Positions 1 through 64,000 of a stretch of DNA of 64,000 bases are shown piece by piece; positions within the stretch are counted from its first letter, which is position 1, and every line of letters begins with the position of its first letter. Origin of the DNA: Patescibacteria group bacterium (GTDB lineage: Bacteria; Patescibacteriota; Patescibacteriia; JAHIZJ01); NCBI GenBank assembly GCA_028714495.1, contig JAQTMH010000004.1, positions 128,232 through 192,231 of the forward strand. The letters run 5' to 3'. The notes under the pieces were generated by a model. The model saw nothing but the letters and a program-made list of their open reading frames with translations, was not told where the DNA came from and did not search any database. A program made the translations under genes and the position numbers.

Positions 1-261
1 CTAGTCCTTTTGGATCTAATACTGCCAAAAATGCCCGGTGAACAAGTGCTAAAAACAATGAATGATAATGGTTTAATAAAAAAAATTCCGGTAATTGTCC
101 TGTCATGTAAGGGCGATGAAGTAACCATACAACATTGTTTAAACGTGTTAGGGGCCTGCGATTATTTACATAAAGGCGGCTTTCAGCCAAAGATAATAGT
201 AAGGAGGGTCAGAAAGGTATTAAAGAAATTCAAAAAAGACGGTACTTCCATTAATTATTAA
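1..261 (+). CDS. response-regulator receiver domain protein, C-terminal fragment (5' end outside window)
   Basis: Frame-1 ORF open from base 1 (…LVLLDLILPKMPGEQVL…IPVIVLS…GACDYLHKG). Same pattern as the C-terminal half of the two downstream receivers. Confidence 0.55.
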   Translation, partial: LVLLDLILPKMPGEQVLKTMNDNGLIKKIPVIVLSCKGDEVTIQHCLNVLGACDYLHKGGFQPKIIVRRVRKVLKKFKKDGTSINY

Positions 262-265
262 TATT

Positions 266-643
266 ATGAAAACAATTTTACTTATTGAGGATGATCTGTC
301 GTTAACCCGTATGTACCAGCGAATCTTTGACGAAAACAGCGGTTTTATATTGAAAATTGCCTGGGATGGTGAGGAGGGTCTGCGAAGCGCAAAAACGGTA
401 ATGCCGGATCTAGTTTTATTAGACATCATCCTGCCGAAGATTGACGGTATTGAGGTTTTAAGGAGAATCAAAAAAGATATCAAGACGATGGGTATACCGG
501 TTATTATGCTAACTAATCTCAGCGACTCGGTAAATGTGGCCGATGCCATCACCTTGGGTGCCCGGGGATATCTTGTGAAAGCTAATTACACGCCGGACGA
601 AATATTACAGCAAGTCAGAGATTTTTTGAATCAAAAAATATAA
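266..643 (+). CDS. single-domain response regulator (CheY-like receiver)
   Basis: LLIEDD…PDLVLLDIILPKIDG…IPVIMLTNL…GARGYLVKA: the conserved Asp/Lys receiver pattern. 125 aa, no output domain. Confidence 0.8.
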   Translation: MKTILLIEDDLSLTRMYQRIFDENSGFILKIAWDGEEGLRSAKTVMPDLVLLDIILPKIDGIEVLRRIKKDIKTMGIPVIMLTNLSDSVNVADAITLGARGYLVKANYTPDEILQQVRDFLNQKI

Positions 644-671
644 ATTTAATATATTAATCAGACAAAAAAAT

Positions 672-1100
672 ATGGCAAAAATTTTACTTATCGAAGACGA
701 TCCTTTAATGGTTCGTATGTATCAGCGTAAATTCAAAGCCGATGGGCACGATCTTGGGATTGCTTTGGATGGTGAGGAGGGTTTAGTCAAGGTGCGTGAA
801 TTCAAGCCCGATTTGGTTTTATTGGATATTATGATGCCGAAGCTCGACGGCTTGGAAGTACTGAAAAGGATGAAAGCCGATTCCAAGCTAAAAAGCATTC
901 CGGTTATTTTATTGACAAATTTGGGAGCCTCAGAAGAGGATGTTAACCGCGGGCTGGAGCTGGGAGCAGTGGCGTATCTCATTAAAAGCGAATATCAACC
1001 CGATGAGGTCGTGACTAAGGTCAAGGAAATATTAGCCGGTTACACTCATGACCAGGAAATTCCAAAAGTATCTGGTGCGAAGAAAAAAAGGTCGGGGTAA
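672..1100 (+). CDS. single-domain response regulator (CheY-like receiver)
   Basis: ILLIEDD…PDLVLLDIMMPKLDG…IPVILLTNL…AYLIKS. Third tandem paralog. Confidence 0.8.
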   Translation: MAKILLIEDDPLMVRMYQRKFKADGHDLGIALDGEEGLVKVREFKPDLVLLDIMMPKLDGLEVLKRMKADSKLKSIPVILLTNLGASEEDVNRGLELGAVAYLIKSEYQPDEVVTKVKEILAGYTHDQEIPKVSGAKKKRSG

Positions 1101-1145
1101 ATCTGAAAATACAGACGGCCTCGATTGCGAATAGTTCTAAATAGT

Positions 1146-4100
1146 ATGAGTTTTCTTGAAAAACGACCAATAAAAAAAATCGCGGTACTGGTGCTTATGA
1201 CCGGTTTTTTGATCTGGGCATATAATCCTCAAATTCTTTCAGCTGATGATTCTGTAACATTACTACCTTCGGCTGACGGTACAGATGATAGCGCTAATTG
1301 GACAAATACTGTGCCCACTGCTTGTAATAGCACGGATTGCTTTGTAGAAGTTGATGAAAGCAGCGGCGCAACGTGTACCAATAGCGACGGCGATAGTTCT
1401 TATATCGTCAGTAGCACTAATGGCGCGAATCAAACTTTTGATATTGACGAGTCAAGTATTCCAAATAACGCCGTAATAACCCAGATTACCGTTGTTACTT
1501 GTGATAAAAGAGGCGAGGGAGGAGCAAAAATGCGAACGAGAATATGTGTTGATGGGACCTGCACTAATTCAGGAACAGATATCGCTTTAGACAGTTCATA
1601 CTTAGAACATTCTCAAGCTCATGCCGTTAGTATCACAAAAACAGCCGGTACGGATATTGAGATTGGCGTATCAAACACTGCGGCCAAAAGCGCCAGGGTC
1701 AGTAAAATTTCGGCAATCATTACGTATGATGCGACCGCCCCGGCGGCAGTAACTAACCTAGCTGCCTCCAATGCCACTGGTTCATCAATTGATCTTTCTT
1801 GGACTGCGCCAGGAGATGACGGAGACACAGGAACTGCTGCTACCTATGACGTTCGTTACTCCACCTCAACTATTACCGAAGGGAATTGGTCATCAGCTAC
1901 CCAAGTCTCAGGCGAGCCTGTGCCATCCATTGCCGGTTCAAGTGAATCAATGACCGTTTCTGGCCTAAACTCCAATACAACCTATTACTTTGCCTTGAAA
2001 ACTTCAGATGAAGCGCCAAATGTTTCCGGGATTTCCAATGTACCCAGTCTGGCCACTTTAGATATTACAGCCCCAGCCGCCGTCTCTAATCTGGCTGCTA
2101 CTAATGCCACTGGCTCATCAATTGATCTTTCTTGGACCGCGCCAGGTGACGACGTAAATAGCGGGACTGCCAGTTTGTACGATGTTCGCTACTCCACCTC
2201 AAATATTACCGGAGGAAACTGGTCATCAGCTACCCAAGCCACAGGCGAGCCAACACCTTCCATTGCCGGTTCAACTGAATCAATAACCGTTTCTGGCCTT
2301 AATTCTGAAACTGCTTACTATTTTGCTCTTAAAACTTCAGATGAGGTGCCGAATGTTTCCGGACTTTCTAATGTACCCAGTTTGGCCACGCTCGATATCA
2401 CGGCGCCGGTCATAAGCAATATCTCCAGCGGCACTCCTGGCGAGACATCGGCGACTATCACCTGGGATACGAATGAAGCGGCCACTTCGCAGGTTGAGTA
2501 TGGTCCCACAACGAGCTATGGCTCGATGACGACCCTGGATGCTGATTTGGTTACCGCGCACTCGGTTGCCATTACCGGTTTAACTCGTGATACCGACTAT
2601 CATTTCCGCGTTAAATCAAAGGACGCTTCCAGTATTGAAGCAGTGTCAGGCGACGAATCTTTTACCACTAGCGTGCTTCCTGGCCCGGTTATTTCAAATA
2701 TTTCCTCATCCAATATCAAACAGACTGAAGCTGCTATCACTTGGACTACTGATACAGCCAGCACTTCGCAGGTTCTCTATGGTACAACCATTGGTAATTA
2801 TACGGAATCGACAGTTTTAGATACAGATCTAGTCACTTCTCATTCTGTGTCACTGACCGGGCTGGCCGCGGCCACTGTTTATTATTATGTGGTTCAATCA
2901 GTGGATGCCGGTTCTCACGCTTCTGTTTCCTCGGAGTATTTTTTTACCACTTTGAACAGCAATGCCCCTCCAGACACTGTTCCGCCAGAAATTTATAGCA
3001 TAACGGTCTCGGATATAACTCAGACAGCCGCGACAATTGCCTGGACGACTGATGAAGCGGCCACTTCACAGGTTGAGTATGGTTTAACCGCTGATTACGG
3101 CTACAGCAGCGCTTTAGACAGCACCATTGTTACCGCTCATTCTATTTCCCTAGCCGAATTGGAGGGGGGGACACTCTATCATTTCCGAGTTAAATCAAAA
3201 GATAATTCGGATAACGAGGGAGTATCGGCTGATCAGAATTTTACCACTGAATCAGGCGAAGAATTACCTCCGGAGGAAAATGACACTACTCCGCCGGTTA
3301 TTTCCGATTTAGTAGCAAACAGTATTACTGACAGTCAGGCCACAATAATTTGGGTAACAGACGAAGCGGCAACCTCGCGGGTTTTTTACGGAACAACGAG
3401 CGGCGGTTATTCTAATATTACTTCAGAGGATGCGACAAAAGTACTGTCTCACAGCAGGGTGATTAGCGGGCTGTCCTCGTCAACTAGTTATTATTATATT
3501 GTCAAATCAAAAGACGCTTCGGGCAATGAAGCCAGTTCAGGCGAAAAATTTTTTATTACAGCCAAACCGGCACCGACGGCGCCCGGTGCTCCGGGAACTA
3601 CTAAACCAAAGACTTCACCCGGTGGAACAGTAACAGAAAAAGAGATTTTACCTACCCAGGGGGATACTACTCCGCCTGTAGTGACGCTTGAAAAAATTAC
3701 CCCCAATCCCACCGATAATCAGAAACCGACGATAACCGGAACAGCCACAGACCAAGACGGTGTCATCGCCAGCCTGGCCATTTCGCTTAATGACGGAAAA
3801 ACCTGGCATCCGGTCACAACTATAGAGGGTCTGGGTGCAGATAAAGCGGTTTTTACCTATATTCCCGCGCTTTTGGAAGACGGCGATTTTTCCATTAAGG
3901 CCAGAGCCCGGGATAACAGCGGAAATGAAGGATTTTCCGAAACCCAGGCGCTAGTCATAGATTTACTCCCTCCGATTTTTGGAGGAAAAAGCATCTTGAT
4001 CGGCAACCAATCCGCGTCCATATCTTACGATGGCACTGTTAATTCAGTCGTCGGCTTGACCCAAAAAATCGTAATTTCTGCCAAAGGCGGGCCAACAGCG

Positions 4101-5108
4101 ATGACAGTGGCGGCCCAGTCACAAAATAGCAAAGAACCGGATCAGATTTTTGACTTGCGTTATGTCGAGTCGGAAAATCTTTGGGCCGGCGATTTGGTTT
4201 TTGCCTCGAGCGGTATTTATAATCTTGAGCTTACCGCTAAAGATGGGGCTGGCCATATTACCAACCAGGTCTTGAATGCTATTATCGTTCAACCAGCCGG
4301 CGAAGTTCTGGAGGCAAAAACAGGCCGACCGGTTTCTGAAGCACGAGTAGCCCTTTACCAACGCGATTCGTCCACAAATCAGTGGATATTATGGCCAGCC
4401 GAAGCCTTTGGCCAGCATAACCCGCAGGTTACTGGCGAAAATGGTGAGTATCAGTTTTTTGTCCAGCCGGGCCAGTACTATCTTGAAGTTTATAAGGAAG
4501 ATTGGCAGTTGACGGTAAGTCGAATTATTACTTTAGATATGAACGGGCCGATCAGTGGTGACATTCTTCTTACCAAAAAACCCAGCCTTCATCTAGGAAT
4601 AATCGATATCACTCTGTCTCCATGGTCCATCTTTGCCAAGTCCGTGACCGTCTCTCCGTCAACCTCTACCCAGGAATCGTCAAGCCATCTTTTTGATCAG
4701 GTTATCGGCCAGCCAGCGCCTGAATTCATCCTGGCTGATTCCAACGGCGGAAAAAATTGGTTATCCGACCAACGAGGCAAAAAAGTGGTTATTTCAGTCT
4801 GGAATACCTGGGACAGCAAATCTCAAGAACAGCTGGCCTGGCTTGAACAAGTTGCCGAGAAAAAAGGAATTTATACGACCATCCTCCCTTTGGTGCTGCA
4901 GGAAAGTCCGAGTAAGGTACAGACATACCTCAAACGGGGAGGGTATTCCATCGTCAGTCTGGTTGATACGACAGGCGCCTTTACCACATTATTTCCCGTC
5001 ATATCCGTCCCCCAGCACTTCTTCATTGATCGCAAGGGCATTCTGCGTGATATTTATGTTGGTTTTTTAGATGAAGACGACCTGATTCAAAAAGTCGACG
5101 CTTTATAG
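1146..5108 (+). CDS. giant secreted/anchored surface protein: FN3-like repeat array, carboxypeptidase-regulatory-like domain and C-terminal TlpA/redoxin-like domain lacking the CXXC motif
   Basis: ATG at 1146 gives signal-peptide-like MSFLEKRPIKKIAVLVLMTGFLIW (the ORF-track start at 1125 is TTG). Two 111-aa repeats (…LSWTAPGDD…YDVRYSTS…YYFALKTSDE…) and four ~95-aa repeats (…ITWTTDEAATSQVEYG…YHFRVKSKD…). C-terminus resembles a redoxin fold (…VISVWNTWDSKS…) with no cysteines. Confidence 0.7.
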   Translation: MSFLEKRPIKKIAVLVLMTGFLIWAYNPQILSADDSVTLLPSADGTDDSANWTNTVPTACNSTDCFVEVDESSGATCTNSDGDSSYIVSSTNGANQTFDIDESSIPNNAVITQITVVTCDKRGEGGAKMRTRICVDGTCTNSGTDIALDSSYLEHSQAHAVSITKTAGTDIEIGVSNTAAKSARVSKISAIITYDATAPAAVTNLAASNATGSSIDLSWTAPGDDGDTGTAATYDVRYSTSTITEGNWSSATQVSGEPVPSIAGSSESMTVSGLNSNTTYYFALKTSDEAPNVSGISNVPSLATLDITAPAAVSNLAATNATGSSIDLSWTAPGDDVNSGTASLYDVRYSTSNITGGNWSSATQATGEPTPSIAGSTESITVSGLNSETAYYFALKTSDEVPNVSGLSNVPSLATLDITAPVISNISSGTPGETSATITWDTNEAATSQVEYGPTTSYGSMTTLDADLVTAHSVAITGLTRDTDYHFRVKSKDASSIEAVSGDESFTTSVLPGPVISNISSSNIKQTEAAITWTTDTASTSQVLYGTTIGNYTESTVLDTDLVTSHSVSLTGLAAATVYYYVVQSVDAGSHASVSSEYFFTTLNSNAPPDTVPPEIYSITVSDITQTAATIAWTTDEAATSQVEYGLTADYGYSSALDSTIVTAHSISLAELEGGTLYHFRVKSKDNSDNEGVSADQNFTTESGEELPPEENDTTPPVISDLVANSITDSQATIIWVTDEAATSRVFYGTTSGGYSNITSEDATKVLSHSRVISGLSSSTSYYYIVKSKDASGNEASSGEKFFITAKPAPTAPGAPGTTKPKTSPGGTVTEKEILPTQGDTTPPVVTLEKITPNPTDNQKPTITGTATDQDGVIASLAISLNDGKTWHPVTTIEGLGADKAVFTYIPALLEDGDFSIKARARDNSGNEGFSETQALVIDLLPPIFGGKSILIGNQSASISYDGTVNSVVGLTQKIVISAKGGPTAMTVAAQSQNSKEPDQIFDLRYVESENLWAGDLVFASSGIYNLELTAKDGAGHITNQVLNAIIVQPAGEVLEAKTGRPVSEARVALYQRDSSTNQWILWPAEAFGQHNPQVTGENGEYQFFVQPGQYYLEVYKEDWQLTVSRIITLDMNGPISGDILLTKKPSLHLGIIDITLSPWSIFAKSVTVSPSTSTQESSSHLFDQVIGQPAPEFILADSNGGKNWLSDQRGKKVVISVWNTWDSKSQEQLAWLEQVAEKKGIYTTILPLVLQESPSKVQTYLKRGGYSIVSLVDTTGAFTTLFPVISVPQHFFIDRKGILRDIYVGFLDEDDLIQKVDAL

Positions 5109-5136
5109 AATAATAATTCAAAAGTAGAAAAAACAT

Positions 5137-6720
5137 ATGTGGTACAATTTCTGGTTACAAAACAGCCATTTCGGTGTCGAGATTTTTATCGGCTTAGTTT
5201 TTTTCGCCACGGCCTGGCTCTATCTTGACTCCTGGGGAGCGAAAAAAGAAGCCAAGACATTACTGCGAGCCCTAGGGTTTTTTTCTTTGGCTCTTTGGGC
5301 TGTGCTGGGCGCCACTTCATCGGAATTTTCCGCCTTACGATTAATCGAGACAATCGCCAAATTTACCGGTTTGGCTTTTGTTCTGATAAGTTTTATCATT
5401 GATCCCGTGCCAAAAATTCCTAGGCTCAAGAAATCAAGCCTTAAGAAAAAGGCATCTGGCATTATTCCGGTGGCGTTGAGTACGAGTGTTTTTTTCCAGC
5501 CAAGCGTTTTTTCCTCCATTCTTTTGTTAGTGATATCCTGTCTTATTTTGATCCGGTTCACCAAGGGGTTGATAAAAGAATGGCGCGGACTTTTCTTGGC
5601 CTTCTTGCTATTCACCCTTTCTGAACTAATAACCATCCTTTACTTTTGGCAAGATTCTTCAAATATCGTGATTTCACGGATTTTGCAGACATATGGGGCG
5701 GTCTGGTTTACGGAACACGGATTAAAACTGTTGGGGTTTATCATCCTGGCCCGTTGGACCTGGGGGTATATTCGTTTTCGGCTGGTGCCCCAGTTTTTCA
5801 TCACTTATCTAACTATAATTTTTCTTATTTTTGTTGGTACGACATTCGCTTTCACCACCATTTTGCTGCGCACCGTTGAGCAGGATCAGCTAACTCAGCT
5901 CAAAGTAAACGTACAAACTGTGGAATATGCCATTGATCAGCTTGATAATGAAGCCGTGCTCGCGGCAAAAATCGCTTCGGAAAATGTGGCGGTCAAGGAT
6001 GCCCTAGCCAATCAAGACGTTGAGACTCTTTATGCGGTTACTAACCGTTTGATGCTGGAGAATGGAACTGACTTCTTTATCGTAGTTAACGACGGAGCTG
6101 ATGTATTAATCCGCGCCGAGGATAGGAGTAAAATCGGAGATAATTTGGCTGACGACCCGGTGGTGGGGCGGGCATTTGAGGGACGGTCAGTGGCCTCTGC
6201 CGCCACCGAAGAAGACATAACCGCGCCCATTGTTTCTATTCGCGCGGCCAGTCCCGTGCTGTCCAGTGAAGGGAAAATAATTGGCGCTGTAATTACTGGC
6301 TATATCATTGATAATGCTTTTGTTGATGGCGTAAAAAAAGTTACTGATCTTGATGTGACAATTTTTGGCGGGAAATATCGTTCGGCCACTACATTATTCA
6401 CGCCCGGCAGCACTTCCCGTGATACTGGACTGGTTGAGACAGACACGCGGGTTGTTGATCAGGTGCTGACAAAAGCCGGAAGATTCACCAGCTCGATCAA
6501 TGTATTGAACACGCCATTTTATGCGGCTTATGCTCCGCTTTTGGATATTGACAATACGGTTATTGGCATGCTGTCTATTGGCCGGCCGCAAAGTGAATTA
6601 CTGGCGGCAACTGATAAGACCATCAGAACGACTTTTATCATTTCAGTCATCCTGATGATGCTGGCAATGCTCCCGGCCTATTTTCTGGCCAGGTATATTT
6701 CCCGTTATCAGAGGGTTTAG
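5137..6720 (+). CDS. polytopic membrane protein with extracytoplasmic sensor-like (Cache/PAS-like) domain and C-terminal TM; no kinase/output domain
   Basis: About 7 hydrophobic helices N-terminal, ~250-aa soluble region, terminal TM helix (LMMLAMLPAYFLARYI). Resembles a sensor module without a transmitter. Confidence 0.45.
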   Translation: MWYNFWLQNSHFGVEIFIGLVFFATAWLYLDSWGAKKEAKTLLRALGFFSLALWAVLGATSSEFSALRLIETIAKFTGLAFVLISFIIDPVPKIPRLKKSSLKKKASGIIPVALSTSVFFQPSVFSSILLLVISCLILIRFTKGLIKEWRGLFLAFLLFTLSELITILYFWQDSSNIVISRILQTYGAVWFTEHGLKLLGFIILARWTWGYIRFRLVPQFFITYLTIIFLIFVGTTFAFTTILLRTVEQDQLTQLKVNVQTVEYAIDQLDNEAVLAAKIASENVAVKDALANQDVETLYAVTNRLMLENGTDFFIVVNDGADVLIRAEDRSKIGDNLADDPVVGRAFEGRSVASAATEEDITAPIVSIRAASPVLSSEGKIIGAVITGYIIDNAFVDGVKKVTDLDVTIFGGKYRSATTLFTPGSTSRDTGLVETDTRVVDQVLTKAGRFTSSINVLNTPFYAAYAPLLDIDNTVIGMLSIGRPQSELLAATDKTIRTTFIISVILMMLAMLPAYFLARYISRYQRV

Positions 6721-6927
6721 ATTAGTTAGGACTTACGCGCTTGCCGCTTTCATTAAAAGGAAAAGGTTGTCGGTCTGTCCCACACTCGGATCCGGGGCGA
6801 CTCGCGGAGCAAACTTTTTCAAAAAATAATCGCTAGCTTTGGCGGTTATTTTTTTGGTAAAATTGATAACCCGAATAGGATTCGAACTATATTTATGCTA
6901 GACTTAAATATACGATAATAAAAAATA

Positions 6928-7575
6928 ATGACTATTTGGGATAAGATATATAAAAATTACCAGAAAGGTGGTCCTGCATGGGCGACAATTGAGGGTAGAA
7001 TTTTACCTCAGTTTATTAATTTTTTAAAATTTAACAAATTTAATATTAAACATGCCCTGGAAATAGGTTGTGGTATGGGTAAATATCTAGTGATTTTAAA
7101 AGAACTTGGTTTCAAAACTGATGGTATCGATTCCAGTATTACAGCAATGCAGATGACTAAAAATAACCTCAAAGATGATTCAAATATTATATTGGCTGAT
7201 ATGTTTGAATATGAGATACCTAAAAATAAATACGATCTGATTTTTTCAATCTTTTCTGTCCATCATGGGCTCAAGAACCAAGTTAAAAGCGTAATTGATG
7301 AAATATATTCTTCGCTGATGTCAAATGGAAAGTTTTTTATCACATTGCCTGATTATAACAGCAGTAAGAGTTGGGATACATTTAAAAATAACAAAGATCT
7401 AGGAAACGGGGTTTTTACTCCACTTTCTGGACCAGAAAAAGGATTACCGCATAGTTTCTACAACCGTAAAGAAGTATATGCATTATTTAATAAATTTACT
7501 GATATTAAAGTTGAATTAGAAAAAAGTGGTAAGATTGTTCACGGTAACTGGATAATCTCTGGCAAAAAGCTATAG
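6928..7575 (+). CDS. class I SAM-dependent methyltransferase (small-molecule type)
   Basis: Motif I LEIGCGMGKY, DLIFSIFSVHH. AT-rich gene (about 30% GC by eye). No DNA-MTase DPPY/NPPY motifs. Confidence 0.65.
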   Translation: MTIWDKIYKNYQKGGPAWATIEGRILPQFINFLKFNKFNIKHALEIGCGMGKYLVILKELGFKTDGIDSSITAMQMTKNNLKDDSNIILADMFEYEIPKNKYDLIFSIFSVHHGLKNQVKSVIDEIYSSLMSNGKFFITLPDYNSSKSWDTFKNNKDLGNGVFTPLSGPEKGLPHSFYNRKEVYALFNKFTDIKVELEKSGKIVHGNWIISGKKL

Positions 7576-7619
7576 ATTATTTTCAACTTACCCGCGGATC
7601 TCAATCCTCAGAAAACAAT

Positions 7620-7650
7620 AAACTGCCCTCTCATCGAAGGCGGTTTTTGT
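7620..7650. terminator. bidirectional hairpin terminator (repeat copy 1: CCCTCTCATCGAAGGCGGTTTTT)
   Basis: Imperfect stem GCCCTC/GAAGGC with U-runs on both strands, between convergent genes. Confidence 0.4.
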
Positions 7651-8270
7651 TACTTTGTCCAACCAGATATGGGTATCTTGGCGATCTTTTTCAACGAGAA
7701 ACCCGTTGATGTATAGCTGACCTCAAAAGAATATTCCCGTGCTGGATTAATGACGCTAAAATATTTCGGTCGGTCTCTGAAGATGCACTTTGCCTTGCGG
7801 AGTGCGTCTATGCCACGATCCGGCTGGTCTTTGAATTTAGTCACGTCTGAACCATAAGTATTGGTTAGCTCCTCGATGAGTTTCTTCGACGACGAATCGC
7901 TTACCTTGGTTTCCACATAGATAAAAGGCTTTCCGTGGTCAAATACGCAGATATCCATCAGATGGTATTCAAAAGCGCAGTCGGACACGGCGTAGCCATG
8001 CTCGGTGATTAGTTTAACGAAAGTCGCGAACTGGACGAAGTATTCGCGGTTAAGCGTAAACGCGTCATACCATTTTTTCTTCTGACTTGGCAGCGAAAAC
8101 AGATTGCCATCTATCTCTATCAGTCCCTGAACAACGCCTTTGTGAATCAGGTTGATTTCCTTTTGGGTGATAAATCTCGAATGCTTTGGTTCGTTCGCCA
8201 CTTTTTTAACCAGACCTTCAGCCGCTTTGCTTAGGGTTCGCTCAAACCATTTTTTTATATCATCACCCAT
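7650..8270 (-). CDS. hypothetical protein with possible PD-(D/E)xK nuclease-like motif
   Basis: …MDICVFDHGKPFIYVETKV… has D…(E)xK spacing. AT-rich. No family recognised with confidence. Confidence 0.35.
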   Translation of the reverse strand: MGDDIKKWFERTLSKAAEGLVKKVANEPKHSRFITQKEINLIHKGVVQGLIEIDGNLFSLPSQKKKWYDAFTLNREYFVQFATFVKLITEHGYAVSDCAFEYHLMDICVFDHGKPFIYVETKVSDSSSKKLIEELTNTYGSDVTKFKDQPDRGIDALRKAKCIFRDRPKYFSVINPAREYSFEVSYTSTGFSLKKIAKIPISGWTK

Positions 8271-8354
8271 TGTTTTTTCTTCTTTGATAAAAATTAATTT
8301 TCATGACTTTATTTTAGCTCTTTTATACATTTACTTCAAATTAACAATATAGAA

Positions 8355-8386
8355 CCACCCTCTCATCGAGGGCGGTCTTTATGTTG
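8355..8386. terminator. hairpin terminator (repeat copy 2: CCCTCTCATCGAGGGCGGTCTTT)
   Basis: Stem CCCTC/GAGGG, 20/23 identical to copy 1, directly downstream of the DedA gene on the minus strand. Confidence 0.4.
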
Positions 8387-8403
8387 CGTTTTTCCTTAGA
8401 TGA

Positions 8404-9021
8404 TTAGCTATTCCGATGTTTCAAATGACGCCAGATATACCAGACTACAACCAAAATAATTAGTATCCCTATGGCTAAATCAAAGCTGTGGAGCTTTTCG
8501 CGGATGAGTTCCCAGTTTTCACCCATTTTCACGCCCAGCCAGGCAAAAAGCGCTGACCAGAGAAGGGCGCCAGCCAGGGTATAAATCGAGAAGCGTTTAA
8601 GATTCATCTTGGCGATGCCGGCGGGAAAAGAAATGTAGGTTCGGACAATTGGCAGAAGCCGGCCGAAAAACACAGTTAAATCGCCGTGCTTCCTAAACCA
8701 TTGATCAGCCGTATCCAAATCATGGCCGGAGATTAAAATGTATTTTCCGTATTTCTCGATTAACGGCCGACCGCCTTTGGCGCCGATCCAATAAGCCAGC
8801 AGTGAACCAGCCAGATTTCCGATTGCCCCAAAAGCGACAATCAACCAGAGAGACATTTTTCCTTCGGCCACGAGCCAGCCGGAAAACGGCATAATCACCT
8901 CCGAGGGCATTGGAATGCCGCAGCTTTCAATCAGCATCAGGAAAAAAACCCCGCCATAACCCAAGAAATCGATTGTCCGCGTGACGATATTTGCCAGGAA
9001 ATCAATTAGGCTCGTAACCAT
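8404..9021 (-). CDS. DedA/TVP38-family membrane protein
   Basis: …GYGGVFFLMLIESCGIPMPSEVIMPFSGWLV…YWIGAKGGRPL… typical DedA core. Confidence 0.75.
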   Translation of the reverse strand: MVTSLIDFLANIVTRTIDFLGYGGVFFLMLIESCGIPMPSEVIMPFSGWLVAEGKMSLWLIVAFGAIGNLAGSLLAYWIGAKGGRPLIEKYGKYILISGHDLDTADQWFRKHGDLTVFFGRLLPIVRTYISFPAGIAKMNLKRFSIYTLAGALLWSALFAWLGVKMGENWELIREKLHSFDLAIGILIILVVVWYIWRHLKHRNS

Positions 9022-9153
9022 AAAAATCTTTTACTTGATCCTTTGATAATTAGCTCTTTTGCATTGTACCACATTTTAATAATCGCCAATATCGCCAGCT
9101 AGGCGATTATCTGATAAAATGGAGATATATTTGATAATTAAACGATTAACATT

Positions 9154-9426
9154 ATGGAGAATAAAAAACAGTTTACCGCTGAAGAAGCCAAGAAAATCGG
9201 CGAGGGTCTGGGAATAGACTGGAGCAAATTCAACGTCGAAGAATTTCGGATGGGCCTGGGGGTTGAGCTGGAACATGGCTTAATCGATCCCCTGACAAAT
9301 GTTACGAACGATGACCCGATCACAACCGGCAAAATCGCCCTGGCCCACCTGAATGAATTTCCCGACTACTACCAGAGATTGTCAAAGATGGAGATTGAAG
9401 CGGAAGAATTCTACGCCAAGAAATAA
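9154..9426 (+). CDS. small hypothetical protein
   Basis: 90-aa ORF, acidic, no TM. Confidence 0.35.
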   Translation: MENKKQFTAEEAKKIGEGLGIDWSKFNVEEFRMGLGVELEHGLIDPLTNVTNDDPITTGKIALAHLNEFPDYYQRLSKMEIEAEEFYAKK

Positions 9427-9510
9427 TACGACCCCTTCTTAGATAATACGAAAATTCGGTATTTGTGGTAAAATATTAATGGCAAGAAGTGAGTTACTAA
9501 CACCCCAGCT

Positions 9511-10410
9511 ATGACCATGAAAATGAAGAAAATATGCTATTCTGTCGCTCTAGGGTTGTTAATGGTCGGGATTTTTGTTTTGCCCCAGGTGGTTTTAGCT
9601 GCCAGCGTATGCAAAACCGGCCAGATTCTTCCTGAGTGTGTGTGCGACGGAAACTGCAATCTCGACGATTTTGTAGTGATGTTTGTGAATCTGATAACGT
9701 TCTTCCTCGGGATCGTGGCCATCATCGCTCTGTACTATTTCGTCAATGGCGCCTTCATGCTGGTTATCTCAAGCGGGAGCCCAGAGAAGATCGCCAGCGG
9801 CAAGAGCACCCTGGTCAATGCCCTGGTGGGACTTTTTGTCGTACTATCGGCCTGGGTGATGATCAATACTTTGTTTATGCTGTTTACCGGGAGCGATACG
9901 GTCTTCGGAGAAAAATGGTGGAAATTCAAAACTGCTCCGGCAACTGAAGAGCAAAGAGAAGAGCCAGCCGGCGGAGGCGGTACGGCAAGTTGCGAAAATT
10001 TGGAAGCCACGGCTGCGAGCTACAATGTCCCTTATCCAGCTCAAAATGCCGCGCCGCTTGACGCATTGATAAATTGCATCAAAGAAAACGTCCAGCCCGG
10101 AATGATAGATGAAAATCAGATATATACCATTGATCGCGATCACCCAAGCTGCAATTACACGCGCGGCGATCCGAAATGCGAAACCAGCGGCGTTTGTTCT
10201 CATTCGCATAATTCCTGCCATTACGGAGGCTTCAGCGGAATTGACGGAGCGATGGGCGTTGATTTTAACGCAGCGGCTGGATATTCGGAACAAGAGTTAA
10301 ACCAAGCTATTCTAATTGCCGCGAATGGACCATGTGAAAGTTATTTTAGTTCTCAAATATTTGAAACAGACCACACGCATTTGAACGCACCCGGCTGCGG
10401 TGGTAACTAA
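9511..10410 (+). CDS. Cys-rich secreted membrane protein with TrbC/VirB2-like two-helix pilin-like core (paralog of 32554..33693)
   Basis: Signal peptide, Cys motif CKTGQILPECVCDGNC, two hydrophobic helices separated by SGSPEKIASGKS, then Cys-rich C-terminal domain. Same layout as the 32554 gene. Confidence 0.4.
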   Translation: MTMKMKKICYSVALGLLMVGIFVLPQVVLAASVCKTGQILPECVCDGNCNLDDFVVMFVNLITFFLGIVAIIALYYFVNGAFMLVISSGSPEKIASGKSTLVNALVGLFVVLSAWVMINTLFMLFTGSDTVFGEKWWKFKTAPATEEQREEPAGGGGTASCENLEATAASYNVPYPAQNAAPLDALINCIKENVQPGMIDENQIYTIDRDHPSCNYTRGDPKCETSGVCSHSHNSCHYGGFSGIDGAMGVDFNAAAGYSEQELNQAILIAANGPCESYFSSQIFETDHTHLNAPGCGGN

Positions 10411-10514
10411 ATTTCATTTTATACCGTCTATGTTTAAAGGAAGGCGGTCCTTTGTTTTACCTAAAGAAAACAGAAATGGTATAATAATAAGGCTTTTATT
10501 ACTAAGCCAATCCA

Positions 10515-13500
10515 ATGTCAAAACGACAATTTTTCAATGCCAAACCGGGTAAAAACAACCAAGCGAAAAAGTCAAAACAGAGCCAAGTTTCCCGGACTAA
10601 CGCTTTTCATCAAAAGGGTTTTGCCCTGATCGGGAAGCAGTTATTGCCAATTATCGTGGTAGTTATAGTGGCGGTGTTAGCCGCGGCAGTAATTTTATAC
10701 CGGCAGTCAACCGAAACAAGTATAACGTCGGTCAGTCGTCCGGCTCTGACCGGCCAATTCGGCCTAAAGGCGGTTAAGACGGACGCGGCGGGTTTGGACC
10801 CGGCAACTTCTTTTATTTTAAGCTCAAGCAAACCGCTGGCCAACGGCGTCATTGAGGAAATTGTGAAGTTTACGCCCGAAGTGAAATTCAAAGTCAAAAA
10901 GCTGAAGGAAGAATCAAGCCGCGGCAATTTTTTCAAAAGGGTTTTCGCCCAGGACAATTCAAACAGCCCAAGTGAAGCCGCTTCTGCCTACGAATTGAAG
11001 CCGGAAGAATCGCTGAATAGTGACACCAACTATAAAGTCAGCATTTCAGACACCAAATACGCGGACCGGCAGTATGATTGGGCTTTTCCGGTCAAGGCAA
11101 AATTTCAAGTGCTCGAGTCGCACCCGCGGGATCATGGCGCGTCGGTGCCGACTAATTCAACCATCGAGTTCAAAATGAACCGGGAAAAATTTATCGAGCC
11201 GGAAAAGTATTTCACTATCTCCCCGGAGGCCGCCGTAACAACGGAACAGCGGGGCACCACCTTGATTTATAAAACCCAGGGCCTGGCAGAAAAAACGCTT
11301 TATACCGCGGTTCTGAAAAAGGGTTTGAAGGTTGAAGGGTGCGACGACGTCTTGGAGCAAGACTTCACTTTTACTTCTGAAACTGGGGAAGAAAATTATC
11401 AAAGCGGCCAGCCGTATTTTTATTTAAATGGAGATTTCTTGGAATTTCTGCCAGACAAACAGCCGTATTTTGAGGTGAGCTATTACAATTATGAACCGAG
11501 TAATTTAACGGCCAATCTATACAAATTCGACAAGCCGGAGGAATTCCTAAGCTCATATCAAGATAGCCGCGACTGGGATTACCGCTGGACCAGTTATTTC
11601 TGGAACGAACGGGGTAGCCAATATGAACCAGATCCCGAGCAGCTAATCCTTACCTTTCCGATCAATGTTATCCAAGTTGATTACAAGAAGTTTTTCGAAG
11701 TGCCCCAATCTCTCCAGGCCGGCTACTATTTCCTCGATTTTGAGGCGGCGGGAAAACGACATCAGGCCTGGATGCAAATCACGCCAGTCGCGCATTATTA
11801 CTCTGTTACCTCAAAAAACAGCCTGATTTGGCTATATGATTTTCCGACCCGTCAAGCGCTTCAGAATAATGAAGTCAGCTTTGTCGATCAGGCAAGCGGT
11901 GAAATAAAACTGGGCGATACTGACAGCAACGGTTTGCTCGAATTTGCTACGCCCGAGGCGCTGACTAAGGATGTTTACGATTCGCCGACTCCGAAATTCT
12001 ATAAAGTGCCGGTTGGCAGTCAGCCGGTTTATGTCAGGATCAGCGATGGCGGCAACTACCGGTCAGAAGCGCCGGCTGGCGATGCCTACTGGGATTATCT
12101 ATCGCTGGAACGGATGGTTTACAAAATGAGCGATACCATGCGGTTCTGGGGGGTGGTCAAAGGCCGGCAGGAGGATTTGCGGGAAAAGAAGGTAACCATT
12201 GCCGTGACCAATAGCTACTATTATTATTTCGAAGGCTGGTACGGGGGTTTCAATCCAGGCGATTTGCCGACGGCCTTGATTACCCAGGAAGCGGTGATCT
12301 CTCCCTTTGACACGATTCAAGGCGAGATGTCTTTTACCGGTTTGACACCCGGCATGTACAATTTGGAGGTTAGATACGGTGATCAGGTTATTTCCACGGC
12401 AAGCTTTGAAGTAATGACCTATCTCAAACCGGCCTACCAGATTTCGGTGACGCCATCCAGACGATCGCTGTTCGCTGGTGAAGCAGTCGATTTCAATGTT
12501 GAAGCGAAGTTCTTTGACGGAACGCCTGTACCCAACCAGACGCTCAAGTATTCAGGCTGGTGGAACAGCCAGGTTGAAGGAGAAATTACTTTAGACAGCG
12601 ATGGCCGAGGCGTTTTCAGCTACACCCCCGAATATATCAATGATACTTATTACATGAGCTATCCCAGGAGCTTGGAATTTACCTTCCGGCCAAATCTGGC
12701 AGAGGAAGGCGACATCTACGGCACTGGCAGCGTAATGGTGTTCGGGCCGAAATACTACCTGGAGTCGAAAACCGCCAGCCTGGAGAACCATCAGTACCAA
12801 CTGACGGCTAAACTGAATAAAATTGTTTTAAGCGATAAAGTTTCCAGCAATTACGGAGAGTATTCCGCTTCAGAATATATCGGCGACCCGGTTCCGAATT
12901 ACGCGCTGAAGGCCAAGGTGATAAAAACGACCACTGAAAAAAGAGAAGTTGGCGAATACTATGATCCAATCAATCGCGTGACCCAAAAAACATACGATTA
13001 TACGCCTAAGGAAGAAACAGTCGAGGAAGTTGAAGGCAAAACCGACGCTGACGGCGAGTGGGAAATCATTAGAACGTTTGTTCCCGAAGCGGGTGTCTAT
13101 TATCGGGTGGTCTTCTCGGGGAGCGATGAGGGCGGCCGCGGTTTTGAAGATACTGAATATATTTACAGCGGTTATAGCGTGCCGTCCGGCAAGCAATTCG
13201 CCATCAGTCTTGAGCTGAATAGTACCTCGGCTGAAAACTCTTACTCGATCGGGGATCCGGTAAAAGCCGAAGTGAAGATAACCCAGGGTGAATTGCCAGC
13301 CAACGCCCAAACACTCTTTTATCGCTATCAAAATAAAATAGACCGAACCGCGGTAAAATTAGAATTGATCCTGGAAGAGAAGTTTGAAGAATCGTTCGCT
13401 CCTTCGGTTCAATACCGGGCGGTAATTCTGGGGCCAACGGGTTTTGAGGAAACCCAGGATGTCACCGCGTCTTACCGAGAGTCTGACAAAGCCTTGACGA

Positions 13501-16049
13501 TTGAAGTGAATCCGGATAAAAGCGGCTACCGTCCTGGCGAAAAAGTGACTCTCAGTGTCGTGGTTAAGGATAAAGACAGCCAGCCAGTTTCAGCTCAGGT
13601 GAATTTAGCCGCGGTTGACGAAGCGCTTTTCCATATTGTGCCCTATACCTGGCAGCCCAAGATTCTCGAAACGCTTTACCGGAATATTTATCTCTGGCCA
13701 ATTTCAGCCGGCTCTGACTACGCTTTAATGGAGGGAGGGGCCGAGCGCGGCGGTTGTTTCGGCGCTGGCACAAAGGTATTGTTGGCTGACGGCCAATCAA
13801 AACCGATTGAGGCAATCACGGTTGGTGATCGGATTATGGCTGGGGCAGGAGATAGCTTCGGCGCCCTTAAACCCGCGGTGGTTCAAGGTGTCTCAAGTCA
13901 TTTTGTTAATGAATATATGGTTGTAAATGGTTCACTGGTGGTAACTCCGGAGCATCCTTTATACGTCAATGGAAAATGGCAGCCGGCTGGGAATCTAAAA
14001 CTGGGCGATAGCCTATTAACCAAGGATGGAACAAGCCAATTAATTACTTCAGTTGAAACTATCAAGGACAAAGCTATCCTAGTATATAATCTGGTTGTCG
14101 GCACCTACCACACCTATTTTGCTGACGGCATTTTGGCTCATAATGCTGAAAAAGGCGGGGGCTTGAGATCAAAATTCGCGGACGTGGCGCTCTACCAGAC
14201 GGTTCAAACAGATCAAACGGGCCAGGGCTCGGCCACTTTTACGGCTCCAGACAATATCACTTCTTGGAAAGTAACAGCCTTAGCCTATGCTCCAGAAAAA
14301 ATGATGGCTGGCCAGACCGCCAAACTGGTACCGGTTTCATTGCCAATCTTCGCGGACAGCACTCTCAATTCCGTTTATCGCAAAGATGACGAGCCGACTG
14401 TTCGCGTTCGGGCTTTTGGCAACGAATACCAGACCGGGCAGCCGACCGAGTTTACTTTAAAGAGCGTCTCGCTTGGCTTAGATCTGAAGGAGACCTCGAG
14501 TGAACGTCAGGTAAAATTCCAGCTTAACGCTTTGCCAGCCGGTGACCATGATCTGACCCTGGGCGTCAAACAGGGAGATAAGCAGGATTCACTGAAGCGA
14601 ACGGTTAAGGTCATCGAGAATCATTTTCAGATGGCTCAAGCCAAGGAATACGCGGTTTCAGAAGGACTTAAGGATATCGAAGGCAACGCCAGCGCTTTCA
14701 CCCACTTGGTTTTTTCTGAAGCGGGACTAGGCAAGTATTTCTCGCCGTTGATATCGCTGACTTATCAAGGAGGCACGCGTTCTGACCAAACCGCTTCCGC
14801 GTATTTGGCTGACCGGCTCCTGGCTAAATATTTCAAATATCCTGAGCCGGAAGATCAGCTGGATTTGAGCAATTACATTGTGTCTAGCGGCGGTCTGGCG
14901 CTCTTTCCCTACAGCGATACTGATTTGGAGCTCTCGGCTAAGCTGGCTGATTTAGCGACTGATTATGTGTATAAGGAACAACTGGTAAGCTATTTCACGA
15001 GCTCTCTGAGCGATGAAAAAGCCGATCAGAGTCGTGTCAGCCAGGCGCTTTACGGTTTGGCCAGTTTGGGCGAGCCGGTTCTGGCTAAGATAAATACCAT
15101 CCTGCAATCAAAGGATTTAACGCTTGAAAACCGGACATACTTAGCTTTGGGCTTGATTCGATTAGGCGATAAAGAAAACGCCCGGCTGGTTTATCAGGAG
15201 AAAATTAAAACAGCCCTTCGGTTTGAGGGCGGCGAAGCCTGGCTAGACGGGGAATCTGACATCACCCGTCGGGTCAAGCTAACCGGGCTGGTCGGGGTAT
15301 TAACAGCCGAATTGAATATTACCGAGGACGCCAAGGCGGTTTGGGGCTATATTTCAGGTCATTATCCCGAGAGCGACCTCGATGTTCTGGAGAGGACCTT
15401 AATGCTCCGAGCGCTCCTGGCCAATGCCAATCAGGCGCCAGTCAGCTTTAAACTCCAAACTGATAGCCGGACCGAGACCGTAAAACTTGAGAATGGCGAT
15501 GTCTATACGCTTGATCTATCAGCCGAGGAACTGGCCAGCATTAAATTCAGCGAGGTTAAAGGTGACACTACCTTGGTCAGCTGGTTTGAACGGAGTAAAA
15601 ACACGGACGAACTTCAGACAAACCCCGATCTTAAATTATCCCGCAGCTACCTGGTGGATAATCACTCGACCACGACCTTCTCAGAAGGCGATATTGTGTT
15701 AGTCCGCCTAGACCCTAATATCGCCTCAAGCGCCATTGACGGCACCTACCAAGTGGTTGATTATTTGCCCAGCGGACTGAGGCCGATTACCCAGCTCTAC
15801 AACCGCAATTTGACTACCGAGGAGGTCTGCAACCCGCTTTGGTATCCGACGAAGATAGTTGATCAGGCAGCCTACTTTACGATTTACAAAGACTTTGATA
15901 AAACCGACAAATGCACCAACCGGACCATCAATTATTACGCCCGGGTAGTCAGTCCTGGCAGCTACTCGGCTGAATCAGCGGTTATCCAATCGCTTAAGAA
16001 TTTGAATAGCCTAAACCTCTCTGAAGTCCAAACCGTCGAAATCAAATAG
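10515..16049 (+). CDS. alpha-2-macroglobulin-family giant protein (N-terminal TM anchor, MG-domain array, A2M receptor-binding-like C-terminus) with an inserted Hint domain; no CxEQ thioester motif
   Basis: LRSKFADVALYQTVQTDQTGQGSATFTAPDNITSWKVTALAY matches the A2M MG7-like/'A2M_N_2' signature (RxxFxEtwlW…tdxxG…PDsiTtWr). C-terminal …YQVVDYLPSGLRPI… resembles an A2M receptor-binding domain. Only 5 Cys, none in a CxEQ context. Confidence 0.7.
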   Translation: MSKRQFFNAKPGKNNQAKKSKQSQVSRTNAFHQKGFALIGKQLLPIIVVVIVAVLAAAVILYRQSTETSITSVSRPALTGQFGLKAVKTDAAGLDPATSFILSSSKPLANGVIEEIVKFTPEVKFKVKKLKEESSRGNFFKRVFAQDNSNSPSEAASAYELKPEESLNSDTNYKVSISDTKYADRQYDWAFPVKAKFQVLESHPRDHGASVPTNSTIEFKMNREKFIEPEKYFTISPEAAVTTEQRGTTLIYKTQGLAEKTLYTAVLKKGLKVEGCDDVLEQDFTFTSETGEENYQSGQPYFYLNGDFLEFLPDKQPYFEVSYYNYEPSNLTANLYKFDKPEEFLSSYQDSRDWDYRWTSYFWNERGSQYEPDPEQLILTFPINVIQVDYKKFFEVPQSLQAGYYFLDFEAAGKRHQAWMQITPVAHYYSVTSKNSLIWLYDFPTRQALQNNEVSFVDQASGEIKLGDTDSNGLLEFATPEALTKDVYDSPTPKFYKVPVGSQPVYVRISDGGNYRSEAPAGDAYWDYLSLERMVYKMSDTMRFWGVVKGRQEDLREKKVTIAVTNSYYYYFEGWYGGFNPGDLPTALITQEAVISPFDTIQGEMSFTGLTPGMYNLEVRYGDQVISTASFEVMTYLKPAYQISVTPSRRSLFAGEAVDFNVEAKFFDGTPVPNQTLKYSGWWNSQVEGEITLDSDGRGVFSYTPEYINDTYYMSYPRSLEFTFRPNLAEEGDIYGTGSVMVFGPKYYLESKTASLENHQYQLTAKLNKIVLSDKVSSNYGEYSASEYIGDPVPNYALKAKVIKTTTEKREVGEYYDPINRVTQKTYDYTPKEETVEEVEGKTDADGEWEIIRTFVPEAGVYYRVVFSGSDEGGRGFEDTEYIYSGYSVPSGKQFAISLELNSTSAENSYSIGDPVKAEVKITQGELPANAQTLFYRYQNKIDRTAVKLELILEEKFEESFAPSVQYRAVILGPTGFEETQDVTASYRESDKALTIEVNPDKSGYRPGEKVTLSVVVKDKDSQPVSAQVNLAAVDEALFHIVPYTWQPKILETLYRNIYLWPISAGSDYALMEGGAERGGCFGAGTKVLLADGQSKPIEAITVGDRIMAGAGDSFGALKPAVVQGVSSHFVNEYMVVNGSLVVTPEHPLYVNGKWQPAGNLKLGDSLLTKDGTSQLITSVETIKDKAILVYNLVVGTYHTYFADGILAHNAEKGGGLRSKFADVALYQTVQTDQTGQGSATFTAPDNITSWKVTALAYAPEKMMAGQTAKLVPVSLPIFADSTLNSVYRKDDEPTVRVRAFGNEYQTGQPTEFTLKSVSLGLDLKETSSERQVKFQLNALPAGDHDLTLGVKQGDKQDSLKRTVKVIENHFQMAQAKEYAVSEGLKDIEGNASAFTHLVFSEAGLGKYFSPLISLTYQGGTRSDQTASAYLADRLLAKYFKYPEPEDQLDLSNYIVSSGGLALFPYSDTDLELSAKLADLATDYVYKEQLVSYFTSSLSDEKADQSRVSQALYGLASLGEPVLAKINTILQSKDLTLENRTYLALGLIRLGDKENARLVYQEKIKTALRFEGGEAWLDGESDITRRVKLTGLVGVLTAELNITEDAKAVWGYISGHYPESDLDVLERTLMLRALLANANQAPVSFKLQTDSRTETVKLENGDVYTLDLSAEELASIKFSEVKGDTTLVSWFERSKNTDELQTNPDLKLSRSYLVDNHSTTTFSEGDIVLVRLDPNIASSAIDGTYQVVDYLPSGLRPITQLYNRNLTTEEVCNPLWYPTKIVDQAAYFTIYKDFDKTDKCTNRTINYYARVVSPGSYSAESAVIQSLKNLNSLNLSEVQTVEIK
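13755..14144 (+). other. Hint (mini-intein / bacterial intein-like, A-type) domain embedded in the A2M-like protein
   Basis: Block A CFGAGTKVLLADG, block B VTPEHPLY, block G ILAHN. +1 residue is Ala. Gly-rich flanks GGAERGG / AEKGGG. 130 aa, no endonuclease domain. Confidence 0.7.
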
Positions 16050-16065
16050 GAATATACTGCCGATA

Positions 16066-16980
16066 TTGTTCACCGGGCCTCTGGCCATCGCGTTGGCAGG
16101 GGTCTGGTTGGCATTGATAGCGCAGAATTTAGGCAAAGCCAATAACCAAGCGTCGGGATCGCAGGTAAAAGGTGAGAGACTGGTAGCCCTGGCCTCGGGT
16201 TTTTCGGATATAGCCCAGCCGCTGGAACGGCTCATGGCTTCGACAAAACCGGCTGTGTACCAGAACGGTACACAGCAAGCCGCGGCCATGGTACAAATTG
16301 GCATCACCTCCCATCATTTACCGACGGCCGCGCCGTTAATTGCCAGTTTTTACGCCACGCTTCAAAGCCGGTCCGGACCGCGCCAGGTTTTTGTGATCGT
16401 GGGACCGGATCACCTCGAACGCTGCAATCAGTATGCCTCAACCACGCAATTGCCATATCAAACGCCTTTCGGTTTATTGCCAGTCGATCAGGCAATTACT
16501 GAAGATTTGATCAAGGCCGGAGTTAATATTGACAATAATTGTTTTGAGGGCGAGCACGCGATTGGAACCCAGGCGATTTTTATCAAGCGTGAGTTTCCCG
16601 AAGCTTTGATTGTTCCATTGCTTCTTTCTTCGGCTACAACCGATTCAATTATCGAAAAAATCGTCGGTGTTCTGAAAAATTATTCTGAAGAGATAACAGT
16701 TATCGGCAGCATTGATTTTTCACACGCATTAAATTATGAGCAGGCCTTGAGAGTGGATAGCGAATCTGACAAAATGATCGCCGGATTAGAATCTCTCGGT
16801 TTGACGCTTTTCCACACAGACTCGCCGCCCACTGTCAGTTTACTGGTTGGTTTAGCCAAGGTTCTCGGCTCGGCTAAGGCGGATATATTCCAGCGGGCAA
16901 ATTCGTTTGACTTCAACGGCCAAAAAGAAAATACTACCGGCTACCGGAATATTTTCTTTGAGGGGGAAAGCCAACCATAG
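16066..16980 (+). CDS. MEMO1-family (AmmeMemoRadiSam system protein B-like) protein with N-terminal hydrophobic segment
   Basis: …VIVGPDH…SIDFSHAL… resembles Memo-family His/Asp motifs. TTG start, exact 5' end uncertain. Confidence 0.45.
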   Translation: MFTGPLAIALAGVWLALIAQNLGKANNQASGSQVKGERLVALASGFSDIAQPLERLMASTKPAVYQNGTQQAAAMVQIGITSHHLPTAAPLIASFYATLQSRSGPRQVFVIVGPDHLERCNQYASTTQLPYQTPFGLLPVDQAITEDLIKAGVNIDNNCFEGEHAIGTQAIFIKREFPEALIVPLLLSSATTDSIIEKIVGVLKNYSEEITVIGSIDFSHALNYEQALRVDSESDKMIAGLESLGLTLFHTDSPPTVSLLVGLAKVLGSAKADIFQRANSFDFNGQKENTTGYRNIFFEGESQP

Positions 16981-17017
16981 ACAAAAAAGAACGCGCCGCC
17001 CAAAAGACAATAAGTAC

Positions 17018-17110
17018 CAATGTCATCCCGCACTTGATGCGGGATCCCATTAATCTTGCCGCATCGGGATCCTGAAACGCCCCCGACTTGATCGGGGGTC
17101 AGGATGACAA
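17018..17110 (+). repeat. tandem GC hairpins with identical ACTTGAT loops nested in an outer GTCATCC/GGATGAC stem
   Basis: CCCGCA-CTTGA-TGCGGG and CCCCCGA-CTTGA-TCGGGGG, enclosed by gtcatcc…ggatgac. Confidence 0.5.
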
Positions 17111-17330
17111 GAAAAGGGGGCGGCGTTCGCTAATCTGGGTTGACAAATTAGCCACCCAAGTGTATTATTGGGTGTTTTGAACGTTCGTTATAAAAACTGG
17201 CTGTTGTAGCCGAAAATTGCCAATTGACTGGTGGTTTCCACTATGACTGCCGCAAACGTACGCAGTCCTCTGGAAGGGTCTCTTTCGGACGAGTCCCTCG
17301 GAAACATGCCCGACCAGAAAGGAGCTGACG

Positions 17331-17978
17331 ATGTCAAAACTGTTGTCGATTAGCCCGATGGTACAACTGGGTGATGCTCTCGAGGCCGCTGGTTATACCG
17401 TCGATGATGTGGCTCGACTGCGAGACCCATCGTTGCTGGAGAAACTCAGGACCCATCTCAGGGGTGAGGCGGAGATGGTATTCACCAGACCGCCCATCAT
17501 CAAACTCGATGAGCATCCCGGCTTCAAGGGAGGGAAACAGTTCCCGCAAGGCGACGCTGAAGTCGTTGTCGAACAGCCTGTCATCGATCTCAATGCCAAG
17601 CCCTTTGTGCCCCATAGCTTGACTATCGCGAGCCACATCAAAGGCGGCGAGTTCGAGTGGGATCCGGATAAAGTCATCCTCCATTTCTCTCCGCGTCAGA
17701 GGAGTGAGGAGCTCATCGAGGGAGAGGAGCTCCGGCAGGAACTTGAGGGGTTGCCAGTGTTCAACGCGACCCTCCTGGACTACCTGCTGGCACATCCACA
17801 CCTGATTCCCCGAAAATGGAGGGGCCTGACAATATTCTTCTGGGGAACGATCTATAGCCGTTTTGACGGTAGTCCGTGCGTCAGAGGTCTCCACTATCAC
17901 CAAGGGCAGTGGAAAGAGTGCCATATAGGTCTTACGTCCAGATGGGATGAATACTGCCCTGCTGCGATGGCCGCATAG
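17331..17978 (+). CDS. hypothetical protein in a GC-rich islet
   Basis: Strong SD aaaggag 7 nt upstream of ATG. Region visibly more GC-rich than its flanks. The fully overlapping minus-strand ORF was judged less likely. Confidence 0.4.
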   Translation: MSKLLSISPMVQLGDALEAAGYTVDDVARLRDPSLLEKLRTHLRGEAEMVFTRPPIIKLDEHPGFKGGKQFPQGDAEVVVEQPVIDLNAKPFVPHSLTIASHIKGGEFEWDPDKVILHFSPRQRSEELIEGEELRQELEGLPVFNATLLDYLLAHPHLIPRKWRGLTIFFWGTIYSRFDGSPCVRGLHYHQGQWKECHIGLTSRWDEYCPAAMAA

Positions 17979-18091
17979 GCCTTTGACCTGGGGCCAAATG
18001 GCGGAGTCTCGCTTTCGGCGCGATTGCGCGCGAGGTGTAAGACTGGGTTGATCCTGGCTCGACCCTCGCTGTGATCTTTGTCCTTTGATCA

Positions 18092-18144
18092 GACCCGCTT
18101 CAAATTTCTGGTTTCGACTGGAAACGCGAAGCGGGTCTTTTTTA
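18092..18144 (+). terminator. rho-independent terminator
   Basis: GACCCGCTTC…GAAGCGGGTC 10-bp stem followed by TTTTTTAT. Confidence 0.7.
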
Positions 18145-18246
18145 TACCAAAAAAACCTTCTTAGTCTTAGGTTATCGTAATAACCGCATATTGAAGAATA
18201 GACAAGAACAAAAAAATATGGTAGAATAAACTATATATTAAACACT

Positions 18247-18507
18247 ATGGCCAATTTTACTCAAAAAACAATCGAGCAGTTTTTTCAGGAATATAGCGTT
18301 CCCGAAGATAAGCGGGAAAAGGTTTTAATGAGCGTTACGCCCTTGGTTTATGATCGAAACCAGCATGTTATCAAGTGGGAGAAGGCCGGCGAAGAGGAAG
18401 AAAAGAAAAAAATCGAAATTTTGATAGTCGAGAAAGACAAGGCGATCAAGCAGAAAATTACTGACATCCTCGGGGGGAAGGAAGTGGAGATACCTTATGA
18501 TTTCTAA
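18247..18507 (+). CDS. small hypothetical protein
   Basis: 86-aa ORF ending 11 nt inside the gpmI start. Confidence 0.35.
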   Translation: MANFTQKTIEQFFQEYSVPEDKREKVLMSVTPLVYDRNQHVIKWEKAGEEEEKKKIEILIVEKDKAIKQKITDILGGKEVEIPYDF

Positions 18508-20131
18508 GCCAGCCGTGAACCAGAACGGTACACGGCCAGCCGTGAACCAGAACGGTACACGGCCAGTTGTCCTTATCATCATGGACGGCTGGGGAGTAGC
18601 TGCTCCATCGAAAGGCAATGCCGCGACCTTGGCGAACATGCCTTTTTTGGATTACCTTTTACAAAATTACCCGGCCATGGTGGTCGAGGCTGGCGGCATC
18701 AGCGCGGGTTTACCTTGGGGCGAAATGGGCAATTCGGAAGTCGGCCACATGACCATCGGCGCCGGTAAAATTGTCTATCAGAACATAACGAAAATATCAA
18801 AGGCGATTGAGAGCGGCGAGTTTTTCAAAAATAAAGCGTTTTTAACGGCGATTGAGCATGTTAAAAAGCACCATAGCCGCCTTCACCTGATGGGGCTTCT
18901 GGGCACGGGCGGCGTTCACGCCCACCAATTGCACCTTGAAAGTTTGATGCAATTAGCCCAGGACCAGGGCCTGGATAATGTCTACCTTCACCTTTTTTTA
19001 GACGGCCGGGATACGCCGCGAGAATCAGCAGTTAAATTTCTTGATTCGCTAAACGAACGGATTGAGGAAAATAAATTTGGGAAGATTGCCACGTTAAGCG
19101 GCCGCTTCTGGAGTATGGACCGGGATAATAAATGGCAGCGCACGGAAAAAAGTTACCGGATGCTGACCGAAGGCAAGGCTGATTATCAAAGCGCCGATCC
19201 CCGGCAGGCAATACTGGATTCATACCAGCGGGGGGTTTACGACGAGGAACTCGAACCCACCGTTATTTTGGAAAACGGCAAGCCGGTTGCCACAATTGGT
19301 GATTACGACGCGATAATCTTTCACAATTTCCGATCGGATCGGCCGAGACAGCTGACTCAGGCGTTTATTGAGGAAGATTTTCAGGGATTTAAGCGCGCCC
19401 GTAAGATCAAAAATCTGTTTTTTGTCACGATGACAGAATATCGAAAGGGCTTGCCCGCGGAAGTCGCCTTTCCTCGGGATTACGTTCGCGAGCCATTGGC
19501 CAAGGTCATCAGCGATAATAATTTGAAGCAGCTTCATGTGTCCGAAACGGAAAAATACGCCCACATCACTTTCTTTCTCAACGGCATGCAGGAAAAAAGC
19601 TTTGCCGGAGAGGATCGAGTCTTGCTGCCTTCACCACTGGTAGATTCTTACGCCAAGACGCCGGCCATGTCCGGGGAAAAAGTTACTCAGGCGGTTTTGG
19701 ACGGTTTAGCCACTCAAAAATACGCCTTTATCGTCATAAACTTTGCCAATCCGGACATGGTGGCTCACACCGGCAGTTTGCAGGCCACGGTCCAAGCCCT
19801 TGAGATTGACGATCCATTCATTGAAAAAATCGTAACAAAAACCCTGGAGCAAGATGGCACGGTAATTATTACCTCAGATCACGGTAATTGCGAGGAAGTG
19901 GTAAAATTACAGACTGGTCGGCCGGATAAGGAGCACAGCAACCGTTCAGTACCTTGTCTGATAATAAACAATCAGCTCAAGGGCAAAGAACCGCCAATCA
20001 TTCGGGATCAATTATTTACCCTGCGGAGCCGGGGTACTCTGGTGGATATCGCTCCGACAATCCTAGCGCTTTTAAATTTGCCCAAGCCCAGAGAAATGGC
20101 TGGAATTAATCTTTTGAAGTTTATCTCCTGA
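18497..20131 (+). CDS. gpmI: 2,3-bisphosphoglycerate-independent phosphoglycerate mutase
   Basis: VVLIIMDGWG…GNSEVGHMTIGAGKIVYQ… full-length iPGM pattern. The N-terminus carries an in-frame 24-bp tandem duplication. Confidence 0.9.
   Translation: MISKPAVNQNGTRPAVNQNGTRPVVLIIMDGWGVAAPSKGNAATLANMPFLDYLLQNYPAMVVEAGGISAGLPWGEMGNSEVGHMTIGAGKIVYQNITKISKAIESGEFFKNKAFLTAIEHVKKHHSRLHLMGLLGTGGVHAHQLHLESLMQLAQDQGLDNVYLHLFLDGRDTPRESAVKFLDSLNERIEENKFGKIATLSGRFWSMDRDNKWQRTEKSYRMLTEGKADYQSADPRQAILDSYQRGVYDEELEPTVILENGKPVATIGDYDAIIFHNFRSDRPRQLTQAFIEEDFQGFKRARKIKNLFFVTMTEYRKGLPAEVAFPRDYVREPLAKVISDNNLKQLHVSETEKYAHITFFLNGMQEKSFAGEDRVLLPSPLVDSYAKTPAMSGEKVTQAVLDGLATQKYAFIVINFANPDMVAHTGSLQATVQALEIDDPFIEKIVTKTLEQDGTVIITSDHGNCEEVVKLQTGRPDKEHSNRSVPCLIINNQLKGKEPPIIRDQLFTLRSRGTLVDIAPTILALLNLPKPREMAGINLLKFIS
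18513..18560 (+). repeat. perfect 24-bp x2 tandem duplication (ccagccgtgaaccagaacggtacacgg) inside the gpmI N-terminus
   Basis: Encodes PAVNQNGTR PAVNQNGTR. Core gtaccagaacggtaca-like near-palindrome also occurs at 16256-16272. Confidence 0.85.
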
Positions 20132-20160
20132 ACCCATAATAGATAATAATAAAGCCAGAC

Positions 20161-20637
20161 ATGAAAGGGAAGTCAGAGTTCAACTATACTAAAATCAGTA
20201 AATATATTTATCTCGGTACGACTTTTTATCATCCTGAAGACATGGAATCGATTGTCAGAGTGGGTATAAAAGCCGTGGTTGATTTAAATTTGGAGAAAAA
20301 GGATCGGCCGAAGAATCTTACGGCCTATTTATGGCTGCCGGCCCGGGATTATTCACCGCCGACCCTGGAGCAATTTTATCTTGGCGTTGATTTTATTGAT
20401 CAGCTGGTGCGCCGCCGGATAAAAACTTATGTTCATTGCAATGTTGGGTTTGGCCGCGCGCCCACCCTGATTGCCGCTTATTTAGTCGCAATAAAAGGTT
20501 ACAGCGTATCTGAGGCAATCATCCTGCTAAGCCATAAAAGACCAGGCGTCCATCCGAATATCCATCAGGTGGTGGGAATCAGAAGATTTATTCGACATTT
20601 CCGCAAGTCTAACTCTCGAGCAAAAGTACTTATTTGA
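20161..20637 (+). CDS. dual-specificity/tyrosine protein phosphatase-like protein
   Basis: CX5R P-loop VHCNVGFGRAP. Confidence 0.6.
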   Translation: MKGKSEFNYTKISKYIYLGTTFYHPEDMESIVRVGIKAVVDLNLEKKDRPKNLTAYLWLPARDYSPPTLEQFYLGVDFIDQLVRRRIKTYVHCNVGFGRAPTLIAAYLVAIKGYSVSEAIILLSHKRPGVHPNIHQVVGIRRFIRHFRKSNSRAKVLI

Positions 20638-20755
20638 ATATTTCATCAAAGGCGATAGTATGAAAATATAAATCGGCCTGGTTTTTATTTGTCATATCAA
20701 ATCAGCTTTGATATACTACCGGACAATAGCTGATTTTTAAGCGCAAGAATACTAT

Positions 20756-21019
20756 ATGAAGAAGCCAATTGTTAAAAAAACAAAGAAAACCGTGGGTTCA
20801 ATCGAGCAAGAAGTTAAACAGGCGATTGACCAGGTTAAGCCCATAATCCAGGCTGACGGCGGTGACGTTGTTTTTGTCGGCGTGAAAGACGGAGTAGTCA
20901 AGGTAAAATTGACCGGAGCCTGCAGCCATTGCCCGATGTCAACCTACACGCTCAAGCTTTTCTTGGAGCAGAAGATAAAGGAAGCAGTCAAAGGCATTAA
21001 ATCAGTTGAGCAGGTTTAA
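20756..21019 (+). CDS. NifU-like (Nfu-type) Fe-S cluster scaffold domain protein
   Basis: …IIQADGGDVVFVGVKDGVVKVKLTGACSHCP…. Confidence 0.7.
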   Translation: MKKPIVKKTKKTVGSIEQEVKQAIDQVKPIIQADGGDVVFVGVKDGVVKVKLTGACSHCPMSTYTLKLFLEQKIKEAVKGIKSVEQV

Positions 21020-21111
21020 GATATTACTCCCTTTAACACGCAGCCGTCTTTTTTTATTTGGGCCAAATGAAGAAATTAAAAATTGATAATTCAAAATTCA
21101 AAATTATTGTT

Positions 21112-21153
21112 GCCCATCTCTCGACTCTGCTCGAGATGGGCTTCTTTCATTTT
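21112..21153 (+). terminator. rho-independent terminator at the centre of a larger palindrome
   Basis: GCCCATCTC…GAGATGGGC followed by TTCTTTCATTTT. Outer arms AAAATTCAAAA / TTTTGAATTTT at 21093-21103 and 21156-21166. Confidence 0.6.
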
Positions 21154-21227
21154 ACATTTTGAATTTTAAATTATTTATACACTAATCTTGAATTGTTAAT
21201 TATTATTGTTTCTTATATAATGAACGC

Positions 21228-22664
21228 ATGTTAGATAATAAGCGTAAGTTATTTCGCTGGGGGCCGATACCCGGGCGACTCATCGCCATCGACGATTGGA
21301 GTCCGATTTCGCGCCTCTATCCCGGGCGCTTGCATCGGTATTATTGGCCCGACTCGCTGACGCTTTTTCAGCAGGGCGAAATGCTGTTTATTTCTGATCT
21401 CCATGAGTTAGAAGCGATGGGCGCCCGTGTCTTCCGAGGAATCATCATGAGTAGATCACTCCCACAATTTCAAAAGGCTTGGCAAAAGAGCGTCAACGAC
21501 GTATTTACGTATTGTTCCAGGGTCTCTGCGCCCTGGTTGCGATCATTGACCGATGAGCAATTGGATAGTGAATGGCATAATTTTCATAACACTCTGCGTC
21601 CCTTTTGGGAAGCAGCGGTTATTCCGGAGCTGGGCTCGTATGGCGGCGCGCCGATACTTCGGCGGGCGCTTCATCGACACGGCCTGCGCGACGAGTCGCT
21701 CCAAATTGCCAGCGCCATTTTATCAGCGCCGGAACGCCTGTCATTCTATCAGGAAGAGGAACGCGATTTTCTCAAACTCTATTCGATCAAGTCAAAAACC
21801 GCGTTAACGAGCGCGCTGCGGGAGCACTGGCGGCGATATTATTGGATCGAAAATTCATATGGCGCCATTCGAATCATGTCACTGAAAGATTTTCAGCGGC
21901 GGTTGCGTGAAAGAAAGGCTGACTGGAAAGATCGCCGGCGTGAAATTGACCGGCAAATACTGAAAATACGGAAAGAAAAAACCAGGCTCAACAAAAAATA
22001 TAAAATTCCAACACGCATCCGAAGTATTGCGCATGGCCTGAGTCTCTCGATCGGCTGGCAAGACGAAAGAAAAAAGCAAATTTTTCGATACCTGCACTTT
22101 CAAGAGTTATTTTTACACGAATATTCACGTCGCTCGGGCGTCTCAATGGCGCTTCTGTCAACGGCCATGGTTTCGGAAGTGTCCGTCCGGCCGCCACTGC
22201 GGCAAATACAGGAGTTGCGTAGGCGATCGCGTCAGGCATACGTCCTTGATCTAAGTTTGCGCCATTATTGCGTTATCGGCGGGCGGCCAGCGAGAAGGCT
22301 TGTAGCTACGTATTGGCCAGTGCTGCGGGTGAAAGGGAAACGAAGTTGTTCCGGCATCGTCGCGCATCCTGGTCCGGAACGAATCGTCGGGCGGGTGTTT
22401 ATTGTGCGCAATCATGACCAATTAAGAAAATTTCCGGCTGGCGCCATCCTTGTGAGTACGCAGACAGCCCCGGAATACGTAACCGCTATTCGAAAGGCAA
22501 AAGCGATTGTGACTGATGCCGGCGGTATTACCTCGCACGCGGCGATCGTGGCCAGAGAATACAATAAACCATGCGTGGTCGGCACGAAATACGCCACCAG
22601 CTTATTGCGCACCGGGGATCGGGTCGCCGTTGACGCCCGGAAGGGATTAGTGGTTAAGTTATAG
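21228..22664 (+). CDS. protein with C-terminal PEP-utilizing-enzyme mobile (phospho-His swivel) domain; N-terminal ~390 aa unknown
   Basis: C-terminus …TAPEYVTAIRKAKAIVTDAGGITSHAAIVAREYNKPCVVG…. Confidence 0.6.
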   Translation: MLDNKRKLFRWGPIPGRLIAIDDWSPISRLYPGRLHRYYWPDSLTLFQQGEMLFISDLHELEAMGARVFRGIIMSRSLPQFQKAWQKSVNDVFTYCSRVSAPWLRSLTDEQLDSEWHNFHNTLRPFWEAAVIPELGSYGGAPILRRALHRHGLRDESLQIASAILSAPERLSFYQEEERDFLKLYSIKSKTALTSALREHWRRYYWIENSYGAIRIMSLKDFQRRLRERKADWKDRRREIDRQILKIRKEKTRLNKKYKIPTRIRSIAHGLSLSIGWQDERKKQIFRYLHFQELFLHEYSRRSGVSMALLSTAMVSEVSVRPPLRQIQELRRRSRQAYVLDLSLRHYCVIGGRPARRLVATYWPVLRVKGKRSCSGIVAHPGPERIVGRVFIVRNHDQLRKFPAGAILVSTQTAPEYVTAIRKAKAIVTDAGGITSHAAIVAREYNKPCVVGTKYATSLLRTGDRVAVDARKGLVVKL

Positions 22665-22687
22665 GGATTACGATTAATAAATATATT

Positions 22688-23500
22688 ATGTCATTATTCC
22701 AAATCCTCGAGGACAAAGCCAAACAAAAACGACGCCGGATTGGAATTTCCATTTTGCGCTGGAATGAACCGATTCGCGCCAGCCTGGAAAAAGCCAAAGC
22801 GATTGCCGACATAATTGTCTATGGCGATCCGCAATTCGGTTTTGACGGCGTGAAAAACGACAATCAGGAAGAGGTTGGTCGTCAGATGGTTCGCGATTTT
22901 AAAGCTGGAAAACTTGATCAGTTCGTCCGGGGTCAAGTAGACGATTTCGGCACCGTGGACGAATATAAAAAACAATTCGGCGTTTTGCCCGAAATGAAGC
23001 GGCTTGGATTTGGGTTGATGCGTGATGCCCATAACCATGAATTTTGGATGATCTTGGTATCGAATCCCGAAGGCCAGACGCTGGAGGACAAAATACGCTA
23101 CATTGACGGGGCGACTAATTGGCTGACTGAAACATTTCCGGAATTTAAACCAAAGGTGGCGGTCATGGCCACTTGCCGGCCAGGCTCATACGGCCGTGAT
23201 CCTGTCATGTCAAGAAGCTATGACGAGGCCGAAGCAGTGGTGAAACATCTGACTGAAAAAGGGATTGAAGCCAAAAACGTCCACATCGAGATTGAAAATG
23301 CCGTAACCTGGGCCAATATTATCATGGCCTCGAACGGCACGATCGGCAATCAGATCTTCCGAGCTGTGATGTACCTCGGTGGCGGCAAGAATCTGGCCTG
23401 CCCGACGGTTTTCCCGGGCTATGGACAATATGAGGATGACAGCCGGAACGAGGAAGACTGGTATCCGCACATCGTGGCAGCCGCGGCGTATGTGAAGTAA
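22688..23500 (+). CDS. hypothetical protein (weak resemblance to a phosphotransacylase-like fold)
   Basis: 270-aa ORF, no confident family call. Confidence 0.35.
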   Translation: MSLFQILEDKAKQKRRRIGISILRWNEPIRASLEKAKAIADIIVYGDPQFGFDGVKNDNQEEVGRQMVRDFKAGKLDQFVRGQVDDFGTVDEYKKQFGVLPEMKRLGFGLMRDAHNHEFWMILVSNPEGQTLEDKIRYIDGATNWLTETFPEFKPKVAVMATCRPGSYGRDPVMSRSYDEAEAVVKHLTEKGIEAKNVHIEIENAVTWANIIMASNGTIGNQIFRAVMYLGGGKNLACPTVFPGYGQYEDDSRNEEDWYPHIVAAAAYVK

Positions 23501-23512
23501 ATCCTAGTAGTA

Positions 23513-23546
23513 AGCGACCCTTAAGGGTCGCTTGCGGGATTTATTG
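23513..23546 (+). terminator. putative hairpin terminator
   Basis: AGCGACCC-TTAA-GGGTCGCT then GCGGGATTTATT. Confidence 0.4.
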
Positions 23547-23706
23547 CAGTGGCTTCGATATTGGACTTACTATAGTTATTTACTTTATAAACTCCCCAAA
23601 CCTCCGTGTTTGGGCTCGAATAATGTTTGTGGCGGCGCTACCTTTACCCGCCTCCGGTTACAGATTTTCAACCTTTTGCTTGATTCATTGTTATAACTTT
23701 CTATCA

Positions 23707-23826
23707 CCAGCTGGGTTAATAAAGGGGGCCTACGGCGGGTTATTTGCCTATGGCTCCGCTTTCGTTTGGACTGAAAATATTGTTAAGGAGCTCTATGATT
23801 GTTGGTGTGAAGGCAAATAAAAAACG
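23707..23826 (+). repeat. copy 1 of a 118-bp near-identical direct repeat (second copy at 35997..36114)
   Basis: 2 mismatches over about 118 bp. Contains a 10-bp long-range complement TTATTTGCCT…AGGCAAATAA, an SD (aaggag) and ATG of a short ORF (MIVGVKANKK…). More diverged homology extends about 65 bp upstream (ACCCGCCTC…). Confidence 0.9.
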
Positions 23827-23908
23827 AGGGCGGAACCTTGTACCGAGTCTGGTACAGGGTCCACCCTCTTGTATTGTTGAAGGTGCAGGCGAGGTTGGTC
23901 AACCTCGC

Positions 23909-25147
23909 TTACAGTTGCATGGCTAGCGCGAGCCAATAGGCCAGCATGAGCGGGAGGACGCGTTCGTCCGGATTGAACACGGGCGTATGATGTCCGTGCC
24001 CGTGGATAGCCTGTTCATCATCAGTGATGCCGCCGGCTCCGATCATCATGTAGTTGCTACGGATGCCGAAATCATGATCGAATCGGCCAAACGATTCTCC
24101 ACCCATGATTTGGGGGCAATCAGTCCAGACTCTGGGCGGAGTAATGACTGTGTTGCTTCTGGCCGCCCAGTTGAGAACGTCACGGGCGGCCTGAGTCGCG
24201 GTTAGGCTGATTGCCGGATCATTAAAGGTCGGGATATGGCCGGTGGGATGATCGATCGTGAGAACCGTGGTGGGGAAGACTTTCCTGAACAGATCAGCGA
24301 TCCTCGCGAGTTGACAGACTGCCTGTTCGTAGTTTTCCCTATCCACGGCGCGGAACGAAACCACGAACTCAAGCCAGGATGGCAGAATATTCGGCGCTTG
24401 GGTCGAAGCAGTTGGTACTGCTGGATGAACCAGGGCGCCTGGTATTGGGTTGAGAATCTCGGCTCGTAATTTGTCTACCCACCAGGAATAGGCGTCAGTG
24501 AGCGAGCCCTTCTGTCTCACTTCGATAGCGTGGCCGCCCTCGCATTCGAGCCGGATTGTAACCCGGTCTGAATGGGCGGTAATGTTGCCAACCCGAGTAG
24601 CAAATGTACCGGTAGGAAACACTCCGCCGAATTCGGGAGCGCTGGTGATTACATGGAGACCGTAGACGGCTGTCAGTCCATCAGCCCCTCTTGCCCGGAT
24701 CAGTTCAGGTTCTCCGCCTGGTGGTATCTCTTCCGCCTGGGTGAAAAGAAGTCTGATGTTTCGGGCGAGAAGATGTCTGTTGGCTGCCAGCACCGTGGCC
24801 GTGGCCAACAGCGCGCCAGTGTGAAAGTCGTGTCCGCAGGCATGCATGACTCCCGGATTCCTGGAAGCACACCGCAGTCCGGTTTTCTCCTGGATCTGCA
24901 GGGCATCCAAATCAGCCCGGAAGCCAATCATGGGTGTTCCAGGAAGGTCGGGGTTAACGATGTCGCAGACAATCCCGCCCTTCAGCTGTCGAGGGTTGAG
25001 TTGACAGCCGTCATTCAAGACGAGGGTTACATGCTCCATCGTCTCTTCTTCTTGCCAGCCCAGCTCGGCGTGCTTGTGGAACCATTGCTGGAGCTGTTTG
25101 GCTAGCTCAACGACTCTGAGATCAACGAGATCCAATACCTGACTCAT
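23909..25147 (-). CDS. M20D-family amidohydrolase/peptidase
   Basis: …MHACGHDFHTGALL…LLFTQAEE…GGEPELIRARGADGL…GLHV… Likely start at MSQVLDL; the ORF-track start at 25330 adds about 60 aa that looks spurious. GC-rich relative to its flanks. Confidence 0.7.
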   Translation of the reverse strand: MSQVLDLVDLRVVELAKQLQQWFHKHAELGWQEEETMEHVTLVLNDGCQLNPRQLKGGIVCDIVNPDLPGTPMIGFRADLDALQIQEKTGLRCASRNPGVMHACGHDFHTGALLATATVLAANRHLLARNIRLLFTQAEEIPPGGEPELIRARGADGLTAVYGLHVITSAPEFGGVFPTGTFATRVGNITAHSDRVTIRLECEGGHAIEVRQKGSLTDAYSWWVDKLRAEILNPIPGALVHPAVPTASTQAPNILPSWLEFVVSFRAVDRENYEQAVCQLARIADLFRKVFPTTVLTIDHPTGHIPTFNDPAISLTATQAARDVLNWAARSNTVITPPRVWTDCPQIMGGESFGRFDHDFGIRSNYMMIGAGGITDDEQAIHGHGHHTPVFNPDERVLPLMLAYWLALAMQL

Positions 25148-25300
25148 GCCGTACCCCCTTTTTCTAGCACATTGTCGAAATAGCCTTCTGATAGTAGAAC
25201 TCGGAAGTATAAAGGGAAAATTGGTTTTTGTCAACACCTTTTGGGTTGAAAATAGGGATTTGTTTTTTTCCATAACTTGTGCTATAATAAACTCACCTTT

Positions 25301-26242
25301 ATGGAAAAAGTTACCCTCCCTTTTAGCCAAATAGGCAGAGAGTCGGTGAAAGAAGCCGGTGGGAAAGGGGCAAACCTTGGTGAATTGACAAAAGCCGGGA
25401 TACCAGTACCTCCAGGTTTCGTAGTATTAGCCTCGACATTCCAAAAATACCTTGAGATTTCAGACCTTGACGTGGAACTTGACTCCATCCTCGACGAACT
25501 GAAGATAAAAGACATCAGTTCGGTTGAGCGCGAATCGAGAAAGATGCGATCTTTGATTGATAAGGCTAAGGTGCCGGCTGAAATTCAAAAAGGAATCCAG
25601 GCGGCTTTTAAGCGATTGGGTGCAAAATTCGTCGCGGTTCGTTCTTCAGCCACGGCCGAAGATTCAAAGGTTGCCTCTTGGGCCGGCGAACTCGATACCC
25701 TCCTTTTTGTTACCCAGCCGGAATTGATTAACGCGGTCAGAAAATGCTGGTCATCGCTCTATACCCCGCGCGCTCTATTTTATCGCTTTGAGAAAAAGCT
25801 TCACCATAAAATGATCCGGGTGGCCGTGGTAGTCCAGAAGATGGTTAATTCAATGGTCTCGGGCATCGCCTTCACGACCCATCCGGTAACTCGCGATCCC
25901 AACCAAATGATTATCGAGGCGGGCTGGGGCCTGGGTGAGGCGATTGTCTCGGGTCAGATTACGCCCGACGCCTATGTTATTGATAAAGAAGATAATTCAT
26001 TCATTGACATAAACGTGAATAAGCAGGAGATGATGATTGTCCAAGCCCGGCCCAAAGGAACAAAGAAAGCGATCGTACCGCGCGCTAAGCAGGCCAAACA
26101 GAAATTGACCAATTCGCAGATTCAGACTCTGGTCGGAATTCTTCGCCGGATCGAAAAGTATTATGGCAGCCCCCAGGATATTGAATGGGCTTATGACGGG
26201 AAATTTTATATCGTTCAAACACGTCCGATAACGACTTTGTAA
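25301..26242 (+). CDS. PPDK_N/PEP-synthase-type ATP-grasp (nucleotide-binding) domain protein
   Basis: …VKEAGGKGANLGELTKAGIPVPPGFVV… The ORF-track start is TTG at 25277; ATG at 25301 is preceded by TATAAT. Confidence 0.6.
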   Translation: MEKVTLPFSQIGRESVKEAGGKGANLGELTKAGIPVPPGFVVLASTFQKYLEISDLDVELDSILDELKIKDISSVERESRKMRSLIDKAKVPAEIQKGIQAAFKRLGAKFVAVRSSATAEDSKVASWAGELDTLLFVTQPELINAVRKCWSSLYTPRALFYRFEKKLHHKMIRVAVVVQKMVNSMVSGIAFTTHPVTRDPNQMIIEAGWGLGEAIVSGQITPDAYVIDKEDNSFIDINVNKQEMMIVQARPKGTKKAIVPRAKQAKQKLTNSQIQTLVGILRRIEKYYGSPQDIEWAYDGKFYIVQTRPITTL

Positions 26243-26252
26243 AAACGTTTAA

Positions 26253-28016
26253 ATGGATTCTTCCGTTTCAAATCAACCAACCTCCAATACTCAAATCAAT
26301 CAGAGGATTGAGACTGTTTTGCAGAGCCAATCGCCCAAAGAAGCCTTAAAGCTTCTTCGGCAAATCGGGGGCCAGGGGATGGGCGAGTTGGGAGTGAATA
26401 TCGAAGCTCAAAAGCAGCGTTTGAGAGTAGTCGCCTTGCCTCTATTACCCACTTCTGAATTTCTTTTGCTTTTCGAGGGCGATTTGCGGGCCACCTTCGA
26501 ATTTAATTTGACTGAACGTTTGAGGACGCGATTGGTGTCACTGCCGCTAGTCTCCCAAGACGAGTTTAAACGAACGATCCTGTCAACGCTTCAAAATAAC
26601 ACGAGCGAATTTGTTTCGGGAGATCAAAATACCGCCCAGAAATGGATTGAAAAGTTTTTAGCCAGCCACCAAAATCCCGATGCGTTTATCGCGGCGGCGC
26701 CAGAATTTAAGTCCCTGACCGTCGAGGATCAGCTCAGAGTTCAAAGGCTTTTGCAGGTAGTCCAGCACGCCCTGATATCAGTTACTACGCCAGAGGGATT
26801 GGAAGATGAAATGATGATTCGGGATGAAACTGGGACTTTCAAAGTTTTAAAAGCGGGCGAATTGGTTGAATTGGGTATTGAGCCACGGGAGAAACCGCCA
26901 GCCGCTCCGCCAATTTCAGCCGTTCCGGCGGCACCTTCACAAATAAAGGCCGAAGTCTCATCATCGCGGCCCATCGCTTCTGTTCCGCCGGCCCCCCTAG
27001 CTGTTAAACCAGTACAAAAAACCCCGGCTGATTTCTACTTTCACCCTGAAGATGAAAATGAAGTGCATGACCACCGTGCCCGTTTGGCAAAAATAGATCC
27101 GATTCCGGAGAGCAATTTTGACACAATTGTCGATCAGCTAGTTAGAGATTTTCATCTAGAATTTTCTGGCCAGCCAATCGCCGATCGGTTTAGGAATATT
27201 ATCAAATCTCGTCTCAATGATGTGCGGGATATAATTGAAACACAAAACATGCTTAGCCGGCCAATCGAGGTAGGCGGCGTGGGCCTTGAAGCCGGCTTGG
27301 CCATGAAGATACTCTCCAAAGTTGAGGAAGAATCTCTAAAGATCCATCAGGCGCATTTAGCCAGAGCCGAACCAACTCCTTTGATTGTCCCAGTGCCCAC
27401 CAAAGCCACACCTCTTCCGCCTGAACCGGGGGATGCGGTGCCGCCAGCCGTGACTGTGCCACCGGTTGTTGAGAAGGTTGTGATACCAAAGGCTCCCCCC
27501 GAGATTCAAAAAATTGAGCCAAAACCGGTTGAACCGACGCCCGAACCTAGGCCGGCCTTAGTTGTTCCGCCAATTCAAAAACCTAAAGAATCGCCCAGAC
27601 CGATTCCCCAAAGAATGAGTGGCACGCCGGTCATTAATAGGCCGATCGAATCAAGCCGTCCGACAGTTTCCGACATCCGGCGTCCGGTTAAAACAATCGG
27701 TCCGGTCCAAGAATTGGTCGAGCTGACTCTGAAGGATTATCGCCGCCTCGGTAAAACAATCGAAGAATCAAACGAGAAGATAATGGAAAAACTAGATTTG
27801 TTAGAGGAGGATTCTTATCTCAAAAGAGCCGAGGGGGTCAAGGCTTGGAAAAGCGGCGAGGTGAACCAACTTTACCTCTCGATCGGGCGTGAAAGCATGG
27901 AAAAAGATTTAGCCGTGATCGATGTGATTCGTAAACGCCGGGAGGACGGGTTGCCTTATCTCACGAAAGAAGAATTTGAAATGGTGGCCGATTTGAATAA
28001 GAAAATAAGTTTCTAA
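26253..28016 (+). CDS. hypothetical Pro-rich protein
   Basis: Long PxP-rich linker (…PTPLIVPVPTKATPLPPEPGDAVPPAVTVPPVVEKVVIPKAPPEIQK…). No TM. Confidence 0.4.
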   Translation: MDSSVSNQPTSNTQINQRIETVLQSQSPKEALKLLRQIGGQGMGELGVNIEAQKQRLRVVALPLLPTSEFLLLFEGDLRATFEFNLTERLRTRLVSLPLVSQDEFKRTILSTLQNNTSEFVSGDQNTAQKWIEKFLASHQNPDAFIAAAPEFKSLTVEDQLRVQRLLQVVQHALISVTTPEGLEDEMMIRDETGTFKVLKAGELVELGIEPREKPPAAPPISAVPAAPSQIKAEVSSSRPIASVPPAPLAVKPVQKTPADFYFHPEDENEVHDHRARLAKIDPIPESNFDTIVDQLVRDFHLEFSGQPIADRFRNIIKSRLNDVRDIIETQNMLSRPIEVGGVGLEAGLAMKILSKVEEESLKIHQAHLARAEPTPLIVPVPTKATPLPPEPGDAVPPAVTVPPVVEKVVIPKAPPEIQKIEPKPVEPTPEPRPALVVPPIQKPKESPRPIPQRMSGTPVINRPIESSRPTVSDIRRPVKTIGPVQELVELTLKDYRRLGKTIEESNEKIMEKLDLLEEDSYLKRAEGVKAWKSGEVNQLYLSIGRESMEKDLAVIDVIRKRREDGLPYLTKEEFEMVADLNKKISF

Positions 28017-28019
28017 TTT

Positions 28020-28478
28020 ATGCCGCAGCAGTTTACTGTGCCACAATTTATCGACGTCGAAGATAAAATATTCGGACCGATTTCAGTCCGGCAGTTCGTG
28101 GTTATTTTGGGCGGCGGGTTTATCGAAATTATCCTGTACTTTGCCTCTCCCTTTGTAGTTTTCATCATTTTGGGCTTGATTGTCCTCGGCCTGATAGTGT
28201 TATTCGCCTTTTTCAAGATAAACGGACAATATTTTCATGTCTTTCTGATCAATTTGGCCACAACCGTACGCCAACCCAAACTTCAGCTCTGGAAGAAATC
28301 ATATGACCCGAAAGAATTGGAGGAGAAGAAAAAAGAAACCGCCCCGCCCGGCATTGTCCCCCCGCGAGCCAGCCCCACTTCCAGCCGCCTCCAGGAATTA
28401 GCCTTGATTGTTGATACCGGAGGAGCCTACGGCGAAGAATCTTGGGAAATAGCAAAAGAAGATAAAGACATCGTTTAA
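28020..28478 (+). CDS. PrgI/VirB3-like small membrane protein of type IV secretion systems
   Basis: …FIDVEDKIFGPISVRQFVVILGG… followed by 2 TM helices. Directly upstream of VirB4. Confidence 0.45.
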   Translation: MPQQFTVPQFIDVEDKIFGPISVRQFVVILGGGFIEIILYFASPFVVFIILGLIVLGLIVLFAFFKINGQYFHVFLINLATTVRQPKLQLWKKSYDPKELEEKKKETAPPGIVPPRASPTSSRLQELALIVDTGGAYGEESWEIAKEDKDIV

Positions 28479-28490
28479 ATCTCATAACTT

Positions 28491-29162
28491 ATGGCCAAAC
28501 AAAAAGCCATCGCCTCGCCCACCCAGAAACACGTTCCGATCGCTGAGATTCGGGATAATACGGTAGTACTTAAAGACGGCACGGTCCGAGCCGTAATTTT
28601 GGTTTCCTCAATCAATTTCGCTCTCAAATCCGAGGACGAGCAAAACGCCATTATTCAGGCCTACGTTGAGTTTTTAAACTCTTTTGAATTTCCCGTTCAA
28701 ATTCTGATTCAATCGCGAAAGTTGGATATTGATGAGTATCTCGAACGCTTGGATAAAACTGAAAAAGAACAGACCAATGAGCTTTTAAAAATGCAGACGC
28801 GGGAGTACCGTAAGTTTATCGCGGAGCTGATCGAGATGGCCGACATTATGAGCAAACGTTTTTACGTGGTGGTACCATTTGATCCTCAGTACCAGAAGAA
28901 AGCTAAAAAATTCCTCGACCGGGTAAAAGAACTCTTTGCCCCAAGCAAAGTTATTCAGCTCAAGCGCAGCCAATTTGAAAAATATCGCACAGAATTATCG
29001 AAGCGAGTTGATTTTTTGGTCAGCGGTCTTGGGGCAATGGGTTTGAAGGCGGTGGCCCTCGATACCCAGAGCTTGATTGAACTATATTACAATACTTACA
29101 ATCCGGAGACCTATGATCAGCAGCAGCTCGTGCCGGTAGAAAAGTTACAAATCGAAAACTAA
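28491..29162 (+). CDS. VirB4/TrbE N-terminal-domain protein (split VirB4, part 1)
   Basis: …HVPIAEIRDNTVVLKDGTVRAVILVSSINF…EDEQNAI… like the N-terminus of VirB4/CagE. Stop TAA is 1 nt before the next ATG. Confidence 0.5.
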   Translation: MAKQKAIASPTQKHVPIAEIRDNTVVLKDGTVRAVILVSSINFALKSEDEQNAIIQAYVEFLNSFEFPVQILIQSRKLDIDEYLERLDKTEKEQTNELLKMQTREYRKFIAELIEMADIMSKRFYVVVPFDPQYQKKAKKFLDRVKELFAPSKVIQLKRSQFEKYRTELSKRVDFLVSGLGAMGLKAVALDTQSLIELYYNTYNPETYDQQQLVPVEKLQIEN

Positions 29163-29163
29163 T

Positions 29164-31089
29164 ATGGCTAATATCAATTTATCCAAACAAGCCCAACCAG
29201 TTCAGGAACAAGTCGGACCAAAGCCGGCCCTCTCGACCCAAGAAAAAAAAGAAGTTGAGACGGGCGCGATTGAACGCGAGAAGCGGGCAATCGAAGCCGA
29301 GCGGATCTACCGAGAAGGCGTGGTGACGATTCAGGACTTGATTGCCCCGCCGGCCCTCAAGGTAATGCCGAATTATATTGAACTGGGCGGCAAATTTATC
29401 CGGACAATATTTGTTACGACCTATCCGCGCTTTGTCTCGGTTGGCTGGTTTGCTCCGATAGTCAATTTAAATCTAACGCTGGATATCGCGATGTTCTTTT
29501 ACCCGATCAGCTCGGATATCATATTGAAGCAACTTCGGAATAAAGTAGGCGCCCTCGAAGCCCAGATCATGGGTGACGCGGAAAAGGGATCAGCCCGCGA
29601 TCCGATGATTGAAACGGCGCTCCGGGACGTGGAGAAGCTCCGGGACGATTTGACCCAGGGAATGGAAAAATTTTTCCAATTCGCGCTCTACGTGACGATC
29701 TATGCCGATTCGCTGAAAGAATTAAACGAACTTTCGGATCGGATTGAAGGCATGTTTGGTTCGCGACTAGTCTACAGCAAGCGAGTTTATTATCAGGCTG
29801 AACAGGGTTTTAATACCACCTTGCCATTGGCGACTGATCTGCTGAATATTGCTTTCAATATGAACACCTCGCCCTGCGCGTCGTCTTTTCCTTTCATTTC
29901 TTCCGAATTGACCTCTGACAACGGCATTCTCTACGGCATCAATCGGCACAATAACAGCCTGATTCTTTTCGATCGCTTCAGCCTCCAGAATGCCAATTCC
30001 TGCGTTTTTGCCACCTCGGGCGCGGGCAAAAGCTATGCCGTGAAACTGGAAGTTCTGCGCAGCCTGATGCTTGGCACTGACGTCATCATTATTGATCCGG
30101 AAAAAGAATACAAATATCTCTCTGACGCGGTTGGGGGAGCCTACGTTAATATCTATTTAAATTCTGATTCCAAAATAAATCCTTTTGATCTGCCGCGGCC
30201 CGTGGGCGAAGCCGACAAGCCGGCCGACATCATTCGTTCGGCGGTCATAACGCTGAAAGGGCTGATGCGCCTGATGTTGGGAGAATTTACTCATGAGGAA
30301 GATTCATTAGTTGACCGGGCTTTGATTGAAACCTATGCCAAGAAAGACATCACGGCCGACTCCGACCTGACTAAAATTGAGGCGCCTCTGATGTCCGATT
30401 TCGAAGAAGTGCTTTCGGGCATGGAGGGCGGCGATCAGCTGGTCAAACGTTTGAAGAAATATACCGAAGGTACGTTCTCCGGTCTCTTTAATAGCCCCAC
30501 CAATATCGACGTCAAAAACCAGCTGGTCATATTCAGCGTGCGCGACTTGGAAGACGAGCTAAGACCGATCGCCATCTATATTATTGTCAATTACATCTGG
30601 AACATAGTCCGCTCCGAGCTGAAAAAGAGAATTATGGTAATTGATGAAGCCTGGTGGCTGATGCAAAACGAAGATTCAGCCAAATTTATCTATGCCCTGG
30701 TCAAACGTTGCCGCAAATACTACCTCGGTGTTACTACCATCACCCAGGACGTAAATGATTTCTTGCGCTCGCCCTACGGTCAGGCGATTGTCACCAATTC
30801 CTCGCTTCAGCTGCTGCTTAAGCAATCACCGGCCGGGGTTGATATCTTGGCCAAAACATTTCTTCTGACCCAGGGAGAGAAATATCTGCTGCTGGAGTGC
30901 GGTGTCGGCGAGGGGATTTTCTTTGCCGGGGCTCGACACGCCGCCATCAAAGTAGTCGCTTCCTATACCGAGGACCAGGTGATAACTTCCGATCCAAAAC
31001 AGCTCTTGGAGATCGAGGCGGCGAAAAAGGAATTTGAACAATCAATGGCCGATGATGAAGGGGTTGAATCAGCCGCGCCCAGGTCCTAA
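29164..31089 (+). CDS. VirB4-like type IV secretion ATPase (split VirB4, part 2)
   Basis: Walker A ATSGAGKSY, Walker B MVIDEAWWLM, …ITQDVNDF…. Confidence 0.7.
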   Translation: MANINLSKQAQPVQEQVGPKPALSTQEKKEVETGAIEREKRAIEAERIYREGVVTIQDLIAPPALKVMPNYIELGGKFIRTIFVTTYPRFVSVGWFAPIVNLNLTLDIAMFFYPISSDIILKQLRNKVGALEAQIMGDAEKGSARDPMIETALRDVEKLRDDLTQGMEKFFQFALYVTIYADSLKELNELSDRIEGMFGSRLVYSKRVYYQAEQGFNTTLPLATDLLNIAFNMNTSPCASSFPFISSELTSDNGILYGINRHNNSLILFDRFSLQNANSCVFATSGAGKSYAVKLEVLRSLMLGTDVIIIDPEKEYKYLSDAVGGAYVNIYLNSDSKINPFDLPRPVGEADKPADIIRSAVITLKGLMRLMLGEFTHEEDSLVDRALIETYAKKDITADSDLTKIEAPLMSDFEEVLSGMEGGDQLVKRLKKYTEGTFSGLFNSPTNIDVKNQLVIFSVRDLEDELRPIAIYIIVNYIWNIVRSELKKRIMVIDEAWWLMQNEDSAKFIYALVKRCRKYYLGVTTITQDVNDFLRSPYGQAIVTNSSLQLLLKQSPAGVDILAKTFLLTQGEKYLLLECGVGEGIFFAGARHAAIKVVASYTEDQVITSDPKQLLEIEAAKKEFEQSMADDEGVESAAPRS

Positions 31090-31121
31090 GCCTGGATAAT
31101 TTGACTTATTAAAATAAATTT

Positions 31122-31760
31122 ATGAAAGGTTTCCGGATTATCATCATCATTATAGGAGTCTTAGTGGTTTTGTCGGCGATAATTTTGGTAGTGACGCGTT
31201 TCACGGGTTCATCAAAGAATGACAACGCCAACACCGGGAACACAAACAACACCCAGATTATCAACAACACCGCTCCGGCTAACAATAATACGAACCAAAC
31301 CGCTAATTCGAATAATGCTAACACCAACTCAGGTAACAATACCAACAAAAATACCAATACCGCGCCAGTTACTCCAACTGGCGAGGCAAGCTTAAAAGCC
31401 ACGGCCCGGAGTTTCGCCGAGCGCTTCGGCACCTTTTCAAATTACAGCGATTACGAAAACGTCGAGCACTTACTGCCCTACATGACCCAGCGGATGAAGA
31501 AATGGGCGAATAAGTACATCGAAGAACAAAGAGCCAAACCGCCCTATACCGGCATTTACAGCGGAACCACGACCAAGGCCTTATCGGTAAAAACCTCAAG
31601 TTTTGAGGAAGCTGCCGGTACGGCCGAATTTCTAGTCAGCACCCAGCGCAAGGAATCAACCGGCACGACTTCCAACGCTCGCATATATTATCAAGACATC
31701 AAGATAAAGTTTGTTAAAGAGCAGTCAGTTTGGAAAGTTGATGAGGCCTGGTGGCAATAA
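31122..31760 (+). CDS. membrane-anchored hypothetical protein (N-terminal TM, Asn/Thr-rich linker, globular C-domain)
   Basis: ORF architecture only. Confidence 0.4.
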   Translation: MKGFRIIIIIIGVLVVLSAIILVVTRFTGSSKNDNANTGNTNNTQIINNTAPANNNTNQTANSNNANTNSGNNTNKNTNTAPVTPTGEASLKATARSFAERFGTFSNYSDYENVEHLLPYMTQRMKKWANKYIEEQRAKPPYTGIYSGTTTKALSVKTSSFEEAAGTAEFLVSTQRKESTGTTSNARIYYQDIKIKFVKEQSVWKVDEAWWQ

Positions 31761-31769
31761 AATCCTGAC

Positions 31770-32501
31770 ATGGCAAGCCCTTCAGATAATTTAAACAACC
31801 AACCAGGAAGGCCAAGGGGATCTTCAAAAGACATTAAAAACCGGACTGGAAAATCGCGTTCTCCAGGAGAAAATATCAATCGGCAAAAAGGCCGGTTGCC
31901 TGAAAACCAGATGGGTTTGGACAGGCAAAGGGGCAGGGATTTTCGAACCCGAGAACGACAGGCGGAATCCATGGGTTCTCCATTAAGCCCGGCAGGTATT
32001 CAAGGCCGGCTAGGTAACGTCTTGAATCGTTCAGTCGATGATTTTGATAGTCGTCGGACCATCGGTGGCCTTCGCGGGCAGAGCACGGCGGGGATGAAGG
32101 ACGATATCACAAGTCCGGCTGAGCAGAGAGCGGCCAGCCGGCGGATGGGCAGCGCTAAGGCTCAAGCGGCTCAAGCCGCGGTTCAAGCCATAGCCGAAGG
32201 TGAGGGGAAAGGACAGGTGGCTGAAGCGGCCGCGGCGGCAGCGCTCGAAGCTAAAAAAATACAGCAATTTCGATTAATTTTGTTGGCTATCAGAGGCGGC
32301 AGCGCGATTACAGTCGTCGGCATCATTATCACGATTCTTATCTGGGGCATTCAGCTGATCGTCGGCCATATCATGGGCCATGAAAAATGGAAGATGTCGA
32401 AGTGGGAACTGCCCTTCGCGATAATCATCTGGGTATTAGTATTTTTTGCTGTCGTGGTGCAGTTTAGTATTTGGGCATTGTACCTGAAGATTATTCAATA
32501 A
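31770..32501 (+). CDS. hypothetical membrane protein with Arg-rich disordered N-terminus and C-terminal TM helices
   Basis: ORF architecture only. Confidence 0.4.
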   Translation: MASPSDNLNNQPGRPRGSSKDIKNRTGKSRSPGENINRQKGRLPENQMGLDRQRGRDFRTRERQAESMGSPLSPAGIQGRLGNVLNRSVDDFDSRRTIGGLRGQSTAGMKDDITSPAEQRAASRRMGSAKAQAAQAAVQAIAEGEGKGQVAEAAAAAALEAKKIQQFRLILLAIRGGSAITVVGIIITILIWGIQLIVGHIMGHEKWKMSKWELPFAIIIWVLVFFAVVVQFSIWALYLKIIQ

Positions 32502-32553
32502 TACTGTCGGACTGATACTGTTTTAAATTCGCTATATTAGCTATAATGCTTAT

Positions 32554-33693
32554 ATGAGAAAAAATCCAAAAACCAAGGCTTTTATTCTGGGTTTAGGTCT
32601 GGCGATTGTCTTGACCGGTTTGATTATTATTCCGGCGGCCAGCGTCCCTGGTCTGGTCAGCCAGGCTCGGGCTGCCAGTGATTCAAGCGTGCCCCCGCCC
32701 TGCAATCAGTGTGGTGAAGGTCAAATTTGTTTAAATGTCTGGATTAACACTTGGTGTGTAACAAATCTGGCGGAGTATATATCAATATTTTATCGATACT
32801 TTATTGGGATAATCGGAATATTCGCGGTCGCCATGATAATGTTCGGAGGATTCAAATGGATTACCGCCAGCGGTAATTCTGAAAAGATCAACCAGGCCAA
32901 GGATAATATCACCTCAGCCATTATCGGCGTAGTTATCGCGTTGTTTTCTTACGTCCTGCTTCAGACCATTAATCCGATGATCACTTCGTTAAAGAGTGAC
33001 ATATCCGGTATCACCGGGATAGAAGGCGCCTATTCGCAAATTTGCCAGAATCTGTATGGAGCTGGCTGGCAGGCCAAGGTTGGCAAAGGGGCTGATTTTA
33101 ACGCAGAATGCGGCGATGAGTTGGATATAATAGACGCTGCGGGAAACCCTACGGGCGTCAAGTGCTATGGTGGACATTGCGCAGAGGGTCAAATATGCGG
33201 CTTCTCGGTAATGAGTGGTTATAAATGTGGTACTCCAAAAAAATTATGCGAAGATACCGATAAAACTAAATGCCGACAGACTGATTCGATAATCAAGGCG
33301 TCGCAAGCAGAGGGCGCCATTGATTATGGCTGCGCGAAAAGAATTGATAATACTTGGTCAATAACCGGCCTTTATGCCGCTGAAGGCGCTGACGAATGCG
33401 TTTACAACCCGGTAATAAAGAAAGAACAATGGGAGGCGGCCGGGTACGAAAGAGTAAATTGTGGAGAATCGGAAGCAAAAAATAGATGTTGGTATATGCC
33501 GGGCAATGCAAAAATGCCAGCCTGTAAAACTGTTGGCGTTAATATCCCTCTTATAGGTTATTTACAAATTGACGCTAGAATGCGTTGTTGTACTGATTCT
33601 GAACGGCCAATAGTTGGAGCCAACACCGTTTGCGTCAGGAAGGTGGGCCTGCCGCCGAACGATCCTGAATCATATACTCTCTGGGAGCCGTAA
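32554..33693 (+). CDS. Cys-rich TrbC/VirB2-like pilin-like membrane protein with large Cys-rich C-terminal domain
   Basis: Signal peptide, PPCNQCGEGQICLN, helix 1, loop …SGNSEKINQAKDN…, helix 2, then ~230-aa domain with about 20 Cys. Confidence 0.4.
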   Translation: MRKNPKTKAFILGLGLAIVLTGLIIIPAASVPGLVSQARAASDSSVPPPCNQCGEGQICLNVWINTWCVTNLAEYISIFYRYFIGIIGIFAVAMIMFGGFKWITASGNSEKINQAKDNITSAIIGVVIALFSYVLLQTINPMITSLKSDISGITGIEGAYSQICQNLYGAGWQAKVGKGADFNAECGDELDIIDAAGNPTGVKCYGGHCAEGQICGFSVMSGYKCGTPKKLCEDTDKTKCRQTDSIIKASQAEGAIDYGCAKRIDNTWSITGLYAAEGADECVYNPVIKKEQWEAAGYERVNCGESEAKNRCWYMPGNAKMPACKTVGVNIPLIGYLQIDARMRCCTDSERPIVGANTVCVRKVGLPPNDPESYTLWEP

Positions 33694-33722
33694 TATTTAG
33701 TAGACTTTTCGGAATAATTTAA

Positions 33723-34964
33723 ATGACTCTTTCACCAAGGACCAAAAAAATAATTTTCATTAGCCTGGTTGTTATCGTGACTGGCTTGTTAGCCTACGGT
33801 ATTTATTTTCTATTTTTCCAGCAGCTCATAACGCCGGAAAATGAAAATAAAAACGCTAACGGAAATGTGAATGGAGGAACATTGCCGAATACGAACGTCA
33901 ATCGTTTAGTCAACCGAAATACCAACGTGAACACCAACGGCGCGACGAACTTACCCCAAATATCTGATATTGCCAATGGCGGATTGACCAAGGTGACTGA
34001 CGTGGCTGATGTGGCCGTGGAAGCTGGGGCGCCGACGAGCGACCGGACCGGCTACGTCTATTACGATTCGGCGACGCATAAGTTTTACCAGATATTAGCC
34101 AATGGCGAGCGTGTCGAGCTTTCAGATAAAGAGTTTTATGACGTAGCCAATGTGGCCTGGTCGCCGGACCGCAATCAGGCGATTATGGCCTATCCTGACG
34201 GCAGTAAAATATATTACAATTTTAAAAGCGGCCAGACCGTCACCTTGCCGAAGGAGTTAAATGACGTGCATTTTTCCGAGGCCGGAGATAAAATTGCCTA
34301 CGAATTTCTGGGCGAGGAGGAAAACGAGCGCTGGCTGGCCATAGCCAACCCTGACGGCAGCGGACAGCAAATACTCGAACCGCTCGGCGATCGCGACAAC
34401 CGCGTCGAAGTCAATATGTCTCCGGATGCCCAGGTGGTGGGTATTTATCGCGAGGGGATCGGCGTCGATCAGGAGGAGATTTATTTCCTGGGCCAGCACG
34501 GCGAGAATTTTAAATCAATGGTGGTTGACGGGGCTGGTTTTGAAGGCCAGTGGACGCCCCAAGGCGATAAGCTGCTTTACAGCGTTTATAATTCAGAAAG
34601 TGATTATAAGCCGGAATTGTACATTGTAGACGCCCGGGGAGAGAATATTGGTTTAAATAAGCTAGATCTGGATTTGAACACCTGGTCTGACAAATGCGCC
34701 TTTTCCGGATCGAGTCTTTACTGCGCCGTGCCAAATGATTTGCCGACTGGCGCCGGATTGGACCCGAGCTTAGCCAGCCAAACGACTGACAGTTTTTACC
34801 AAGTAAATCTAGAAACAGGCCAGAAGTCCTTATTGGCCATACCCTATTCGGGCTCCAGTCAGATCGGCTATTCGGCCGAAGGCGTCTATCTCTCGCTTGA
34901 CGGCAGTTACCTGTACTTTCGCAATGCTCTCACGGGCAAGCTTGATAAGATACAGATAAAATAA
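33723..34964 (+). CDS. membrane-anchored beta-propeller (TolB-like) protein
   Basis: N-terminal TM, Asn-rich linker, repeated …Y(Y/V)…S(P)DG… blades. Confidence 0.45.
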   Translation: MTLSPRTKKIIFISLVVIVTGLLAYGIYFLFFQQLITPENENKNANGNVNGGTLPNTNVNRLVNRNTNVNTNGATNLPQISDIANGGLTKVTDVADVAVEAGAPTSDRTGYVYYDSATHKFYQILANGERVELSDKEFYDVANVAWSPDRNQAIMAYPDGSKIYYNFKSGQTVTLPKELNDVHFSEAGDKIAYEFLGEEENERWLAIANPDGSGQQILEPLGDRDNRVEVNMSPDAQVVGIYREGIGVDQEEIYFLGQHGENFKSMVVDGAGFEGQWTPQGDKLLYSVYNSESDYKPELYIVDARGENIGLNKLDLDLNTWSDKCAFSGSSLYCAVPNDLPTGAGLDPSLASQTTDSFYQVNLETGQKSLLAIPYSGSSQIGYSAEGVYLSLDGSYLYFRNALTGKLDKIQIK

Positions 34965-34973
34965 TCAAAAAAT

Positions 34974-35714
34974 ATGGCAGAAAAACCCATTCAAACGCAC
35001 ACCAAGGTTAAAACAGCGGTAGTTGTCACCATCGGGGTTATCGCCTTTTTAGTAATCGCCTTGCTAATCGTAATATTTAGGAACGTGATCGCTGAAGGAT
35101 TATTCAGCCGGGTAAAAGTTACCTATGAAGGAATGTATAATCCATTCGTAATCTCAGGCAATGCCCTGGTGACTGCCGCGGAAAAAGAAATCTCCGGCCA
35201 GCCGGAACTCCGGCCGACTGATCCGACGCAAGGTTCAAGCAGTCCGAAAATAAAGATTTTTGAATTCGGGAGTTTTAATAGCGGTTACTCGGCTGCCGCC
35301 CAAAGCGTAGTGGAACAAATAGTAACGGATTATGGTGGCGAAGTTCAGATTATCTGGAAAGATTATTTTGACCAAACCGACTCAATCGCCAGGCTCGGCG
35401 CCGAAGCAGCACGGTGTGGCCAACAGCAAAATAAATTTTGGGAAATGCAAAAAGTGATTTATCAAACCCAGGGGGGATTTACCAGGGACAAGCTGATTGA
35501 GTTGGCGAAGGGTTTAAATCTGAACCTAGACAATTTTAATAGTTGCCTGGATAAAAAAGAAGTTGACGGCGTAATAGACCAAAATATCAGCGAAGCGATC
35601 CAGCTACACTTGCCTGGCGCTCCGATATTCTTCGTGGATGATAAAGTGCTGAAAGGCGTAGTGACTTACCGGGAGTTTGAAGCGCTGGTGAAACAGGAAT
35701 TGAAGGGTAAATAG
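34974..35714 (+). CDS. DsbA-like thioredoxin-fold protein lacking the catalytic CXXC motif
   Basis: Aligns with the bona fide DsbA at 40184..40909 (…KFWEM…), but CPAC is replaced by NSGY (FEFGSFNSGYSAA). Confidence 0.55.
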   Translation: MAEKPIQTHTKVKTAVVVTIGVIAFLVIALLIVIFRNVIAEGLFSRVKVTYEGMYNPFVISGNALVTAAEKEISGQPELRPTDPTQGSSSPKIKIFEFGSFNSGYSAAAQSVVEQIVTDYGGEVQIIWKDYFDQTDSIARLGAEAARCGQQQNKFWEMQKVIYQTQGGFTRDKLIELAKGLNLNLDNFNSCLDKKEVDGVIDQNISEAIQLHLPGAPIFFVDDKVLKGVVTYREFEALVKQELKGK

Positions 35715-35996
35715 CTGCCAGAGAATTCAAAATGTAAAATGCAAAATTTAGGTTGCCGCCGTAGGCGGATACCAACATTTTTAATTTTGAGTTTCTTCCC
35801 TGACCCAACGGATTTCGTATACTTTTATCCGAGGATCTTTGCCGGTGGTATACAGCGATACCCGCCCAGCAGTCATGCCGGACTTGATCCGGCATCTCCA
35901 TTATCAACCCGAGGTGAATAATTATATAGACCATACCCGCCTCTGGTTGGTACTTAATCAGCCTTACCTATTTTCATTATCCATCTAGCTTTTTCC

Positions 35997-36114
35997 AGCT
36001 AGGTTAATAAAGGGGGCCTACGGCGGGTTATTTGCCTATGGCTCCGCTTTCGTTTGGCCTGAAAATATTGTTAAGGAGCTCTATGATTGTTGGTGTGAAG
36101 GCAAATAAAAAAAG
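35997..36114 (+). repeat. copy 2 of the 118-bp direct repeat
   Basis: See 23707..23826. Confidence 0.9.
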
Positions 36115-36230
36115 ACGGCAGGTGTCGTCTCGACATGGGTATCATGGGTGCCAAAGCCGGGCTTTGACTTGGGGGATTCTAATCCCGATACCTGTCATAT
36201 GAGACGATAACTGCCGTTATGTGCCGGAAG

Positions 36231-36629
36231 CTACGCTAGAGCTGGCACAGCCGCCTCGGTCGCCATGGACGCACGCGCGTCAGGTACGGGGCTGACCCGG
36301 AGGTCAAAGGGCTCGGCACCGCAGGCGCGGATGAGCTCTTCATCACCACCGAGAAAGACTACCCGTCTGGCGGGATTGACCATGTGTCCGGCCCGATTCC
36401 TGTACGGCTGCGTAGAGGCGAGCCAGTTGGTCAGACTGAGGTTACCCTCGGACGCGACCACGCCGCACACCTTGCCGGGTCGGACTTCGTTGGAGCAGAC
36501 CTCCAGGTCTCTGATTGTGTTCGGACTGCCTGCCACAGCGAATCTGATACCGGGTGTGTGCGTGTGACTGCCATCTTTGCCATTAACGTGATTGAAACAG
36601 CACATGTGGATCTCCCGATCTTTGTACAA
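36231..36629 (-). pseudogene. decayed M20D amidohydrolase paralog fragment in a GC-rich segment
   Basis: …HMCCFNHVNG…SHTHT… and …RRVVFLGGDEELIRACGAEPFD… parallel …MHACGHDFHT… and …RLLFTQAEE…ELIRARGADGL… of the intact M20D gene. Several overlapping ORFs on both strands, none convincing. Confidence 0.3.
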
Positions 36630-37008
36630 CCCTTCCTGGGTTGTGGGTTTAGAAGAGGACCTCCTTACCTCCGTGTGGTTGTAATAGCCCTAGTCAGGTG
36701 AACTTATTCTTCATCCAACCCCTCCTTCCCCTCTTCGAAGTTCTGATCCTGGCAGTGCCTGGCACTGCTCCAGCCTGGTTCCTCCTCGGGAAAAAGTGGG
36801 GGAGAGCGCGGCAGTTGACAAATGGCGTTGGCTTGGATACGTGGAGATCGGGAGAAGACCACGATACCCATTGCCCAGCGCCTTACTTGTTCATACGTGT
36901 CCGGCTCTCCCATAAACCTGTTTATCTCTAGAAGAGAGGTACTCGATAACCCAGAATACAAAGAGCGTATTTTTATAATACGCTAATTTGCTAATATGTC
37001 AAGCTGGG

Positions 37009-39090
37009 TTATTCCCAGTGGATTGAGTCTTTAAACTCCTTCATTTTTTGGCGAATGTGGGGATATTTAGATAATTCAAAGTCTTGCTCTAGGATATTTT
37101 TGGCTAAAGTTTGAGCTTTTTTAATAATGGGGAAGTCGGTAAGCTTGGCAATTCTGAATTCTGGGAAACCCGACTGTTTCAGGCCATAAAGCTCGCCCGG
37201 GCCGCGCATTTCCAGGTCTTTCTCTGCCAATTCAAAGCCGTTTTGGGAGGTGAGAACAGCCTGGAGGCGGTTTCGGCCCGCTTCACTTTCAGTTTCGGTG
37301 AGGAGGAAGCAGTAGGATTGGTAGAGCCCGCGGCCGACCCGACCGCGAAATTGATGGAGCTGAGCCAGGCCGAAGCGTTCAGCCGCCTCGATCAGCATAA
37401 CGGTGGCATTAGGTATATCAATCCCGACTTCGACTACCGAGGTCGAGACGAGCAGTTGGATGTGGTTTGCCAGAAACTCGCGCATAACTTTTTCCCGGCT
37501 TTCGGGCCTTAAGCGGCCGTGAAGCAAGCCAATTTTGAATTCAGGAAAAATCTTGGTCGACAGGCGTTCGTATTCCTCCCTGACCGATTTAACGCCCAAT
37601 TTGTCGGACGGATCGATCAGCGGACAGATAACGAAAACTTGTCGGCCGCTTTGGATTTCCTCCGAGATGAAATCGTAGGTGGCTTTCCGTTCGTGCGGCA
37701 ATACGATTTTTGTTGCGATCTTCTGCCGGCCTTTGGGCAGCTCGTCAATAATCGAAATATCCAAATCGCCGTAAAAACCCAGGGCGAGCGTTCGAGGTAT
37801 GGGTGTAGCCGTGAGACTTAAAAAATGGGGTGAGAGTTCGGAATGCGCCCGGGATTTATTAGTCAGCTGCTTTCTCTGGTCTACGCCGAAACGGTGCTGT
37901 TCGTCGACGATAGCCAGTCCCAGGTTTTTGAAGACAACATGCTCCTGAAGTATGGCCTGGGTGCCGATGACCAGCTGAGCATTTCCGTTTGCGATTTTAT
38001 GGTTAAGGGTGGTCTTGGAAACAGCTTTTTTCGGTCGGCTAATCCATTTCTGGGTTCGGGTCAAGAGACAAACGGTGATTTTTTGTTTCTGAAAAAGTTT
38101 GGTAAAGGTTTCGAAGTGCTGCTGGGCGAGGATCTCCGTTGGCGCCAGCATAACTGATTGCCAGCCCCGATCAGCCGCGTTTAAAATTGCCAAGCTGACC
38201 ACCACGGTCTTGCCTGAACCGACATCACCTTCCAGTAGCCGGTTCATTGGCCGGCGCTGTTCCATGTCTTTCAGTATTTCCCAGGCTGAGCGGCGCTGGG
38301 CGTTTGTCAATTTATATGGCAGGGCTTCGACAAAACGTTTGGTCTTTTCTTGATTAAAAGGGATGGCTGGCGCCGGCGTGTGTTCGAGCAGGCGGCGATT
38401 TTGGAGAGTGTATATTTGGATCGGAAAGAGCTCGTCGAACTTCAAGCGTTCCACGGCTTTTTTGAGCCAGGCCTCATTCCTGGGAAAGTGAATTTCCTGA
38501 AGCGCCAGGGGTAGTTCTAATAGATCGACTTCTTTTTTTAGCTGATACGGCAAATAATCAACAGTTCTTCGAGCCAGGGGCTTTGACAACTGGGTTAAGA
38601 ATCGCAGCTGTCTCTGCGTCAATCTGCTGGTAGTTGGATATACGGGCACCAGACGGCCAGTATGGATTTGCGGTCCGCTCAGTTTTTCATATGACGGGCT
38701 GGTGAAGTGAAGTCCGTATTTATCCATTTCGAGCTTGCCTGAAACGACAATTTTGTCTCCCGGAACAAAGGTCTTAGCCAAGTAAGGCTGGTTAAACCAG
38801 ATGATTTTAACTGAACCCGTCTGGTCGCTGACGATCGCCTCGGTGATATACAGGCGGCGGCGGAAACTACGGCGGTTTTGGATGGCGTCAATCTTGCCTT
38901 TGATGGTGACTCGGATGCCAGAGGTAAGTTTGTCTATAGTCGTGATATTAGAAAAATCCTCATACCGCGAAGGGAAATGATAGAGGATGTCTTTGGCATG
39001 TTTTAGGCCGAGATTTTTGAGGCGCTTAGCCACAGTTTGGCCGACCGAGTAGAGTTTCTCAACCGGCGTGTCGAATTGTATAAGTTCCAT
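37009..39090 (-). CDS. recG: ATP-dependent DNA helicase RecG
   Basis: Wedge domain N-terminus, helicase motifs GDVGSGKT, DEQHRFGV, …QLHQFRGRVGRG…. Confidence 0.9.
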   Translation of the reverse strand: MELIQFDTPVEKLYSVGQTVAKRLKNLGLKHAKDILYHFPSRYEDFSNITTIDKLTSGIRVTIKGKIDAIQNRRSFRRRLYITEAIVSDQTGSVKIIWFNQPYLAKTFVPGDKIVVSGKLEMDKYGLHFTSPSYEKLSGPQIHTGRLVPVYPTTSRLTQRQLRFLTQLSKPLARRTVDYLPYQLKKEVDLLELPLALQEIHFPRNEAWLKKAVERLKFDELFPIQIYTLQNRRLLEHTPAPAIPFNQEKTKRFVEALPYKLTNAQRRSAWEILKDMEQRRPMNRLLEGDVGSGKTVVVSLAILNAADRGWQSVMLAPTEILAQQHFETFTKLFQKQKITVCLLTRTQKWISRPKKAVSKTTLNHKIANGNAQLVIGTQAILQEHVVFKNLGLAIVDEQHRFGVDQRKQLTNKSRAHSELSPHFLSLTATPIPRTLALGFYGDLDISIIDELPKGRQKIATKIVLPHERKATYDFISEEIQSGRQVFVICPLIDPSDKLGVKSVREEYERLSTKIFPEFKIGLLHGRLRPESREKVMREFLANHIQLLVSTSVVEVGIDIPNATVMLIEAAERFGLAQLHQFRGRVGRGLYQSYCFLLTETESEAGRNRLQAVLTSQNGFELAEKDLEMRGPGELYGLKQSGFPEFRIAKLTDFPIIKKAQTLAKNILEQDFELSKYPHIRQKMKEFKDSIHWE

Positions 39091-39129
39091 ACCTTCATCG
39101 TATCAAATTACCGTGAAAAGAGAAACAAC

Positions 39130-39158
39130 AAAAAAACGGGCTAAGCAGCCGTTTTTCT
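39130..39158. terminator. bidirectional terminator between the tRNA-Arg locus and recG
   Basis: A-run, bulged hairpin ACGGGCTAAGCAGCCGT, then T-run. Confidence 0.5.
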
Positions 39159-39166
39159 TTACGAAG

Positions 39167-39360
39167 TTGTGCGCCTGGTCCCACCACTAGCTCGCGTTGC
39201 TCGTCGTCCGGGACAAGCTCTGCGACTGTCATTTCTCTCCTTTGTGCGCCCGGCAGCCCCGCACCATTCCGCTTCGCTCCAGGTATGGGGTCTTCGAGAG
39301 TTGAATCCCGGATCTCCTCGCATTGCTTGTCGTCCGGGACAAGCTCTGCGACCTAGGTAT
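39167..39360 (-). repeat. tRNA-Arg-derived debris: two partial copies of the tRNA-Arg 3' end, a degenerate T-arm/acceptor fragment and two copies of a 37-nt hairpin repeat
   Basis: TTGTGCGCCTGGTC (39167-80), TTGTGCGCCCGGCAG (39242-56) vs tRNA end TTGGTGCGCCCGGCAGG. Hairpin repeat …CTTGTCGTCCGGGACAAGCTCTGCGAC at 39190-39226 and 39316-39352. Confidence 0.6.
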
Positions 39361-39369
39361 TCCTCAACT

Positions 39370-39446
39370 TGGTGCGCCCGGCAGGAGTTGAACCTGCGGC
39401 CTTGAGATCCGCAATCTCACGCTCTATCCAGCTGAGCTACGGGCGC
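39370..39446 (-). tRNA. tRNA-Arg (anticodon GCG as read)
   Basis: GCGCCCGTAGCTCAGCTGGATAGAGCGTGAGATTGCGGATCTCAAGGCCGCAGGTTCAACTCCTGCCGGGCGCACCA. Canonical cloverleaf, CCA encoded. Confidence 0.8.
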
Positions 39447-39481
39447 ACCAAGTTGATGAGTAATGCATTATGGTTTAATAG

Positions 39482-39547
39482 TCGGGGTTTAATTGAAGAG
39501 TTTATCCCCGCGAAAGCGGGGACTCTATCCAGCTGAGCTATGAGGGC
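39482..39547 (-). pseudogene. truncated tRNA-like 5' half (acceptor + D-arm) fused to a GC hairpin
   Basis: GCCCTCATAGCTCAGCTGGATAGAG (D-arm identical to tRNA-Arg) then CCCCGC-TTTC-GCGGGG. No T-arm or 3' acceptor. Confidence 0.4.
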
Positions 39548-39613
39548 TTGGTAAGACGGACTCTTGTGTTATTTATGAGGGTTATATTGATACTGCGCTG
39601 GGGCTACAGGCAC

Positions 39614-40105
39614 TCATAGTTTGTAATCACGACTTAGAACTTCAGAGAGAGATTCGTCCTCCTTAGTCGGATCTTCTTTGAGGTAGTTGAGCAGGATGTC
39701 GCGGACTTTCACGGGATTAGCGTTTTCCAGTTGAATGACCAAATCGGGCCGTAAGTTTGATTTGAAATTAAGGTAGAGATATTTGCTCTCCGGTGGTTTG
39801 TATATTAACCAGAATTTGGCGATGCTGTCAAAAGAATAAAACCTATTTTCAACCTCAAGGCCATCTTCGGTGATAGTTAATTTCAAAATTAGAGGCTTTC
39901 GTCTGGCGGTGATCAGAATTACCGCCCAGATGATGATAATCATCATCAGGAAGAGAAAGTTAGCTGTCATGACGGCATAGAGGGCGCTGAGAGCGCCGAT
40001 CAGAAGAAATACAGTGTACCAAACTTTTCCGCGCCTGTGCTCTTGAAATTCGGGAAACTTCCAGGAGATAAGCTTTTTACCGCGGTCGGGTGTATTTTCG
40101 GGCAT
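39614..40105 (-). CDS. hypothetical membrane protein
   Basis: Two adjacent TM helices then soluble domain. Confidence 0.4.
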   Translation of the reverse strand: MPENTPDRGKKLISWKFPEFQEHRRGKVWYTVFLLIGALSALYAVMTANFLFLMMIIIIWAVILITARRKPLILKLTITEDGLEVENRFYSFDSIAKFWLIYKPPESKYLYLNFKSNLRPDLVIQLENANPVKVRDILLNYLKEDPTKEDESLSEVLSRDYKL

Positions 40106-40183
40106 ATTAAATACGCTAATAATTAGCGCTTACATCTTAACACTTTTTCAGCAAAAACAACAGAGATTGCTGATTTATTTTGC

Positions 40184-40909
40184 TTATTTTAAAGCCTCGT
40201 CGAGAGCCTGTTTTAATTCGGAATAACTCTGGAACGGATTGAGAAATTTTCCGTTAAGATAGTAGGTCGGTGTGCCACGGATGGGAATTTTCTGGCCGTT
40301 TTTATAAGCCTCGTCAACGATTTTCTTTATCTCATCAGAGGCGTAGTCGGTTTGGAATTTTTGACTGTCCAGACCGAGCGATTTGGCGTAACTTATAAAC
40401 TTACTTGATGGATCGTTTTCGCTTGACCAGTCCGATTGTTTTTCAAAAAGAAAATCGTGCATTTCCCAGAATTTGTCCTGTTTATTGGCGGCTTCGGCGG
40501 CTCGGGCAGCCGGCTCGGCATTTGGATGGATATTTTTCAAAGGGAAATGACGAAAGACAAAAGCCACCTTGTCGCCGTATTCCTCCTGAGCTTTTTTGAT
40601 CAGAAAGTAGCGGGCAGAGCAAGCCGGGCACTGGAAGTCGCTGTATTCGATCAAAATTGCTCGAGCGTTTCGCGCGCCTTTGACGTTATCAGAATCAGCG
40701 ATTGTCTGAACTGATGGTTTTTGACCGTCTGTTTTTTTTGTGGCAAAAAGAATACCGGTGATTCCCAGACAGACGGCTAAAACCAAGCCACCCCAAAGAA
40801 GCATCTTTTTTGGCTTTCTTTGCGCCGTTAATTGAGTTCCTTTCCTATCTTGTCGTTCGATTTCCCGGCGTTCCCGTCTTGTGATTGGTTGTTCGCTTGG
40901 TTGGTTCAT
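40184..40909 (-). CDS. DsbA-family thiol:disulfide oxidoreductase (membrane-anchored)
   Basis: N-terminal TM, YSDFQCPACSARY catalytic CPAC, …KFWEMHD…. Confidence 0.7.
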   Translation of the reverse strand: MNQPSEQPITRRERREIERQDRKGTQLTAQRKPKKMLLWGGLVLAVCLGITGILFATKKTDGQKPSVQTIADSDNVKGARNARAILIEYSDFQCPACSARYFLIKKAQEEYGDKVAFVFRHFPLKNIHPNAEPAARAAEAANKQDKFWEMHDFLFEKQSDWSSENDPSSKFISYAKSLGLDSQKFQTDYASDEIKKIVDEAYKNGQKIPIRGTPTYYLNGKFLNPFQSYSELKQALDEALK

Positions 40910-41041
40910 ATTAAAAAAAGTAATAATCTAATATAGCGCAAATTATTCTTTTTGTCAAGACTAATAAGTTAAGTAAGAGTTTTTAACGATTATTCAAGAT
41001 CCTTAGATTTTTTCTATAAGTATGTGGGATCCCGCACAGAG

Positions 41042-41128
41042 CGGAGGGGGTGAGATTCGAACTCACGGTACCTTTGCAGGTACAACGGTTTTCAAGACCG
41101 TCCCCTTAAACCACTCAGGCACCCCTCC
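41042..41128 (-). tRNA. tRNA-Ser (anticodon TGA)
   Basis: GGAGGGGTGCCTGAGTGGTTTAAGGGGACGGTCTTGAAAACCGT…GTGAGTTCGAATCTCACCCCCTCCG. Long variable arm. CCA not encoded. Confidence 0.8.
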
Positions 41129-41237
41129 GCCATGTGCGAAATCGCACTTCGCCAATTAGATATTCAAGCGTTTCCCAATCAAGAGACTTTTCAAATTAAT
41201 TTTGGCTACCAGCCACACGTAGCCTTGGCGAAGTGTG

Positions 41238-41260
41238 GCGGAGAGTGCAGGATTCGGGTC
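41238..41260 (-). repeat. 23-nt duplicate of the tRNA-Ser(GCT) 3' end, with a degenerate tRNA-Ser-like pseudo-copy between it and the real gene
   Basis: gtggcggagagtgcaggattcg occurs at 41238-41260 and in the tRNA at 41387-41409. Intervening GC-rich 126 nt resembles a collapsed tRNA-Ser (GGCGGAGTTGCCGGCGGC…CAGGACCCGAATCCTGCACTCTCCGCCACA). Confidence 0.6.
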
Positions 41261-41386
41261 CTGGGCAGCGGCGGACTTGCCGCCGGCAACTCCGCCGGCG
41301 TCTCGCGGCGCCCTTCGGGCTTGCTCACTGCTGCCCTTCGAATCCTGTCTTTGCTTTTTAACTTGCTTCCGCTTCGCTCCAGCATG

Positions 41387-41476
41387 TGGCGGAGAGTGCA
41401 GGATTCGAACCTGCGAGGCCCCCGAAGGGGCCAAGGTTTAGCAAACCTTTGCCTTAAGCCACTCGGCCAACTCTCC
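41387..41476 (-). tRNA. tRNA-Ser (anticodon GCT)
   Basis: GGAGAGTTGGCCGAGTGGCTTAAGGCAAAGGTTTGCTAAACCTT…GCAGGTTCGAATCCTGCACTCTCCGCCA. CCA encoded. Confidence 0.85.
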
Positions 41477-41479
41477 TTG

Positions 41480-41725
41480 TTATTGGCTGTTAAATAGCCA
41501 TTTAATTCTGTCACGGCCCTTACCTGATTTTAAGAATTTTTCCTCTCTCGCTGCATCATCTTTGTTATAGAATACCTCGTAATATATTAATACCCAAGGC
41601 CCATTCTGTTTTGTGAAGATAGACTTACCCGACTGATGTTCGATTAGTCTGCGTTTCAGGTTGTTGGTAAGACCTTTATAAAGCTTACTATTGGATTTAC
41701 TTTTTAGAATATATACATAATACAT
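41480..41725 (-). CDS. GIY-YIG (URI-domain) nuclease-family small protein
   Basis: MYYVYILKSKSNSKLYKGLTNNLKRRLIEHQSG… typical of the COG2827/YhbQ-like family. Stop codon 4 nt from the tRNA-Ser 5' end. The ORF-track start is 9 nt upstream (GTG). Confidence 0.75.
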   Translation of the reverse strand: MYYVYILKSKSNSKLYKGLTNNLKRRLIEHQSGKSIFTKQNGPWVLIYYEVFYNKDDAAREEKFLKSGKGRDRIKWLFNSQ

Positions 41726-41730
41726 AATAA

Positions 41731-41778
41731 CCACTCTCGGCCCAAGGCCGATCCGCCTCGGGCGGAGGCCAACTCTCC
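41731..41778 (-). repeat. tRNA-Ser(GCT) 5' fragment (acceptor to D-loop) interrupted by a small GC hairpin, immediately upstream of the GIY-YIG start
   Basis: GGAGAGTTGGCC[TCCGCCCGAGGCGGATCGGCCTTGGGCC]GAGAGTGGTT vs tRNA GGAGAGTTGGCCGAGTGGCTT. Confidence 0.6.
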
Positions 41779-41790
41779 GTGCAATATTTA

Positions 41791-42519
41791 TTATTTTTGT
41801 GAACGGGCGAGAACCGCACCCCAGACTTCTTTTGCGCCGGCTAGTTTGAGCACTTTAGCGCATTCATTCAGAGTCGCTGTGGTCGTGGCCACATCATCAA
41901 TAATTATAACCTTTTGACCAGATAAGACAACCCCGCGTTTCAATTCAAAAGCCGATTTGAGGTTGATCAGCCTCTCGGCACGCGAGAGCCGGGCTTGCGG
42001 CCGGGTGTAAGCTTTACGGATGAGTATATCAGCTTTAATTGGCCAGTCAAGGACCGACGCGATTGATACGGCCAGACACTTAGCTTGATTAAAACCTCGC
42101 TCGTTTTTTCTTCGCCAGTGGAGCGGTACTGGCATTATGATGGGCTTTATGTGTTGAATTTGTCCAGTAAATTCCGATTTGATTTTGCGGGCCAGCATTT
42201 TTCCCATAATTTCACCCAGGTCAGTAACAAATTGATATTTTAAGGTATGAACAATTTTTTGGATTAACGGGATCTGATAATCAGTGAGTACGATTAAACC
42301 TGACAGCGGGGTTTGAGTTCGGCAAGCTGAACAGACGTGATTATCAAATTGGGGTATTCGGCAGATTGGACATTCTGGCTGAAGCGTGGTTTCTAGTCGC
42401 TTAGAGCACTGGGGACACAACCAGGTATCATACCGGCCGCATCCACCCAGGCATTTGACAGGGAAGATTAGATTAAAGACCGCTGGCCAGATTTTTTCAA
42501 TATATTTTTTCATAAACAA
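41791..42519 (-). CDS. comFC: ComF-family competence protein (phosphoribosyltransferase-fold, N-terminal Zn-finger)
   Basis: CxxC…CxxC N-terminus. PRTase motif QKVIIIDDVATTTATL. Confidence 0.7.
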   Translation of the reverse strand: MFMKKYIEKIWPAVFNLIFPVKCLGGCGRYDTWLCPQCSKRLETTLQPECPICRIPQFDNHVCSACRTQTPLSGLIVLTDYQIPLIQKIVHTLKYQFVTDLGEIMGKMLARKIKSEFTGQIQHIKPIIMPVPLHWRRKNERGFNQAKCLAVSIASVLDWPIKADILIRKAYTRPQARLSRAERLINLKSAFELKRGVVLSGQKVIIIDDVATTTATLNECAKVLKLAGAKEVWGAVLARSQK

Positions 42520-42559
42520 AAAGGGTCAGTTATTCTCCCGGCCCGTCTTGTTTAATAAA

Positions 42560-45046
42560 CTATTGTTTTAGAATAATTGCTTTGTTTTTAACTTCGAGGA
42601 TAATCGGCGAGCCTTTTGAAAGCCGTCCGGTAATAATCGATTCAGCAATTAGATTTTCTATCTCATCCTGGATAATTTTTCTAATTGCCCGCGCGCCCTC
42701 ATCGGGCTGAAAGCCCTTCTTGGCGATATATTTAATAACATCTTTGGTCGGCTCAAAAGTCAGATTTTGAGCTTGAAGCCGCTGCCCGAACTCTTTGAGC
42801 TGAAGTTCGACGATTTTTTCTATATCCTTTTTGGTCAGCGGCCGGAAAACAATTATCTTGTCGAGCCGGTTCAAGAATTCAGGCCGGAAGCTCTTTTTTA
42901 AATCTTTTAATATTTCCTCTTTCATCTGGTTATAGCGCTGGTCCAATTCCTCGGTTTGTTTGTCGGCCTGGAAGCCCATCGAGGCTAGCCGATTCAGCTC
43001 AGCTATACCGATATTCGAAGTCATTATGATGGTAGTGTTTTTAAAGTTTACCTTTTTCCCGACGGCGTCAGTTAAATGACCATCTTCAAGAACTTGGAGC
43101 AAGAGATTAAAAACATCGCGATGCGCCTTTTCAATCTCATCGAAGAGGATGACAGAATAAGGCTTGCGCCTGACCGCTTCGGTTAATTTATTGCCTTCTT
43201 TATAGCCGACATAGCCGGCTGGGGCGCCGATTAATTTTGATATTTGGAAACTTTCGCTGAATTCCGACATATCCAGGCGAATCAGGGCGTTTTTGTCCTC
43301 ATAGACTTCCTCGGCGATTACCTTGGCTAGTTCAGTTTTGCCTACGCCTGACGGCCCCAGAAACATGAATGAACCGATTGGCCGATCGACTGGAGCCAGA
43401 CCCGCGCGAGACCGACGGATAAATTGAGACACGGTGCTGACAGCCTCTGACTGGCCGATCACCCGGCGGCTAAGAATTTTTTCAAGGTTCAGAAGCTTAG
43501 TTTTTTCCTCCTTTAGGAGTTCGTTTAGTGGCACCTGGGTAATCCGGGAGACGACTTCAGCCACTTCTTTTTCAGTAATTTGGCCATAGGAGAATTTTTG
43601 TTCCTGGCGTTGTTTTTCTTTGATGACGCTCAAACGTTGGCGGAGCAGCTCCTGCTGGGTTTTGAGGCGTAGAGCCAGGGAAAATTGCTCCTTCGTCACC
43701 AGCGAGCGCTTTTTCCGCTCAAGCTTTTCGATCTCTCTTTCAATTTTGATAATTTCCTTGATTGAGCTATCACGTTTGGCCATAACTTTAAACTTTGAGG
43801 CCGCTTCGTCAATTAAGTCAATCGCCTTATCCGGCAGACACTTCTCCTGGAGATAACGCTGGCTTAGTTTTACGGCCGCTTGCAGAGCTTCATCGGCAAT
43901 ATTCACTTGGTGGAAAGTTTCGTAGTTCTTCTTGATTCCCCTGAGAACTTCTAGGGTTTCTTCAGGCGAGGCTTCCTCGACCAGGATCGGCTGAAAACGG
44001 CGCTCCAGGGCCGGATCCGATTCGATGTGCTTACGGTATTCATCCAGAGTGGTGGCGCCGATACAACGAATGTCTCCTTTTGAGAGAGCCGGCTTTAAAA
44101 TATTTGCCGCATCGAGAGTGCCAGTTGCTCCGCCAGTGCCGATTATGGTATGCAGTTCATCAATAAATAAAACAATATTCGGATCTTTTTTTATCTCATC
44201 GATAATTTGTTTGAACCGCGCCTCGAATTCCCCCCGGTAAATCGTTCCGGCAATGACCAGGCCGAGGTCGAGGCTTAAAATGCGCTTGTTCAGCAGTATG
44301 TCCGGAACTTCCTGGTTGAGGATTTTTTTTGCTAAACCCTCGACAATAGCCGTTTTACCGACTCCCGGATCGCCGATAAGCACGGGATTGTTTTTCGTCC
44401 GGCGGGAAAGGATGTGGATGAGGCGCTCGATTTCACGGGAGCGGCCGATTACCGGGTCGATCTTTTTCTGCATTTTTTCGCTAGTCAGATCAGAACAGAA
44501 AAAATCAAGGGCTGGAGTCTGGGTTTTTACCCCGTCAGCCGGCTGGAGCTCTGTGGGTTTATCAAAAATCTCCGTAAGATCGGGAAATTTCGACGTACTC
44601 TTCAACACGGTCTGAAGCTGTTCCTGAAGTCCAGTCGGTTTCATTTGGCTTCCCTGGAAGATTGAATTGACGACTGGCGAATTTTGCTGGACCAGGGCGT
44701 GAAGCAGATGTTCTGTGCCGATGTATTTATGCTGGTATTGGTTGGCTGTACCGCTGGCTTTGACCAGGGCGTTTTTCACTGTTTCGGAAAAACCAGGCAC
44801 GTGGGATGGCAGGTGGTCGGTCTTCACCGGCAGGTTCTTGGCTAGGATGATTTCTTTAGCCAACTCTTTTTTCAGGCCAAGTTTATTTAATATTTCAGAG
44901 GCCAGGCTGCCACGTTGCAAGGTTAAGCTATATATCAGGTGTTCCGGATTAACCATAGGGTGGCCCCATTCCTGAGCCAAATCAGCCGCTTTTAGAAGCG
45001 TATTTTTTAGGTGGGTGGTAAATTTATTTAGGGTGTCTAAGTTCAT
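42560..45046 (-). CDS. clpC: Clp/Hsp100 AAA+ chaperone, ClpC-like (two NBDs, short middle domain)
   Basis: Clp_N repeats. Walker A GDPGVGKTAIVEGLA and GPSGVGKTELAK. 828 aa. Confidence 0.85.
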   Translation of the reverse strand: MNLDTLNKFTTHLKNTLLKAADLAQEWGHPMVNPEHLIYSLTLQRGSLASEILNKLGLKKELAKEIILAKNLPVKTDHLPSHVPGFSETVKNALVKASGTANQYQHKYIGTEHLLHALVQQNSPVVNSIFQGSQMKPTGLQEQLQTVLKSTSKFPDLTEIFDKPTELQPADGVKTQTPALDFFCSDLTSEKMQKKIDPVIGRSREIERLIHILSRRTKNNPVLIGDPGVGKTAIVEGLAKKILNQEVPDILLNKRILSLDLGLVIAGTIYRGEFEARFKQIIDEIKKDPNIVLFIDELHTIIGTGGATGTLDAANILKPALSKGDIRCIGATTLDEYRKHIESDPALERRFQPILVEEASPEETLEVLRGIKKNYETFHQVNIADEALQAAVKLSQRYLQEKCLPDKAIDLIDEAASKFKVMAKRDSSIKEIIKIEREIEKLERKKRSLVTKEQFSLALRLKTQQELLRQRLSVIKEKQRQEQKFSYGQITEKEVAEVVSRITQVPLNELLKEEKTKLLNLEKILSRRVIGQSEAVSTVSQFIRRSRAGLAPVDRPIGSFMFLGPSGVGKTELAKVIAEEVYEDKNALIRLDMSEFSESFQISKLIGAPAGYVGYKEGNKLTEAVRRKPYSVILFDEIEKAHRDVFNLLLQVLEDGHLTDAVGKKVNFKNTTIIMTSNIGIAELNRLASMGFQADKQTEELDQRYNQMKEEILKDLKKSFRPEFLNRLDKIIVFRPLTKKDIEKIVELQLKEFGQRLQAQNLTFEPTKDVIKYIAKKGFQPDEGARAIRKIIQDEIENLIAESIITGRLSKGSPIILEVKNKAIILKQ

Positions 45047-45048
45047 TT

Positions 45049-45921
45049 TTAAGCCATTGTTCTCAAGGCCTTGACTCGTTCTTCAATGGGCGGATGGGTT
45101 GAAAAAAGATTGCGGAAGCCCTTTTTCCCTCCAAACGGACTGGCGATATAGAGATGGGCAGTAGCTTTATTTGTCCGCCGCATCGGATCTTTATAGCTGC
45201 TGATTTTTTCGAGAGCGCGAGCCAGACCTTCGGGGTAGCGCGTCAGCAAAGCCCCCGAAGCGTCAGCTAAAAACTCGCGTTTGCGGGATATGGCGAATTG
45301 GATCAGCCGGGCGAAAATTGGCGAGAGGATGATTAGAATTAAGCCGACAATGGCCAGGATACTGCCTCCCTCGCGCCGCCGGCTCCCGCCAAACAGGCTG
45401 CCCCGGAGGAAAATATCAGCCAGAAGCGTGATAAAGCCAACACAGATAATAACCACCATCATTATGCGGATATCGTAGTTTTTCACATGAGAAAGCTCGT
45501 GGGCCAGCACGCCTTCAAGCTCCTCGTTTTCGAGCCGTTCAATCAGACCGGTCGTGACTGCGATAGAGGAGTGCTTGGGGTCCCGTCCGGTGGCAAAGGC
45601 ATTCGGTGCCGGATCATTGATAATGTATATCTTCGGGAGAGGCAGTCCTGACGTGATGCAGAGATTCTCGACCATCCGATAAACGTACGGGTTCTGCTCT
45701 TTGGCTATTGGTTGTGCGCCGGCGGTGAACAGGGCGATTTTATCGCCGGAGTAGTAGCTCAGGAAACTTAGGCCGATGGCGATTATCAGAGCCCAGATAA
45801 TTCCAGCATAGCCAAATCTGAAAATTTGGCCCAGAGCCCAGCCAATTGCTCCAACCAGAATAATGAACAGAATTATCAAGACGATACTTTTGCGTTTGTT
45901 GGCAGAGATTTGTTTGTACAT
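45049..45921 (-). CDS. htpX: M48 zinc metalloprotease HtpX
   Basis: HELSHVKNYD (HExxH), 4 TM topology. Confidence 0.85.
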   Translation of the reverse strand: MYKQISANKRKSIVLIILFIILVGAIGWALGQIFRFGYAGIIWALIIAIGLSFLSYYSGDKIALFTAGAQPIAKEQNPYVYRMVENLCITSGLPLPKIYIINDPAPNAFATGRDPKHSSIAVTTGLIERLENEELEGVLAHELSHVKNYDIRIMMVVIICVGFITLLADIFLRGSLFGGSRRREGGSILAIVGLILIILSPIFARLIQFAISRKREFLADASGALLTRYPEGLARALEKISSYKDPMRRTNKATAHLYIASPFGGKKGFRNLFSTHPPIEERVKALRTMA

Positions 45922-46009
45922 AGTGGAGATGAGAAACGGCTGTTTGCCAGCCGTCTCTTATTTAAGTCTGGAGTGCCGCTAGAAATAGCGCGTCAGTTTT
46001 CCCGGTCTC

Positions 46010-46567
46010 TTAGAATTTTACTTCCGGCGCTTTCTTCTCAGCCTCATTTTCAATTTCGAAGAATTCACGCTTGCCGAAACCCAGCATTCCGGCAACCAGA
46101 TTATTCGGGAAAACCTGGATCTTGATGTTGAAGTCGCGGACATTGCCGTTGTAGAAGCGGCGGGCCGCCTGAATTTTATTCTCGGTGTCAGAGAGTTCGT
46201 CTTGCAGTTTGGCGAAATTGGCCGAGGCTTTCAGATCAGGATAATTTTCAGCTACGGCAAAAAGTGATTTCAAGGCGCCTGAAAGCATGTTTTCAGCCTG
46301 AGCTTTTTCACCCGGCTTTTGCGCGCCCATGGCCCGGGACCGGGCTTCGGTTACGTTTTCAAAAACCGATTTTTCATGCGAGGCGTAGCCCCTGACTGTT
46401 TCAACTAGATTGGGGATCAGATCATACCGACGTTTGAGCTGAACATCAATGTCAGACCAAGCTTCATTAGTTTGATTTTTCAAACGGATCAGCCCATTGT
46501 AGACCGCGATGAACCAAAAAAACACTATGGCTACAATTGCGATAATTACCCAGAGATAAATTGGCAT
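46010..46567 (-). CDS. lemA: LemA-family protein
   Basis: N-terminal TM then …GLIRLKNQTNEAWSDIDVQLKRRYDLIPNLVE…. Confidence 0.8.
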   Translation of the reverse strand: MPIYLWVIIAIVAIVFFWFIAVYNGLIRLKNQTNEAWSDIDVQLKRRYDLIPNLVETVRGYASHEKSVFENVTEARSRAMGAQKPGEKAQAENMLSGALKSLFAVAENYPDLKASANFAKLQDELSDTENKIQAARRFYNGNVRDFNIKIQVFPNNLVAGMLGFGKREFFEIENEAEKKAPEVKF

Positions 46568-46694
46568 AATTTTTTACGTTAATTGATTTGACTTAGACTT
46601 AATATTATGTTAAAATATACAATGATTGGCAATATTTCAAATAAATTATATAATTATTAAAGATTACTGTCAAAGGCCGATAAAAGAGACAATA

Positions 46695-49600
46695 ATGAAA
46701 CATGCTGTCAGAACAATAAAAAAGATATTTTGCATCAAGGCATTGTTTATTATTATTGGTTTGGCTTCCGTTATAGTAATAATCAGCGTTATTCCGGGGA
46801 AAGAAGCATCAGCAAGGCCAATTTGCATGCAGACCGATGAGGGGGAAAAATCAATTGATTCTTATAGTCCTGAAGAAGGGATGGTTGGACAGACAATTAC
46901 GATAGTCACTTACGGCTGCTATCTGGATTACGAAAACAATACGGAATTAATTTTGAGAAACCAAAATGACCACAACCTAATGATAAATGGTGTGATTACG
47001 GGCCAAGCGCCACGTCCGGACTTAGGTGCTGGTTATTGGGAAGCAACGGCAGAGTTTGATTTAGCTGGTGCCCAGTCGGGTTACTATGATTACTTGGTTC
47101 ATTGGACTCCGAATAGTCCTCCAGCTGGCAGTTATTGGCATGAATCACTAGCTGGTAATCCGTTTAATGCCTTTACTTCAGCAATAGTCGGCTGGGGCTG
47201 GTTCGGAGCTTCGACCGGAGTTCCGGCCATGGCCTCGCCTGGCTGGGAAAGCCTTAGTTGTTTGAATAGCTATGAAGGACACGAGAGTGGTACATGTGCT
47301 GATGTCGGCGGTATTGATTATGGGGTAGGCCTGACCCAGGGCGCCGGTACTTATCCTCTCGTCGGTCAAGGCTGGCTGGGGGAATACACAGACAATGATA
47401 CAAATCAAGCAAATAATGCTCCCACTGGCTGGGTCACATACAATCCCGCGGAAAGCAGCTGGCCTTCCTCGGTAGACGTACCCGGAACTGTTGATGGCCC
47501 GGTAATGTACCACAGCGACACGGGAATAATAGAGGGCTGGGGCAGGATAAATACCTTGAAACAATATGGTCAGACCCAAGCCTGCGCGACTGAGCTCTAC
47601 CGCAGTTGGGCTGAAACCAGATTTAATCCATTGGTTGTTAATTCAACCAATGTAAAGATGGCCCAAACCAGCGATGGTGTTTTGCATGTTGTCTGGAAAA
47701 ATAACGTTGCGAGTAAAATTTATTATCGGCAATTTAGGAACGGTATTTGGACCAGTCCAATGGTGCTGTCCGACATAGCCAGAACCAGTAATAACGACAA
47801 GACAGACATTTCGATTGATGGTAATGATACGATCCACGTTACCTATACTTATAATTTTAATCAGAAAATCCATCATATCGCTTGTGAATACAGCGAATCA
47901 AGCCAGTGCTGGTGGAACAGCAACAACTGGTGGATTAATAATGATTTTTCTACAGCTATTCCGGAAAATGACCCAACTAAAAATAAATTGAATCAGTCGA
48001 TCGTTTCGGACAATAACCGACTTTACTTATTTTATGAGGGCACCACGGACATTTTAACCCCAGGTTTTGAGGGTATTTATTATTCAAGATCAAGCGATAA
48101 ATATGGCAATGGTTGGAGTGACCCAGTGAAGCTTTCCCAGAATGATGCTCATACTCCAGACTCGGTAATTGATTATAAAAGAAACCTATATGTTGTTTGG
48201 AAAGAGGGTAACAATATTATATACCGTAAGGGTGTTGCGGGAGATCCAGTAGATTGGGAAGACGTTGCCCAAATTTCAGAGGAGGGTACGACTAACAGCA
48301 ATCCTCAGATAGCGGTTGGTCCAGGCGATCCGACCGGATCATATCCGCATATAGTTTATAGCACAAATCGTGCTGGCAGCAGTGAGATATACTATCGTTA
48401 TTTTTCGCAGACAGGCGGCTGGAGTACCGAGGAAAACTTAACAGAAACAGCGGCGCCAAATGACGAATCCGAGCCGTCAATCGCCATTGGCAATGATTAT
48501 CGTGTTCATGTGGTTTATCGTCTTTATAATGGCATCACTAATGATATCCGCCACCGGGAGACGATAGATAATAAGATCTGGTCTACTGTGACCGATATCA
48601 CGAATGATGCCGGGCTATCAACACATATCAAGCCGGTAGCACTGGCTGATTCTAATAACCACGTGCGGGTGATCTCGGAAAGCAACCGCGGTTTGACAAT
48701 TACTAATTCGTCAGATTTACTGTGCGCCAATCCCGGCAGTTGGGGCAATGACTGGGGCTGGATTAGTATGCGCGGCGGTCTCGGAGGCTATGACACGCCT
48801 GAGGATCTGGCTGATTCTCTGGGCCCAATGGCTAGTTGCTTTGGTGATGGAGAAACCGGCGGATGCGATCAAGCGACTCTCAGCTGCAAGGTATGCGAGG
48901 TTGATGAAGATTTCTATACCAGCCCAGATGATAATAATCCTCCACTCTATGCCTGCAATACCTGTACTAAGTGCGGTTTTTGCCGAAACGATCCAACCAA
49001 GTATTGCTCACCAGCCACTGCTGATGCTGACTGCGGCATAGCGGGCGCCGTTTGCCAGTCAAAGAAAGCCTGTCGCCGGAGCGGTACAGACTGTTCAAAC
49101 GGGGAATCCTGCGAGGTGATGCTATCTGGTCCGGATAATACCTGCAACGCGGTTTGCGAGCAGTGCGCGACCTGCAATCTCTGGGGAGTTTCTGCGGTGG
49201 GTGAAATTGGCACCAGCAGCAGCAAATTAATATTTCATGGCTTTGGCTGGTCAGCCGGCGGAATGGTAGCCGTAGATCCGTCTTATCCTCCTGGGACGTA
49301 TGATTCAGGCAAGCTAGAGATTGAAAGCGATATATCGGATAGTTGTCCGAACCCGAATAATTGCGAATGTACTAACCGAGCCCAATGCGTTAGCTGGGGC
49401 TGGCTGGTTGAAGATCCGCCCCCGCCCGCGCTACCTCATTCGCCAAGCACCGGTTACTGCATAAGGTCCGAAACGATGGGTGTGGCGGGAATAAGCGGCT
49501 GGGGGGTTTGCCGGGTTCAAAACTCGTTGCCCAATCTGATAGATTTCAACAAACGGTTGCCAATCACCGAGGAAGGAAATTATTATCTGACCATGTCAGC

Positions 49601-50816
49601 GATCTATGACAGCTCAGCTGACGAACAAATAAAAATATATTTGCCTGGCGGACGAATTCTAAATGCGGTTGATTTAAGTAATCCGGTGACGCCGCAAATA
49701 ATATCCTGCACCTTTTCAGAACAGGTACATTTGAAGCCGAGCGATAAAATTCATCTGGAGACAATCGACAATGGTACGGTCGAAATGGACTACCTCCGGG
49801 TGACCAGCTTGCCAGTCGAGCCGATCGAATGCGAAACCGGCGGACCTTTAACCACGGCTTACAGCAATGAAGTCGGTTTCGGATTTGTAGATTTCAGCAA
49901 TGTGACCGGCATCAATCCCTGGGTTAAGGCAACGGGCGATGTTTATTCCAAAGGGGGGATAAGCGGAGGCAAGGCGCCGGGAGAAGCGTACAATGTTGTT
50001 TATATAGTTGAAACTTCTCGTGAAACAGGCGGCACAATTGAATGGAACGCGAACCCGCTGTATACCAGAGAACAGCAAGGCACGGACATTTCATTGCCCA
50101 CGCCTCAGTCGGGATATAAGAATATTCTGGGTAGATTTGATTATGAAGGAGCCACCAAAGCTCAAAACAACGAATACGCAAGTCGGGTGATTGAGATACC
50201 CGGACTAGCGACAGATTCTTGCTCAGATGGCAGTATTAACTGGAGTGAAATTGACGAATTAATATCACAAAGGTGCGAGGAGGAAAACGACTGTCTTCTT
50301 GACAGAACGATTATTCATATCGGTACTAGTACTAAGTATTGCAGCCTAACCATTGATGAACCCATTACATTCATAAATGGTTCAACTGATCAAAACGGTA
50401 GCGGCACAATAATTGTTGAAGGCGACTTAATAATAAACGAAGATATCGTGTATGATCCAGATACTGACGTCGGCGTGATAACTGAGTTGGCTTCAGTAGC
50501 CTGGGTAGTGAAGGGCGATGTAAAAATAGACGGAACCGTGGGAAATGTGGCTGGGACATATTTGACCATCGGTTGTATGGGCGCTCAGTGCCCAGGCGGA
50601 GGACATGATGGTACATTTGATACTGGCACCAGCGACAGCCAATTGACAACCAAGGGCATTGTTCTGGCTAAGAAGTTTAATTTGCTGCGCACCTATGCCA
50701 GCGCCAGTGAACCGTCTGAATATTTCTGGAATGATGGCCGATTGCAGGCTAATCCGCCGCCGTCTATGGTTGATGCTTCGAAGATTATCCCCACGATTAT
50801 CACGGTAAAACCATAG
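46695..50816 (+). CDS. giant secreted protein: beta-propeller-like repeat region (YY-blade motifs), Cys-rich module and large C-terminal region; possible pilus-associated adhesin
   Basis: ATG at 46695 gives classic signal peptide MKHAVRTIKKIFCIKALFIIIGLASVIVIISVI (the ORF-track start at 46626 is TTG). Repeats such as LHVVWKNN…KIYYRQF, LYVVWKEGNNIIYRKG, PHIVYSTNRAGSSEIYYRYF, VHVVYRLYNG. Cys-rich stretch at residues ~740-900. Confidence 0.6.
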   Translation: MKHAVRTIKKIFCIKALFIIIGLASVIVIISVIPGKEASARPICMQTDEGEKSIDSYSPEEGMVGQTITIVTYGCYLDYENNTELILRNQNDHNLMINGVITGQAPRPDLGAGYWEATAEFDLAGAQSGYYDYLVHWTPNSPPAGSYWHESLAGNPFNAFTSAIVGWGWFGASTGVPAMASPGWESLSCLNSYEGHESGTCADVGGIDYGVGLTQGAGTYPLVGQGWLGEYTDNDTNQANNAPTGWVTYNPAESSWPSSVDVPGTVDGPVMYHSDTGIIEGWGRINTLKQYGQTQACATELYRSWAETRFNPLVVNSTNVKMAQTSDGVLHVVWKNNVASKIYYRQFRNGIWTSPMVLSDIARTSNNDKTDISIDGNDTIHVTYTYNFNQKIHHIACEYSESSQCWWNSNNWWINNDFSTAIPENDPTKNKLNQSIVSDNNRLYLFYEGTTDILTPGFEGIYYSRSSDKYGNGWSDPVKLSQNDAHTPDSVIDYKRNLYVVWKEGNNIIYRKGVAGDPVDWEDVAQISEEGTTNSNPQIAVGPGDPTGSYPHIVYSTNRAGSSEIYYRYFSQTGGWSTEENLTETAAPNDESEPSIAIGNDYRVHVVYRLYNGITNDIRHRETIDNKIWSTVTDITNDAGLSTHIKPVALADSNNHVRVISESNRGLTITNSSDLLCANPGSWGNDWGWISMRGGLGGYDTPEDLADSLGPMASCFGDGETGGCDQATLSCKVCEVDEDFYTSPDDNNPPLYACNTCTKCGFCRNDPTKYCSPATADADCGIAGAVCQSKKACRRSGTDCSNGESCEVMLSGPDNTCNAVCEQCATCNLWGVSAVGEIGTSSSKLIFHGFGWSAGGMVAVDPSYPPGTYDSGKLEIESDISDSCPNPNNCECTNRAQCVSWGWLVEDPPPPALPHSPSTGYCIRSETMGVAGISGWGVCRVQNSLPNLIDFNKRLPITEEGNYYLTMSAIYDSSADEQIKIYLPGGRILNAVDLSNPVTPQIISCTFSEQVHLKPSDKIHLETIDNGTVEMDYLRVTSLPVEPIECETGGPLTTAYSNEVGFGFVDFSNVTGINPWVKATGDVYSKGGISGGKAPGEAYNVVYIVETSRETGGTIEWNANPLYTREQQGTDISLPTPQSGYKNILGRFDYEGATKAQNNEYASRVIEIPGLATDSCSDGSINWSEIDELISQRCEEENDCLLDRTIIHIGTSTKYCSLTIDEPITFINGSTDQNGSGTIIVEGDLIINEDIVYDPDTDVGVITELASVAWVVKGDVKIDGTVGNVAGTYLTIGCMGAQCPGGGHDGTFDTGTSDSQLTTKGIVLAKKFNLLRTYASASEPSEYFWNDGRLQANPPPSMVDASKIIPTIITVKP

Positions 50817-50948
50817 TATTTCATATATCTGGTATCCTAAACATTGAAAAGAGCGCTGATTTCAGACACTCTTTTATTGAATCTTGCAATATTCGCTGAT
50901 TTGTGCTATACTTAATACATCAATAAATCATAATAGAAACAATAGATC

Positions 50949-52070
50949 ATGGGTTTGTTTTCAAAGAAAGAGGGTTATATCGGCATTGATTTGGGTACAT
51001 CCGGTATTAAAGTTGTTGAATTGAGCAATGACGACGGAAAACGAAAACTGGTGACTTATGGTTATACCGAACAGCCCATAAACGTGGTTAAAAGTGATTC
51101 CCAGGAAACTCAGGAGAAGGCCGTAAAGATCATCAAAGAAATATGCAAAAAGGCCAAAGTCAGTTCAAACAGGGTAATTTCAGCTCTGCCGAGTTTCACC
51201 GTTTTTAGCGCGATAATAAACCTACCAAATATGTCCCGGAAAGAATTAACGTCAGCTGTCCGCTGGGAGGCGAAAAAATTCGTGCCAATGCCGATTGAGG
51301 AGATGATATTGGACTGGAAGGTGTTATCAGAGGAAGGAAAACCTAATTCCACTGAGGCTGAACCAAAGGTATCGAGTGGCGCTACCCAAGGCGAGGAGAA
51401 AAAAGGGAAAAATATAAACATTCTCCTGACGGCCGCGCCTCGCAATCTGGTCCAGCGTTATTTAAACATTTTTAAGGCGCTCAATCTCAAATTAGTCGGA
51501 CTCGAAACCGAGGCTTTCGCTCTGGAGCGCTCGCTCATCGGACACGACAAGTCCGCCATCATGATTGTGGATATCGGCGGCTTAAACACGAATGTATCGG
51601 TGATCAGGGAAAGCATCCCGCTTTTGAATCGGAGTATTGACGTAGGCGGGGAGACGATTACCCGGACGATCGCCAACGGCTTAAATGTCGATTTGAATCG
51701 AGCCGAGCAATTCAAGAGAGATTTTGGCATGACCAGCAGTGATGAAGGCGGCCAGCAGCAGATTCCCAAGACGATTGAATTCGTAGTTAGCTCGATAATC
51801 AACGAGATAAAATACTGTTTCAATCTCTATCAGAACCAATCACTCGGCCAAACATCGACCAACCGGGCGATTGAAAAGGTTATTTTGACCGGGGGTTCAG
51901 CCATGTTGCCCGCCCTGACAGAGTATCTATCGAAAGTTTTAAATATGCGCGTTTACATAGGCGATCCCTGGTCCAGAGTTTCCTACCCGGAAGAGCTTAA
52001 ACCAGTACTTCAAGAATTGGGCCCGAGATTTTCCGTAGCTATCGGTTTAGCGATGAGAGAAATTTATTAA
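50949..52070 (+). CDS. pilM: type IV pilus assembly protein PilM (actin-like ATPase fold)
   Basis: …GYIGIDLGTSGIKVVEL…IVDIGG…. Confidence 0.8.
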   Translation: MGLFSKKEGYIGIDLGTSGIKVVELSNDDGKRKLVTYGYTEQPINVVKSDSQETQEKAVKIIKEICKKAKVSSNRVISALPSFTVFSAIINLPNMSRKELTSAVRWEAKKFVPMPIEEMILDWKVLSEEGKPNSTEAEPKVSSGATQGEEKKGKNINILLTAAPRNLVQRYLNIFKALNLKLVGLETEAFALERSLIGHDKSAIMIVDIGGLNTNVSVIRESIPLLNRSIDVGGETITRTIANGLNVDLNRAEQFKRDFGMTSSDEGGQQQIPKTIEFVVSSIINEIKYCFNLYQNQSLGQTSTNRAIEKVILTGGSAMLPALTEYLSKVLNMRVYIGDPWSRVSYPEELKPVLQELGPRFSVAIGLAMREIY

Positions 52071-52078
52071 AAAAAGAG

Positions 52079-53110
52079 ATGCCCGAAATCAATCTTTTGC
52101 AAGATACAACCAGCGAGGACAAAAAAAAGAAGTCGCAAGAGGCTCCGAAAGTTGAATATACCCAGCCGTCAGCTGAGCCGAAAGATAAATCGTCTGAGCC
52201 AAAGCTGAAACGCGGGCCAACTTTTGGCTTTTTGGGAAAGTTATTTTCAAAGAAACCGAAGCCGGAGCCAGTTCAGCCGAGCCCATCAAAAAACCTTACG
52301 CCAGAGGATGTCTCAATACCGAAACAGCCGATATCTCCTCCCGTCCAGCCGGAAACGCCTGAACCACAACCAGACATATGGAAGGCAAATCGGGCAAAAA
52401 AAGAGGTAAATAGCCGCGTGCTTGAGGAACGAGTTTTAAAAAAGGCTAAACCCGCAAAACCGGTCAAAGAACCGATAGCCCCAGGGGTGCCATCCCAGTC
52501 ATTCCTGGACGTAAATTTAATGCCGGATGATCTGATTCAAAGTCTTGAGCCGAAAAGGAAGCTGATCACATACGGCATTGTAACGATAGCCTCGGTGGCG
52601 CTGATTGTTCTCGGCTATTTCGGCCTGAGTTATTATGAGAAGAGTATCTACCGTAAGGTTGAAGACGTCTCAAAAAATATTCAGCAGGTTGAGGATTCAA
52701 TCAAGAATCTGCGGGATAAGCAAAAATCCGCTATTTTGCTAAAGGCGCAGACTGACGAGGTAAAAGATATACTGGACAACCATGTTCATTGGAGCAACTT
52801 TTTCGAAATGTTGGAACGCTTCACGCTTTCTGAAGTAGTCTACGAGAGATTCGCTGGTACATTTAGTAGGGGCACGAATTCGACCTTCTCTCTGTCGGCT
52901 CGCGGGGCAAATTTTCAGTCAATCTCTCGTCAGATTATGGCCTTTCGCGAAGAGGCTAAGGGTTTTATCACCAACGTAGAGGCTAATACCGGCGAGTGGG
53001 TCACCACGGATGAGGATAGCGGCCAAGGCTACGTATCATTTACCATGCTTATAACGGTTTCAGAGGACGTCTTTTATAAGCAGCTGGCGGTAACTAAGGA
53101 GGGCGAATAA
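52079..53110 (+). CDS. pilN: PilN-like inner-membrane pilus assembly protein with Pro-rich N-terminal extension
   Basis: Single TM (LITYGIVTIASVALIVLGYFGL) then coiled-coil. Positioned after pilM. Confidence 0.5.
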   Translation: MPEINLLQDTTSEDKKKKSQEAPKVEYTQPSAEPKDKSSEPKLKRGPTFGFLGKLFSKKPKPEPVQPSPSKNLTPEDVSIPKQPISPPVQPETPEPQPDIWKANRAKKEVNSRVLEERVLKKAKPAKPVKEPIAPGVPSQSFLDVNLMPDDLIQSLEPKRKLITYGIVTIASVALIVLGYFGLSYYEKSIYRKVEDVSKNIQQVEDSIKNLRDKQKSAILLKAQTDEVKDILDNHVHWSNFFEMLERFTLSEVVYERFAGTFSRGTNSTFSLSARGANFQSISRQIMAFREEAKGFITNVEANTGEWVTTDEDSGQGYVSFTMLITVSEDVFYKQLAVTKEGE

Positions 53111-53111
53111 T

Positions 53112-53795
53112 ATGGCTATTGGAAGTCAGCTTCGAAAAACTTTTCTCTACCTAGTCTTCAAAAATCATAAGGCTATCTCAGTGCTGCTGGTCGTGATTGT
53201 TTTTGGAGTGGGAGGATTTAGCTTTCTTTATCCTAAATACCAGAGCATTCAAAATCAGGGGCTTTTGGATTTTGGCAATAAACAAAAGCAATTAGATGAA
53301 CGCCAAACCTATTTAGCCAAGCTCGAGAAAATGGTCGAGACATTTGACAGCATAAACAGCAAAGACGTCGAGGCATTAAAGGAACTCCTACCCTCAAGCC
53401 AGGAAATCCCAGAACTATTTGTGATGGTTGATCAATTTGGTCAGGATTTAGGACTGAAGGTTACCCGGATCGCTATAACTGACCAAGGCAGCGCGGTCTC
53501 ATCAGGCAGCGAGACGGCCGCGGAGACCACTGAAAAAAAATCCATACTCCAGTCAATCGCTGCCACGGCGAATCCAAACGAACAAGTAGGCATAACGGAA
53601 TCAGTGAAACCCGCAGTCATTGGCTCGCTCGGCTTAGTTATCGGTTTAGAGACAAAAGATATCAGCTATTCGAAGTACAAGGAACTGCTCAAGGCGATAG
53701 AAGAAAATATTAGGATTTTTGATTTAAACTCCGTAGATTATGATCCCGGTACTGACTCGCTTACGCTGAACATCACTACCTATTATCTCATTTAA
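53112..53795 (+). CDS. pilO: PilO-like pilus assembly protein
   Basis: N-terminal TM then coiled-coil. Synteny pilM-N-O. Confidence 0.45.
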   Translation: MAIGSQLRKTFLYLVFKNHKAISVLLVVIVFGVGGFSFLYPKYQSIQNQGLLDFGNKQKQLDERQTYLAKLEKMVETFDSINSKDVEALKELLPSSQEIPELFVMVDQFGQDLGLKVTRIAITDQGSAVSSGSETAAETTEKKSILQSIAATANPNEQVGITESVKPAVIGSLGLVIGLETKDISYSKYKELLKAIEENIRIFDLNSVDYDPGTDSLTLNITTYYLI

Positions 53796-53803
53796 TTTAA
53801 TAT

Positions 53804-54112
53804 ATGGCCCTTGTCCAAAAACGAATCAGTTCAAAACGCCTTACTTATTTAGTTGTTTTGCTCATCCTATTTTTCATATTATGCCTGTTTTTTCTTTTTA
53901 AAGATAAAATCATAAAACCAGGGCCGTCAGAAGGCGGCCCGGTTAATGAAACAGGCGACGTGATCCAGCACGATTTGCCGATATATTCAAATCTAGGCCA
54001 GGATGTTTTGCAGGATTCCCGTTTAGAGGAGCTCAAGCTTCACGGCAAGTTTCCGATTACACCAGGAACTTTGGGCCGGTCGAATCCTTTTGTTGAAGCC
54101 GAAGAGGAATAA
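53804..54112 (+). CDS. small membrane protein (PilP-like position)
   Basis: N-terminal TM. Synteny only. Confidence 0.3.
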   Translation: MALVQKRISSKRLTYLVVLLILFFILCLFFLFKDKIIKPGPSEGGPVNETGDVIQHDLPIYSNLGQDVLQDSRLEELKLHGKFPITPGTLGRSNPFVEAEEE

Positions 54113-54163
54113 GCGACAGAGTAGTTCGAGCGTCAAAAATAAAATTAAATATATATTTCCTTC

Positions 54164-55921
54164 ATGGAAACTGCTAAAATACCTAATCCTGCGTCGGGCG
54201 TAAACCTTTTGGATTATTTGGTCAAGCAAAAACTGGCCACGTCCGAGCAAATTGAACTCTGGAAAAAAGAAGCTTGGGTGAGAGGCAAGTCGGTTATTGA
54301 GTTTATCGAAGAGAGTAAGGAAATAAAAGACGAGGATCTGGTAGTAGCCAAAAGCAAGGCCTATAATATTCCAACTATCGAACTTTTTGGTCGGATTGTC
54401 GGTCTTGACGTCCTCCGGATTATTCCAGAAGAGATCGCCACAAACTATAAAATCATTTGCTTCGCCCAAGACGGGAAAGTTTGTAGCATTGGCCTGGTTG
54501 ACCCAGGAAACTATAAAGCGATTGAGGCGGTTGAGTTTATCGCCCGCAAGAATGGTTACCAGATAAAATACTATGCCATCAGCCTGTCTGCCTATAAATA
54601 TATCCTGCGGCAATATCAGAGTTTATCTAGCGAAGTTGAGCAAGCCCTTAAGGGCGCGCCAGCCGGCGAAGAGGTGGTGTCAAAGGTTGAGATTGCGGAA
54701 AAGGGATTTGAAGAGGTGGTTCGGTCCGCGCCAGTGGCAAAAATGGTTAATGTAATATTGGAACACGCAGTCGAGGGAAAAGCCTCGGATGTTCATATCG
54801 AACCCTTGGCCGAGGAAACCAGAGTGCGTTATCGGATCGACGGAATTCTGCACACCTCTTTGATTTTACCAAAAGCTGTCCACTCCTCGATTATCGCTAG
54901 AGTCAAAGTGCTATCCAATCTGAAAATCGATGAGACACGAGTGCCACAGGATGGCCGTTTCCGGAAAAAGTTCGAATCAGGCGATGTCGATTTTCGTGTT
55001 TCTACTCTGCCAGTCGTTGACAATGAAAAGGTGGTGATGAGAATTCTGGATACCTCCTCAAACGTTTTAGATCTTGAAAGACTGGGTTTTTGGGGCAAGA
55101 GCTCGAGGGTAATGAAGGATAACATCGACAAACCCCACGGTATGTTTCTCATAACCGGTCCGACTGGATCCGGCAAATCAACTACTCTGTACGCCCTGAT
55201 CCATCTGCTCAATAAAGAGGCGGTCAATATTGTAACGTTGGAGGATCCGGTTGAATACTACCAAAAAGGCGTAAATCAGTCGCAGGTCAATCCGGAGGTC
55301 GGACTGACCTTTGCCCGCGGCTTGCGTTCCATTCTGCGCCAGGACCCGGATATCATAATGGTTGGTGAAATTCGTGACGCAGAAACCGCTGAATTGGCGG
55401 TTCACGCCAGTTTAACCGGCCATATCGTTTTATCGACTCTGCATACCAATGATGCTTTTGGTGCCGTGCCGCGCTTGATTGATATGAAAATTGAACCTTT
55501 CCTGCTTACCTCTTCGCTGAATCTAGTCATGGCCCAACGTCTGGTGCGCAAACTCTGTGATCACTGCAAAGAGGAAATAATCTTACCGAAACGATACGAA
55601 GACGATGTCTGGCGCTCGCTTTCGACTTTGCCTAAGGAAGCATTGCCCAAGGACTTAAAACTCGTTCGGCCGCTTCGCTTCCACCGCGGCAAGGGCTGCG
55701 TCCGCTGTGAAAACACCGGTTACAAGGGACGAATTTCGATTGCCGAGGTTTTGGAAATCACCGAGGAATTGAAAAAGATCATCCTGGCTGGTTGCGAACT
55801 GGATAAAATCAAGGCGGAATTTAACAAGCAGGGCATGCACTCAATGATTCAAGACGGCTATATCAAATCGCTTCAGGGCAAGACTACGGTGGAGGAAGTG
55901 ATAAAAGTTACTAAGGAATAA
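54164..55921 (+). CDS. pilB: type IV pilus assembly ATPase PilB (GspE family)
   Basis: Walker A LITGPTGSGKSTTLYA, Asp/His boxes, C-terminal CDHC…CVRC zinc motif. Confidence 0.9.
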   Translation: METAKIPNPASGVNLLDYLVKQKLATSEQIELWKKEAWVRGKSVIEFIEESKEIKDEDLVVAKSKAYNIPTIELFGRIVGLDVLRIIPEEIATNYKIICFAQDGKVCSIGLVDPGNYKAIEAVEFIARKNGYQIKYYAISLSAYKYILRQYQSLSSEVEQALKGAPAGEEVVSKVEIAEKGFEEVVRSAPVAKMVNVILEHAVEGKASDVHIEPLAEETRVRYRIDGILHTSLILPKAVHSSIIARVKVLSNLKIDETRVPQDGRFRKKFESGDVDFRVSTLPVVDNEKVVMRILDTSSNVLDLERLGFWGKSSRVMKDNIDKPHGMFLITGPTGSGKSTTLYALIHLLNKEAVNIVTLEDPVEYYQKGVNQSQVNPEVGLTFARGLRSILRQDPDIIMVGEIRDAETAELAVHASLTGHIVLSTLHTNDAFGAVPRLIDMKIEPFLLTSSLNLVMAQRLVRKLCDHCKEEIILPKRYEDDVWRSLSTLPKEALPKDLKLVRPLRFHRGKGCVRCENTGYKGRISIAEVLEITEELKKIILAGCELDKIKAEFNKQGMHSMIQDGYIKSLQGKTTVEEVIKVTKE

Positions 55922-55929
55922 AAATCCCA

Positions 55930-56358
55930 ATGGTTCGAGCGATTAAAACCAAGAAGAAAACTACAGTTTCTGCAAAATCGCGGAAAAAGAGAATTCTTCT
56001 GATTGAGGATGATTCATTCCTTTCCGGCATGTACATTGCCAAACTAACGCTAGAAAATTTTGAGGTTTTATTGGCATCAGACGGTCAGGAGGGGATTGAG
56101 CTGGCCAAGAAGAGTAAGCCCGATTTAATATTGCTCGATTTGCTTCTGCCTAAGGTTGACGGCTATACGGTTTTAAAAACCATAAAGAAAAACCGAGCCC
56201 TTGCTTCAATCCCGGTAATTTTGCTCACCAATTTAACGCAGAAAGAAAATATCGAAAAGGCCATGAAATACCAGGTCGAAGATTACCTGATCAAAGCGCA
56301 TTTTATGCCGTCAGAGGTGATTGAAAAAGTGAAGAGAATATTGCGCCAGCGTCGTTAA
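55930..56358 (+). CDS. single-domain response regulator (PilH/PilG-like position between pilB and pilT)
   Basis: ILLIEDD…PDLILLDLLLPKVDG…IPVILLTNL…DYLIKA. Confidence 0.8.
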   Translation: MVRAIKTKKKTTVSAKSRKKRILLIEDDSFLSGMYIAKLTLENFEVLLASDGQEGIELAKKSKPDLILLDLLLPKVDGYTVLKTIKKNRALASIPVILLTNLTQKENIEKAMKYQVEDYLIKAHFMPSEVIEKVKRILRQRR

Positions 56359-56367
56359 TTTTTTTAC

Positions 56368-57441
56368 ATGGATACAACAACTCAATTAGGCATAGCCAAG
56401 CTTCTTCGTCAGGTGGCGGAATACCGGGCCTCGGCCCTGCATCTCTCGGTGGGGAATCCGCCGATCTTGCGGGTGGATGACCAGCTCCGGCCGCTCCAGG
56501 ATGAAGGGGCGTTGACGCCGGAAAAGATGGAAAAAATCGGCCTGTCTTTTTTAGACGAAGAGCATCGGGCCGTTTTACAAAAAGACAAAGAGGTTGTCTT
56601 AACCTATTCTTTTGAAGATCGCGCCAGGTTTAAGGTAAATGTTTTTTACCAAAAAGGCTATTTGTCGGTTTCTTTGAAATACATACCGCCGACTGTTCCG
56701 AATCTCCGCGAACTGGGCTTGCCGGCCATAACTGAAAGATTTACTCGTTTGAAGAAAGGCTTAGTCCTGGTGACTGGGCCCTTTGGTTCGGGAAAATCCA
56801 CCACTCTAGCCTCGCTCATCGAAACAATCAACCAGACCCGTTCCGAATATATCATTACGATTGAACAGCCGGTTGAATACGTTTTTACAAACAATAAAAG
56901 TATTATTGAACAGCGGGAGGTGGGACGGGATACGGTTTCCTTCCAAAAGGCCCTGAGCAGTATCCCGCAGGAGGACGTCAATGTGGTGATGCTTTCCGAG
57001 CTGGATGATTTGAGAGTGATTGAGTTTGTCTTTACGGTGGTTGAATCCGGACGGCTAGTTTTCTTGGCCATGAATACGGATTCAGCCTATAAGACGATTG
57101 AAAAAATTATTAACGCCTTTGATAATACGAAACAGGAGCAAATCAGGCTTCAGTTGGCCGATGCCCTGGAGGGCGTGATTAGTCAGCGGCTTTTGACAAA
57201 AGTCGGTGGCGGCAAGATCGCGGCGGCGGAGATTTTGATGCCCTCGCCGGCGGTCAAATCGATTATCAAAGAAGGCTCGATTTATCAATTAAATACGATC
57301 CTGCAGACTTCCCGGGAGGAAGGAATGATCTCTCTGGACCGGGCGCTGGCTGAATTGGTCAAGGCCGGAGAAGTGTTGCTTGAAGACGCGCTCTATCAAG
57401 CAACTGATAAAAACGGGCTTAAAATGATGATTCGAATGTAA
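56368..57441 (+). CDS. pilT: type IV pilus retraction ATPase PilT
   Basis: Walker A VLVTGPFGSGKSTTLASLIE. About 357 aa. Confidence 0.85.
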   Translation: MDTTTQLGIAKLLRQVAEYRASALHLSVGNPPILRVDDQLRPLQDEGALTPEKMEKIGLSFLDEEHRAVLQKDKEVVLTYSFEDRARFKVNVFYQKGYLSVSLKYIPPTVPNLRELGLPAITERFTRLKKGLVLVTGPFGSGKSTTLASLIETINQTRSEYIITIEQPVEYVFTNNKSIIEQREVGRDTVSFQKALSSIPQEDVNVVMLSELDDLRVIEFVFTVVESGRLVFLAMNTDSAYKTIEKIINAFDNTKQEQIRLQLADALEGVISQRLLTKVGGGKIAAAEILMPSPAVKSIIKEGSIYQLNTILQTSREEGMISLDRALAELVKAGEVLLEDALYQATDKNGLKMMIRM

Positions 57442-57444
57442 TTT

Positions 57445-58653
57445 ATGGCAATTTTTGACTATCGGGCCAAGGATCGAGAGGGAAACAACGTAACTGGCGT
57501 GATTGAGGCGCCCACGGAAAACGTGGCCGCCGAGCTTTTGGAAGATCGGAAGTATATTATTTTAACCCTGATCCAGCGAAAGAAGGCGACTATTTTCCAG
57601 GGGTCAATCGGCATGCTGAACCGGGTGCCCTTGCGGGAAGTGGTAATTTTCTCGCGGCAGCTTTCGGTGATGATCGCCACGGCCGTGCCGATTGTCCAGG
57701 CTCTGCGCATTCTCGTCAAACAGACCAGGAACGTGACTTTCAAAATAATTATCTCTGAAATCGCGGATGAAGTCGACGGCGGAGCCAAACTATCAACTTC
57801 ATTGAGCCGCTACCCGCAAGTTTTTTCCGAGTTCTTCGTCCACATGATCAGATCGGGCGAGACCACCGGTAAATTAGACGAAACTTTGATTTACCTCGCG
57901 GATCAATTGGAAAAGGATTATGACCTGCAGAGCAAGATTCGAGGAGCAATGATTTATCCCGCTTTTATCATGACAGCTCTAGTAGCGGTCGGTCTGGTCA
58001 TGATGATTTTCGTGATTCCCAAACTCACGGCCGTGCTTGAAGAAAGCGGCGCCGAACTCCCGATTACCACCAGGATTCTGATTTGGACCAGCAATTTTTT
58101 GAAAAACGATTGGTGGGTTTTAATTCTGGCAATTATTGGAATAGTATTTTTATATCGGTTAATCAGCCGCAGTGAAGCCGGTCGGAGGCAAATAGACTAT
58201 CTGAAGCTGCACTTACCGGTTTTCGGAAATCTTTTTCAGAAAATTTACCTCACTCGTTTTGCCCGGAGCATATCGACACTGATAGCCGGCGGCATTCCTT
58301 TGACCCGTACTCTCGAGATAGTGGCTGATATCGTGGGCAATACAGTTTACCGGGAATTGACGATTGATACGATTAGCGTTATCGAGGACGGAAATTCCAT
58401 CGCCACGCTTTTCGCCAAAAGCAAGGATGTGCCCCCAATGCTGACACAGATGATGGCAGTGGGTGAGCAGACCGGCAAGCTGGATATGATTCTGCGCAAG
58501 CTCTCTGAATTCTACGCGAAAGAAGTCGAGACAATGGTTCATAATATTGTTACGCTCCTTGAGCCGATGGTCATGCTTCTGCTGGGCGCGGCTGTGGCAG
58601 TGATGATTACAGCCATTTTACTGCCGATGTACCAGCTTTCATCGACGATTTAA
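57445..58653 (+). CDS. pilC: type IV pilus platform protein PilC (GspF family)
   Basis: Two T2SSF repeats, 3 TM segments. Confidence 0.85.
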   Translation: MAIFDYRAKDREGNNVTGVIEAPTENVAAELLEDRKYIILTLIQRKKATIFQGSIGMLNRVPLREVVIFSRQLSVMIATAVPIVQALRILVKQTRNVTFKIIISEIADEVDGGAKLSTSLSRYPQVFSEFFVHMIRSGETTGKLDETLIYLADQLEKDYDLQSKIRGAMIYPAFIMTALVAVGLVMMIFVIPKLTAVLEESGAELPITTRILIWTSNFLKNDWWVLILAIIGIVFLYRLISRSEAGRRQIDYLKLHLPVFGNLFQKIYLTRFARSISTLIAGGIPLTRTLEIVADIVGNTVYRELTIDTISVIEDGNSIATLFAKSKDVPPMLTQMMAVGEQTGKLDMILRKLSEFYAKEVETMVHNIVTLLEPMVMLLLGAAVAVMITAILLPMYQLSSTI

Positions 58654-58671
58654 TTGTAAAGATTGATAAAA

Positions 58672-58770
58672 ATGTGGACGCTCGGCGGGACGCCTTCGCT
58701 CCAGATTGGATATTATGGACGCTCGGCAAGACGCCTTCGCTCAAGATAAATGCAGGACGCCTTCATTCAG
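58672..58770 (+). repeat. array of 2.5 copies of a 29-30-nt repeat (TGGACGCTCGGCGGGACGCCTTCGCTCCAG) with ~11-nt spacers
   Basis: Units at 58675-58704, 58716-58745, partial 58753-58770. Same family as the 61541..61690 array. Confidence 0.8.
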
Positions 58771-58790
58771 GGAGATGTGTGGACATCCGA

Positions 58791-58819
58791 TTGATTTTTT
58801 CCTGAAAATGTGCTAGAAT
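58791..58819 (+). promoter_or_regulatory. sigma70-like promoter of the major pilin gene (TTGATT-17-TAGAAT)
   Basis: Perfect spacing, about 100-nt leader to the pilin ATG. Duplicated identically at 60185..60213. Confidence 0.55.
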
Positions 58820-58923
58820 AAAGATATATCAATTAGGTCTTTCATCAGAATAATTAAACATTGTTGCCTTTTAGGCCGGTTCTAGAGCGGCTGAAAAGGC
58901 CGATCCCGAAGGGAGGTGAAAAA

Positions 58924-59469
58924 ATGAAAAATAAAAAAGGTTTTACCTTAATCGAGTTATTGGTTGTTATCGCTATCATCGGTCTGCTCTCCACTCTCGC
59001 CATTGTTTCATTAAACACGGCTCGGCAAAAATCGCGAGACACCAAGCGACAAGCTGATGCTCGCACGCTCCAATCAGCCATTGAGCTATGTATCAATGAA
59101 GGCGGCACCATCCCAGCCACAGCAGCTACTTGGCCGGGTATGTTAGCGGATGACTGTGGTAGCGTAAAGCTTGGATCATTCCTTTCCTCGGGTAATATGC
59201 CCATACCTCCGGCTGGCGGCACGACCTGTACCACAACTGGTCCTACAGGTAACTGTTACAGCTATTGCAGAGACGCGGCTGGCACCAGATATCTGCTCGC
59301 GGCTGTGTTAGAAGGAACTTCAACAGGCGGCCTTACGACTAACCTAGGTTATCTAGCCAGCGAGTGTATCTCAGTTGGCTCTGCTGGTGGTGATGGTGGA
59401 TTAAACACAGCCGGACCTTTTGGAGCTAGTAAGTGTGCTGCTAACAACTATTTCTGTCTCGGTAAGTAA
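58924..59469 (+). CDS. type IV major pilin (copy A)
   Basis: MKNKKGFTLIELLVVIAIIGLL prepilin leader/N-methylation motif. The ORF-track start at 58861 is inside the leader RNA. Confidence 0.8.
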   Translation: MKNKKGFTLIELLVVIAIIGLLSTLAIVSLNTARQKSRDTKRQADARTLQSAIELCINEGGTIPATAATWPGMLADDCGSVKLGSFLSSGNMPIPPAGGTTCTTTGPTGNCYSYCRDAAGTRYLLAAVLEGTSTGGLTTNLGYLASECISVGSAGGDGGLNTAGPFGASKCAANNYFCLGK

Positions 59470-59489
59470 TATTACGCGATATATCTTCA

Positions 59490-59517
59490 AAAGAGGGTCA
59501 TTAAACGCCCTCTTTTG
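59490..59517 (+). terminator. rho-independent terminator after pilin A
   Basis: AGAGGG…CCCTCT then TTTT. Confidence 0.55.
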
Positions 59518-59576
59518 ATGTGACAAAAAAATATATTGTTGATATACTTCAAGGGTAACGGCTTGCCTTTACGATT

Positions 59577-60104
59577 ATGAAAAGAGGATTTACCCTAATC
59601 GAATTATTGGTGGTTCTGGCAATCATCGGGATTATCACCACTTTAGCTATTGTCTCGTTGAATGGCGCGCGTCAACGCGCCCGAGACGTCAAACGCTGGG
59701 CTGACGTGAGATCAATTCAGTCAGCCGTCGAGGTTTGTATAAACGAAGGAGGCTCGCCGCCGCCCGTCCCGGCAACTTGGAACGGCCTATTAACCCAGAG
59801 CTGCGGCGGTGGTCAACAGTTCGGCTCATTACTTGCGACCGGCGCCATGCCCATTCCGCCGCAAACCGGTTGCAGCGAAAACGACGTTGAAAATACTGAT
59901 TGTTATATGTATTGCATGAGTGCTAGTTCGTACATACTTTTTTCAAACTATGAAGGAACTGCTCCGTCTGGCGGATTAGATGGAGATATTACTAGTTATC
60001 CCAGTCCTGCGACGGATTGCATATTAAGCAATGACCAGAGGCCAGACCCTCTGCCGCGCTGTTTACCAGTTGATGGCGGGACATTCTGTCTCGGGAAGCT
60101 GTAA
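59577..60104 (+). CDS. type IV pilin (second type)
   Basis: MKRGFTLIELLVVLAIIGII. Confidence 0.8.
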   Translation: MKRGFTLIELLVVLAIIGIITTLAIVSLNGARQRARDVKRWADVRSIQSAVEVCINEGGSPPPVPATWNGLLTQSCGGGQQFGSLLATGAMPIPPQTGCSENDVENTDCYMYCMSASSYILFSNYEGTAPSGGLDGDITSYPSPATDCILSNDQRPDPLPRCLPVDGGTFCLGKL

Positions 60105-60184
60105 AGAGATTTCTTGAATTTGCATGCAACCTTTTATTAATTTCCCTGACTTCTGTTCTTAGGAGGAGGTTTAAAAAAATCCGA

Positions 60185-60213
60185 TTGATTTTTTCCTGAA
60201 AATGTGCTAGAAT
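60185..60213 (+). promoter_or_regulatory. duplicated pilin promoter (TTGATT-17-TAGAAT)
   Basis: Identical to 58791..58819. Confidence 0.55.
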
Positions 60214-60317
60214 AAAACTATGTCAATTAGTTCTTTTGTCAGAATAATTAAACATTGTTGCCTTTTAGGCCGGTTCTAGAGCGGCTGAAAAGGCCGATTC
60301 CGAAGGGAGGTGAAAAA

Positions 60318-60857
60318 ATGAAAAATAAAAAAGGTTTTACCTTAATCGAGTTATTGGTTGTTATCGCTATCATCGGTCTGCTCTCCACTCTCGCCATTGT
60401 TTCATTAAACACGGCTCGGCAAAAATCGCGAGACACCAAGCGACAAGCTGATGCTCGCACGCTCCAATCAGCCATTGAGCTATGTATCAATGAAGGCGGC
60501 ACCATCCCAGCCACAGCAGCTACTTGGCCGGGTATGTTAGCGGATATTTGCGGCAGTACAACGCTTGGATCATTCCTTTCCTCGGGTAATATGCCCATAC
60601 CTCCGGCTGGCGGCACGACCTGTACCACAACTGGTCCTACAGGTAACTGTTACAGTTATTGTACAAACGGCACTACCTACCTGCTCGCGGCTGTGTTAGA
60701 AGGAACTTCAACAGGCGGCCTTACGGCTAACCTAGGTTATCTAGCCAGCGAGTGTATCTCAGTTGGCTCTGCTGGTGGTGATGGTGGATTAAACACAGCC
60801 GGACCTTTTGCGGCCGATAAATGCGCTGCTGGTAACTATTTCTGTCTCGGTAAGTAA
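60318..60857 (+). CDS. type IV major pilin (copy B, recent duplicate of copy A with divergent C-terminal patch)
   Basis: 5' 360 bp identical to copy A. Differences DDCGSVKL/DICGSTTL, CRDAAGTRY/CTNGTTY, GASKCAANN/AADKCAAGN. Confidence 0.8.
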   Translation: MKNKKGFTLIELLVVIAIIGLLSTLAIVSLNTARQKSRDTKRQADARTLQSAIELCINEGGTIPATAATWPGMLADICGSTTLGSFLSSGNMPIPPAGGTTCTTTGPTGNCYSYCTNGTTYLLAAVLEGTSTGGLTANLGYLASECISVGSAGGDGGLNTAGPFAADKCAAGNYFCLGK

Positions 60858-60877
60858 TATTACGCGATATATCTTCA

Positions 60878-60905
60878 AAAGAGGGTCATTAAACGCCCTC
60901 TTTTG
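60878..60905 (+). terminator. terminator after pilin B (duplicate of 59490..59517)
   Basis: Identical sequence. Confidence 0.55.
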
Positions 60906-60944
60906 ATGTGACAAAAAAATATATTGTTGGGGTAGCAGTGTTTA

Positions 60945-60983
60945 CAAATTGACGGCGGGATATTTTGTCTTGGGACGCTGTAA
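60945..60983 (+). pseudogene. remnant of a second-type pilin C-terminus (…IDGGIFCLGTL*)
   Basis: Matches the end of the 59577 pilin (…VDGGTFCLGKL*). Everything upstream of it deleted. Confidence 0.5.
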
Positions 60984-61104
60984 ATAGGTTTTTTTAATCA
61001 ACAATCCGTTCACCTGAAGCCGGGGAGCTTCGGGAGTTAAAAAAAGAGACCTACAATTTTTACTGACTTCCATTTTGTCTATAAATTTGGTATAATAACT
61101 GCGT

Positions 61105-61524
61105 ATGAAGGCTGCATGGAGATGGTTTTTAAGAGCTAGAATATTCGTTCCGATATTATTAATCGTGGCTGTTTTCGCTCTCTGGCAGTATACGATCGCC
61201 CATGAAAAAGCTAGGTCGAGAGATTTGCGGAGAATCAGCGACGCCTTAACCATTCAAACGGCTTTTGAAAAGATGTATTTGCATGATCGCGGCTACGCGG
61301 CTGCGGCAGAAGACGGTTGCGAGGAAATCGGCCAGCCGGTACAACAATGTAATCTTCACGATTATTACCGAGAGATTGATGAACTGAGAGATCCGGGCAA
61401 ATACGGATATGTTATTTCAAAGGTGCCGAATCGGGATGGCTATGAAGTTACGTTTCAACTTGAGATAAGTCACCATGACCTGAAAAAGGGCCAGCACACG
61501 ATTTCGCAGGAGGGGATAGAATAA
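61105..61524 (+). CDS. hypothetical N-terminally anchored protein (possible atypical minor pilin)
   Basis: N-terminal TM ILLIVAVFALWQY. No canonical prepilin motif. Confidence 0.35.
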   Translation: MKAAWRWFLRARIFVPILLIVAVFALWQYTIAHEKARSRDLRRISDALTIQTAFEKMYLHDRGYAAAAEDGCEEIGQPVQQCNLHDYYREIDELRDPGKYGYVISKVPNRDGYEVTFQLEISHHDLKKGQHTISQEGIE

Positions 61525-61540
61525 GTTATATTCATTGAAT

Positions 61541-61690
61541 GAGTACGCTCGGCGGGACGCCTTCGCTTCAGTGGTAAGGATTAGTACGCTCGGCGGGACG
61601 CCTTCGCTTAAGGAATTGGAAATATGGACGTTCGGCAAGATGCCTCGCTCTATGATAAAAAAGGGACGCCTTCGCTCAAGATAAGTAATA
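61541..61690 (+). repeat. array of 4 copies of the 29-nt repeat (GTACGCTCGGCGGGACGCCTTCGCTTCAG) with ~11-nt spacers
   Basis: Units at 61544-72, 61584-612, 61625-54, 61663-85. Confidence 0.8.
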
Positions 61691-61698
61691 AATTTTAG

Positions 61699-62457
61699 AT
61701 GATTGTTCTCACCGCCATCCTCGTTTTCATTGTCGGTATCAGCATCGGGAGTTTTTTAAATGTGGTGATCTGGCGGCTACACACTCAGGAGGGCTTCTTG
61801 CGCGGACGTTCGTATTGTCCCAAGTGCCGAACGACTATCAGGGCTAAGGATTTAATCCCTCTGTTGAGCTATATTTTTCTGCGCGGCCGGTGTCGTGACT
61901 GCGGCAAAACAATTTCCTGGCAGTACCCGGCAGTTGAGCTGGCGACAGCCCTGGCCTTTGTCGGATTGTTTTTGAGGTACTCGTTGAGTGAAGAATTTAT
62001 TATTTATTGTATTTACACCGCCTTTCTAATAATAGTTTTCGTTTTTGATCTGAAACACTATTTGATCCTCGACCGGGTGATGTTGCCCGCAGCGGTTATC
62101 AGCTTCGTCGGCGGATTGCTTATTGGTCTCGGGTTCCAGCGCATATTGATCGGTGCTATAATTGGAGGTGGGTTTTTCATGATTCAGTTCCTCATCTCCC
62201 GCGGCAAATGGATCGGCGGAGGCGACATCAGGCTAGGCGCGGTAATCGGTCTGATGCTGGGCTGGGAAAAGTTATTAGCCGCTCTTTTCATAAGCTACCT
62301 GGCTGGTTCGTTTTTTGGCCTGGGTTTGGTGGCGAGCGGCCGGAAAAAATGGCAGAGTCGTTTGCCGTTTGGCGTATTTCTGACAGCGGGAACGCTGATA
62401 GCCTTGATCTGGGGCGGAGATTTAATTAATTGGTATATGGATTTATTGGGCTCATAA
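61699..62457 (+). CDS. pilD: prepilin peptidase PilD (A24 family)
   Basis: N-terminal CPKC…CRDC zinc motif, polytopic, GGGDIRLGAVIGLMLGW catalytic Asp box. Confidence 0.85.
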   Translation: MIVLTAILVFIVGISIGSFLNVVIWRLHTQEGFLRGRSYCPKCRTTIRAKDLIPLLSYIFLRGRCRDCGKTISWQYPAVELATALAFVGLFLRYSLSEEFIIYCIYTAFLIIVFVFDLKHYLILDRVMLPAAVISFVGGLLIGLGFQRILIGAIIGGGFFMIQFLISRGKWIGGGDIRLGAVIGLMLGWEKLLAALFISYLAGSFFGLGLVASGRKKWQSRLPFGVFLTAGTLIALIWGGDLINWYMDLLGS

Positions 62458-62461
62458 ATCA

Positions 62462-63082
62462 ATGAAGATGTTTTGTATATCAAAATCTAGAAAAGCCTTC
62501 ACTCTGATTGAGCTGCTTATCACGATTTCGATATTTATGGTGCTGGGAACAGTTGGTTTACTGACGTTTATTCGAAATCGACAGTCCAATGAATTGAAGC
62601 AGAGCACTTCTGAGCTAGCCAGCAACATCAGGAAAATTCAGAGCTACACTCGGTCGGGAAAAAGCATTACGAATCCCGTTAATGGTTTAATGGAAGTACC
62701 GCGAGCCTTTGGTATCAGTTTGACTAGCGTAGCCGGGGGCAATACGACTTATTTTCTATATGCTGATTTCGGTGATGAGACGGATGATTATTATTATGAT
62801 CCCGCCGTAGACGCTCAAGTTGAAAACTACTCGTTGGCAAATAATACGGAGATTGCCGCTCTGGACATTGGCCAGCGGACAGCCTATGAGAAAGTAGATC
62901 TCGTTTTCATTGTTCCAACCTCGGGATTGATAGCTCAAGGCTTCGCGCAACTTTTAAACCCGCCAGATCCGCCGGTTACCGATCTATTGAGGGCGACAAT
63001 CACAGTGAATCATGATCAGGCAGGCACAAAAGATTTAATCGTTGAGGGCGGTGTTTTAGGCGGAGTAACGATAGAGGAATAG
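62462..63082 (+). CDS. minor pilin/pseudopilin
   Basis: RKAFTLIELLITISIFMVLG prepilin-type N-terminus. Confidence 0.65.
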   Translation: MKMFCISKSRKAFTLIELLITISIFMVLGTVGLLTFIRNRQSNELKQSTSELASNIRKIQSYTRSGKSITNPVNGLMEVPRAFGISLTSVAGGNTTYFLYADFGDETDDYYYDPAVDAQVENYSLANNTEIAALDIGQRTAYEKVDLVFIVPTSGLIAQGFAQLLNPPDPPVTDLLRATITVNHDQAGTKDLIVEGGVLGGVTIEE

Positions 63083-63086
63083 GTTT

Positions 63087-63704
63087 ATGATAAAAAGACA
63101 TAATCAAAAAGGATTCAGTTTACTGGAAGTAGTAGTGGCAATTTTTGTGATTATGGTCGGTCTAGTCGCCGGCCTGGTTTTGATCTATTCCAGCACCAAG
63201 GCGGCTGGCAGCAGCAAGAGCGAATTATTAGCTTCAAATCTCGCTCGTGAGGTAATCGAGGTGGTCAGAAACGAGCGCGATTCAAATTGGCTGGAGATTG
63301 ATTCGGGAGTTGATGTCGAATGGGATGCCGGTCTCCAGGGTGCGGGAAATATTTATGAAGCAATTCTTCATTTTAACGATACCGGAGATATGGGCTGGAC
63401 AATAAATTACGGCAATTATACTCTTGCCTCTCCCGAAACGATTGTTTATTACAATGATCCAACCGGAGCTAAAGTATACAATCAATACATTGGCATCCCG
63501 AGCGGAATTGCCACGAGTTTTAGAAGGTTAATATCAACCAATCCAATTTGTTATGATGGCGTGAATGAAACGATTGTTATCTCCGGCCTAGACTGCGGTT
63601 TGAATAAAAAAATCGGCCTGCAGATTTTAGTGACTGTCCAGTGGGACGAGCAGGGAAACACTCATATTTATAATCACGAAGACCGTTTGTATAACTGGAA
63701 ATGA
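63087..63704 (+). CDS. minor pilin/pseudopilin
   Basis: KGFSLLEVVVAIFVIMVGL. Confidence 0.65.
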   Translation: MIKRHNQKGFSLLEVVVAIFVIMVGLVAGLVLIYSSTKAAGSSKSELLASNLAREVIEVVRNERDSNWLEIDSGVDVEWDAGLQGAGNIYEAILHFNDTGDMGWTINYGNYTLASPETIVYYNDPTGAKVYNQYIGIPSGIATSFRRLISTNPICYDGVNETIVISGLDCGLNKKIGLQILVTVQWDEQGNTHIYNHEDRLYNWK

Positions 63705-63709
63705 AGAAT

Positions 63710-64000
63710 ATGAATTCACATTCAATAAAAAATAAAAAAGGATTTGGCTTAATGGAAGCGGTGGTCGTCACAGCGATTTTTGCCGTCACCATGACAGTCA
63801 TTTCCACGATTTTGATAAACAGCCTGCGTTTTCAGCGACAGGTCAACGCTGAACAAGCAGTCGTTGGCTCGGCCCGTGACGCGCTGGAAACCCTCGCCCG
63901 GGAGATTCGCCTCGGCTATATTGACTATACGGAGCACTTGCCGCAGAGCGGCCATGAGCTTGATTCGGCTGTCAACAGTTTATTCGTCAAAACTAGCGCT
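63710..64000 (+). CDS. minor pilin/pseudopilin, 3' end outside window
   Basis: ATG at 63710. KKGFGLMEAVVVTAIFAV. Open to the window end. Confidence 0.5.
   Translation, partial: MNSHSIKNKKGFGLMEAVVVTAIFAVTMTVISTILINSLRFQRQVNAEQAVVGSARDALETLAREIRLGYIDYTEHLPQSGHELDSAVNSLFVKTSA

Follow-up and report, generated by a model that had tools for sequence, protein, structure and literature searches.

Among the landmarks of a bacterial genome, tRNA genes are usually taken to be the most stable, and for islands they count as passive landing sites. Integrases that act on them duplicate only one end of the tRNA upon integration, and the T loop is a classical crossover site. The locus described here resembles the targets of tRNA-targeting integrative elements in that the insertion lies in a tRNA gene, the insert keeps the tRNA working, the displaced piece is found as a direct repeat, and the breakpoints often fall in the anticodon or T loop. 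However, here a whole tRNA is brought in, both the 5' and the 3' pieces of the old gene stay, and the blocks are 100-500 nt long with inverted-repeat flanks and no recombinase gene. In fungal mitochondria, as at Allomyces atp6, homing-endonuclease genes supply a substitute for part of the gene they target, and the part they displace remains as a pseudogene. This system shares with ours the "kill and replace" outcome with a leftover fragment and the small GC-rich double hairpins in or near RNA genes; it differs in that, here, bacterial tRNA genes are hit and replaced in full, and successive rounds produce nesting. Double-hairpin elements are mentioned in PMC4478555.

Three further systems deserve comparison. 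Phage T4 SegB is a free-standing GIY-YIG homing endonuclease that recognises a motif of the T-psi-C stem-loop of tRNA genes (PMC2330249) and drives the co-inheritance of itself and neighbouring tRNA genes (PMC2330249; PMC13096335). The likeness is a GIY-YIG nuclease gene among tRNA genes, but SegB belongs to a phage and has a DNA-binding region, whereas the protein considered below is a chromosomal 81-aa catalytic domain encoded between a tRNA stub and a full tRNA. The disrupted tRNA genes of archaea include multiple or mobile bulge-helix-bulge introns and split and permuted tRNAs (PMC4390854, PMC4033280); there too flanking helices join the halves and the inserts seem mobile, but the interrupted archaeal gene is functional and spliced, whereas here the interrupted gene is dead and the insert carries the functional tRNA. 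Finally, rRNA genes of CPR bacteria carry insertion sequences and introns, some with homing endonucleases (PMC11270868), which are likewise mobile inserts in stable-RNA genes of the same phylum; those are removed or tolerated, whereas a tRNA gene invaded in the present case falls out of use and another takes its place. No account of such nested tRNA replacement was found in the literature searched. We propose that the window (the whole 64-kb stretch of Patescibacteria DNA analysed here) holds a nested set of tRNA-Arg(GCG) genes produced by recurrent insertion of cognate-tRNA cassettes, likely by a break-and-copy mechanism with a candidate GIY-YIG nuclease, and we give this reading as a whole a probability of roughly 0.6.

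The tRNA-Arg(GCG) gene and the dead shells around it

All coordinates are plus-strand numbers of the window, and the features of the tRNA-Arg locus are read on the minus strand. The live gene, with CCA encoded, lies at 39446-39370; ARAGORN assigns it the anticodon GCG (Arg), it scores 70.8 bits against the RF00005 threshold of 29, placing it in the tRNA family, and its position upstream of recG is syntenic in relatives. The features that the earlier note listed at this locus prove to be real and non-random. The gene is preceded by an AT-rich leader (39504-39447), in which a promoter consensus scan called no site. An extended acceptor stem is made up of the final 13 nt of the leader (39459-39447), as 5' strand, and of ACCAAGTTGAGGA (39373-39361), which lies in the trailer and overlaps the CCA end. 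The pairing lengthens the acceptor stem by 13 bp within an inverted repeat of 23 nt (I1, 91%), and leader stem, tRNA and trailer stem fold together at -53.3 kcal/mol (z -6.0); this leader/trailer pairing was absent from the earlier note. A terminator-like hairpin with a T7 run (39156-39130; -10.4 kcal/mol, z -2.6) separates the tRNA block from the start of recG (39090); it corresponds to the terminator reported before and was not called by the consensus terminator scan.

Upstream of the live gene lies the 5' stub of a dead tRNA-Arg gene, GCCCTCATAGCTCAGCTGGATAGAG (39547-39523), comprising positions 1-25, i.e. the acceptor 5' strand, the D stem and loop, and GAG. It is 76 nt from the live gene and identical to it at 22/25 positions, and its GCCCTCA acceptor is of the type found in the live allele of one related locus (L006; compared loci are designated by L numbers). 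At the junction of the stub and the inserted block stands the GC hairpin TCCCCGCTTTCGCGGGGA (TCCCCGC TTTC GCGGGGA; 39522-39505; -13.4 kcal/mol, z -4.3); the tRNA-like 5' half followed by a CCCCGC/GCGGGG hairpin had been recognised earlier at just this place. In the distant locus L032 a nested tRNA-Lys has this 18-mer, with one loop base different, on its upstream side. Still farther out, CCCTCATA (39581-39574) may be the acceptor 5' strand plus TA of another GCCCTCA-type tRNA-Arg. It repeats, in direct orientation, the first letters of the stub at 39547 and is present both in the window and in L001; its assignment as a tRNA-Arg remnant is the weakest part of the parse. It extends the feature, for which a span of 39128-39548 had been given, to 39581.

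Downstream of the live gene, the trailer includes copy A of a 36-nt hairpin repeat (39352-39317) and is followed by an internal piece of the dead gene (39316-39298), which consists of the anticodon-stem bit GAGAT, the T-stem 5' strand and the T loop. In this piece CCGGGATTCAACTC aligns locally to tRNA positions 47-62, with the block 53-62 identical at 9/10 positions. The segment GGGATTCAACTCTCGAAGACCCCA, formerly described as a degenerate tRNA 3' piece, is instead the 5' strand of the old gene's T arm with its T loop, continuous with a hairpin insert of 41 nt (39297-39257), which sits in the T stem of the dead gene between positions 61 and 62, begins with TCGAAGA and contains the 16-mer CTGGAGCGAAGCGGAA at 39282-39267. 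L006 carries a homologous insert at the same T-stem site (TCGAAGATCCCGCACC...GGTGCGGGG). Beyond the insert follows the 3' end of the dead gene, CTGCCGGGCGCACAA (copy A, 39256-39242), with the T-stem 3' and acceptor 3' strands and 14/15 identity to the 3' end of the live gene. Local alignment reads shell A as T-stem 5' strand plus T loop, in preference to a combination of anticodon loop and T loop; forced global spliced alignment produces spurious middle blocks for the window, and the trusted blocks are 1-25, 53-62 and 63-77. Neither the stub (39523-39547) nor the shells (39167-39316) gave a tRNA match in Rfam even at E up to 5, which marks them as fragments, and shells, hairpins and spacers alike matched nothing in Rfam at permissive thresholds. 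With a 5' piece of the old gene upstream and 3' pieces downstream, the live gene is nested.

The two partial 3'-end copies recorded in the earlier note, CTGCCGGGCGCACAA and the 12-nt CCAGGCGCACAA (39178-39167), and its paired hairpin repeat (36 nt in our hands) are all present. The repeat hairpins come after the genuine 3' end and after the first of the copies; behind the second copy stands the terminator-like hairpin instead. The second set starts with a decayed copy of the trailer start (39241-39227), continues with hairpin copy B (39226-39191) and ends with a residue of the T-stem insert, CTAGTGGTGGGA, plus CCAGGCGCACAA (39190-39167). Unit B is identical to unit A at 78/89 positions and has an internal deletion of about 48 nt (46-51), and BLAST recovers the two as a self-match of 68 nt at 85%. 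The hairpin copies differ at two positions and fold at -18.7 (copy A, z -4.5) and -15.0 kcal/mol (copy B). By this alignment the paired hairpins and paired 3'-end copies are clearly one [trailer + shell] unit of ~128 nt duplicated in tandem, and not the product of two integrations. Searched for beyond the locus, as had been suggested, the 36-mer proved to have only these two copies in 64 kb (0 expected; 100 shuffles) and none in the 84 other loci, and in BLAST the Arg leader, trailer and shell units of the window likewise matched none of those loci. The decayed trailer start at 39241-39227 makes a chance Shine-Dalgarno sequence plus ATG. A small ORF at 39232-39095, with a strong Shine-Dalgarno and the repeat units in frame, was considered as a gene and rejected: 5/5 substitutions relative to L001 are nonsynonymous, and the L001 copy is frameshifted.

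Recurrence of nesting in related loci

The arrangement is also present in independent assemblies, namely the L001 MAG and the separate sequencing runs behind L002 and L003, and is therefore not an assembly artefact. Over 20 kb, where L001 shares 97% identity with the window, the only indels of at least 3 nt are a tRNA-Ser(TGA) cassette, the Arg stub and one of 7 nt; the L001 Arg stub is identical to the live gene at 25/25 positions. Among more distant recG-syntenic relatives, the tRNA-Arg of L010, L011 and L016 stands bare, 11-14 nt away from recG. L005 has two layers, with a decayed outer gene whose D loop is interrupted by a precise 116-nt block with inverted-repeat ends. L006 has three: its dead middle gene equals the live gene of L005 at 74/77 positions and lies in five pieces parted by four insertions, one of which carries a new live tRNA. 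Such fossil tRNA layers preserve the order of events. Arg(GCG) genes are independently nested in two further loci, in the D loop in L018 and in the T loop in L070. A metagenome scan with the flanking 163-aa protein gave only two distant, uninformative loci. The earlier suggestion of scars from repeated insertion and recombination at this tRNA holds, and relatives show both simpler and more layered versions.

Nesting is seen again at many other tRNA genes of Patescibacteria. Among 115 tRNAs, 31/34 same-strand self-fragments are in nested orientation (22 downstream 3' and 9 upstream 5' fragments, against 3 in the opposite arrangement; binomial p about 4e-7, hand arithmetic), and only 4 self-fragments lie on the other strand. 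Wherever the outer gene has a readable anticodon it matches that of the inner gene (6/6). The pairing of leader and trailer is stronger in nested tRNAs (Mann-Whitney p 0.001), and terminal inverted repeats, a feature of miniature palindromic elements, are seen as CCCGCC...GGCGGG in L005, CCTGCC...GGCAGG in L018, CCCAGCACC...GGTGCTGGG in L001 and L066, and the 13-bp stem in the window. The junctions are spread over the D loop, D stem, anticodon loop (34|35 to 37|38), T loop and T stem (61|62), and no target duplication was seen at the precise ones.

Several insertions at or near loop positions, including 37|38, and a flank helix that would bring the outer halves together, recall an arrangement at the RNA level, in which the outer gene would be an intron-containing or split tRNA and the inner block would be cut from the transcript as in archaea. 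We regard this as very improbable. The outer gene of the window has no anticodon loop and only part of the anticodon stem, that of L001 has no positions 38-55, that of L032 has no position 36, and the outer genes decay in L005. Group I/II intron covariance models in Rfam gave no match over 35700-41900 at E up to 5, the matches there being the tRNAs and chance matches. The host is a bacterium, for which no tRNA splicing endonuclease is known.

A wholly local origin, in which the tRNA gene was duplicated in tandem and then underwent deletion and decay with no incoming element, would agree with the clearly tandem units A and B, with the 25/25 Arg stub of L001, with the outer tRNA-Lys of L032, which is 100% identical to the inner one, and, for this one layer, with the common allele type of the inner and outer Arg genes of the window. 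It is nevertheless a rather improbable account: outer and inner alleles differ in L005, L006, L066 and L001, the outer halves rejoin exactly once the block is removed (L005; the L006 middle gene at 74/77), the inverted-repeat flanks are specific to nested genes, and a foreign allele is present in the 97%-identical strain, so that foreign inner alleles refute the family-wide form of this explanation.

The nested pieces could also be scars of natural transformation, left by imprecise homology-facilitated illegitimate recombination of taken-up DNA at tRNA genes with no dedicated element or nuclease; once Patescibacteria have diverged, only their tRNA genes would still be alike enough for recombination to anchor in. 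Natural competence and the retention of homologous-recombination genes have been reported for Patescibacteria (PMC12455944), and both the foreign alleles and the varying junction positions are in keeping with such a process. On the other hand, the native leaders of the clean loci L004 and L010 show none of the leader/trailer complementarity of nested genes, the flanks CCCAGCACCGAG and CTGGTGCTGGG and their junctions recur in L001 and L066 although the outer and inner alleles there are not the same, the inserted pieces, small and symmetric, drag no neighbouring genes along, and a nuclease gene is tightly linked. We consider this explanation unlikely, and retain recurrent cassette insertion.

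The tRNA-Ser genes and a linked GIY-YIG nuclease gene

Two tRNA-Ser genes on the minus strand of the same window bear on the process. tRNA-Ser(TGA) (41128-41041) is an unoccupied allele, whereas in L001 the gene is split by a palindrome-flanked cassette with a foreign tRNA-Ser(TGA). The two halves of the split gene are identical to the window gene at 38/38 and 19/19 positions, the inserted allele matches the gene it split at only 72/88, and the cassette takes the place of positions 38-55 of the outer gene.

The other, tRNA-Ser(GCT) (41476-41387; ARAGORN, Rfam), is nested. On its 3' side a 130-nt GC-rich spacer, which carries the 16-mer CTGGAGCGAAGCGGAA again (41382-41367), leads to a decayed T arm and a perfect 23/23-nt copy of the 3' end (41256-41234; repeat family D6), the whole spanning 41386-41234. 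On its 5' side lies the stub of a dead tRNA-Ser(GCT), GGAGAGTT...GAGAGTGG (41776-41729), broken by a GC double hairpin. Between this stub and the live gene is an ORF for a stand-alone GIY-YIG nuclease (41734-41480, 81 aa from the ATG at 41725; Pfam PF01541, E 2.1e-16) that ends 3 nt ahead of the tRNA. Stub and double hairpin ahead of a GIY-YIG ORF are also found in Veblenbacteria, Paceibacterota, Buchananbacteria and Azambacteria loci.

The protein belongs to the UPF0213/Slx1-like group, with 621 homologs; its catalytic columns (Tyr, Tyr, Arg, His, Glu) are invariant, and its nearest solved structures are the stand-alone UPF0213 proteins 1ZG2 and 1YWL. It is the catalytic domain alone, with no joined DNA-binding domain. 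In the recG loci 6/7 GIY-YIG ORFs lie at most 126 nt upstream of a tRNA-Ser on the same strand, and in 12 further loci from four other classes 18/18 lie within 94 nt in the same orientation. The protein is 65-85% identical across classes whose RecG proteins are about 45-50% identical. The window, L001, L005 (with two in tandem), L006 and L038 carry the ORF, and L066 and L007 lack it at the same tRNA-Ser(GCT), so that close relatives are polymorphic for its presence. This tight, phylum-wide linkage to tRNA-Ser could also be that of an old conserved operon. No GIY-YIG nuclease gene is found at the Arg locus or in the Arg cassette of the window. Viral contigs yielded no relatives of the protein with a protein query or a 37-sequence profile, and those searched held no free, circular or phage-borne cassette; the protein has no PHROG match, and against NCBIfam it gave only a sub-threshold match to a group I intron endonuclease.

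It is at tRNA-Ser(GCT) that the engine put forward in the earlier note, att duplication of the tRNA 3' end by integrases, has most in its favour. Elements would have integrated at the 3' end by site-specific recombination, duplicated it, and then decayed or been excised, with attL/attR-like repeats left behind, much as in cis-mobilizable remnants of integrative elements. Direct repeats of 3' ends do occur (15 nt, 12 nt and the perfect 23 nt at Ser(GCT)), many of the 3' remnants in relatives are perfect and begin in the T loop (positions 54-58), and similarity reaching 5' of the perfect block at tRNA-Ser(GCT) looks like an attP arm. At the Arg locus, however, a 5' stub lies upstream of the live gene, so that the 5' part is not single-copy, and since an integrase duplicates one end only, the presence of both 5' and 3' pieces means that the att engine fails. 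Further against it stand the precise D-loop insertion with inverted-repeat ends in L005, the lack of any integrase-type Pfam family among genes called in the 10 kb to either side of the MAG copy, the size of the inserts (60-130 nt; no ORF fits between the repeats), the origin of the window's two 3' copies in one tandem duplication, and the L001 cassette, which replaces positions 38-55 and brings a whole foreign tRNA. We judge integrase scars improbable as the general explanation; such a reading is viable only for the perfect T-loop-to-3'-end repeats (23/23 nt) at tRNA-Ser(GCT), which would also suit the core of a site-specific recombinase.

A proposed course of events

Under the cassette-insertion reading, the live tRNA-Arg would have come as the payload of a small block consisting of a leader with an initial GC hairpin, the whole tRNA, and a trailer with the 36-nt hairpin, leader and trailer pairing in what may be a processing-stem-like extension of the acceptor stem. 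The block would have landed in an earlier tRNA-Arg(GCG) gene, within its D arm; the first 25 nt and the 3' part of that gene would persist as the dead shells, and the T stem of the 3' shell would also have gained the hairpin insert of 41 nt. The two 15-nt repeats of the 3' end may afterwards have served for an unequal exchange that doubled the [trailer + shell] unit, the second copy of which would then have lost about 48 nt. Nesting, insert and unit duplication together explain every item of the earlier finding.

More generally, we propose a recurrent "like into like" process in Patescibacteria, in which a tRNA cassette would enter a cognate, probably single-copy, tRNA gene, kill it and take over its function, with later rounds striking the new live copy and giving rise to Russian-doll loci. 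The tRNA gene itself, essential and apparently single-copy, would thus turn over, repeatedly killed and replaced in very small genomes. The most likely engine would be homing-like gene conversion, in which the tRNA gene is broken and the cassette is copied in during repair, and the stand-alone GIY-YIG protein that travels with tRNA-Ser cassettes is the candidate nuclease. Nesting, its recurrence, the import of a foreign allele and the link to the nuclease gene are direct observations, whereas the break-and-copy step and the part played by the nuclease are inferred. That these are undescribed selfish "tRNA replacement cassettes" of Patescibacteria, each a complete tRNA gene in a palindromic processing stem, joined at Ser by a minimal stand-alone GIY-YIG gene, which home into cognate tRNA genes, destroying and substituting for them, is a possibility that we raise tentatively. 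If true, it would be a new route by which selfish DNA turns indispensable, by replacing the gene that it destroys, and tRNA alleles would spread horizontally by it; the widespread, uncharacterised stand-alone GIY-YIG proteins of the UPF0213/Slx1-like group would gain a first concrete and testable role. For annotation it would counsel caution, as tRNA stubs and GC hairpins near tRNAs would be structured remnants and not noise.

The small GC hairpins may be "solo stems", cassettes minus their tRNA, a suggestion drawn from the resemblance between the flanks of L018 and a hairpin in L034. What the Arg locus of the window shares with other loci is confined to short motifs: the 18-nt hairpin (L032) and GGAGCGAAGCGG (L066, L068 and L025), and its occurrence in L025 means that GGAGCGAAGCGG is also found in GC hairpins with no adjoining tRNA.

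Anatomy of the tRNA-Arg(GCG) locus

The live tRNA-Arg(GCG) gene of the window (39446-39370, minus strand), confirmed by ARAGORN and by Rfam at 70.8 bits, lies inside the broken pieces of an older tRNA gene, all read on the minus strand. The 5' side consists of a CCCTCATA stub (39581-39574), a 25-nt stub of a tRNA-Arg (39547-39523), directly after it a 7-bp GC hairpin (39522-39505), and an AT-rich leader (39504-39447). On the 3' side, hairpin A (39352-39317, fold -18.7 kcal/mol) sits inside the trailer and is followed by the old gene's GAGAT, T-stem 5' strand and T loop (39316-39298), a 41-nt hairpin insert at T-stem positions 61/62 (39297-39257) and the old gene's 3' end (39256-39242). A second, shorter series of trailer, hairpin B (-15.0 kcal/mol), insert residue and 3' end occupies 39241-39167, its 3'-end copy lying at 39178-39167, and a terminator-like hairpin with a T run (39156-39130) precedes the recG start at 39090. 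The earlier note had correctly picked out the tRNA, both partial 3'-end copies, the hairpin pair, the tRNA-like 5' half with its GC hairpin, and the terminator. It had placed a hairpin after each partial copy; in fact one hairpin comes after the true 3' end and the other after the first copy. Its "degenerate 3' piece" turns out to be the old gene's T-stem 5' strand and T loop running into the 41-nt insert, and the span it gave is too short, as the feature extends to 39581.

There are exactly two copies of the 36-nt hairpin in the 64 kb, against 0 expected by chance. Units A and B, the two tandem copies of trailer plus 3' shell, align end to end with 78/89 positions identical, unit B lacking 46-51 nt, and are also recovered as a BLAST self-hit; a single tandem duplication thus accounts for both the hairpin pair and the pair of 3' copies, and unequal exchange between the 15-nt 3'-end repeats, 128 nt apart, is the simplest route to it. 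A small ORF opened by unit B was rejected as a gene, with five nonsynonymous changes and a frameshift relative to L001, the sister strain. Leader and trailer of the live tRNA-Arg share 13 bp of complementarity extending past the acceptor stem (fold z -6.0), a pairing that the earlier note had missed. L001, an independent MAG at 97% identity, has the whole layout; the upstream part, from the stub through hairpin and leader to the beginning of the tRNA, is also present in L002 and L003, two other assemblies whose contigs both stop within the tRNA; recurrence in independent assemblies indicates that the layout is no assembly artefact. GCG is the anticodon of the tRNA-Arg beside recG both in the window and in each of the 11 relatives with one found near recG; the usual Arg anticodon in most bacteria is ACG.

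Nesting in relatives and at other tRNA genes

Among the RecG relatives compared, all of them Patescibacteria MAGs, the gene order tRNA-Ser(GCT), tRNA-Ser(TGA), ..., tRNA-Arg(GCG), recG is kept. The simplest loci (L010, L011, L016) have tRNA-Arg 11-14 nt from recG and nothing else there. In the relative L005, a decayed outer tRNA-Arg is broken exactly in the D loop, between AGTTGGA and TAGAGC, by a 116-nt block composed of CCCGCCCGACTCGCCTGTT, the live tRNA-Arg and GACGAGTCTGGCGAGGCGGG, whose ends are inverted repeats. The live gene of L005 is present in L006 as five pieces (74/77 identical) with four insertions between them, located in the D loop, behind GGATA, within the anticodon (34/35) and in the T stem. 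A new live tRNA-Arg lies in the second of these insertions; its acceptor, GCCCTCA, is that of the 5' stub in the window. The T-stem inserts of the window and L006 are homologous and at the same position. Successive layers are thereby seen across one lineage. Two independent cases of a nested tRNA-Arg(GCG), both flanked by inverted repeats, are L018 (in the D loop) and L070 (in the T loop). Comparison with related genomes, as the earlier note had suggested, thus yielded both simpler and layered relatives. The note's reading of the locus as integrase att scars still fits the simple perfect repeats from T loop to 3' end, but it is contradicted by the 5' stub, the nesting, the tiny inserts and the lack of a nearby recombinase, the genes called up to 10 kb on either side in the MAG copy including no integrase-type Pfam family.

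The neighbouring tRNA-Ser(GCT) of the window (41234-41776) is likewise nested on the minus strand. Its 5' stub, which a GC double hairpin interrupts, occupies 41776-41729, and an 81-aa GIY-YIG ORF (41734-41480, PF01541) lies between that stub and the live tRNA (41476-41387). Downstream come 130 nt of GC-rich spacer and then a decayed T arm that includes a perfect copy, 23 nt long, of the gene's 3' end (41256-41234). The tRNA-Ser(TGA) gene is a strain-level polymorphism, intact in the window (41041-41128) and split in L001 (8894-9066). The split gene matches the window at positions 1-38 (38/38) and over the last 19 nt (19/19), and its insert is a palindrome-flanked cassette reading CCCAGCACCGAG GT, a different tRNA-Ser(TGA) allele, CTGGTGCTGGG; the incoming allele and the gene it replaced agree at just 72/88 positions. 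Over 20.4 kb the two strains are 97.1-97.5% identical, and apart from this cassette, the region of the Arg stub and a single 7-nt indel they differ by no indel of 3 nt or more. A foreign allele has been imported between near-identical strains, and the relative L066 shows the same flanks and junctions as L001 with other outer and inner alleles. Local duplication of the tRNA gene explains part of the pattern, namely units A and B and possibly the inner layer of the window, but leaves the foreign inner alleles unexplained.

When 115 tRNAs from 73 loci and the window were each locally aligned to their own 600-nt flanks, same-strand matches comprised a 3' piece downstream in 22 cases, a 5' piece upstream in nine and the opposite arrangement in three, with four matches of any arrangement on the opposite strand. 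A clean example is the tRNA-Lys(CTT) of L032: both outer pieces (1-35 and 37-74) match the inner gene at 100%, and the 72-nt leader pairs with the 49-nt trailer in a long stem. Outer and inner anticodons agree in 6/6 readable cases, and leader/trailer pairing is stronger in nested tRNAs (p 0.001) and absent at clean loci. Like is nested into like, with precise junctions and inverted-repeat flanks. Since essential parts are missing from the outer genes, a functional, intron-like arrangement can be excluded. In a single genome, L034, one GC-rich element of ~130 nt stands directly before the displaced 3' end of each of two different tRNA-Pro genes (cgg, tgg).

The GIY-YIG protein and a proposed mechanism

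The GIY-YIG ORF encodes the catalytic domain alone. Its closest counterparts, 1ZG2 and 1YWL, are stand-alone UPF0213 proteins and belong to the bacterial Slx1-like group, which has no known function (PMC1564403). The 621 homologs of the ORF, from many Patescibacteria classes, are 65-85% identical with invariant catalytic columns, compared with ~45-50% for RecG across those classes. At the recG loci, 6/7 GIY-YIG ORFs are immediately upstream of tRNA-Ser, as are all 18 (by 3-94 nt) at 12 further loci from Veblenbacteria, Paceibacterota, Buchananbacteria and Azambacteria, most with a tRNA-Ser 5' stub or GC double hairpin in front. The nuclease gene is thus conserved in tight linkage to tRNA-Ser, and the module of stub, ORF and tRNA-Ser is kept across several Patescibacteria classes; among close relatives the ORF is patchy, absent from L066 and L007 and doubled in L005. 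A search for the family in viral contigs found none.

The nesting pattern is strong and widespread, and from it we infer the following mechanism. A resident tRNA gene would be broken, and repair would copy in a cassette with a complete tRNA; an insertion would survive only if it supplied a replacement, the tRNA being essential and apparently single-copy. The new live copy would be the next target, hence the nesting. The leader/trailer stem may render the tRNA excisable from any host transcript, like an rRNA processing stem. A candidate for making the break is the GIY-YIG protein, by analogy with T4 SegB, a GIY-YIG homing endonuclease whose recognition motif is the T-psi-C stem-loop of tRNA genes (PMC2330249). 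The weak points of this break-and-copy proposal are that the Arg cassette has no nuclease gene, that the 81-aa protein has no DNA-binding domain and that the junction sites are diverse. Imprecise replacement driven by transformation is a plausible alternative, these organisms being reported as competent (PMC12455944), but would leave the conserved palindromic flanks and the nuclease linkage unexplained.

Integrative elements share the logic of inserting into a tRNA gene and then restoring it, and T4 SegB shares a nuclease gene placed among tRNA genes. Mitochondrial homing endonuclease genes "kill and replace", leaving a fragment over, which is the same logic, and interrupted tRNA genes are known in archaea. 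The present case is set apart by its payload, a complete tRNA, by palindromic cassette flanks, by the cognate gene as target, by repeated layers, by a nuclease reduced to a minimal stand-alone GIY-YIG protein and by its host, a bacterium of the candidate phyla radiation (Patescibacteria). A full-text literature search found no published description of such tRNA cassettes.

Shared hairpins and other repeats

The 16-mer CTGGAGCGAAGCGGAA (core GGAGCGAAGCGG) occurs in the window at 39267-39282 and 41367-41382 and also in L066, L068 and L025, in GC-rich hairpins near tRNAs of distant lineages and, in L025, away from any tRNA; the GCGAAGC inside it is a very stable DNA mini-hairpin. The 18-nt GC hairpin TCCCCGCNTTCGCGGGGA (39505-39522) differs by one loop base from a copy in L032 (5878-5895), a Parcubacteria MAG with RecG just 43% identical, where it lies upstream of the nested tRNA-Lys; this match suggests that the hairpin may be a small, widely shared element.

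Between convergent genes, 35715-37009 is a 1.3-kb GC-rich stretch (about 54%) with no gene called in the MAG copy, no Rfam match and a 132-aa ORF without a Pfam match. It is conserved in the sister strain L001 only (96.7%) and may be what is left of a decayed element, or else an unknown RNA. A 125-nt repeat (35995-36119 and 23707-23831, same strand, 96.8% identical) carries AAGGAG ahead of a short ORF (MIVGVKANKK...). The window further holds a 759-nt repeat pair (58785-59541 and 60179-60929, 94.6%), a 324-nt tandem pair (1734-2056 and 2067-2389, 81%) and a perfect 32-nt tandem (18508-18566). Just past recG, at about 29100-35000 (L001 15135-20492), gene calls place a cluster of T4SS_pilin and DUF87/TraG-type ATPase genes.

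What the first reader, a model, noticed from the sequence alone, without database searches (positions are those of the whole stretch)
41387..41778. GIY-YIG nuclease gene wedged between a 5' fragment of tRNA-Ser(GCT) and the intact tRNA-Ser(GCT)
Seen in sequence, on the minus strand:
- The order is [GGAGAGTTGGCC…GAGAGTGGTT (tRNA-Ser acceptor and D-arm, with a 28-nt GC hairpin inserted between GGCC direct repeats)] then [GIY-YIG ORF starting within or right after the D-loop-like sequence] then 4 nt then [complete tRNA-Ser(GCT)].

Established knowledge: GIY-YIG domains are the catalytic modules of homing endonucleases and other mobile nucleases.

Inference: the GIY-YIG gene arrived by insertion into a tRNA-Ser gene with regeneration or duplication of the tRNA. 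This would be a free-standing homing-endonuclease-like insertion in a tRNA D-region, which is unusual; known bacterial tRNA introns sit in the anticodon loop.
Basis: partly seen in the sequence, partly recalled or inferred. Interest (0 to 1): 0.6.

Follow-up and report, generated by a model that had tools for sequence, protein, structure and literature searches.

The report
Nuclease-plus-spare-tRNA cassette inside a tRNA gene
A tiny nuclease gene sits inside the broken remains of a serine tRNA gene next to a complete replacement copy of that tRNA, and the same layout recurs across many ultra-small (CPR/Patescibacteria) bacteria, which suggests an undescribed selfish DNA element that breaks an essential gene and carries its own spare.

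Summary
On the minus strand the order is:
- tRNA-Ser(GCT) bases 1-12
- a 30-nt double palindrome ("H1H2")
- tRNA bases 13-20
- an 81-aa GIY-YIG ORF
- 3 nt, then an intact tRNA-Ser(GCT)
- a 130-nt GC-rich spacer

The locus therefore looks like a resident tRNA gene split open by a cassette that carries the nuclease gene and a whole spare tRNA.

It is not a one-off. I examined 80 species-level genomes, nearly all labelled Patescibacteria.
- In 69 of them a relative of this ORF is followed, from 47 nt of overlap to a 36-nt gap, by a same-strand tRNA. Across the 74 loci with any downstream same-strand tRNA, that tRNA is Ser in 68, Tyr in 4, Cys in 1 and Asp in 1.
- In 78 of 81 loci the ORF is preceded by a tRNA 5' remnant interrupted by the same covarying double palindrome.

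The protein is a bare catalytic domain. It is closest to UPF0213/YhbQ and Slx1, and it is under strong purifying selection.

The best reading is a homing-like, tRNA-gene-targeting selfish cassette with a built-in replacement tRNA. The closest known analogue is phage T4 SegB. Cleavage specificity, the role of the palindrome and mobility itself are inferred, not shown. I found no description of it in the literature searched.

The parts
41767..41778 (-). 5' remnant of tRNA-Ser(GCT), bases 1-12 (GGAGAGTTGGCC). It starts 12 nt after the ComF-like stop codon.
   Evidence: Identical to 41476..41465. These are the only two copies in the window (family D11).
41737..41766 (-). H1H2: two adjacent perfect 15-nt palindromes (TCCGCC-CGA-GGCGGA and TCGGCC-TTG-GGCCGA), inserted precisely between tRNA bases 12 and 13.
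   Evidence: The same element lies upstream of the ORF in 78 of 81 loci. 11 of 12 stem pairs show compensatory changes, and G.U pairs are almost absent.
41729..41736 (-). Continuation of the tRNA remnant (GAGTGGTT, about bases 13-20). After this the tRNA similarity ends.
   Evidence: Matches the intact tRNA at 7 of 8 positions. In other loci this stub is typically 3-14 nt.
41480..41725 (-). GIY-YIG ORF, 81 aa plus stop. It is a catalytic domain only.
   Evidence: Pfam PF01541 at E=2e-16. PDB sequence hits are UPF0213 proteins. The AlphaFold2 model has pLDDT 90 and is nearest UPF0213, Slx1 and the I-TevI catalytic domain. 640 homologues were found.
41387..41476 (-). Intact tRNA-Ser(GCT), starting 3 nt after the ORF stop codon.
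   Evidence: ARAGORN and Rfam RF00005 at 58.6 bits.
41257..41386 (-). GC-rich spacer (59-71% GC) between the tRNA and the repeat of its 3' end. It contains CAGGATTCGAA (41347..41337), which is complementary to the tRNA T-loop and the 3' strand of the T-stem. It also contains the 16-mer CTGGAGCGAAGCGGAA (41382..41367), which is shared with the tRNA-Arg spacer.
   Evidence: Comparable spacers with a covarying anti-T-arm motif follow tRNA-Ser genes in at least 10 other loci.
41234..41256 (-). 3' remnant: an exact 23-nt repeat of the tRNA 3' end, from the T-loop to CCA plus 2 nt (CGAATCCTGCACTCTCCGCCACA).
   Evidence: family D6, 100% identity over 23 nt.
39505..39547 (-). The same kind of scar without an ORF: a 5' remnant of tRNA-Arg (25 nt, 88% identical to the tRNA) followed by an 18-nt GC hairpin (39522..39505). 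It lies about 60 nt upstream of the intact tRNA-Arg(GCG) at 39446..39370.
   Evidence: (family D5).
39170..39369 (-). Two tandem GC-rich units of about 126 nt downstream of tRNA-Arg. Each ends in a sequence resembling the tRNA-Arg 3' end.
   Evidence: families D3, D4. The shared 16-mer lies at 39282..39267.

Best explanation
The 81-aa GIY-YIG gene is the nuclease of a compact selfish cassette that lives inside tRNA genes of CPR/Patescibacteria.

**Layout in this window**
- A resident tRNA-Ser(GCT) gene appears to have been split.
- Its 5' part remains on the left: bases 1-20, interrupted after base 12 by the 30-bp double palindrome H1H2.
- Its 3' part remains on the right, from the T-loop to CCA.
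- Between these remnants lie the ORF, a complete replacement tRNA-Ser(GCT) 3 nt after the stop codon, and a structured spacer.

**Proposed mechanism (inferred)**
1. The nuclease is a minimal Slx1/UPF0213-like domain and is probably structure-specific. It breaks tRNA genes in or next to their loop regions and/or next to the extruded palindromes.
2. The break is repaired by copying from a cassette-bearing allele, using the tRNA sequence itself as the homology.
3. The ORF is therefore always copied together with an intact tRNA.
4. The replacement tRNA appears to be transcribed through the ORF, so the host would find it hard to delete the ORF.

**Shown**
- The anatomy in the window.
- Its conservation in about 80 genomes.
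- Covariation in the palindrome.
- Remnants that derive from other tRNA alleles.
- Purifying selection on the protein.

**Inferred**
- Nuclease activity and its target.
- The repair pathway.
- Present-day mobility.
For: 1. **Anatomy in the window.** A 5' remnant, H1H2, the ORF, an intact tRNA, and an exact 23-nt repeat of the tRNA 3' end.
2. **Fixed linkage to a tRNA.**
   - 69 of 80 loci from different species genomes have a same-strand tRNA from 47 nt of overlap to a 36-nt gap after the ORF stop.
   - 5 loci have one 68-388 nt away, with extra remnant units in between or a decayed ORF.
   - 5 loci are cut by contig ends.
   - All four Ser isoacceptors occur, plus Tyr (4), Cys (1) and Asp (1).
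3. **Conserved upstream structure.** 78 of 81 loci have a tRNA 5' remnant of the same isoacceptor type interrupted by H1H2. The insertion points are bases 8, 12-13, 16, 20-21 and 35-36, plus the T-loop. The remnant is on average 90% identical to the neighbouring tRNA, and 100% identical in 40 of 71 loci.
4. **The palindrome is under selection.** 11 of 12 stem pairs show compensatory changes, and only 6 of 744 cells are G.U.
5. **Remnants from a different allele than the intact tRNA.**
   - In L003 the remnants have acceptor GGAGGCG/CGCCTCC and the intact tRNA has GGAGGGG/CCCCTCC.
   - L013 and others show the same kind of mismatch.
6. **Signs of turnover.** There are nested and ORF-less units (L013, L021, L025, L026, L064) and a disrupted ORF (L043).
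7. **A recent replacement in a close relative.** In L001, 97% identical to the window, the middle of tRNA-Ser(TGA), from the anticodon loop to the T-loop, has been replaced by a foreign intact tRNA-Ser(TGA). Both ends of the old gene remain as remnants.
8. **Protein tree does not follow tRNA identity.** Copies from Moranbacteria cluster together although they sit at GGA, CGA and GCT tRNAs.
9. **The protein is functional.**
   - dN/dS is 0.02-0.35.
   - The candidate catalytic Tyr, Arg, His and Glu residues are conserved: Y5, Y16, H30, E61 and E62 invariant, R25 and R26 at least 90%.
   - The predicted fold is nearest the structure-specific nuclease Slx1 and UPF0213.
Against: - No clean empty-versus-occupied pair of alleles was found in close relatives. 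L001 and L002 both carry the module.
- Synonymous sites between copies are saturated (median pS 0.85). Most copies are therefore old, which also fits a vertically inherited host gene.
- The protein has no DNA-binding domain, unlike characterised homing endonucleases.
- Why the intact neighbouring tRNA is not itself destroyed is unexplained.
- How H1H2 reaches new positions, and why the remnant always ends a few nucleotides beyond it, is unexplained.
- In L015 the downstream 3' repeat matches the intact tRNA, not the 5' remnant. A simple 'one resident gene split once' history does not hold everywhere.
Confidence: 0.55

Rival explanations
1. Host (housekeeping) gene reading. The small GIY-YIG protein has a cellular job, such as DNA repair or RNA processing, and is simply co-transcribed with tRNA-Ser. 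H1H2 is an operator or leader structure. The tRNA pieces are by-products of local tandem duplication.
For: - Strong purifying selection and saturated synonymous divergence.
- Near-universal ORF-tRNA spacing.
- Closest solved relatives are UPF0213/YhbQ proteins of unknown function.
- The ComF...tRNA-Ser...RecG neighbourhood recurs in distant CPR lineages.
- The 5' remnant stays matched to its tRNA, which suggests constraint.
Against: - Only some tRNA-Ser genes in a genome carry the ORF. It sits at different isoacceptors, and at Tyr, Cys or Asp tRNAs, in different genomes.
- There can be two copies per locus (L003, L024).
- ORF-less and decayed units exist.
- The palindrome sits at variable positions inside remnants.
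- Remnants derive from foreign alleles.
- The lack of G.U pairs argues against an RNA leader structure.
Confidence: 0.2
2. Palindrome-centred reading. The 15-nt or 30-nt GC palindromes are the mobile entities, comparable to REP or MITE elements, and they insert into tRNA-like DNA. The GIY-YIG protein is their mobilising or resolving nuclease, analogous to RAYT transposases with REP sequences. The duplicated tRNAs are survivors of lethal insertions.
For: - Palindromes also occur without an ORF inside tRNA remnants (L003, L013, L064, L077, L090).
- Single hairpins occur in tRNA-Arg pseudo-copies (L020, L021, and the window at 39522..39505).
- They occur in either orientation (L025).
- The insertions are precise, with no target duplication.
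- Remnants are always truncated 3-16 nt from a palindrome.
- The protein has a Slx1-like fold, which suits recognition of DNA structure.
Against: - There is only one H1H2 in the 64-kb window, and in the roughly 3-kb loci they are confined to tRNA remnants. They are therefore not dispersed like REP elements.
- No known GIY-YIG enzyme performs strand transfer.
- This reading overlaps with the best explanation rather than excluding it.
Confidence: 0.15
3. Integrase-scar reading. The tRNA fragments are leftover att repeats from genomic islands or phages that integrated into tRNA genes, and the GIY-YIG ORF is unrelated cargo or chance.
For: - A direct repeat of the tRNA 3' end, as at 41256..41234, is the classic signature of integration into a tRNA gene.
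- Strain-variable gene content begins exactly at the tRNA 3' end in L003, L004, L007, L118 and L121.
Against: - There is no integrase in the locus.
- The segment between the repeats is only 130 nt.
- Integrase scars do not explain 5' remnants, the conserved palindrome or the fixed ORF-tRNA spacing in 69 genomes.
- The family is essentially absent from phage and viral collections.
Confidence: 0.05

Closest known systems
Phage T4/T6 SegB, a free-standing GIY-YIG homing endonuclease in the tRNA gene cluster
   Same: - It has a GIY-YIG catalytic domain.
- Its gene sits next to tRNA genes.
[quoted passage not shown]
- It homes together with the flanking tRNA genes.
- It can generate tandem duplications of tRNA plus segB through microhomology between the tRNA 5' region and the segB 3' region (PMC2330249, PMC13096335).
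   Different: - SegB belongs to phages and shows no preference for a tRNA isotype.
- From my own knowledge, not checked here, SegB is much larger (about 220 aa) and has a DNA-binding domain.
- The protein here is an 81-aa bare domain in cellular CPR genomes. It has no detectable phage relatives and only marginal matches to homing-endonuclease profiles.
- Here there is a fixed 0-12-nt spacing to one tRNA.
- Here there is a double palindrome inside a tRNA remnant, and an almost exclusive link to tRNA-Ser and tRNA-Tyr.
UPF0213 / YhbQ-type stand-alone GIY-YIG proteins (BH0048 1zg2, EF2693 1ywl) and the Slx1 nuclease domain
   Same: - Best sequence matches: 1zg2 at E=7e-7 (Foldseek gives 34% identity) and 1ywl at E=4e-4.
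- Best fold matches include Slx1 at TM 0.64-0.69.
- They are single catalytic domains of about 80-100 aa.
   Different: - No NCBIfam family-level match was found.
- I found nothing in the searched literature linking UPF0213 proteins to tRNA genes or palindromes.
- Slx1 needs its partner Slx4 and has an additional domain.
tRNA introns (bacterial group I introns in the anticodon loop; archaeal BHB introns at varied positions)
   Same: - Foreign DNA sits inside tRNA gene sequence at loop positions.
- Some group I introns carry GIY-YIG endonuclease genes.
   Different: - The interrupted copy is only a truncated remnant, and a complete tRNA follows it.
- There is no ribozyme.
- There is no Rfam intron match.
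- The element is a 30-nt DNA palindrome.
Integrative elements that regenerate the tRNA gene they insert into
   Same: - The tRNA stays intact after insertion.
- A partial tRNA copy is left as a direct repeat.
   Different: - There is no integrase.
- Remnants occur on both the 5' and 3' sides.
- The cassette is only a few hundred nucleotides long.
Synthetic 'cleave and rescue' (ClvR) gene drives (recalled from my own knowledge, not checked in the library)
   Same: The logic is the same: a nuclease that damages an essential gene is linked to an intact rescue copy of that gene.
   Different: ClvR is engineered, is based on Cas9, and its rescue copy is recoded. Here neither cleavage of tRNA genes nor resistance of the rescue copy has been shown.

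Membership tests
GIY-YIG nuclease superfamily (Pfam PF01541) | Profile match above the curated cut-off. | tested here: met
   60.4 bits against a cut-off of 22.6, E=2e-16.
GIY-YIG nuclease superfamily (Pfam PF01541) | A beta-beta-alpha-beta-alpha fold with conserved Tyr (GIY), Tyr (YIG), Arg, His and Glu. | tested here: met
   - The model has pLDDT 90.4.
- Its nearest folds are UPF0213, Slx1, I-TevI and UvrC GIY-YIG domains.
- Y5, Y16, H30, E61 and E62 are invariant, and R25 and R26 are at least 90% conserved, in 32 sequences.
UPF0213/YhbQ stand-alone GIY-YIG family | A single-domain protein of about 80-100 aa with significant sequence similarity to family members. | tested here: inconclusive
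   - 1zg2 at E=7e-7 and 1ywl at E=4e-4.
- No family-specific profile was available, and NCBIfam gave no family-level hit.
Free-standing homing endonuclease (SegB/Seg-like) | A nuclease domain fused to a sequence-specific DNA-binding domain. | tested here: not met
   The protein is 81 aa and the whole length is the catalytic domain.
Free-standing homing endonuclease (SegB/Seg-like) | Significant similarity to the homing-endonuclease families used in annotation. | tested here: not met
   - TIGR01453 scored 18 bits against a cut-off of 56.
- PHROG matches were E=0.005.
- There was no tblastn hit in 50,697 phage records.
Free-standing homing endonuclease (SegB/Seg-like) | Presence/absence polymorphism at the same locus in close relatives. 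| tested here: inconclusive
   - Both close relatives (L001, L002) carry it.
- The metagenome scan with the ComF-like neighbour found no close relatives.
- Presence varies among tRNA-Ser genes and among lineages.
Free-standing homing endonuclease (SegB/Seg-like) | Site-specific cleavage of the allele that lacks the gene, followed by gene conversion. | not testable with these tools
   This needs biochemistry or genetics.
tRNA intron (group I or BHB type) | One tRNA gene whose two exons flank the insert and are joined after excision, with a ribozyme core or a BHB motif. | tested here: not met
   - A complete tRNA lies downstream.
- The upstream copy stops at about base 20.
- No intron family was found at E<=1.
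Integrase-mediated island in a tRNA gene | A tyrosine or serine integrase gene plus att direct repeats that bound the element. | tested here: not met
   A 23-nt repeat is present, but only 130 nt lie between the copies and there is no integrase ORF.
REP/RAYT-type palindrome system | Many dispersed palindromic repeats plus an HUH (Y1) transposase. | tested here: not met
   - There is one H1H2 in 64 kb.
- In the other loci they occur only at tRNA remnants.
- The associated protein is GIY-YIG, not HUH.

The most novel reading that the evidence does not exclude
A natural 'cleave-and-rescue' mobile element. A minimal, structure-specific GIY-YIG nuclease and its 30-bp double-palindrome site break resident class-II tRNA genes at their loops. 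They spread by gene conversion together with an intact rescue tRNA that is transcribed through the nuclease gene. This would be a third way, besides introns and inteins, for a homing nuclease to colonise an essential gene. It would also be a driver of tRNA gene turnover across the Candidate Phyla Radiation.
Probability: 0.3. Interest if true: 0.9.

Novelty: new variant of a known kind. Interest (0 to 1): 0.72.

Why it matters
- **A new strategy for a selfish nuclease.** If the reading is right, a selfish nuclease can occupy an essential, single-copy RNA gene without splicing, by bringing a spare copy of the gene with it. That logic has so far been known mainly from engineered gene drives.
- **A candidate function for an uncharacterised family.** The bare UPF0213-like GIY-YIG domain would gain a concrete candidate substrate: tRNA-gene DNA or a defined double palindrome.
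- **An explanation for odd CPR loci.** It would explain tRNA fragments, GC-rich hairpins and strain-variable tRNA loci in CPR genomes.
- **A practical annotation problem.** These ORFs are labelled only 'GIY-YIG nuclease family protein' or 'putative endonuclease' where they are named at all, and some called proteins read across H1H2 or into the tRNA.
- **Even the dull alternative is useful.** A host gene locked to tRNA-Ser with a covarying DNA palindrome would still be a new, testable regulatory unit.

Tried and rejected
- **Chance.** Rejected. The 12-mer and the 23-mer repeats are unique pairs in the window, and the architecture recurs in about 80 independent assemblies.
- **tRNA intron.** Rejected. 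The downstream tRNA is complete, and no intron family matches.
- **Phage or prophage origin.**
  - One weak hit (44% identity) in IMG/VR, with no tRNA nearby.
  - No hit in GenBank phages.
  - No match to defence-system models.
- **Known RNA family for H1H2 or the spacers.** None at E<=1.
- **Empty-site search.** The metagenome scan with the ComF-like neighbour returned only distant relatives (32% identity or less), so it was uninformative.
- **A staggered-cut model.** I considered a cut that would duplicate the palindrome on both sides of the insert. Rejected, because paired 5' and 3' remnants in L003 and L064 carry palindromes of different sequence at different tRNA positions.
- **A sharp left boundary at H1.** The L003 versus L007 comparison first seemed to place the left boundary of a 99.9%-identical block exactly at the first base of H1. 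On inspection the shared block extends about 40 nt further upstream, with a 58-nt deletion between two H1H2 copies. I do not claim H1 as an element end.
- **Promoter scan.** No convincing sigma-70-like promoter lies just upstream of the 5' remnant in the window.
- **Literature.** Searches for GIY-YIG with tRNA, Patescibacteria, UPF0213, YhbQ or COG2827 found no description of this arrangement.
Full report
**1. Check of the observation**

All features below are on the minus strand.
- ARAGORN and Rfam find an intact tRNA-Ser(GCT) at 41476..41387.
- The 12-mer GGAGAGTTGGCC occurs only twice in the window. One copy is tRNA bases 1-12 and the other is at 41778..41767, 12 nt after the stop codon of a ComF-like gene.
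- Next come two adjacent perfect 15-nt palindromes at 41766..41752 and 41751..41737.
- Then comes GAGTGGTT, which matches tRNA bases 13-20 at 7 of 8 positions. The 30 nt therefore sit exactly between tRNA bases 12 and 13.
- The ORF runs from ATG 41725 to stop 41480. It encodes 81 aa and is a clear GIY-YIG domain (PF01541, E=2e-16).

**2.

*A repeat of the tRNA 3' end.* A further 151 nt downstream there is an exact 23-nt repeat of the tRNA 3' end, from the T-loop to CCA plus 2 nt (41407..41385 = 41256..41234).

*The spacer between the copies.*
- It is 130 nt long and 59-71% GC, in a genome of about 47% GC.
- It contains CAGGATTCGAA, which is complementary to the tRNA's own T-loop and the 3' strand of its T-stem.

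The whole locus therefore reads as a resident tRNA-Ser gene whose 5' and 3' ends flank an insert made of the ORF, a complete tRNA and the spacer.

*The tRNA-Arg(GCG) gene 2 kb away carries similar scars but no ORF*.
- A 25-nt 5' remnant followed by a GC hairpin lies upstream of it.
- Two tandem units of about 126 nt lie downstream, each ending in a sequence like the tRNA-Arg 3' end.
- One of these units shares an exact 16-mer with the tRNA-Ser spacer.

**3. The protein**
- The organism is a Patescibacteria (CPR) bacterium. The best hit (98% identity) is in GCA_028717285.1, with the same gene order.
- 640 homologues were found, at 60-85% identity, in many CPR lineages.
- The protein is nothing but a catalytic domain.
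  - PDB sequence hits are the UPF0213 proteins BH0048 and EF2693.
  - A confident model (pLDDT 90) is nearest to UPF0213, the Slx1 nuclease domain and the I-TevI catalytic domain.
- Y5, Y16, H30, E61 and E62 are invariant, and R25 and R26 are at least 90% conserved, in 32 sequences.
- Matches to homing-endonuclease profiles are marginal.
- There is no match to defence-system models.
- The family is essentially absent from viral collections.

**4. The arrangement is a conserved module**

A scan of one genome per species found 367 relatives, and I examined the best 80 loci.

| Downstream tRNA status | Loci (of 80) |
|---|---|
| Same-strand tRNA, from 47 nt of overlap to a 36-nt gap after the ORF stop | 69 |
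| Same-strand tRNA 68-388 nt away, with extra remnant units or a decayed ORF | 5 |
| Locus cut by a contig end | 5 |
| No downstream tRNA (L071, the most divergent protein) | 1 |

The gap is usually 0-12 nt. In about a dozen loci the ORF runs 14-15 nt into the tRNA.

| Identity of the downstream tRNA | Loci (of 74) |
|---|---|
| Ser (all four isoacceptors) | 68 |
| Tyr | 4 |
| Cys | 1 |
| Asp | 1 |

Two lineages, L003-L012 and L024, carry two modules in tandem, one for tRNA-Ser(TGA) and one for tRNA-Ser(GCT).

**5. The upstream structure is conserved too**
- In 78 of 81 loci the 140 nt before the ATG contain the same double palindrome: NNNGCC-CRA-GGCNNN followed by NNNGCC-TNG-GGCNNN.
- It sits inside a 5' remnant of a tRNA of the same type as the downstream one.
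- The insertion point is after base 12 or 13 in 40 of 71 loci. The others are at bases 8, 14, 16, 20-21 and 35-36, the last being inside the anticodon.
- After the palindrome the tRNA sequence continues for only about 3-14 nt.
- The remnant is on average 90% identical to the neighbouring tRNA, and identical in 40 of 71 loci.
- Across 62 distinct palindrome sequences, 11 of 12 stem pairs show compensatory double changes (128 cells), while G.U pairs are almost absent (6 of 744). One caveat applies: I picked the windows by their pairing, so the percentage paired is biased upward. The compensatory changes are not affected.
- The lack of wobble pairs, and the fact that loop 1 (CAA) is the reverse complement of loop 2 (TTG), point to a DNA-level palindrome or hairpin rather than an RNA structure.
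- In L025 a second copy lies in the inverted orientation.

**6. Signs of breakage and replacement of tRNA genes**

*A rule for palindrome-bearing remnants.* Nearly every remnant keeps the full tRNA on one side of the palindrome and only a short stub on the other side.
- 5'-type remnants precede an intact tRNA, with or without an ORF (for example L013 and the window).
- 3'-type remnants follow an intact tRNA (L003, L039, L064, L077, L090).
- L072 is the exception. Its tRNA-Asp pseudo-copy has two palindromes, and it is truncated 5 nt after the second one.

*Remnants from another allele.* Remnants often come from a different allele than the intact tRNA. In L003 the 5' remnants and the 3' remnant share the acceptor stem GGAGGCG/CGCCTCC, while the intact gene has GGAGGGG/CCCCTCC.

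*Repeated rounds.* Nested units (L021, L025, L026) indicate repeated rounds of the process.

*A recent event in a close relative.* In L001, which is 97% identical to the window:
- 31 nt in the middle of tRNA-Ser(TGA), from the anticodon loop to the T-loop, are replaced by 114 nt;
- the 114 nt carry a foreign intact tRNA-Ser(TGA) flanked by short inverted repeats;
- both ends of the old gene remain as remnants.

The breakpoints there lie in the same loops where the palindromes are found elsewhere.

**7. Selection and history**
- Between copies, synonymous sites are saturated (median pS 0.85) while median pN is 0.24. The closest pair gives dN/dS of 0.02. The protein is functional and most copies are old.
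- The protein tree does not follow tRNA identity. Moranbacteria copies at GGA, CGA and GCT tRNAs cluster together, and the Tyr-linked copies are scattered. This fits spread between tRNA genes within lineages.
- Most contigs carrying one of these proteins are under 2 kb, and several end about 240 nt upstream of the ORF. That is typical of repeated or strain-variable DNA.

**8. Most likely mechanism**

The steps below are inferred from the anatomy.
- I read the module as a selfish cassette that targets tRNA genes and carries its own replacement tRNA.
- A break in a tRNA gene, in or near a loop or next to the palindrome, is repaired by copying from a cassette-bearing allele. The tRNA itself supplies the homology.
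- Because the ORF sits directly upstream of tRNA base 1, it is copied along with the tRNA.
- Because the only intact tRNA now appears to be transcribed through the ORF, deleting the ORF would be costly.
- A bare, Slx1-like GIY-YIG domain with no DNA-binding module fits recognition of DNA structure (hairpin or cruciform) better than recognition of a long sequence.

None of the following is shown: nuclease activity, its target, the repair route, or how the palindrome reaches new positions.

**9. Rival explanations**
- **Host gene co-transcribed with tRNA-Ser.** This fits the strong selection and the age of the copies. It does not explain the varying tRNA partners, tandem copies, decayed and ORF-less units, or remnants from foreign alleles.
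- **Palindrome-centred view** (REP/RAYT-like). This explains palindromes without an ORF and the fixed distance to the truncation points, but the palindromes are not dispersed. It shades into the main model.
- **Integrase scars.** These explain only the 3' repeat.

**10. Comparison with what is known**
- The closest system is phage T4/T6 SegB, a free-standing GIY-YIG homing endonuclease in a tRNA gene cluster.
  - It homes together with neighbouring tRNA genes.
  - It drives duplication of tRNA plus segB (PMC2330249, PMC13096335).
- The present module works like that in outline but is not a member of that family.
  - The protein is an 81-aa UPF0213-like domain.
  - It is cellular and CPR-wide, and it is locked to one tRNA.
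  - It comes with a covarying double palindrome inside a tRNA remnant.
- I found no description of this arrangement in the searchable literature.

**11. Limits**
- No empty-site allele was found in a close relative.
- The metagenome scan was uninformative.
- Many record titles of the MAGs are coarse or probably wrong, for example 'Gammaproteobacteria' or 'Saccharibacteria'. The taxonomic spread beyond 'mostly Patescibacteria' is therefore not established.
- Whether the module-linked tRNA is the only copy of its isoacceptor could not be checked.

Noticed in passing
window 39170-39547 (minus strand), around tRNA-Arg(GCG) at 39446..39370: A 25-nt 5' remnant of tRNA-Arg plus an 18-nt GC hairpin lies upstream of the tRNA. 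Downstream are two tandem GC-rich units of about 126 nt, each ending in a sequence like the tRNA-Arg 3' end. An exact 16-mer (CTGGAGCGAAGCGGAA) is shared with the tRNA-Ser spacer. This is the same kind of scarring as at tRNA-Ser(GCT), but without a nuclease gene. In L020 and L021, tRNA-Arg pseudo-copies carry single 15-nt palindromes.
   Followed up: partly
window 41234-41386; also L004/L007 about 3955-4165 and L015, L016, L019, L045, L053, L058, L059, L065, L078, L107-L116, downstream of the tRNA: A conserved element of 130-210 nt follows tRNA-Ser genes in distant CPR taxa.
- It begins with a hairpin.
- Next is a motif complementary to that tRNA's own T-loop and the 3' strand of its T-stem; the motif covaries with the tRNA.
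- Next is a long hairpin with the conserved tip CAAACTGCTTTG.
- Next is a GGAGGAG-like stretch.
- It ends in an exact repeat of the tRNA 3' end.

It could be a tRNA-like RNA, the right end of the cassette, or a small element that integrates at the T-loop. There is no Rfam match.
   Followed up: partly
L001 3636-3749 versus window 41060-41090 (tRNA-Ser(TGA) at 41128..41041): In a relative that is 97% identical, the middle of tRNA-Ser(TGA) has been replaced by a foreign intact tRNA-Ser(TGA) flanked by the inverted repeats CCCAGCACC / GGTGCTGGG. The old 5' part (to the anticodon loop) and the old 3' part (from the T-loop) remain as remnants. This is a recent tRNA gene replacement with no adjacent ORF or palindrome.
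   Followed up: partly
window 39358-39380 with 39440-39462, and 41024-41049 with 41122-41147: The flanks of tRNA-Arg and tRNA-Ser(TGA) are complementary to each other, which would extend the acceptor stem by about 8-16 bp. This could be a processing helix or the terminal inverted repeats of a tRNA cassette.
   Followed up: no
window 35715-37008: A 1.3-kb stretch between a DsbA-like gene and recG has no convincing ORF, about 54% GC, several GC hairpins and no Rfam match even at E<=1. Hairpins with an ACTTGA-type loop occur here (35875-35895) and at 17025-17098 and 41269-41285.
   Followed up: partly
L024 1308-1395: ARAGORN calls a 'tRNA-Ser(ACT)' between two GIY-YIG modules. It is probably a pseudo-tRNA remnant rather than a real gene with an unusual anticodon.
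   Followed up: no
Proteins P0041, P0057, P0107, P0114, P0119: Some database gene calls for this family carry N-terminal extensions that are translations of the GC palindrome region. Others carry C-terminal extensions that read into the tRNA (for example ...GEVAEW, which is GGAGAGGTGGCCGAGTGG). These are annotation artefacts caused by the module.
   Followed up: no
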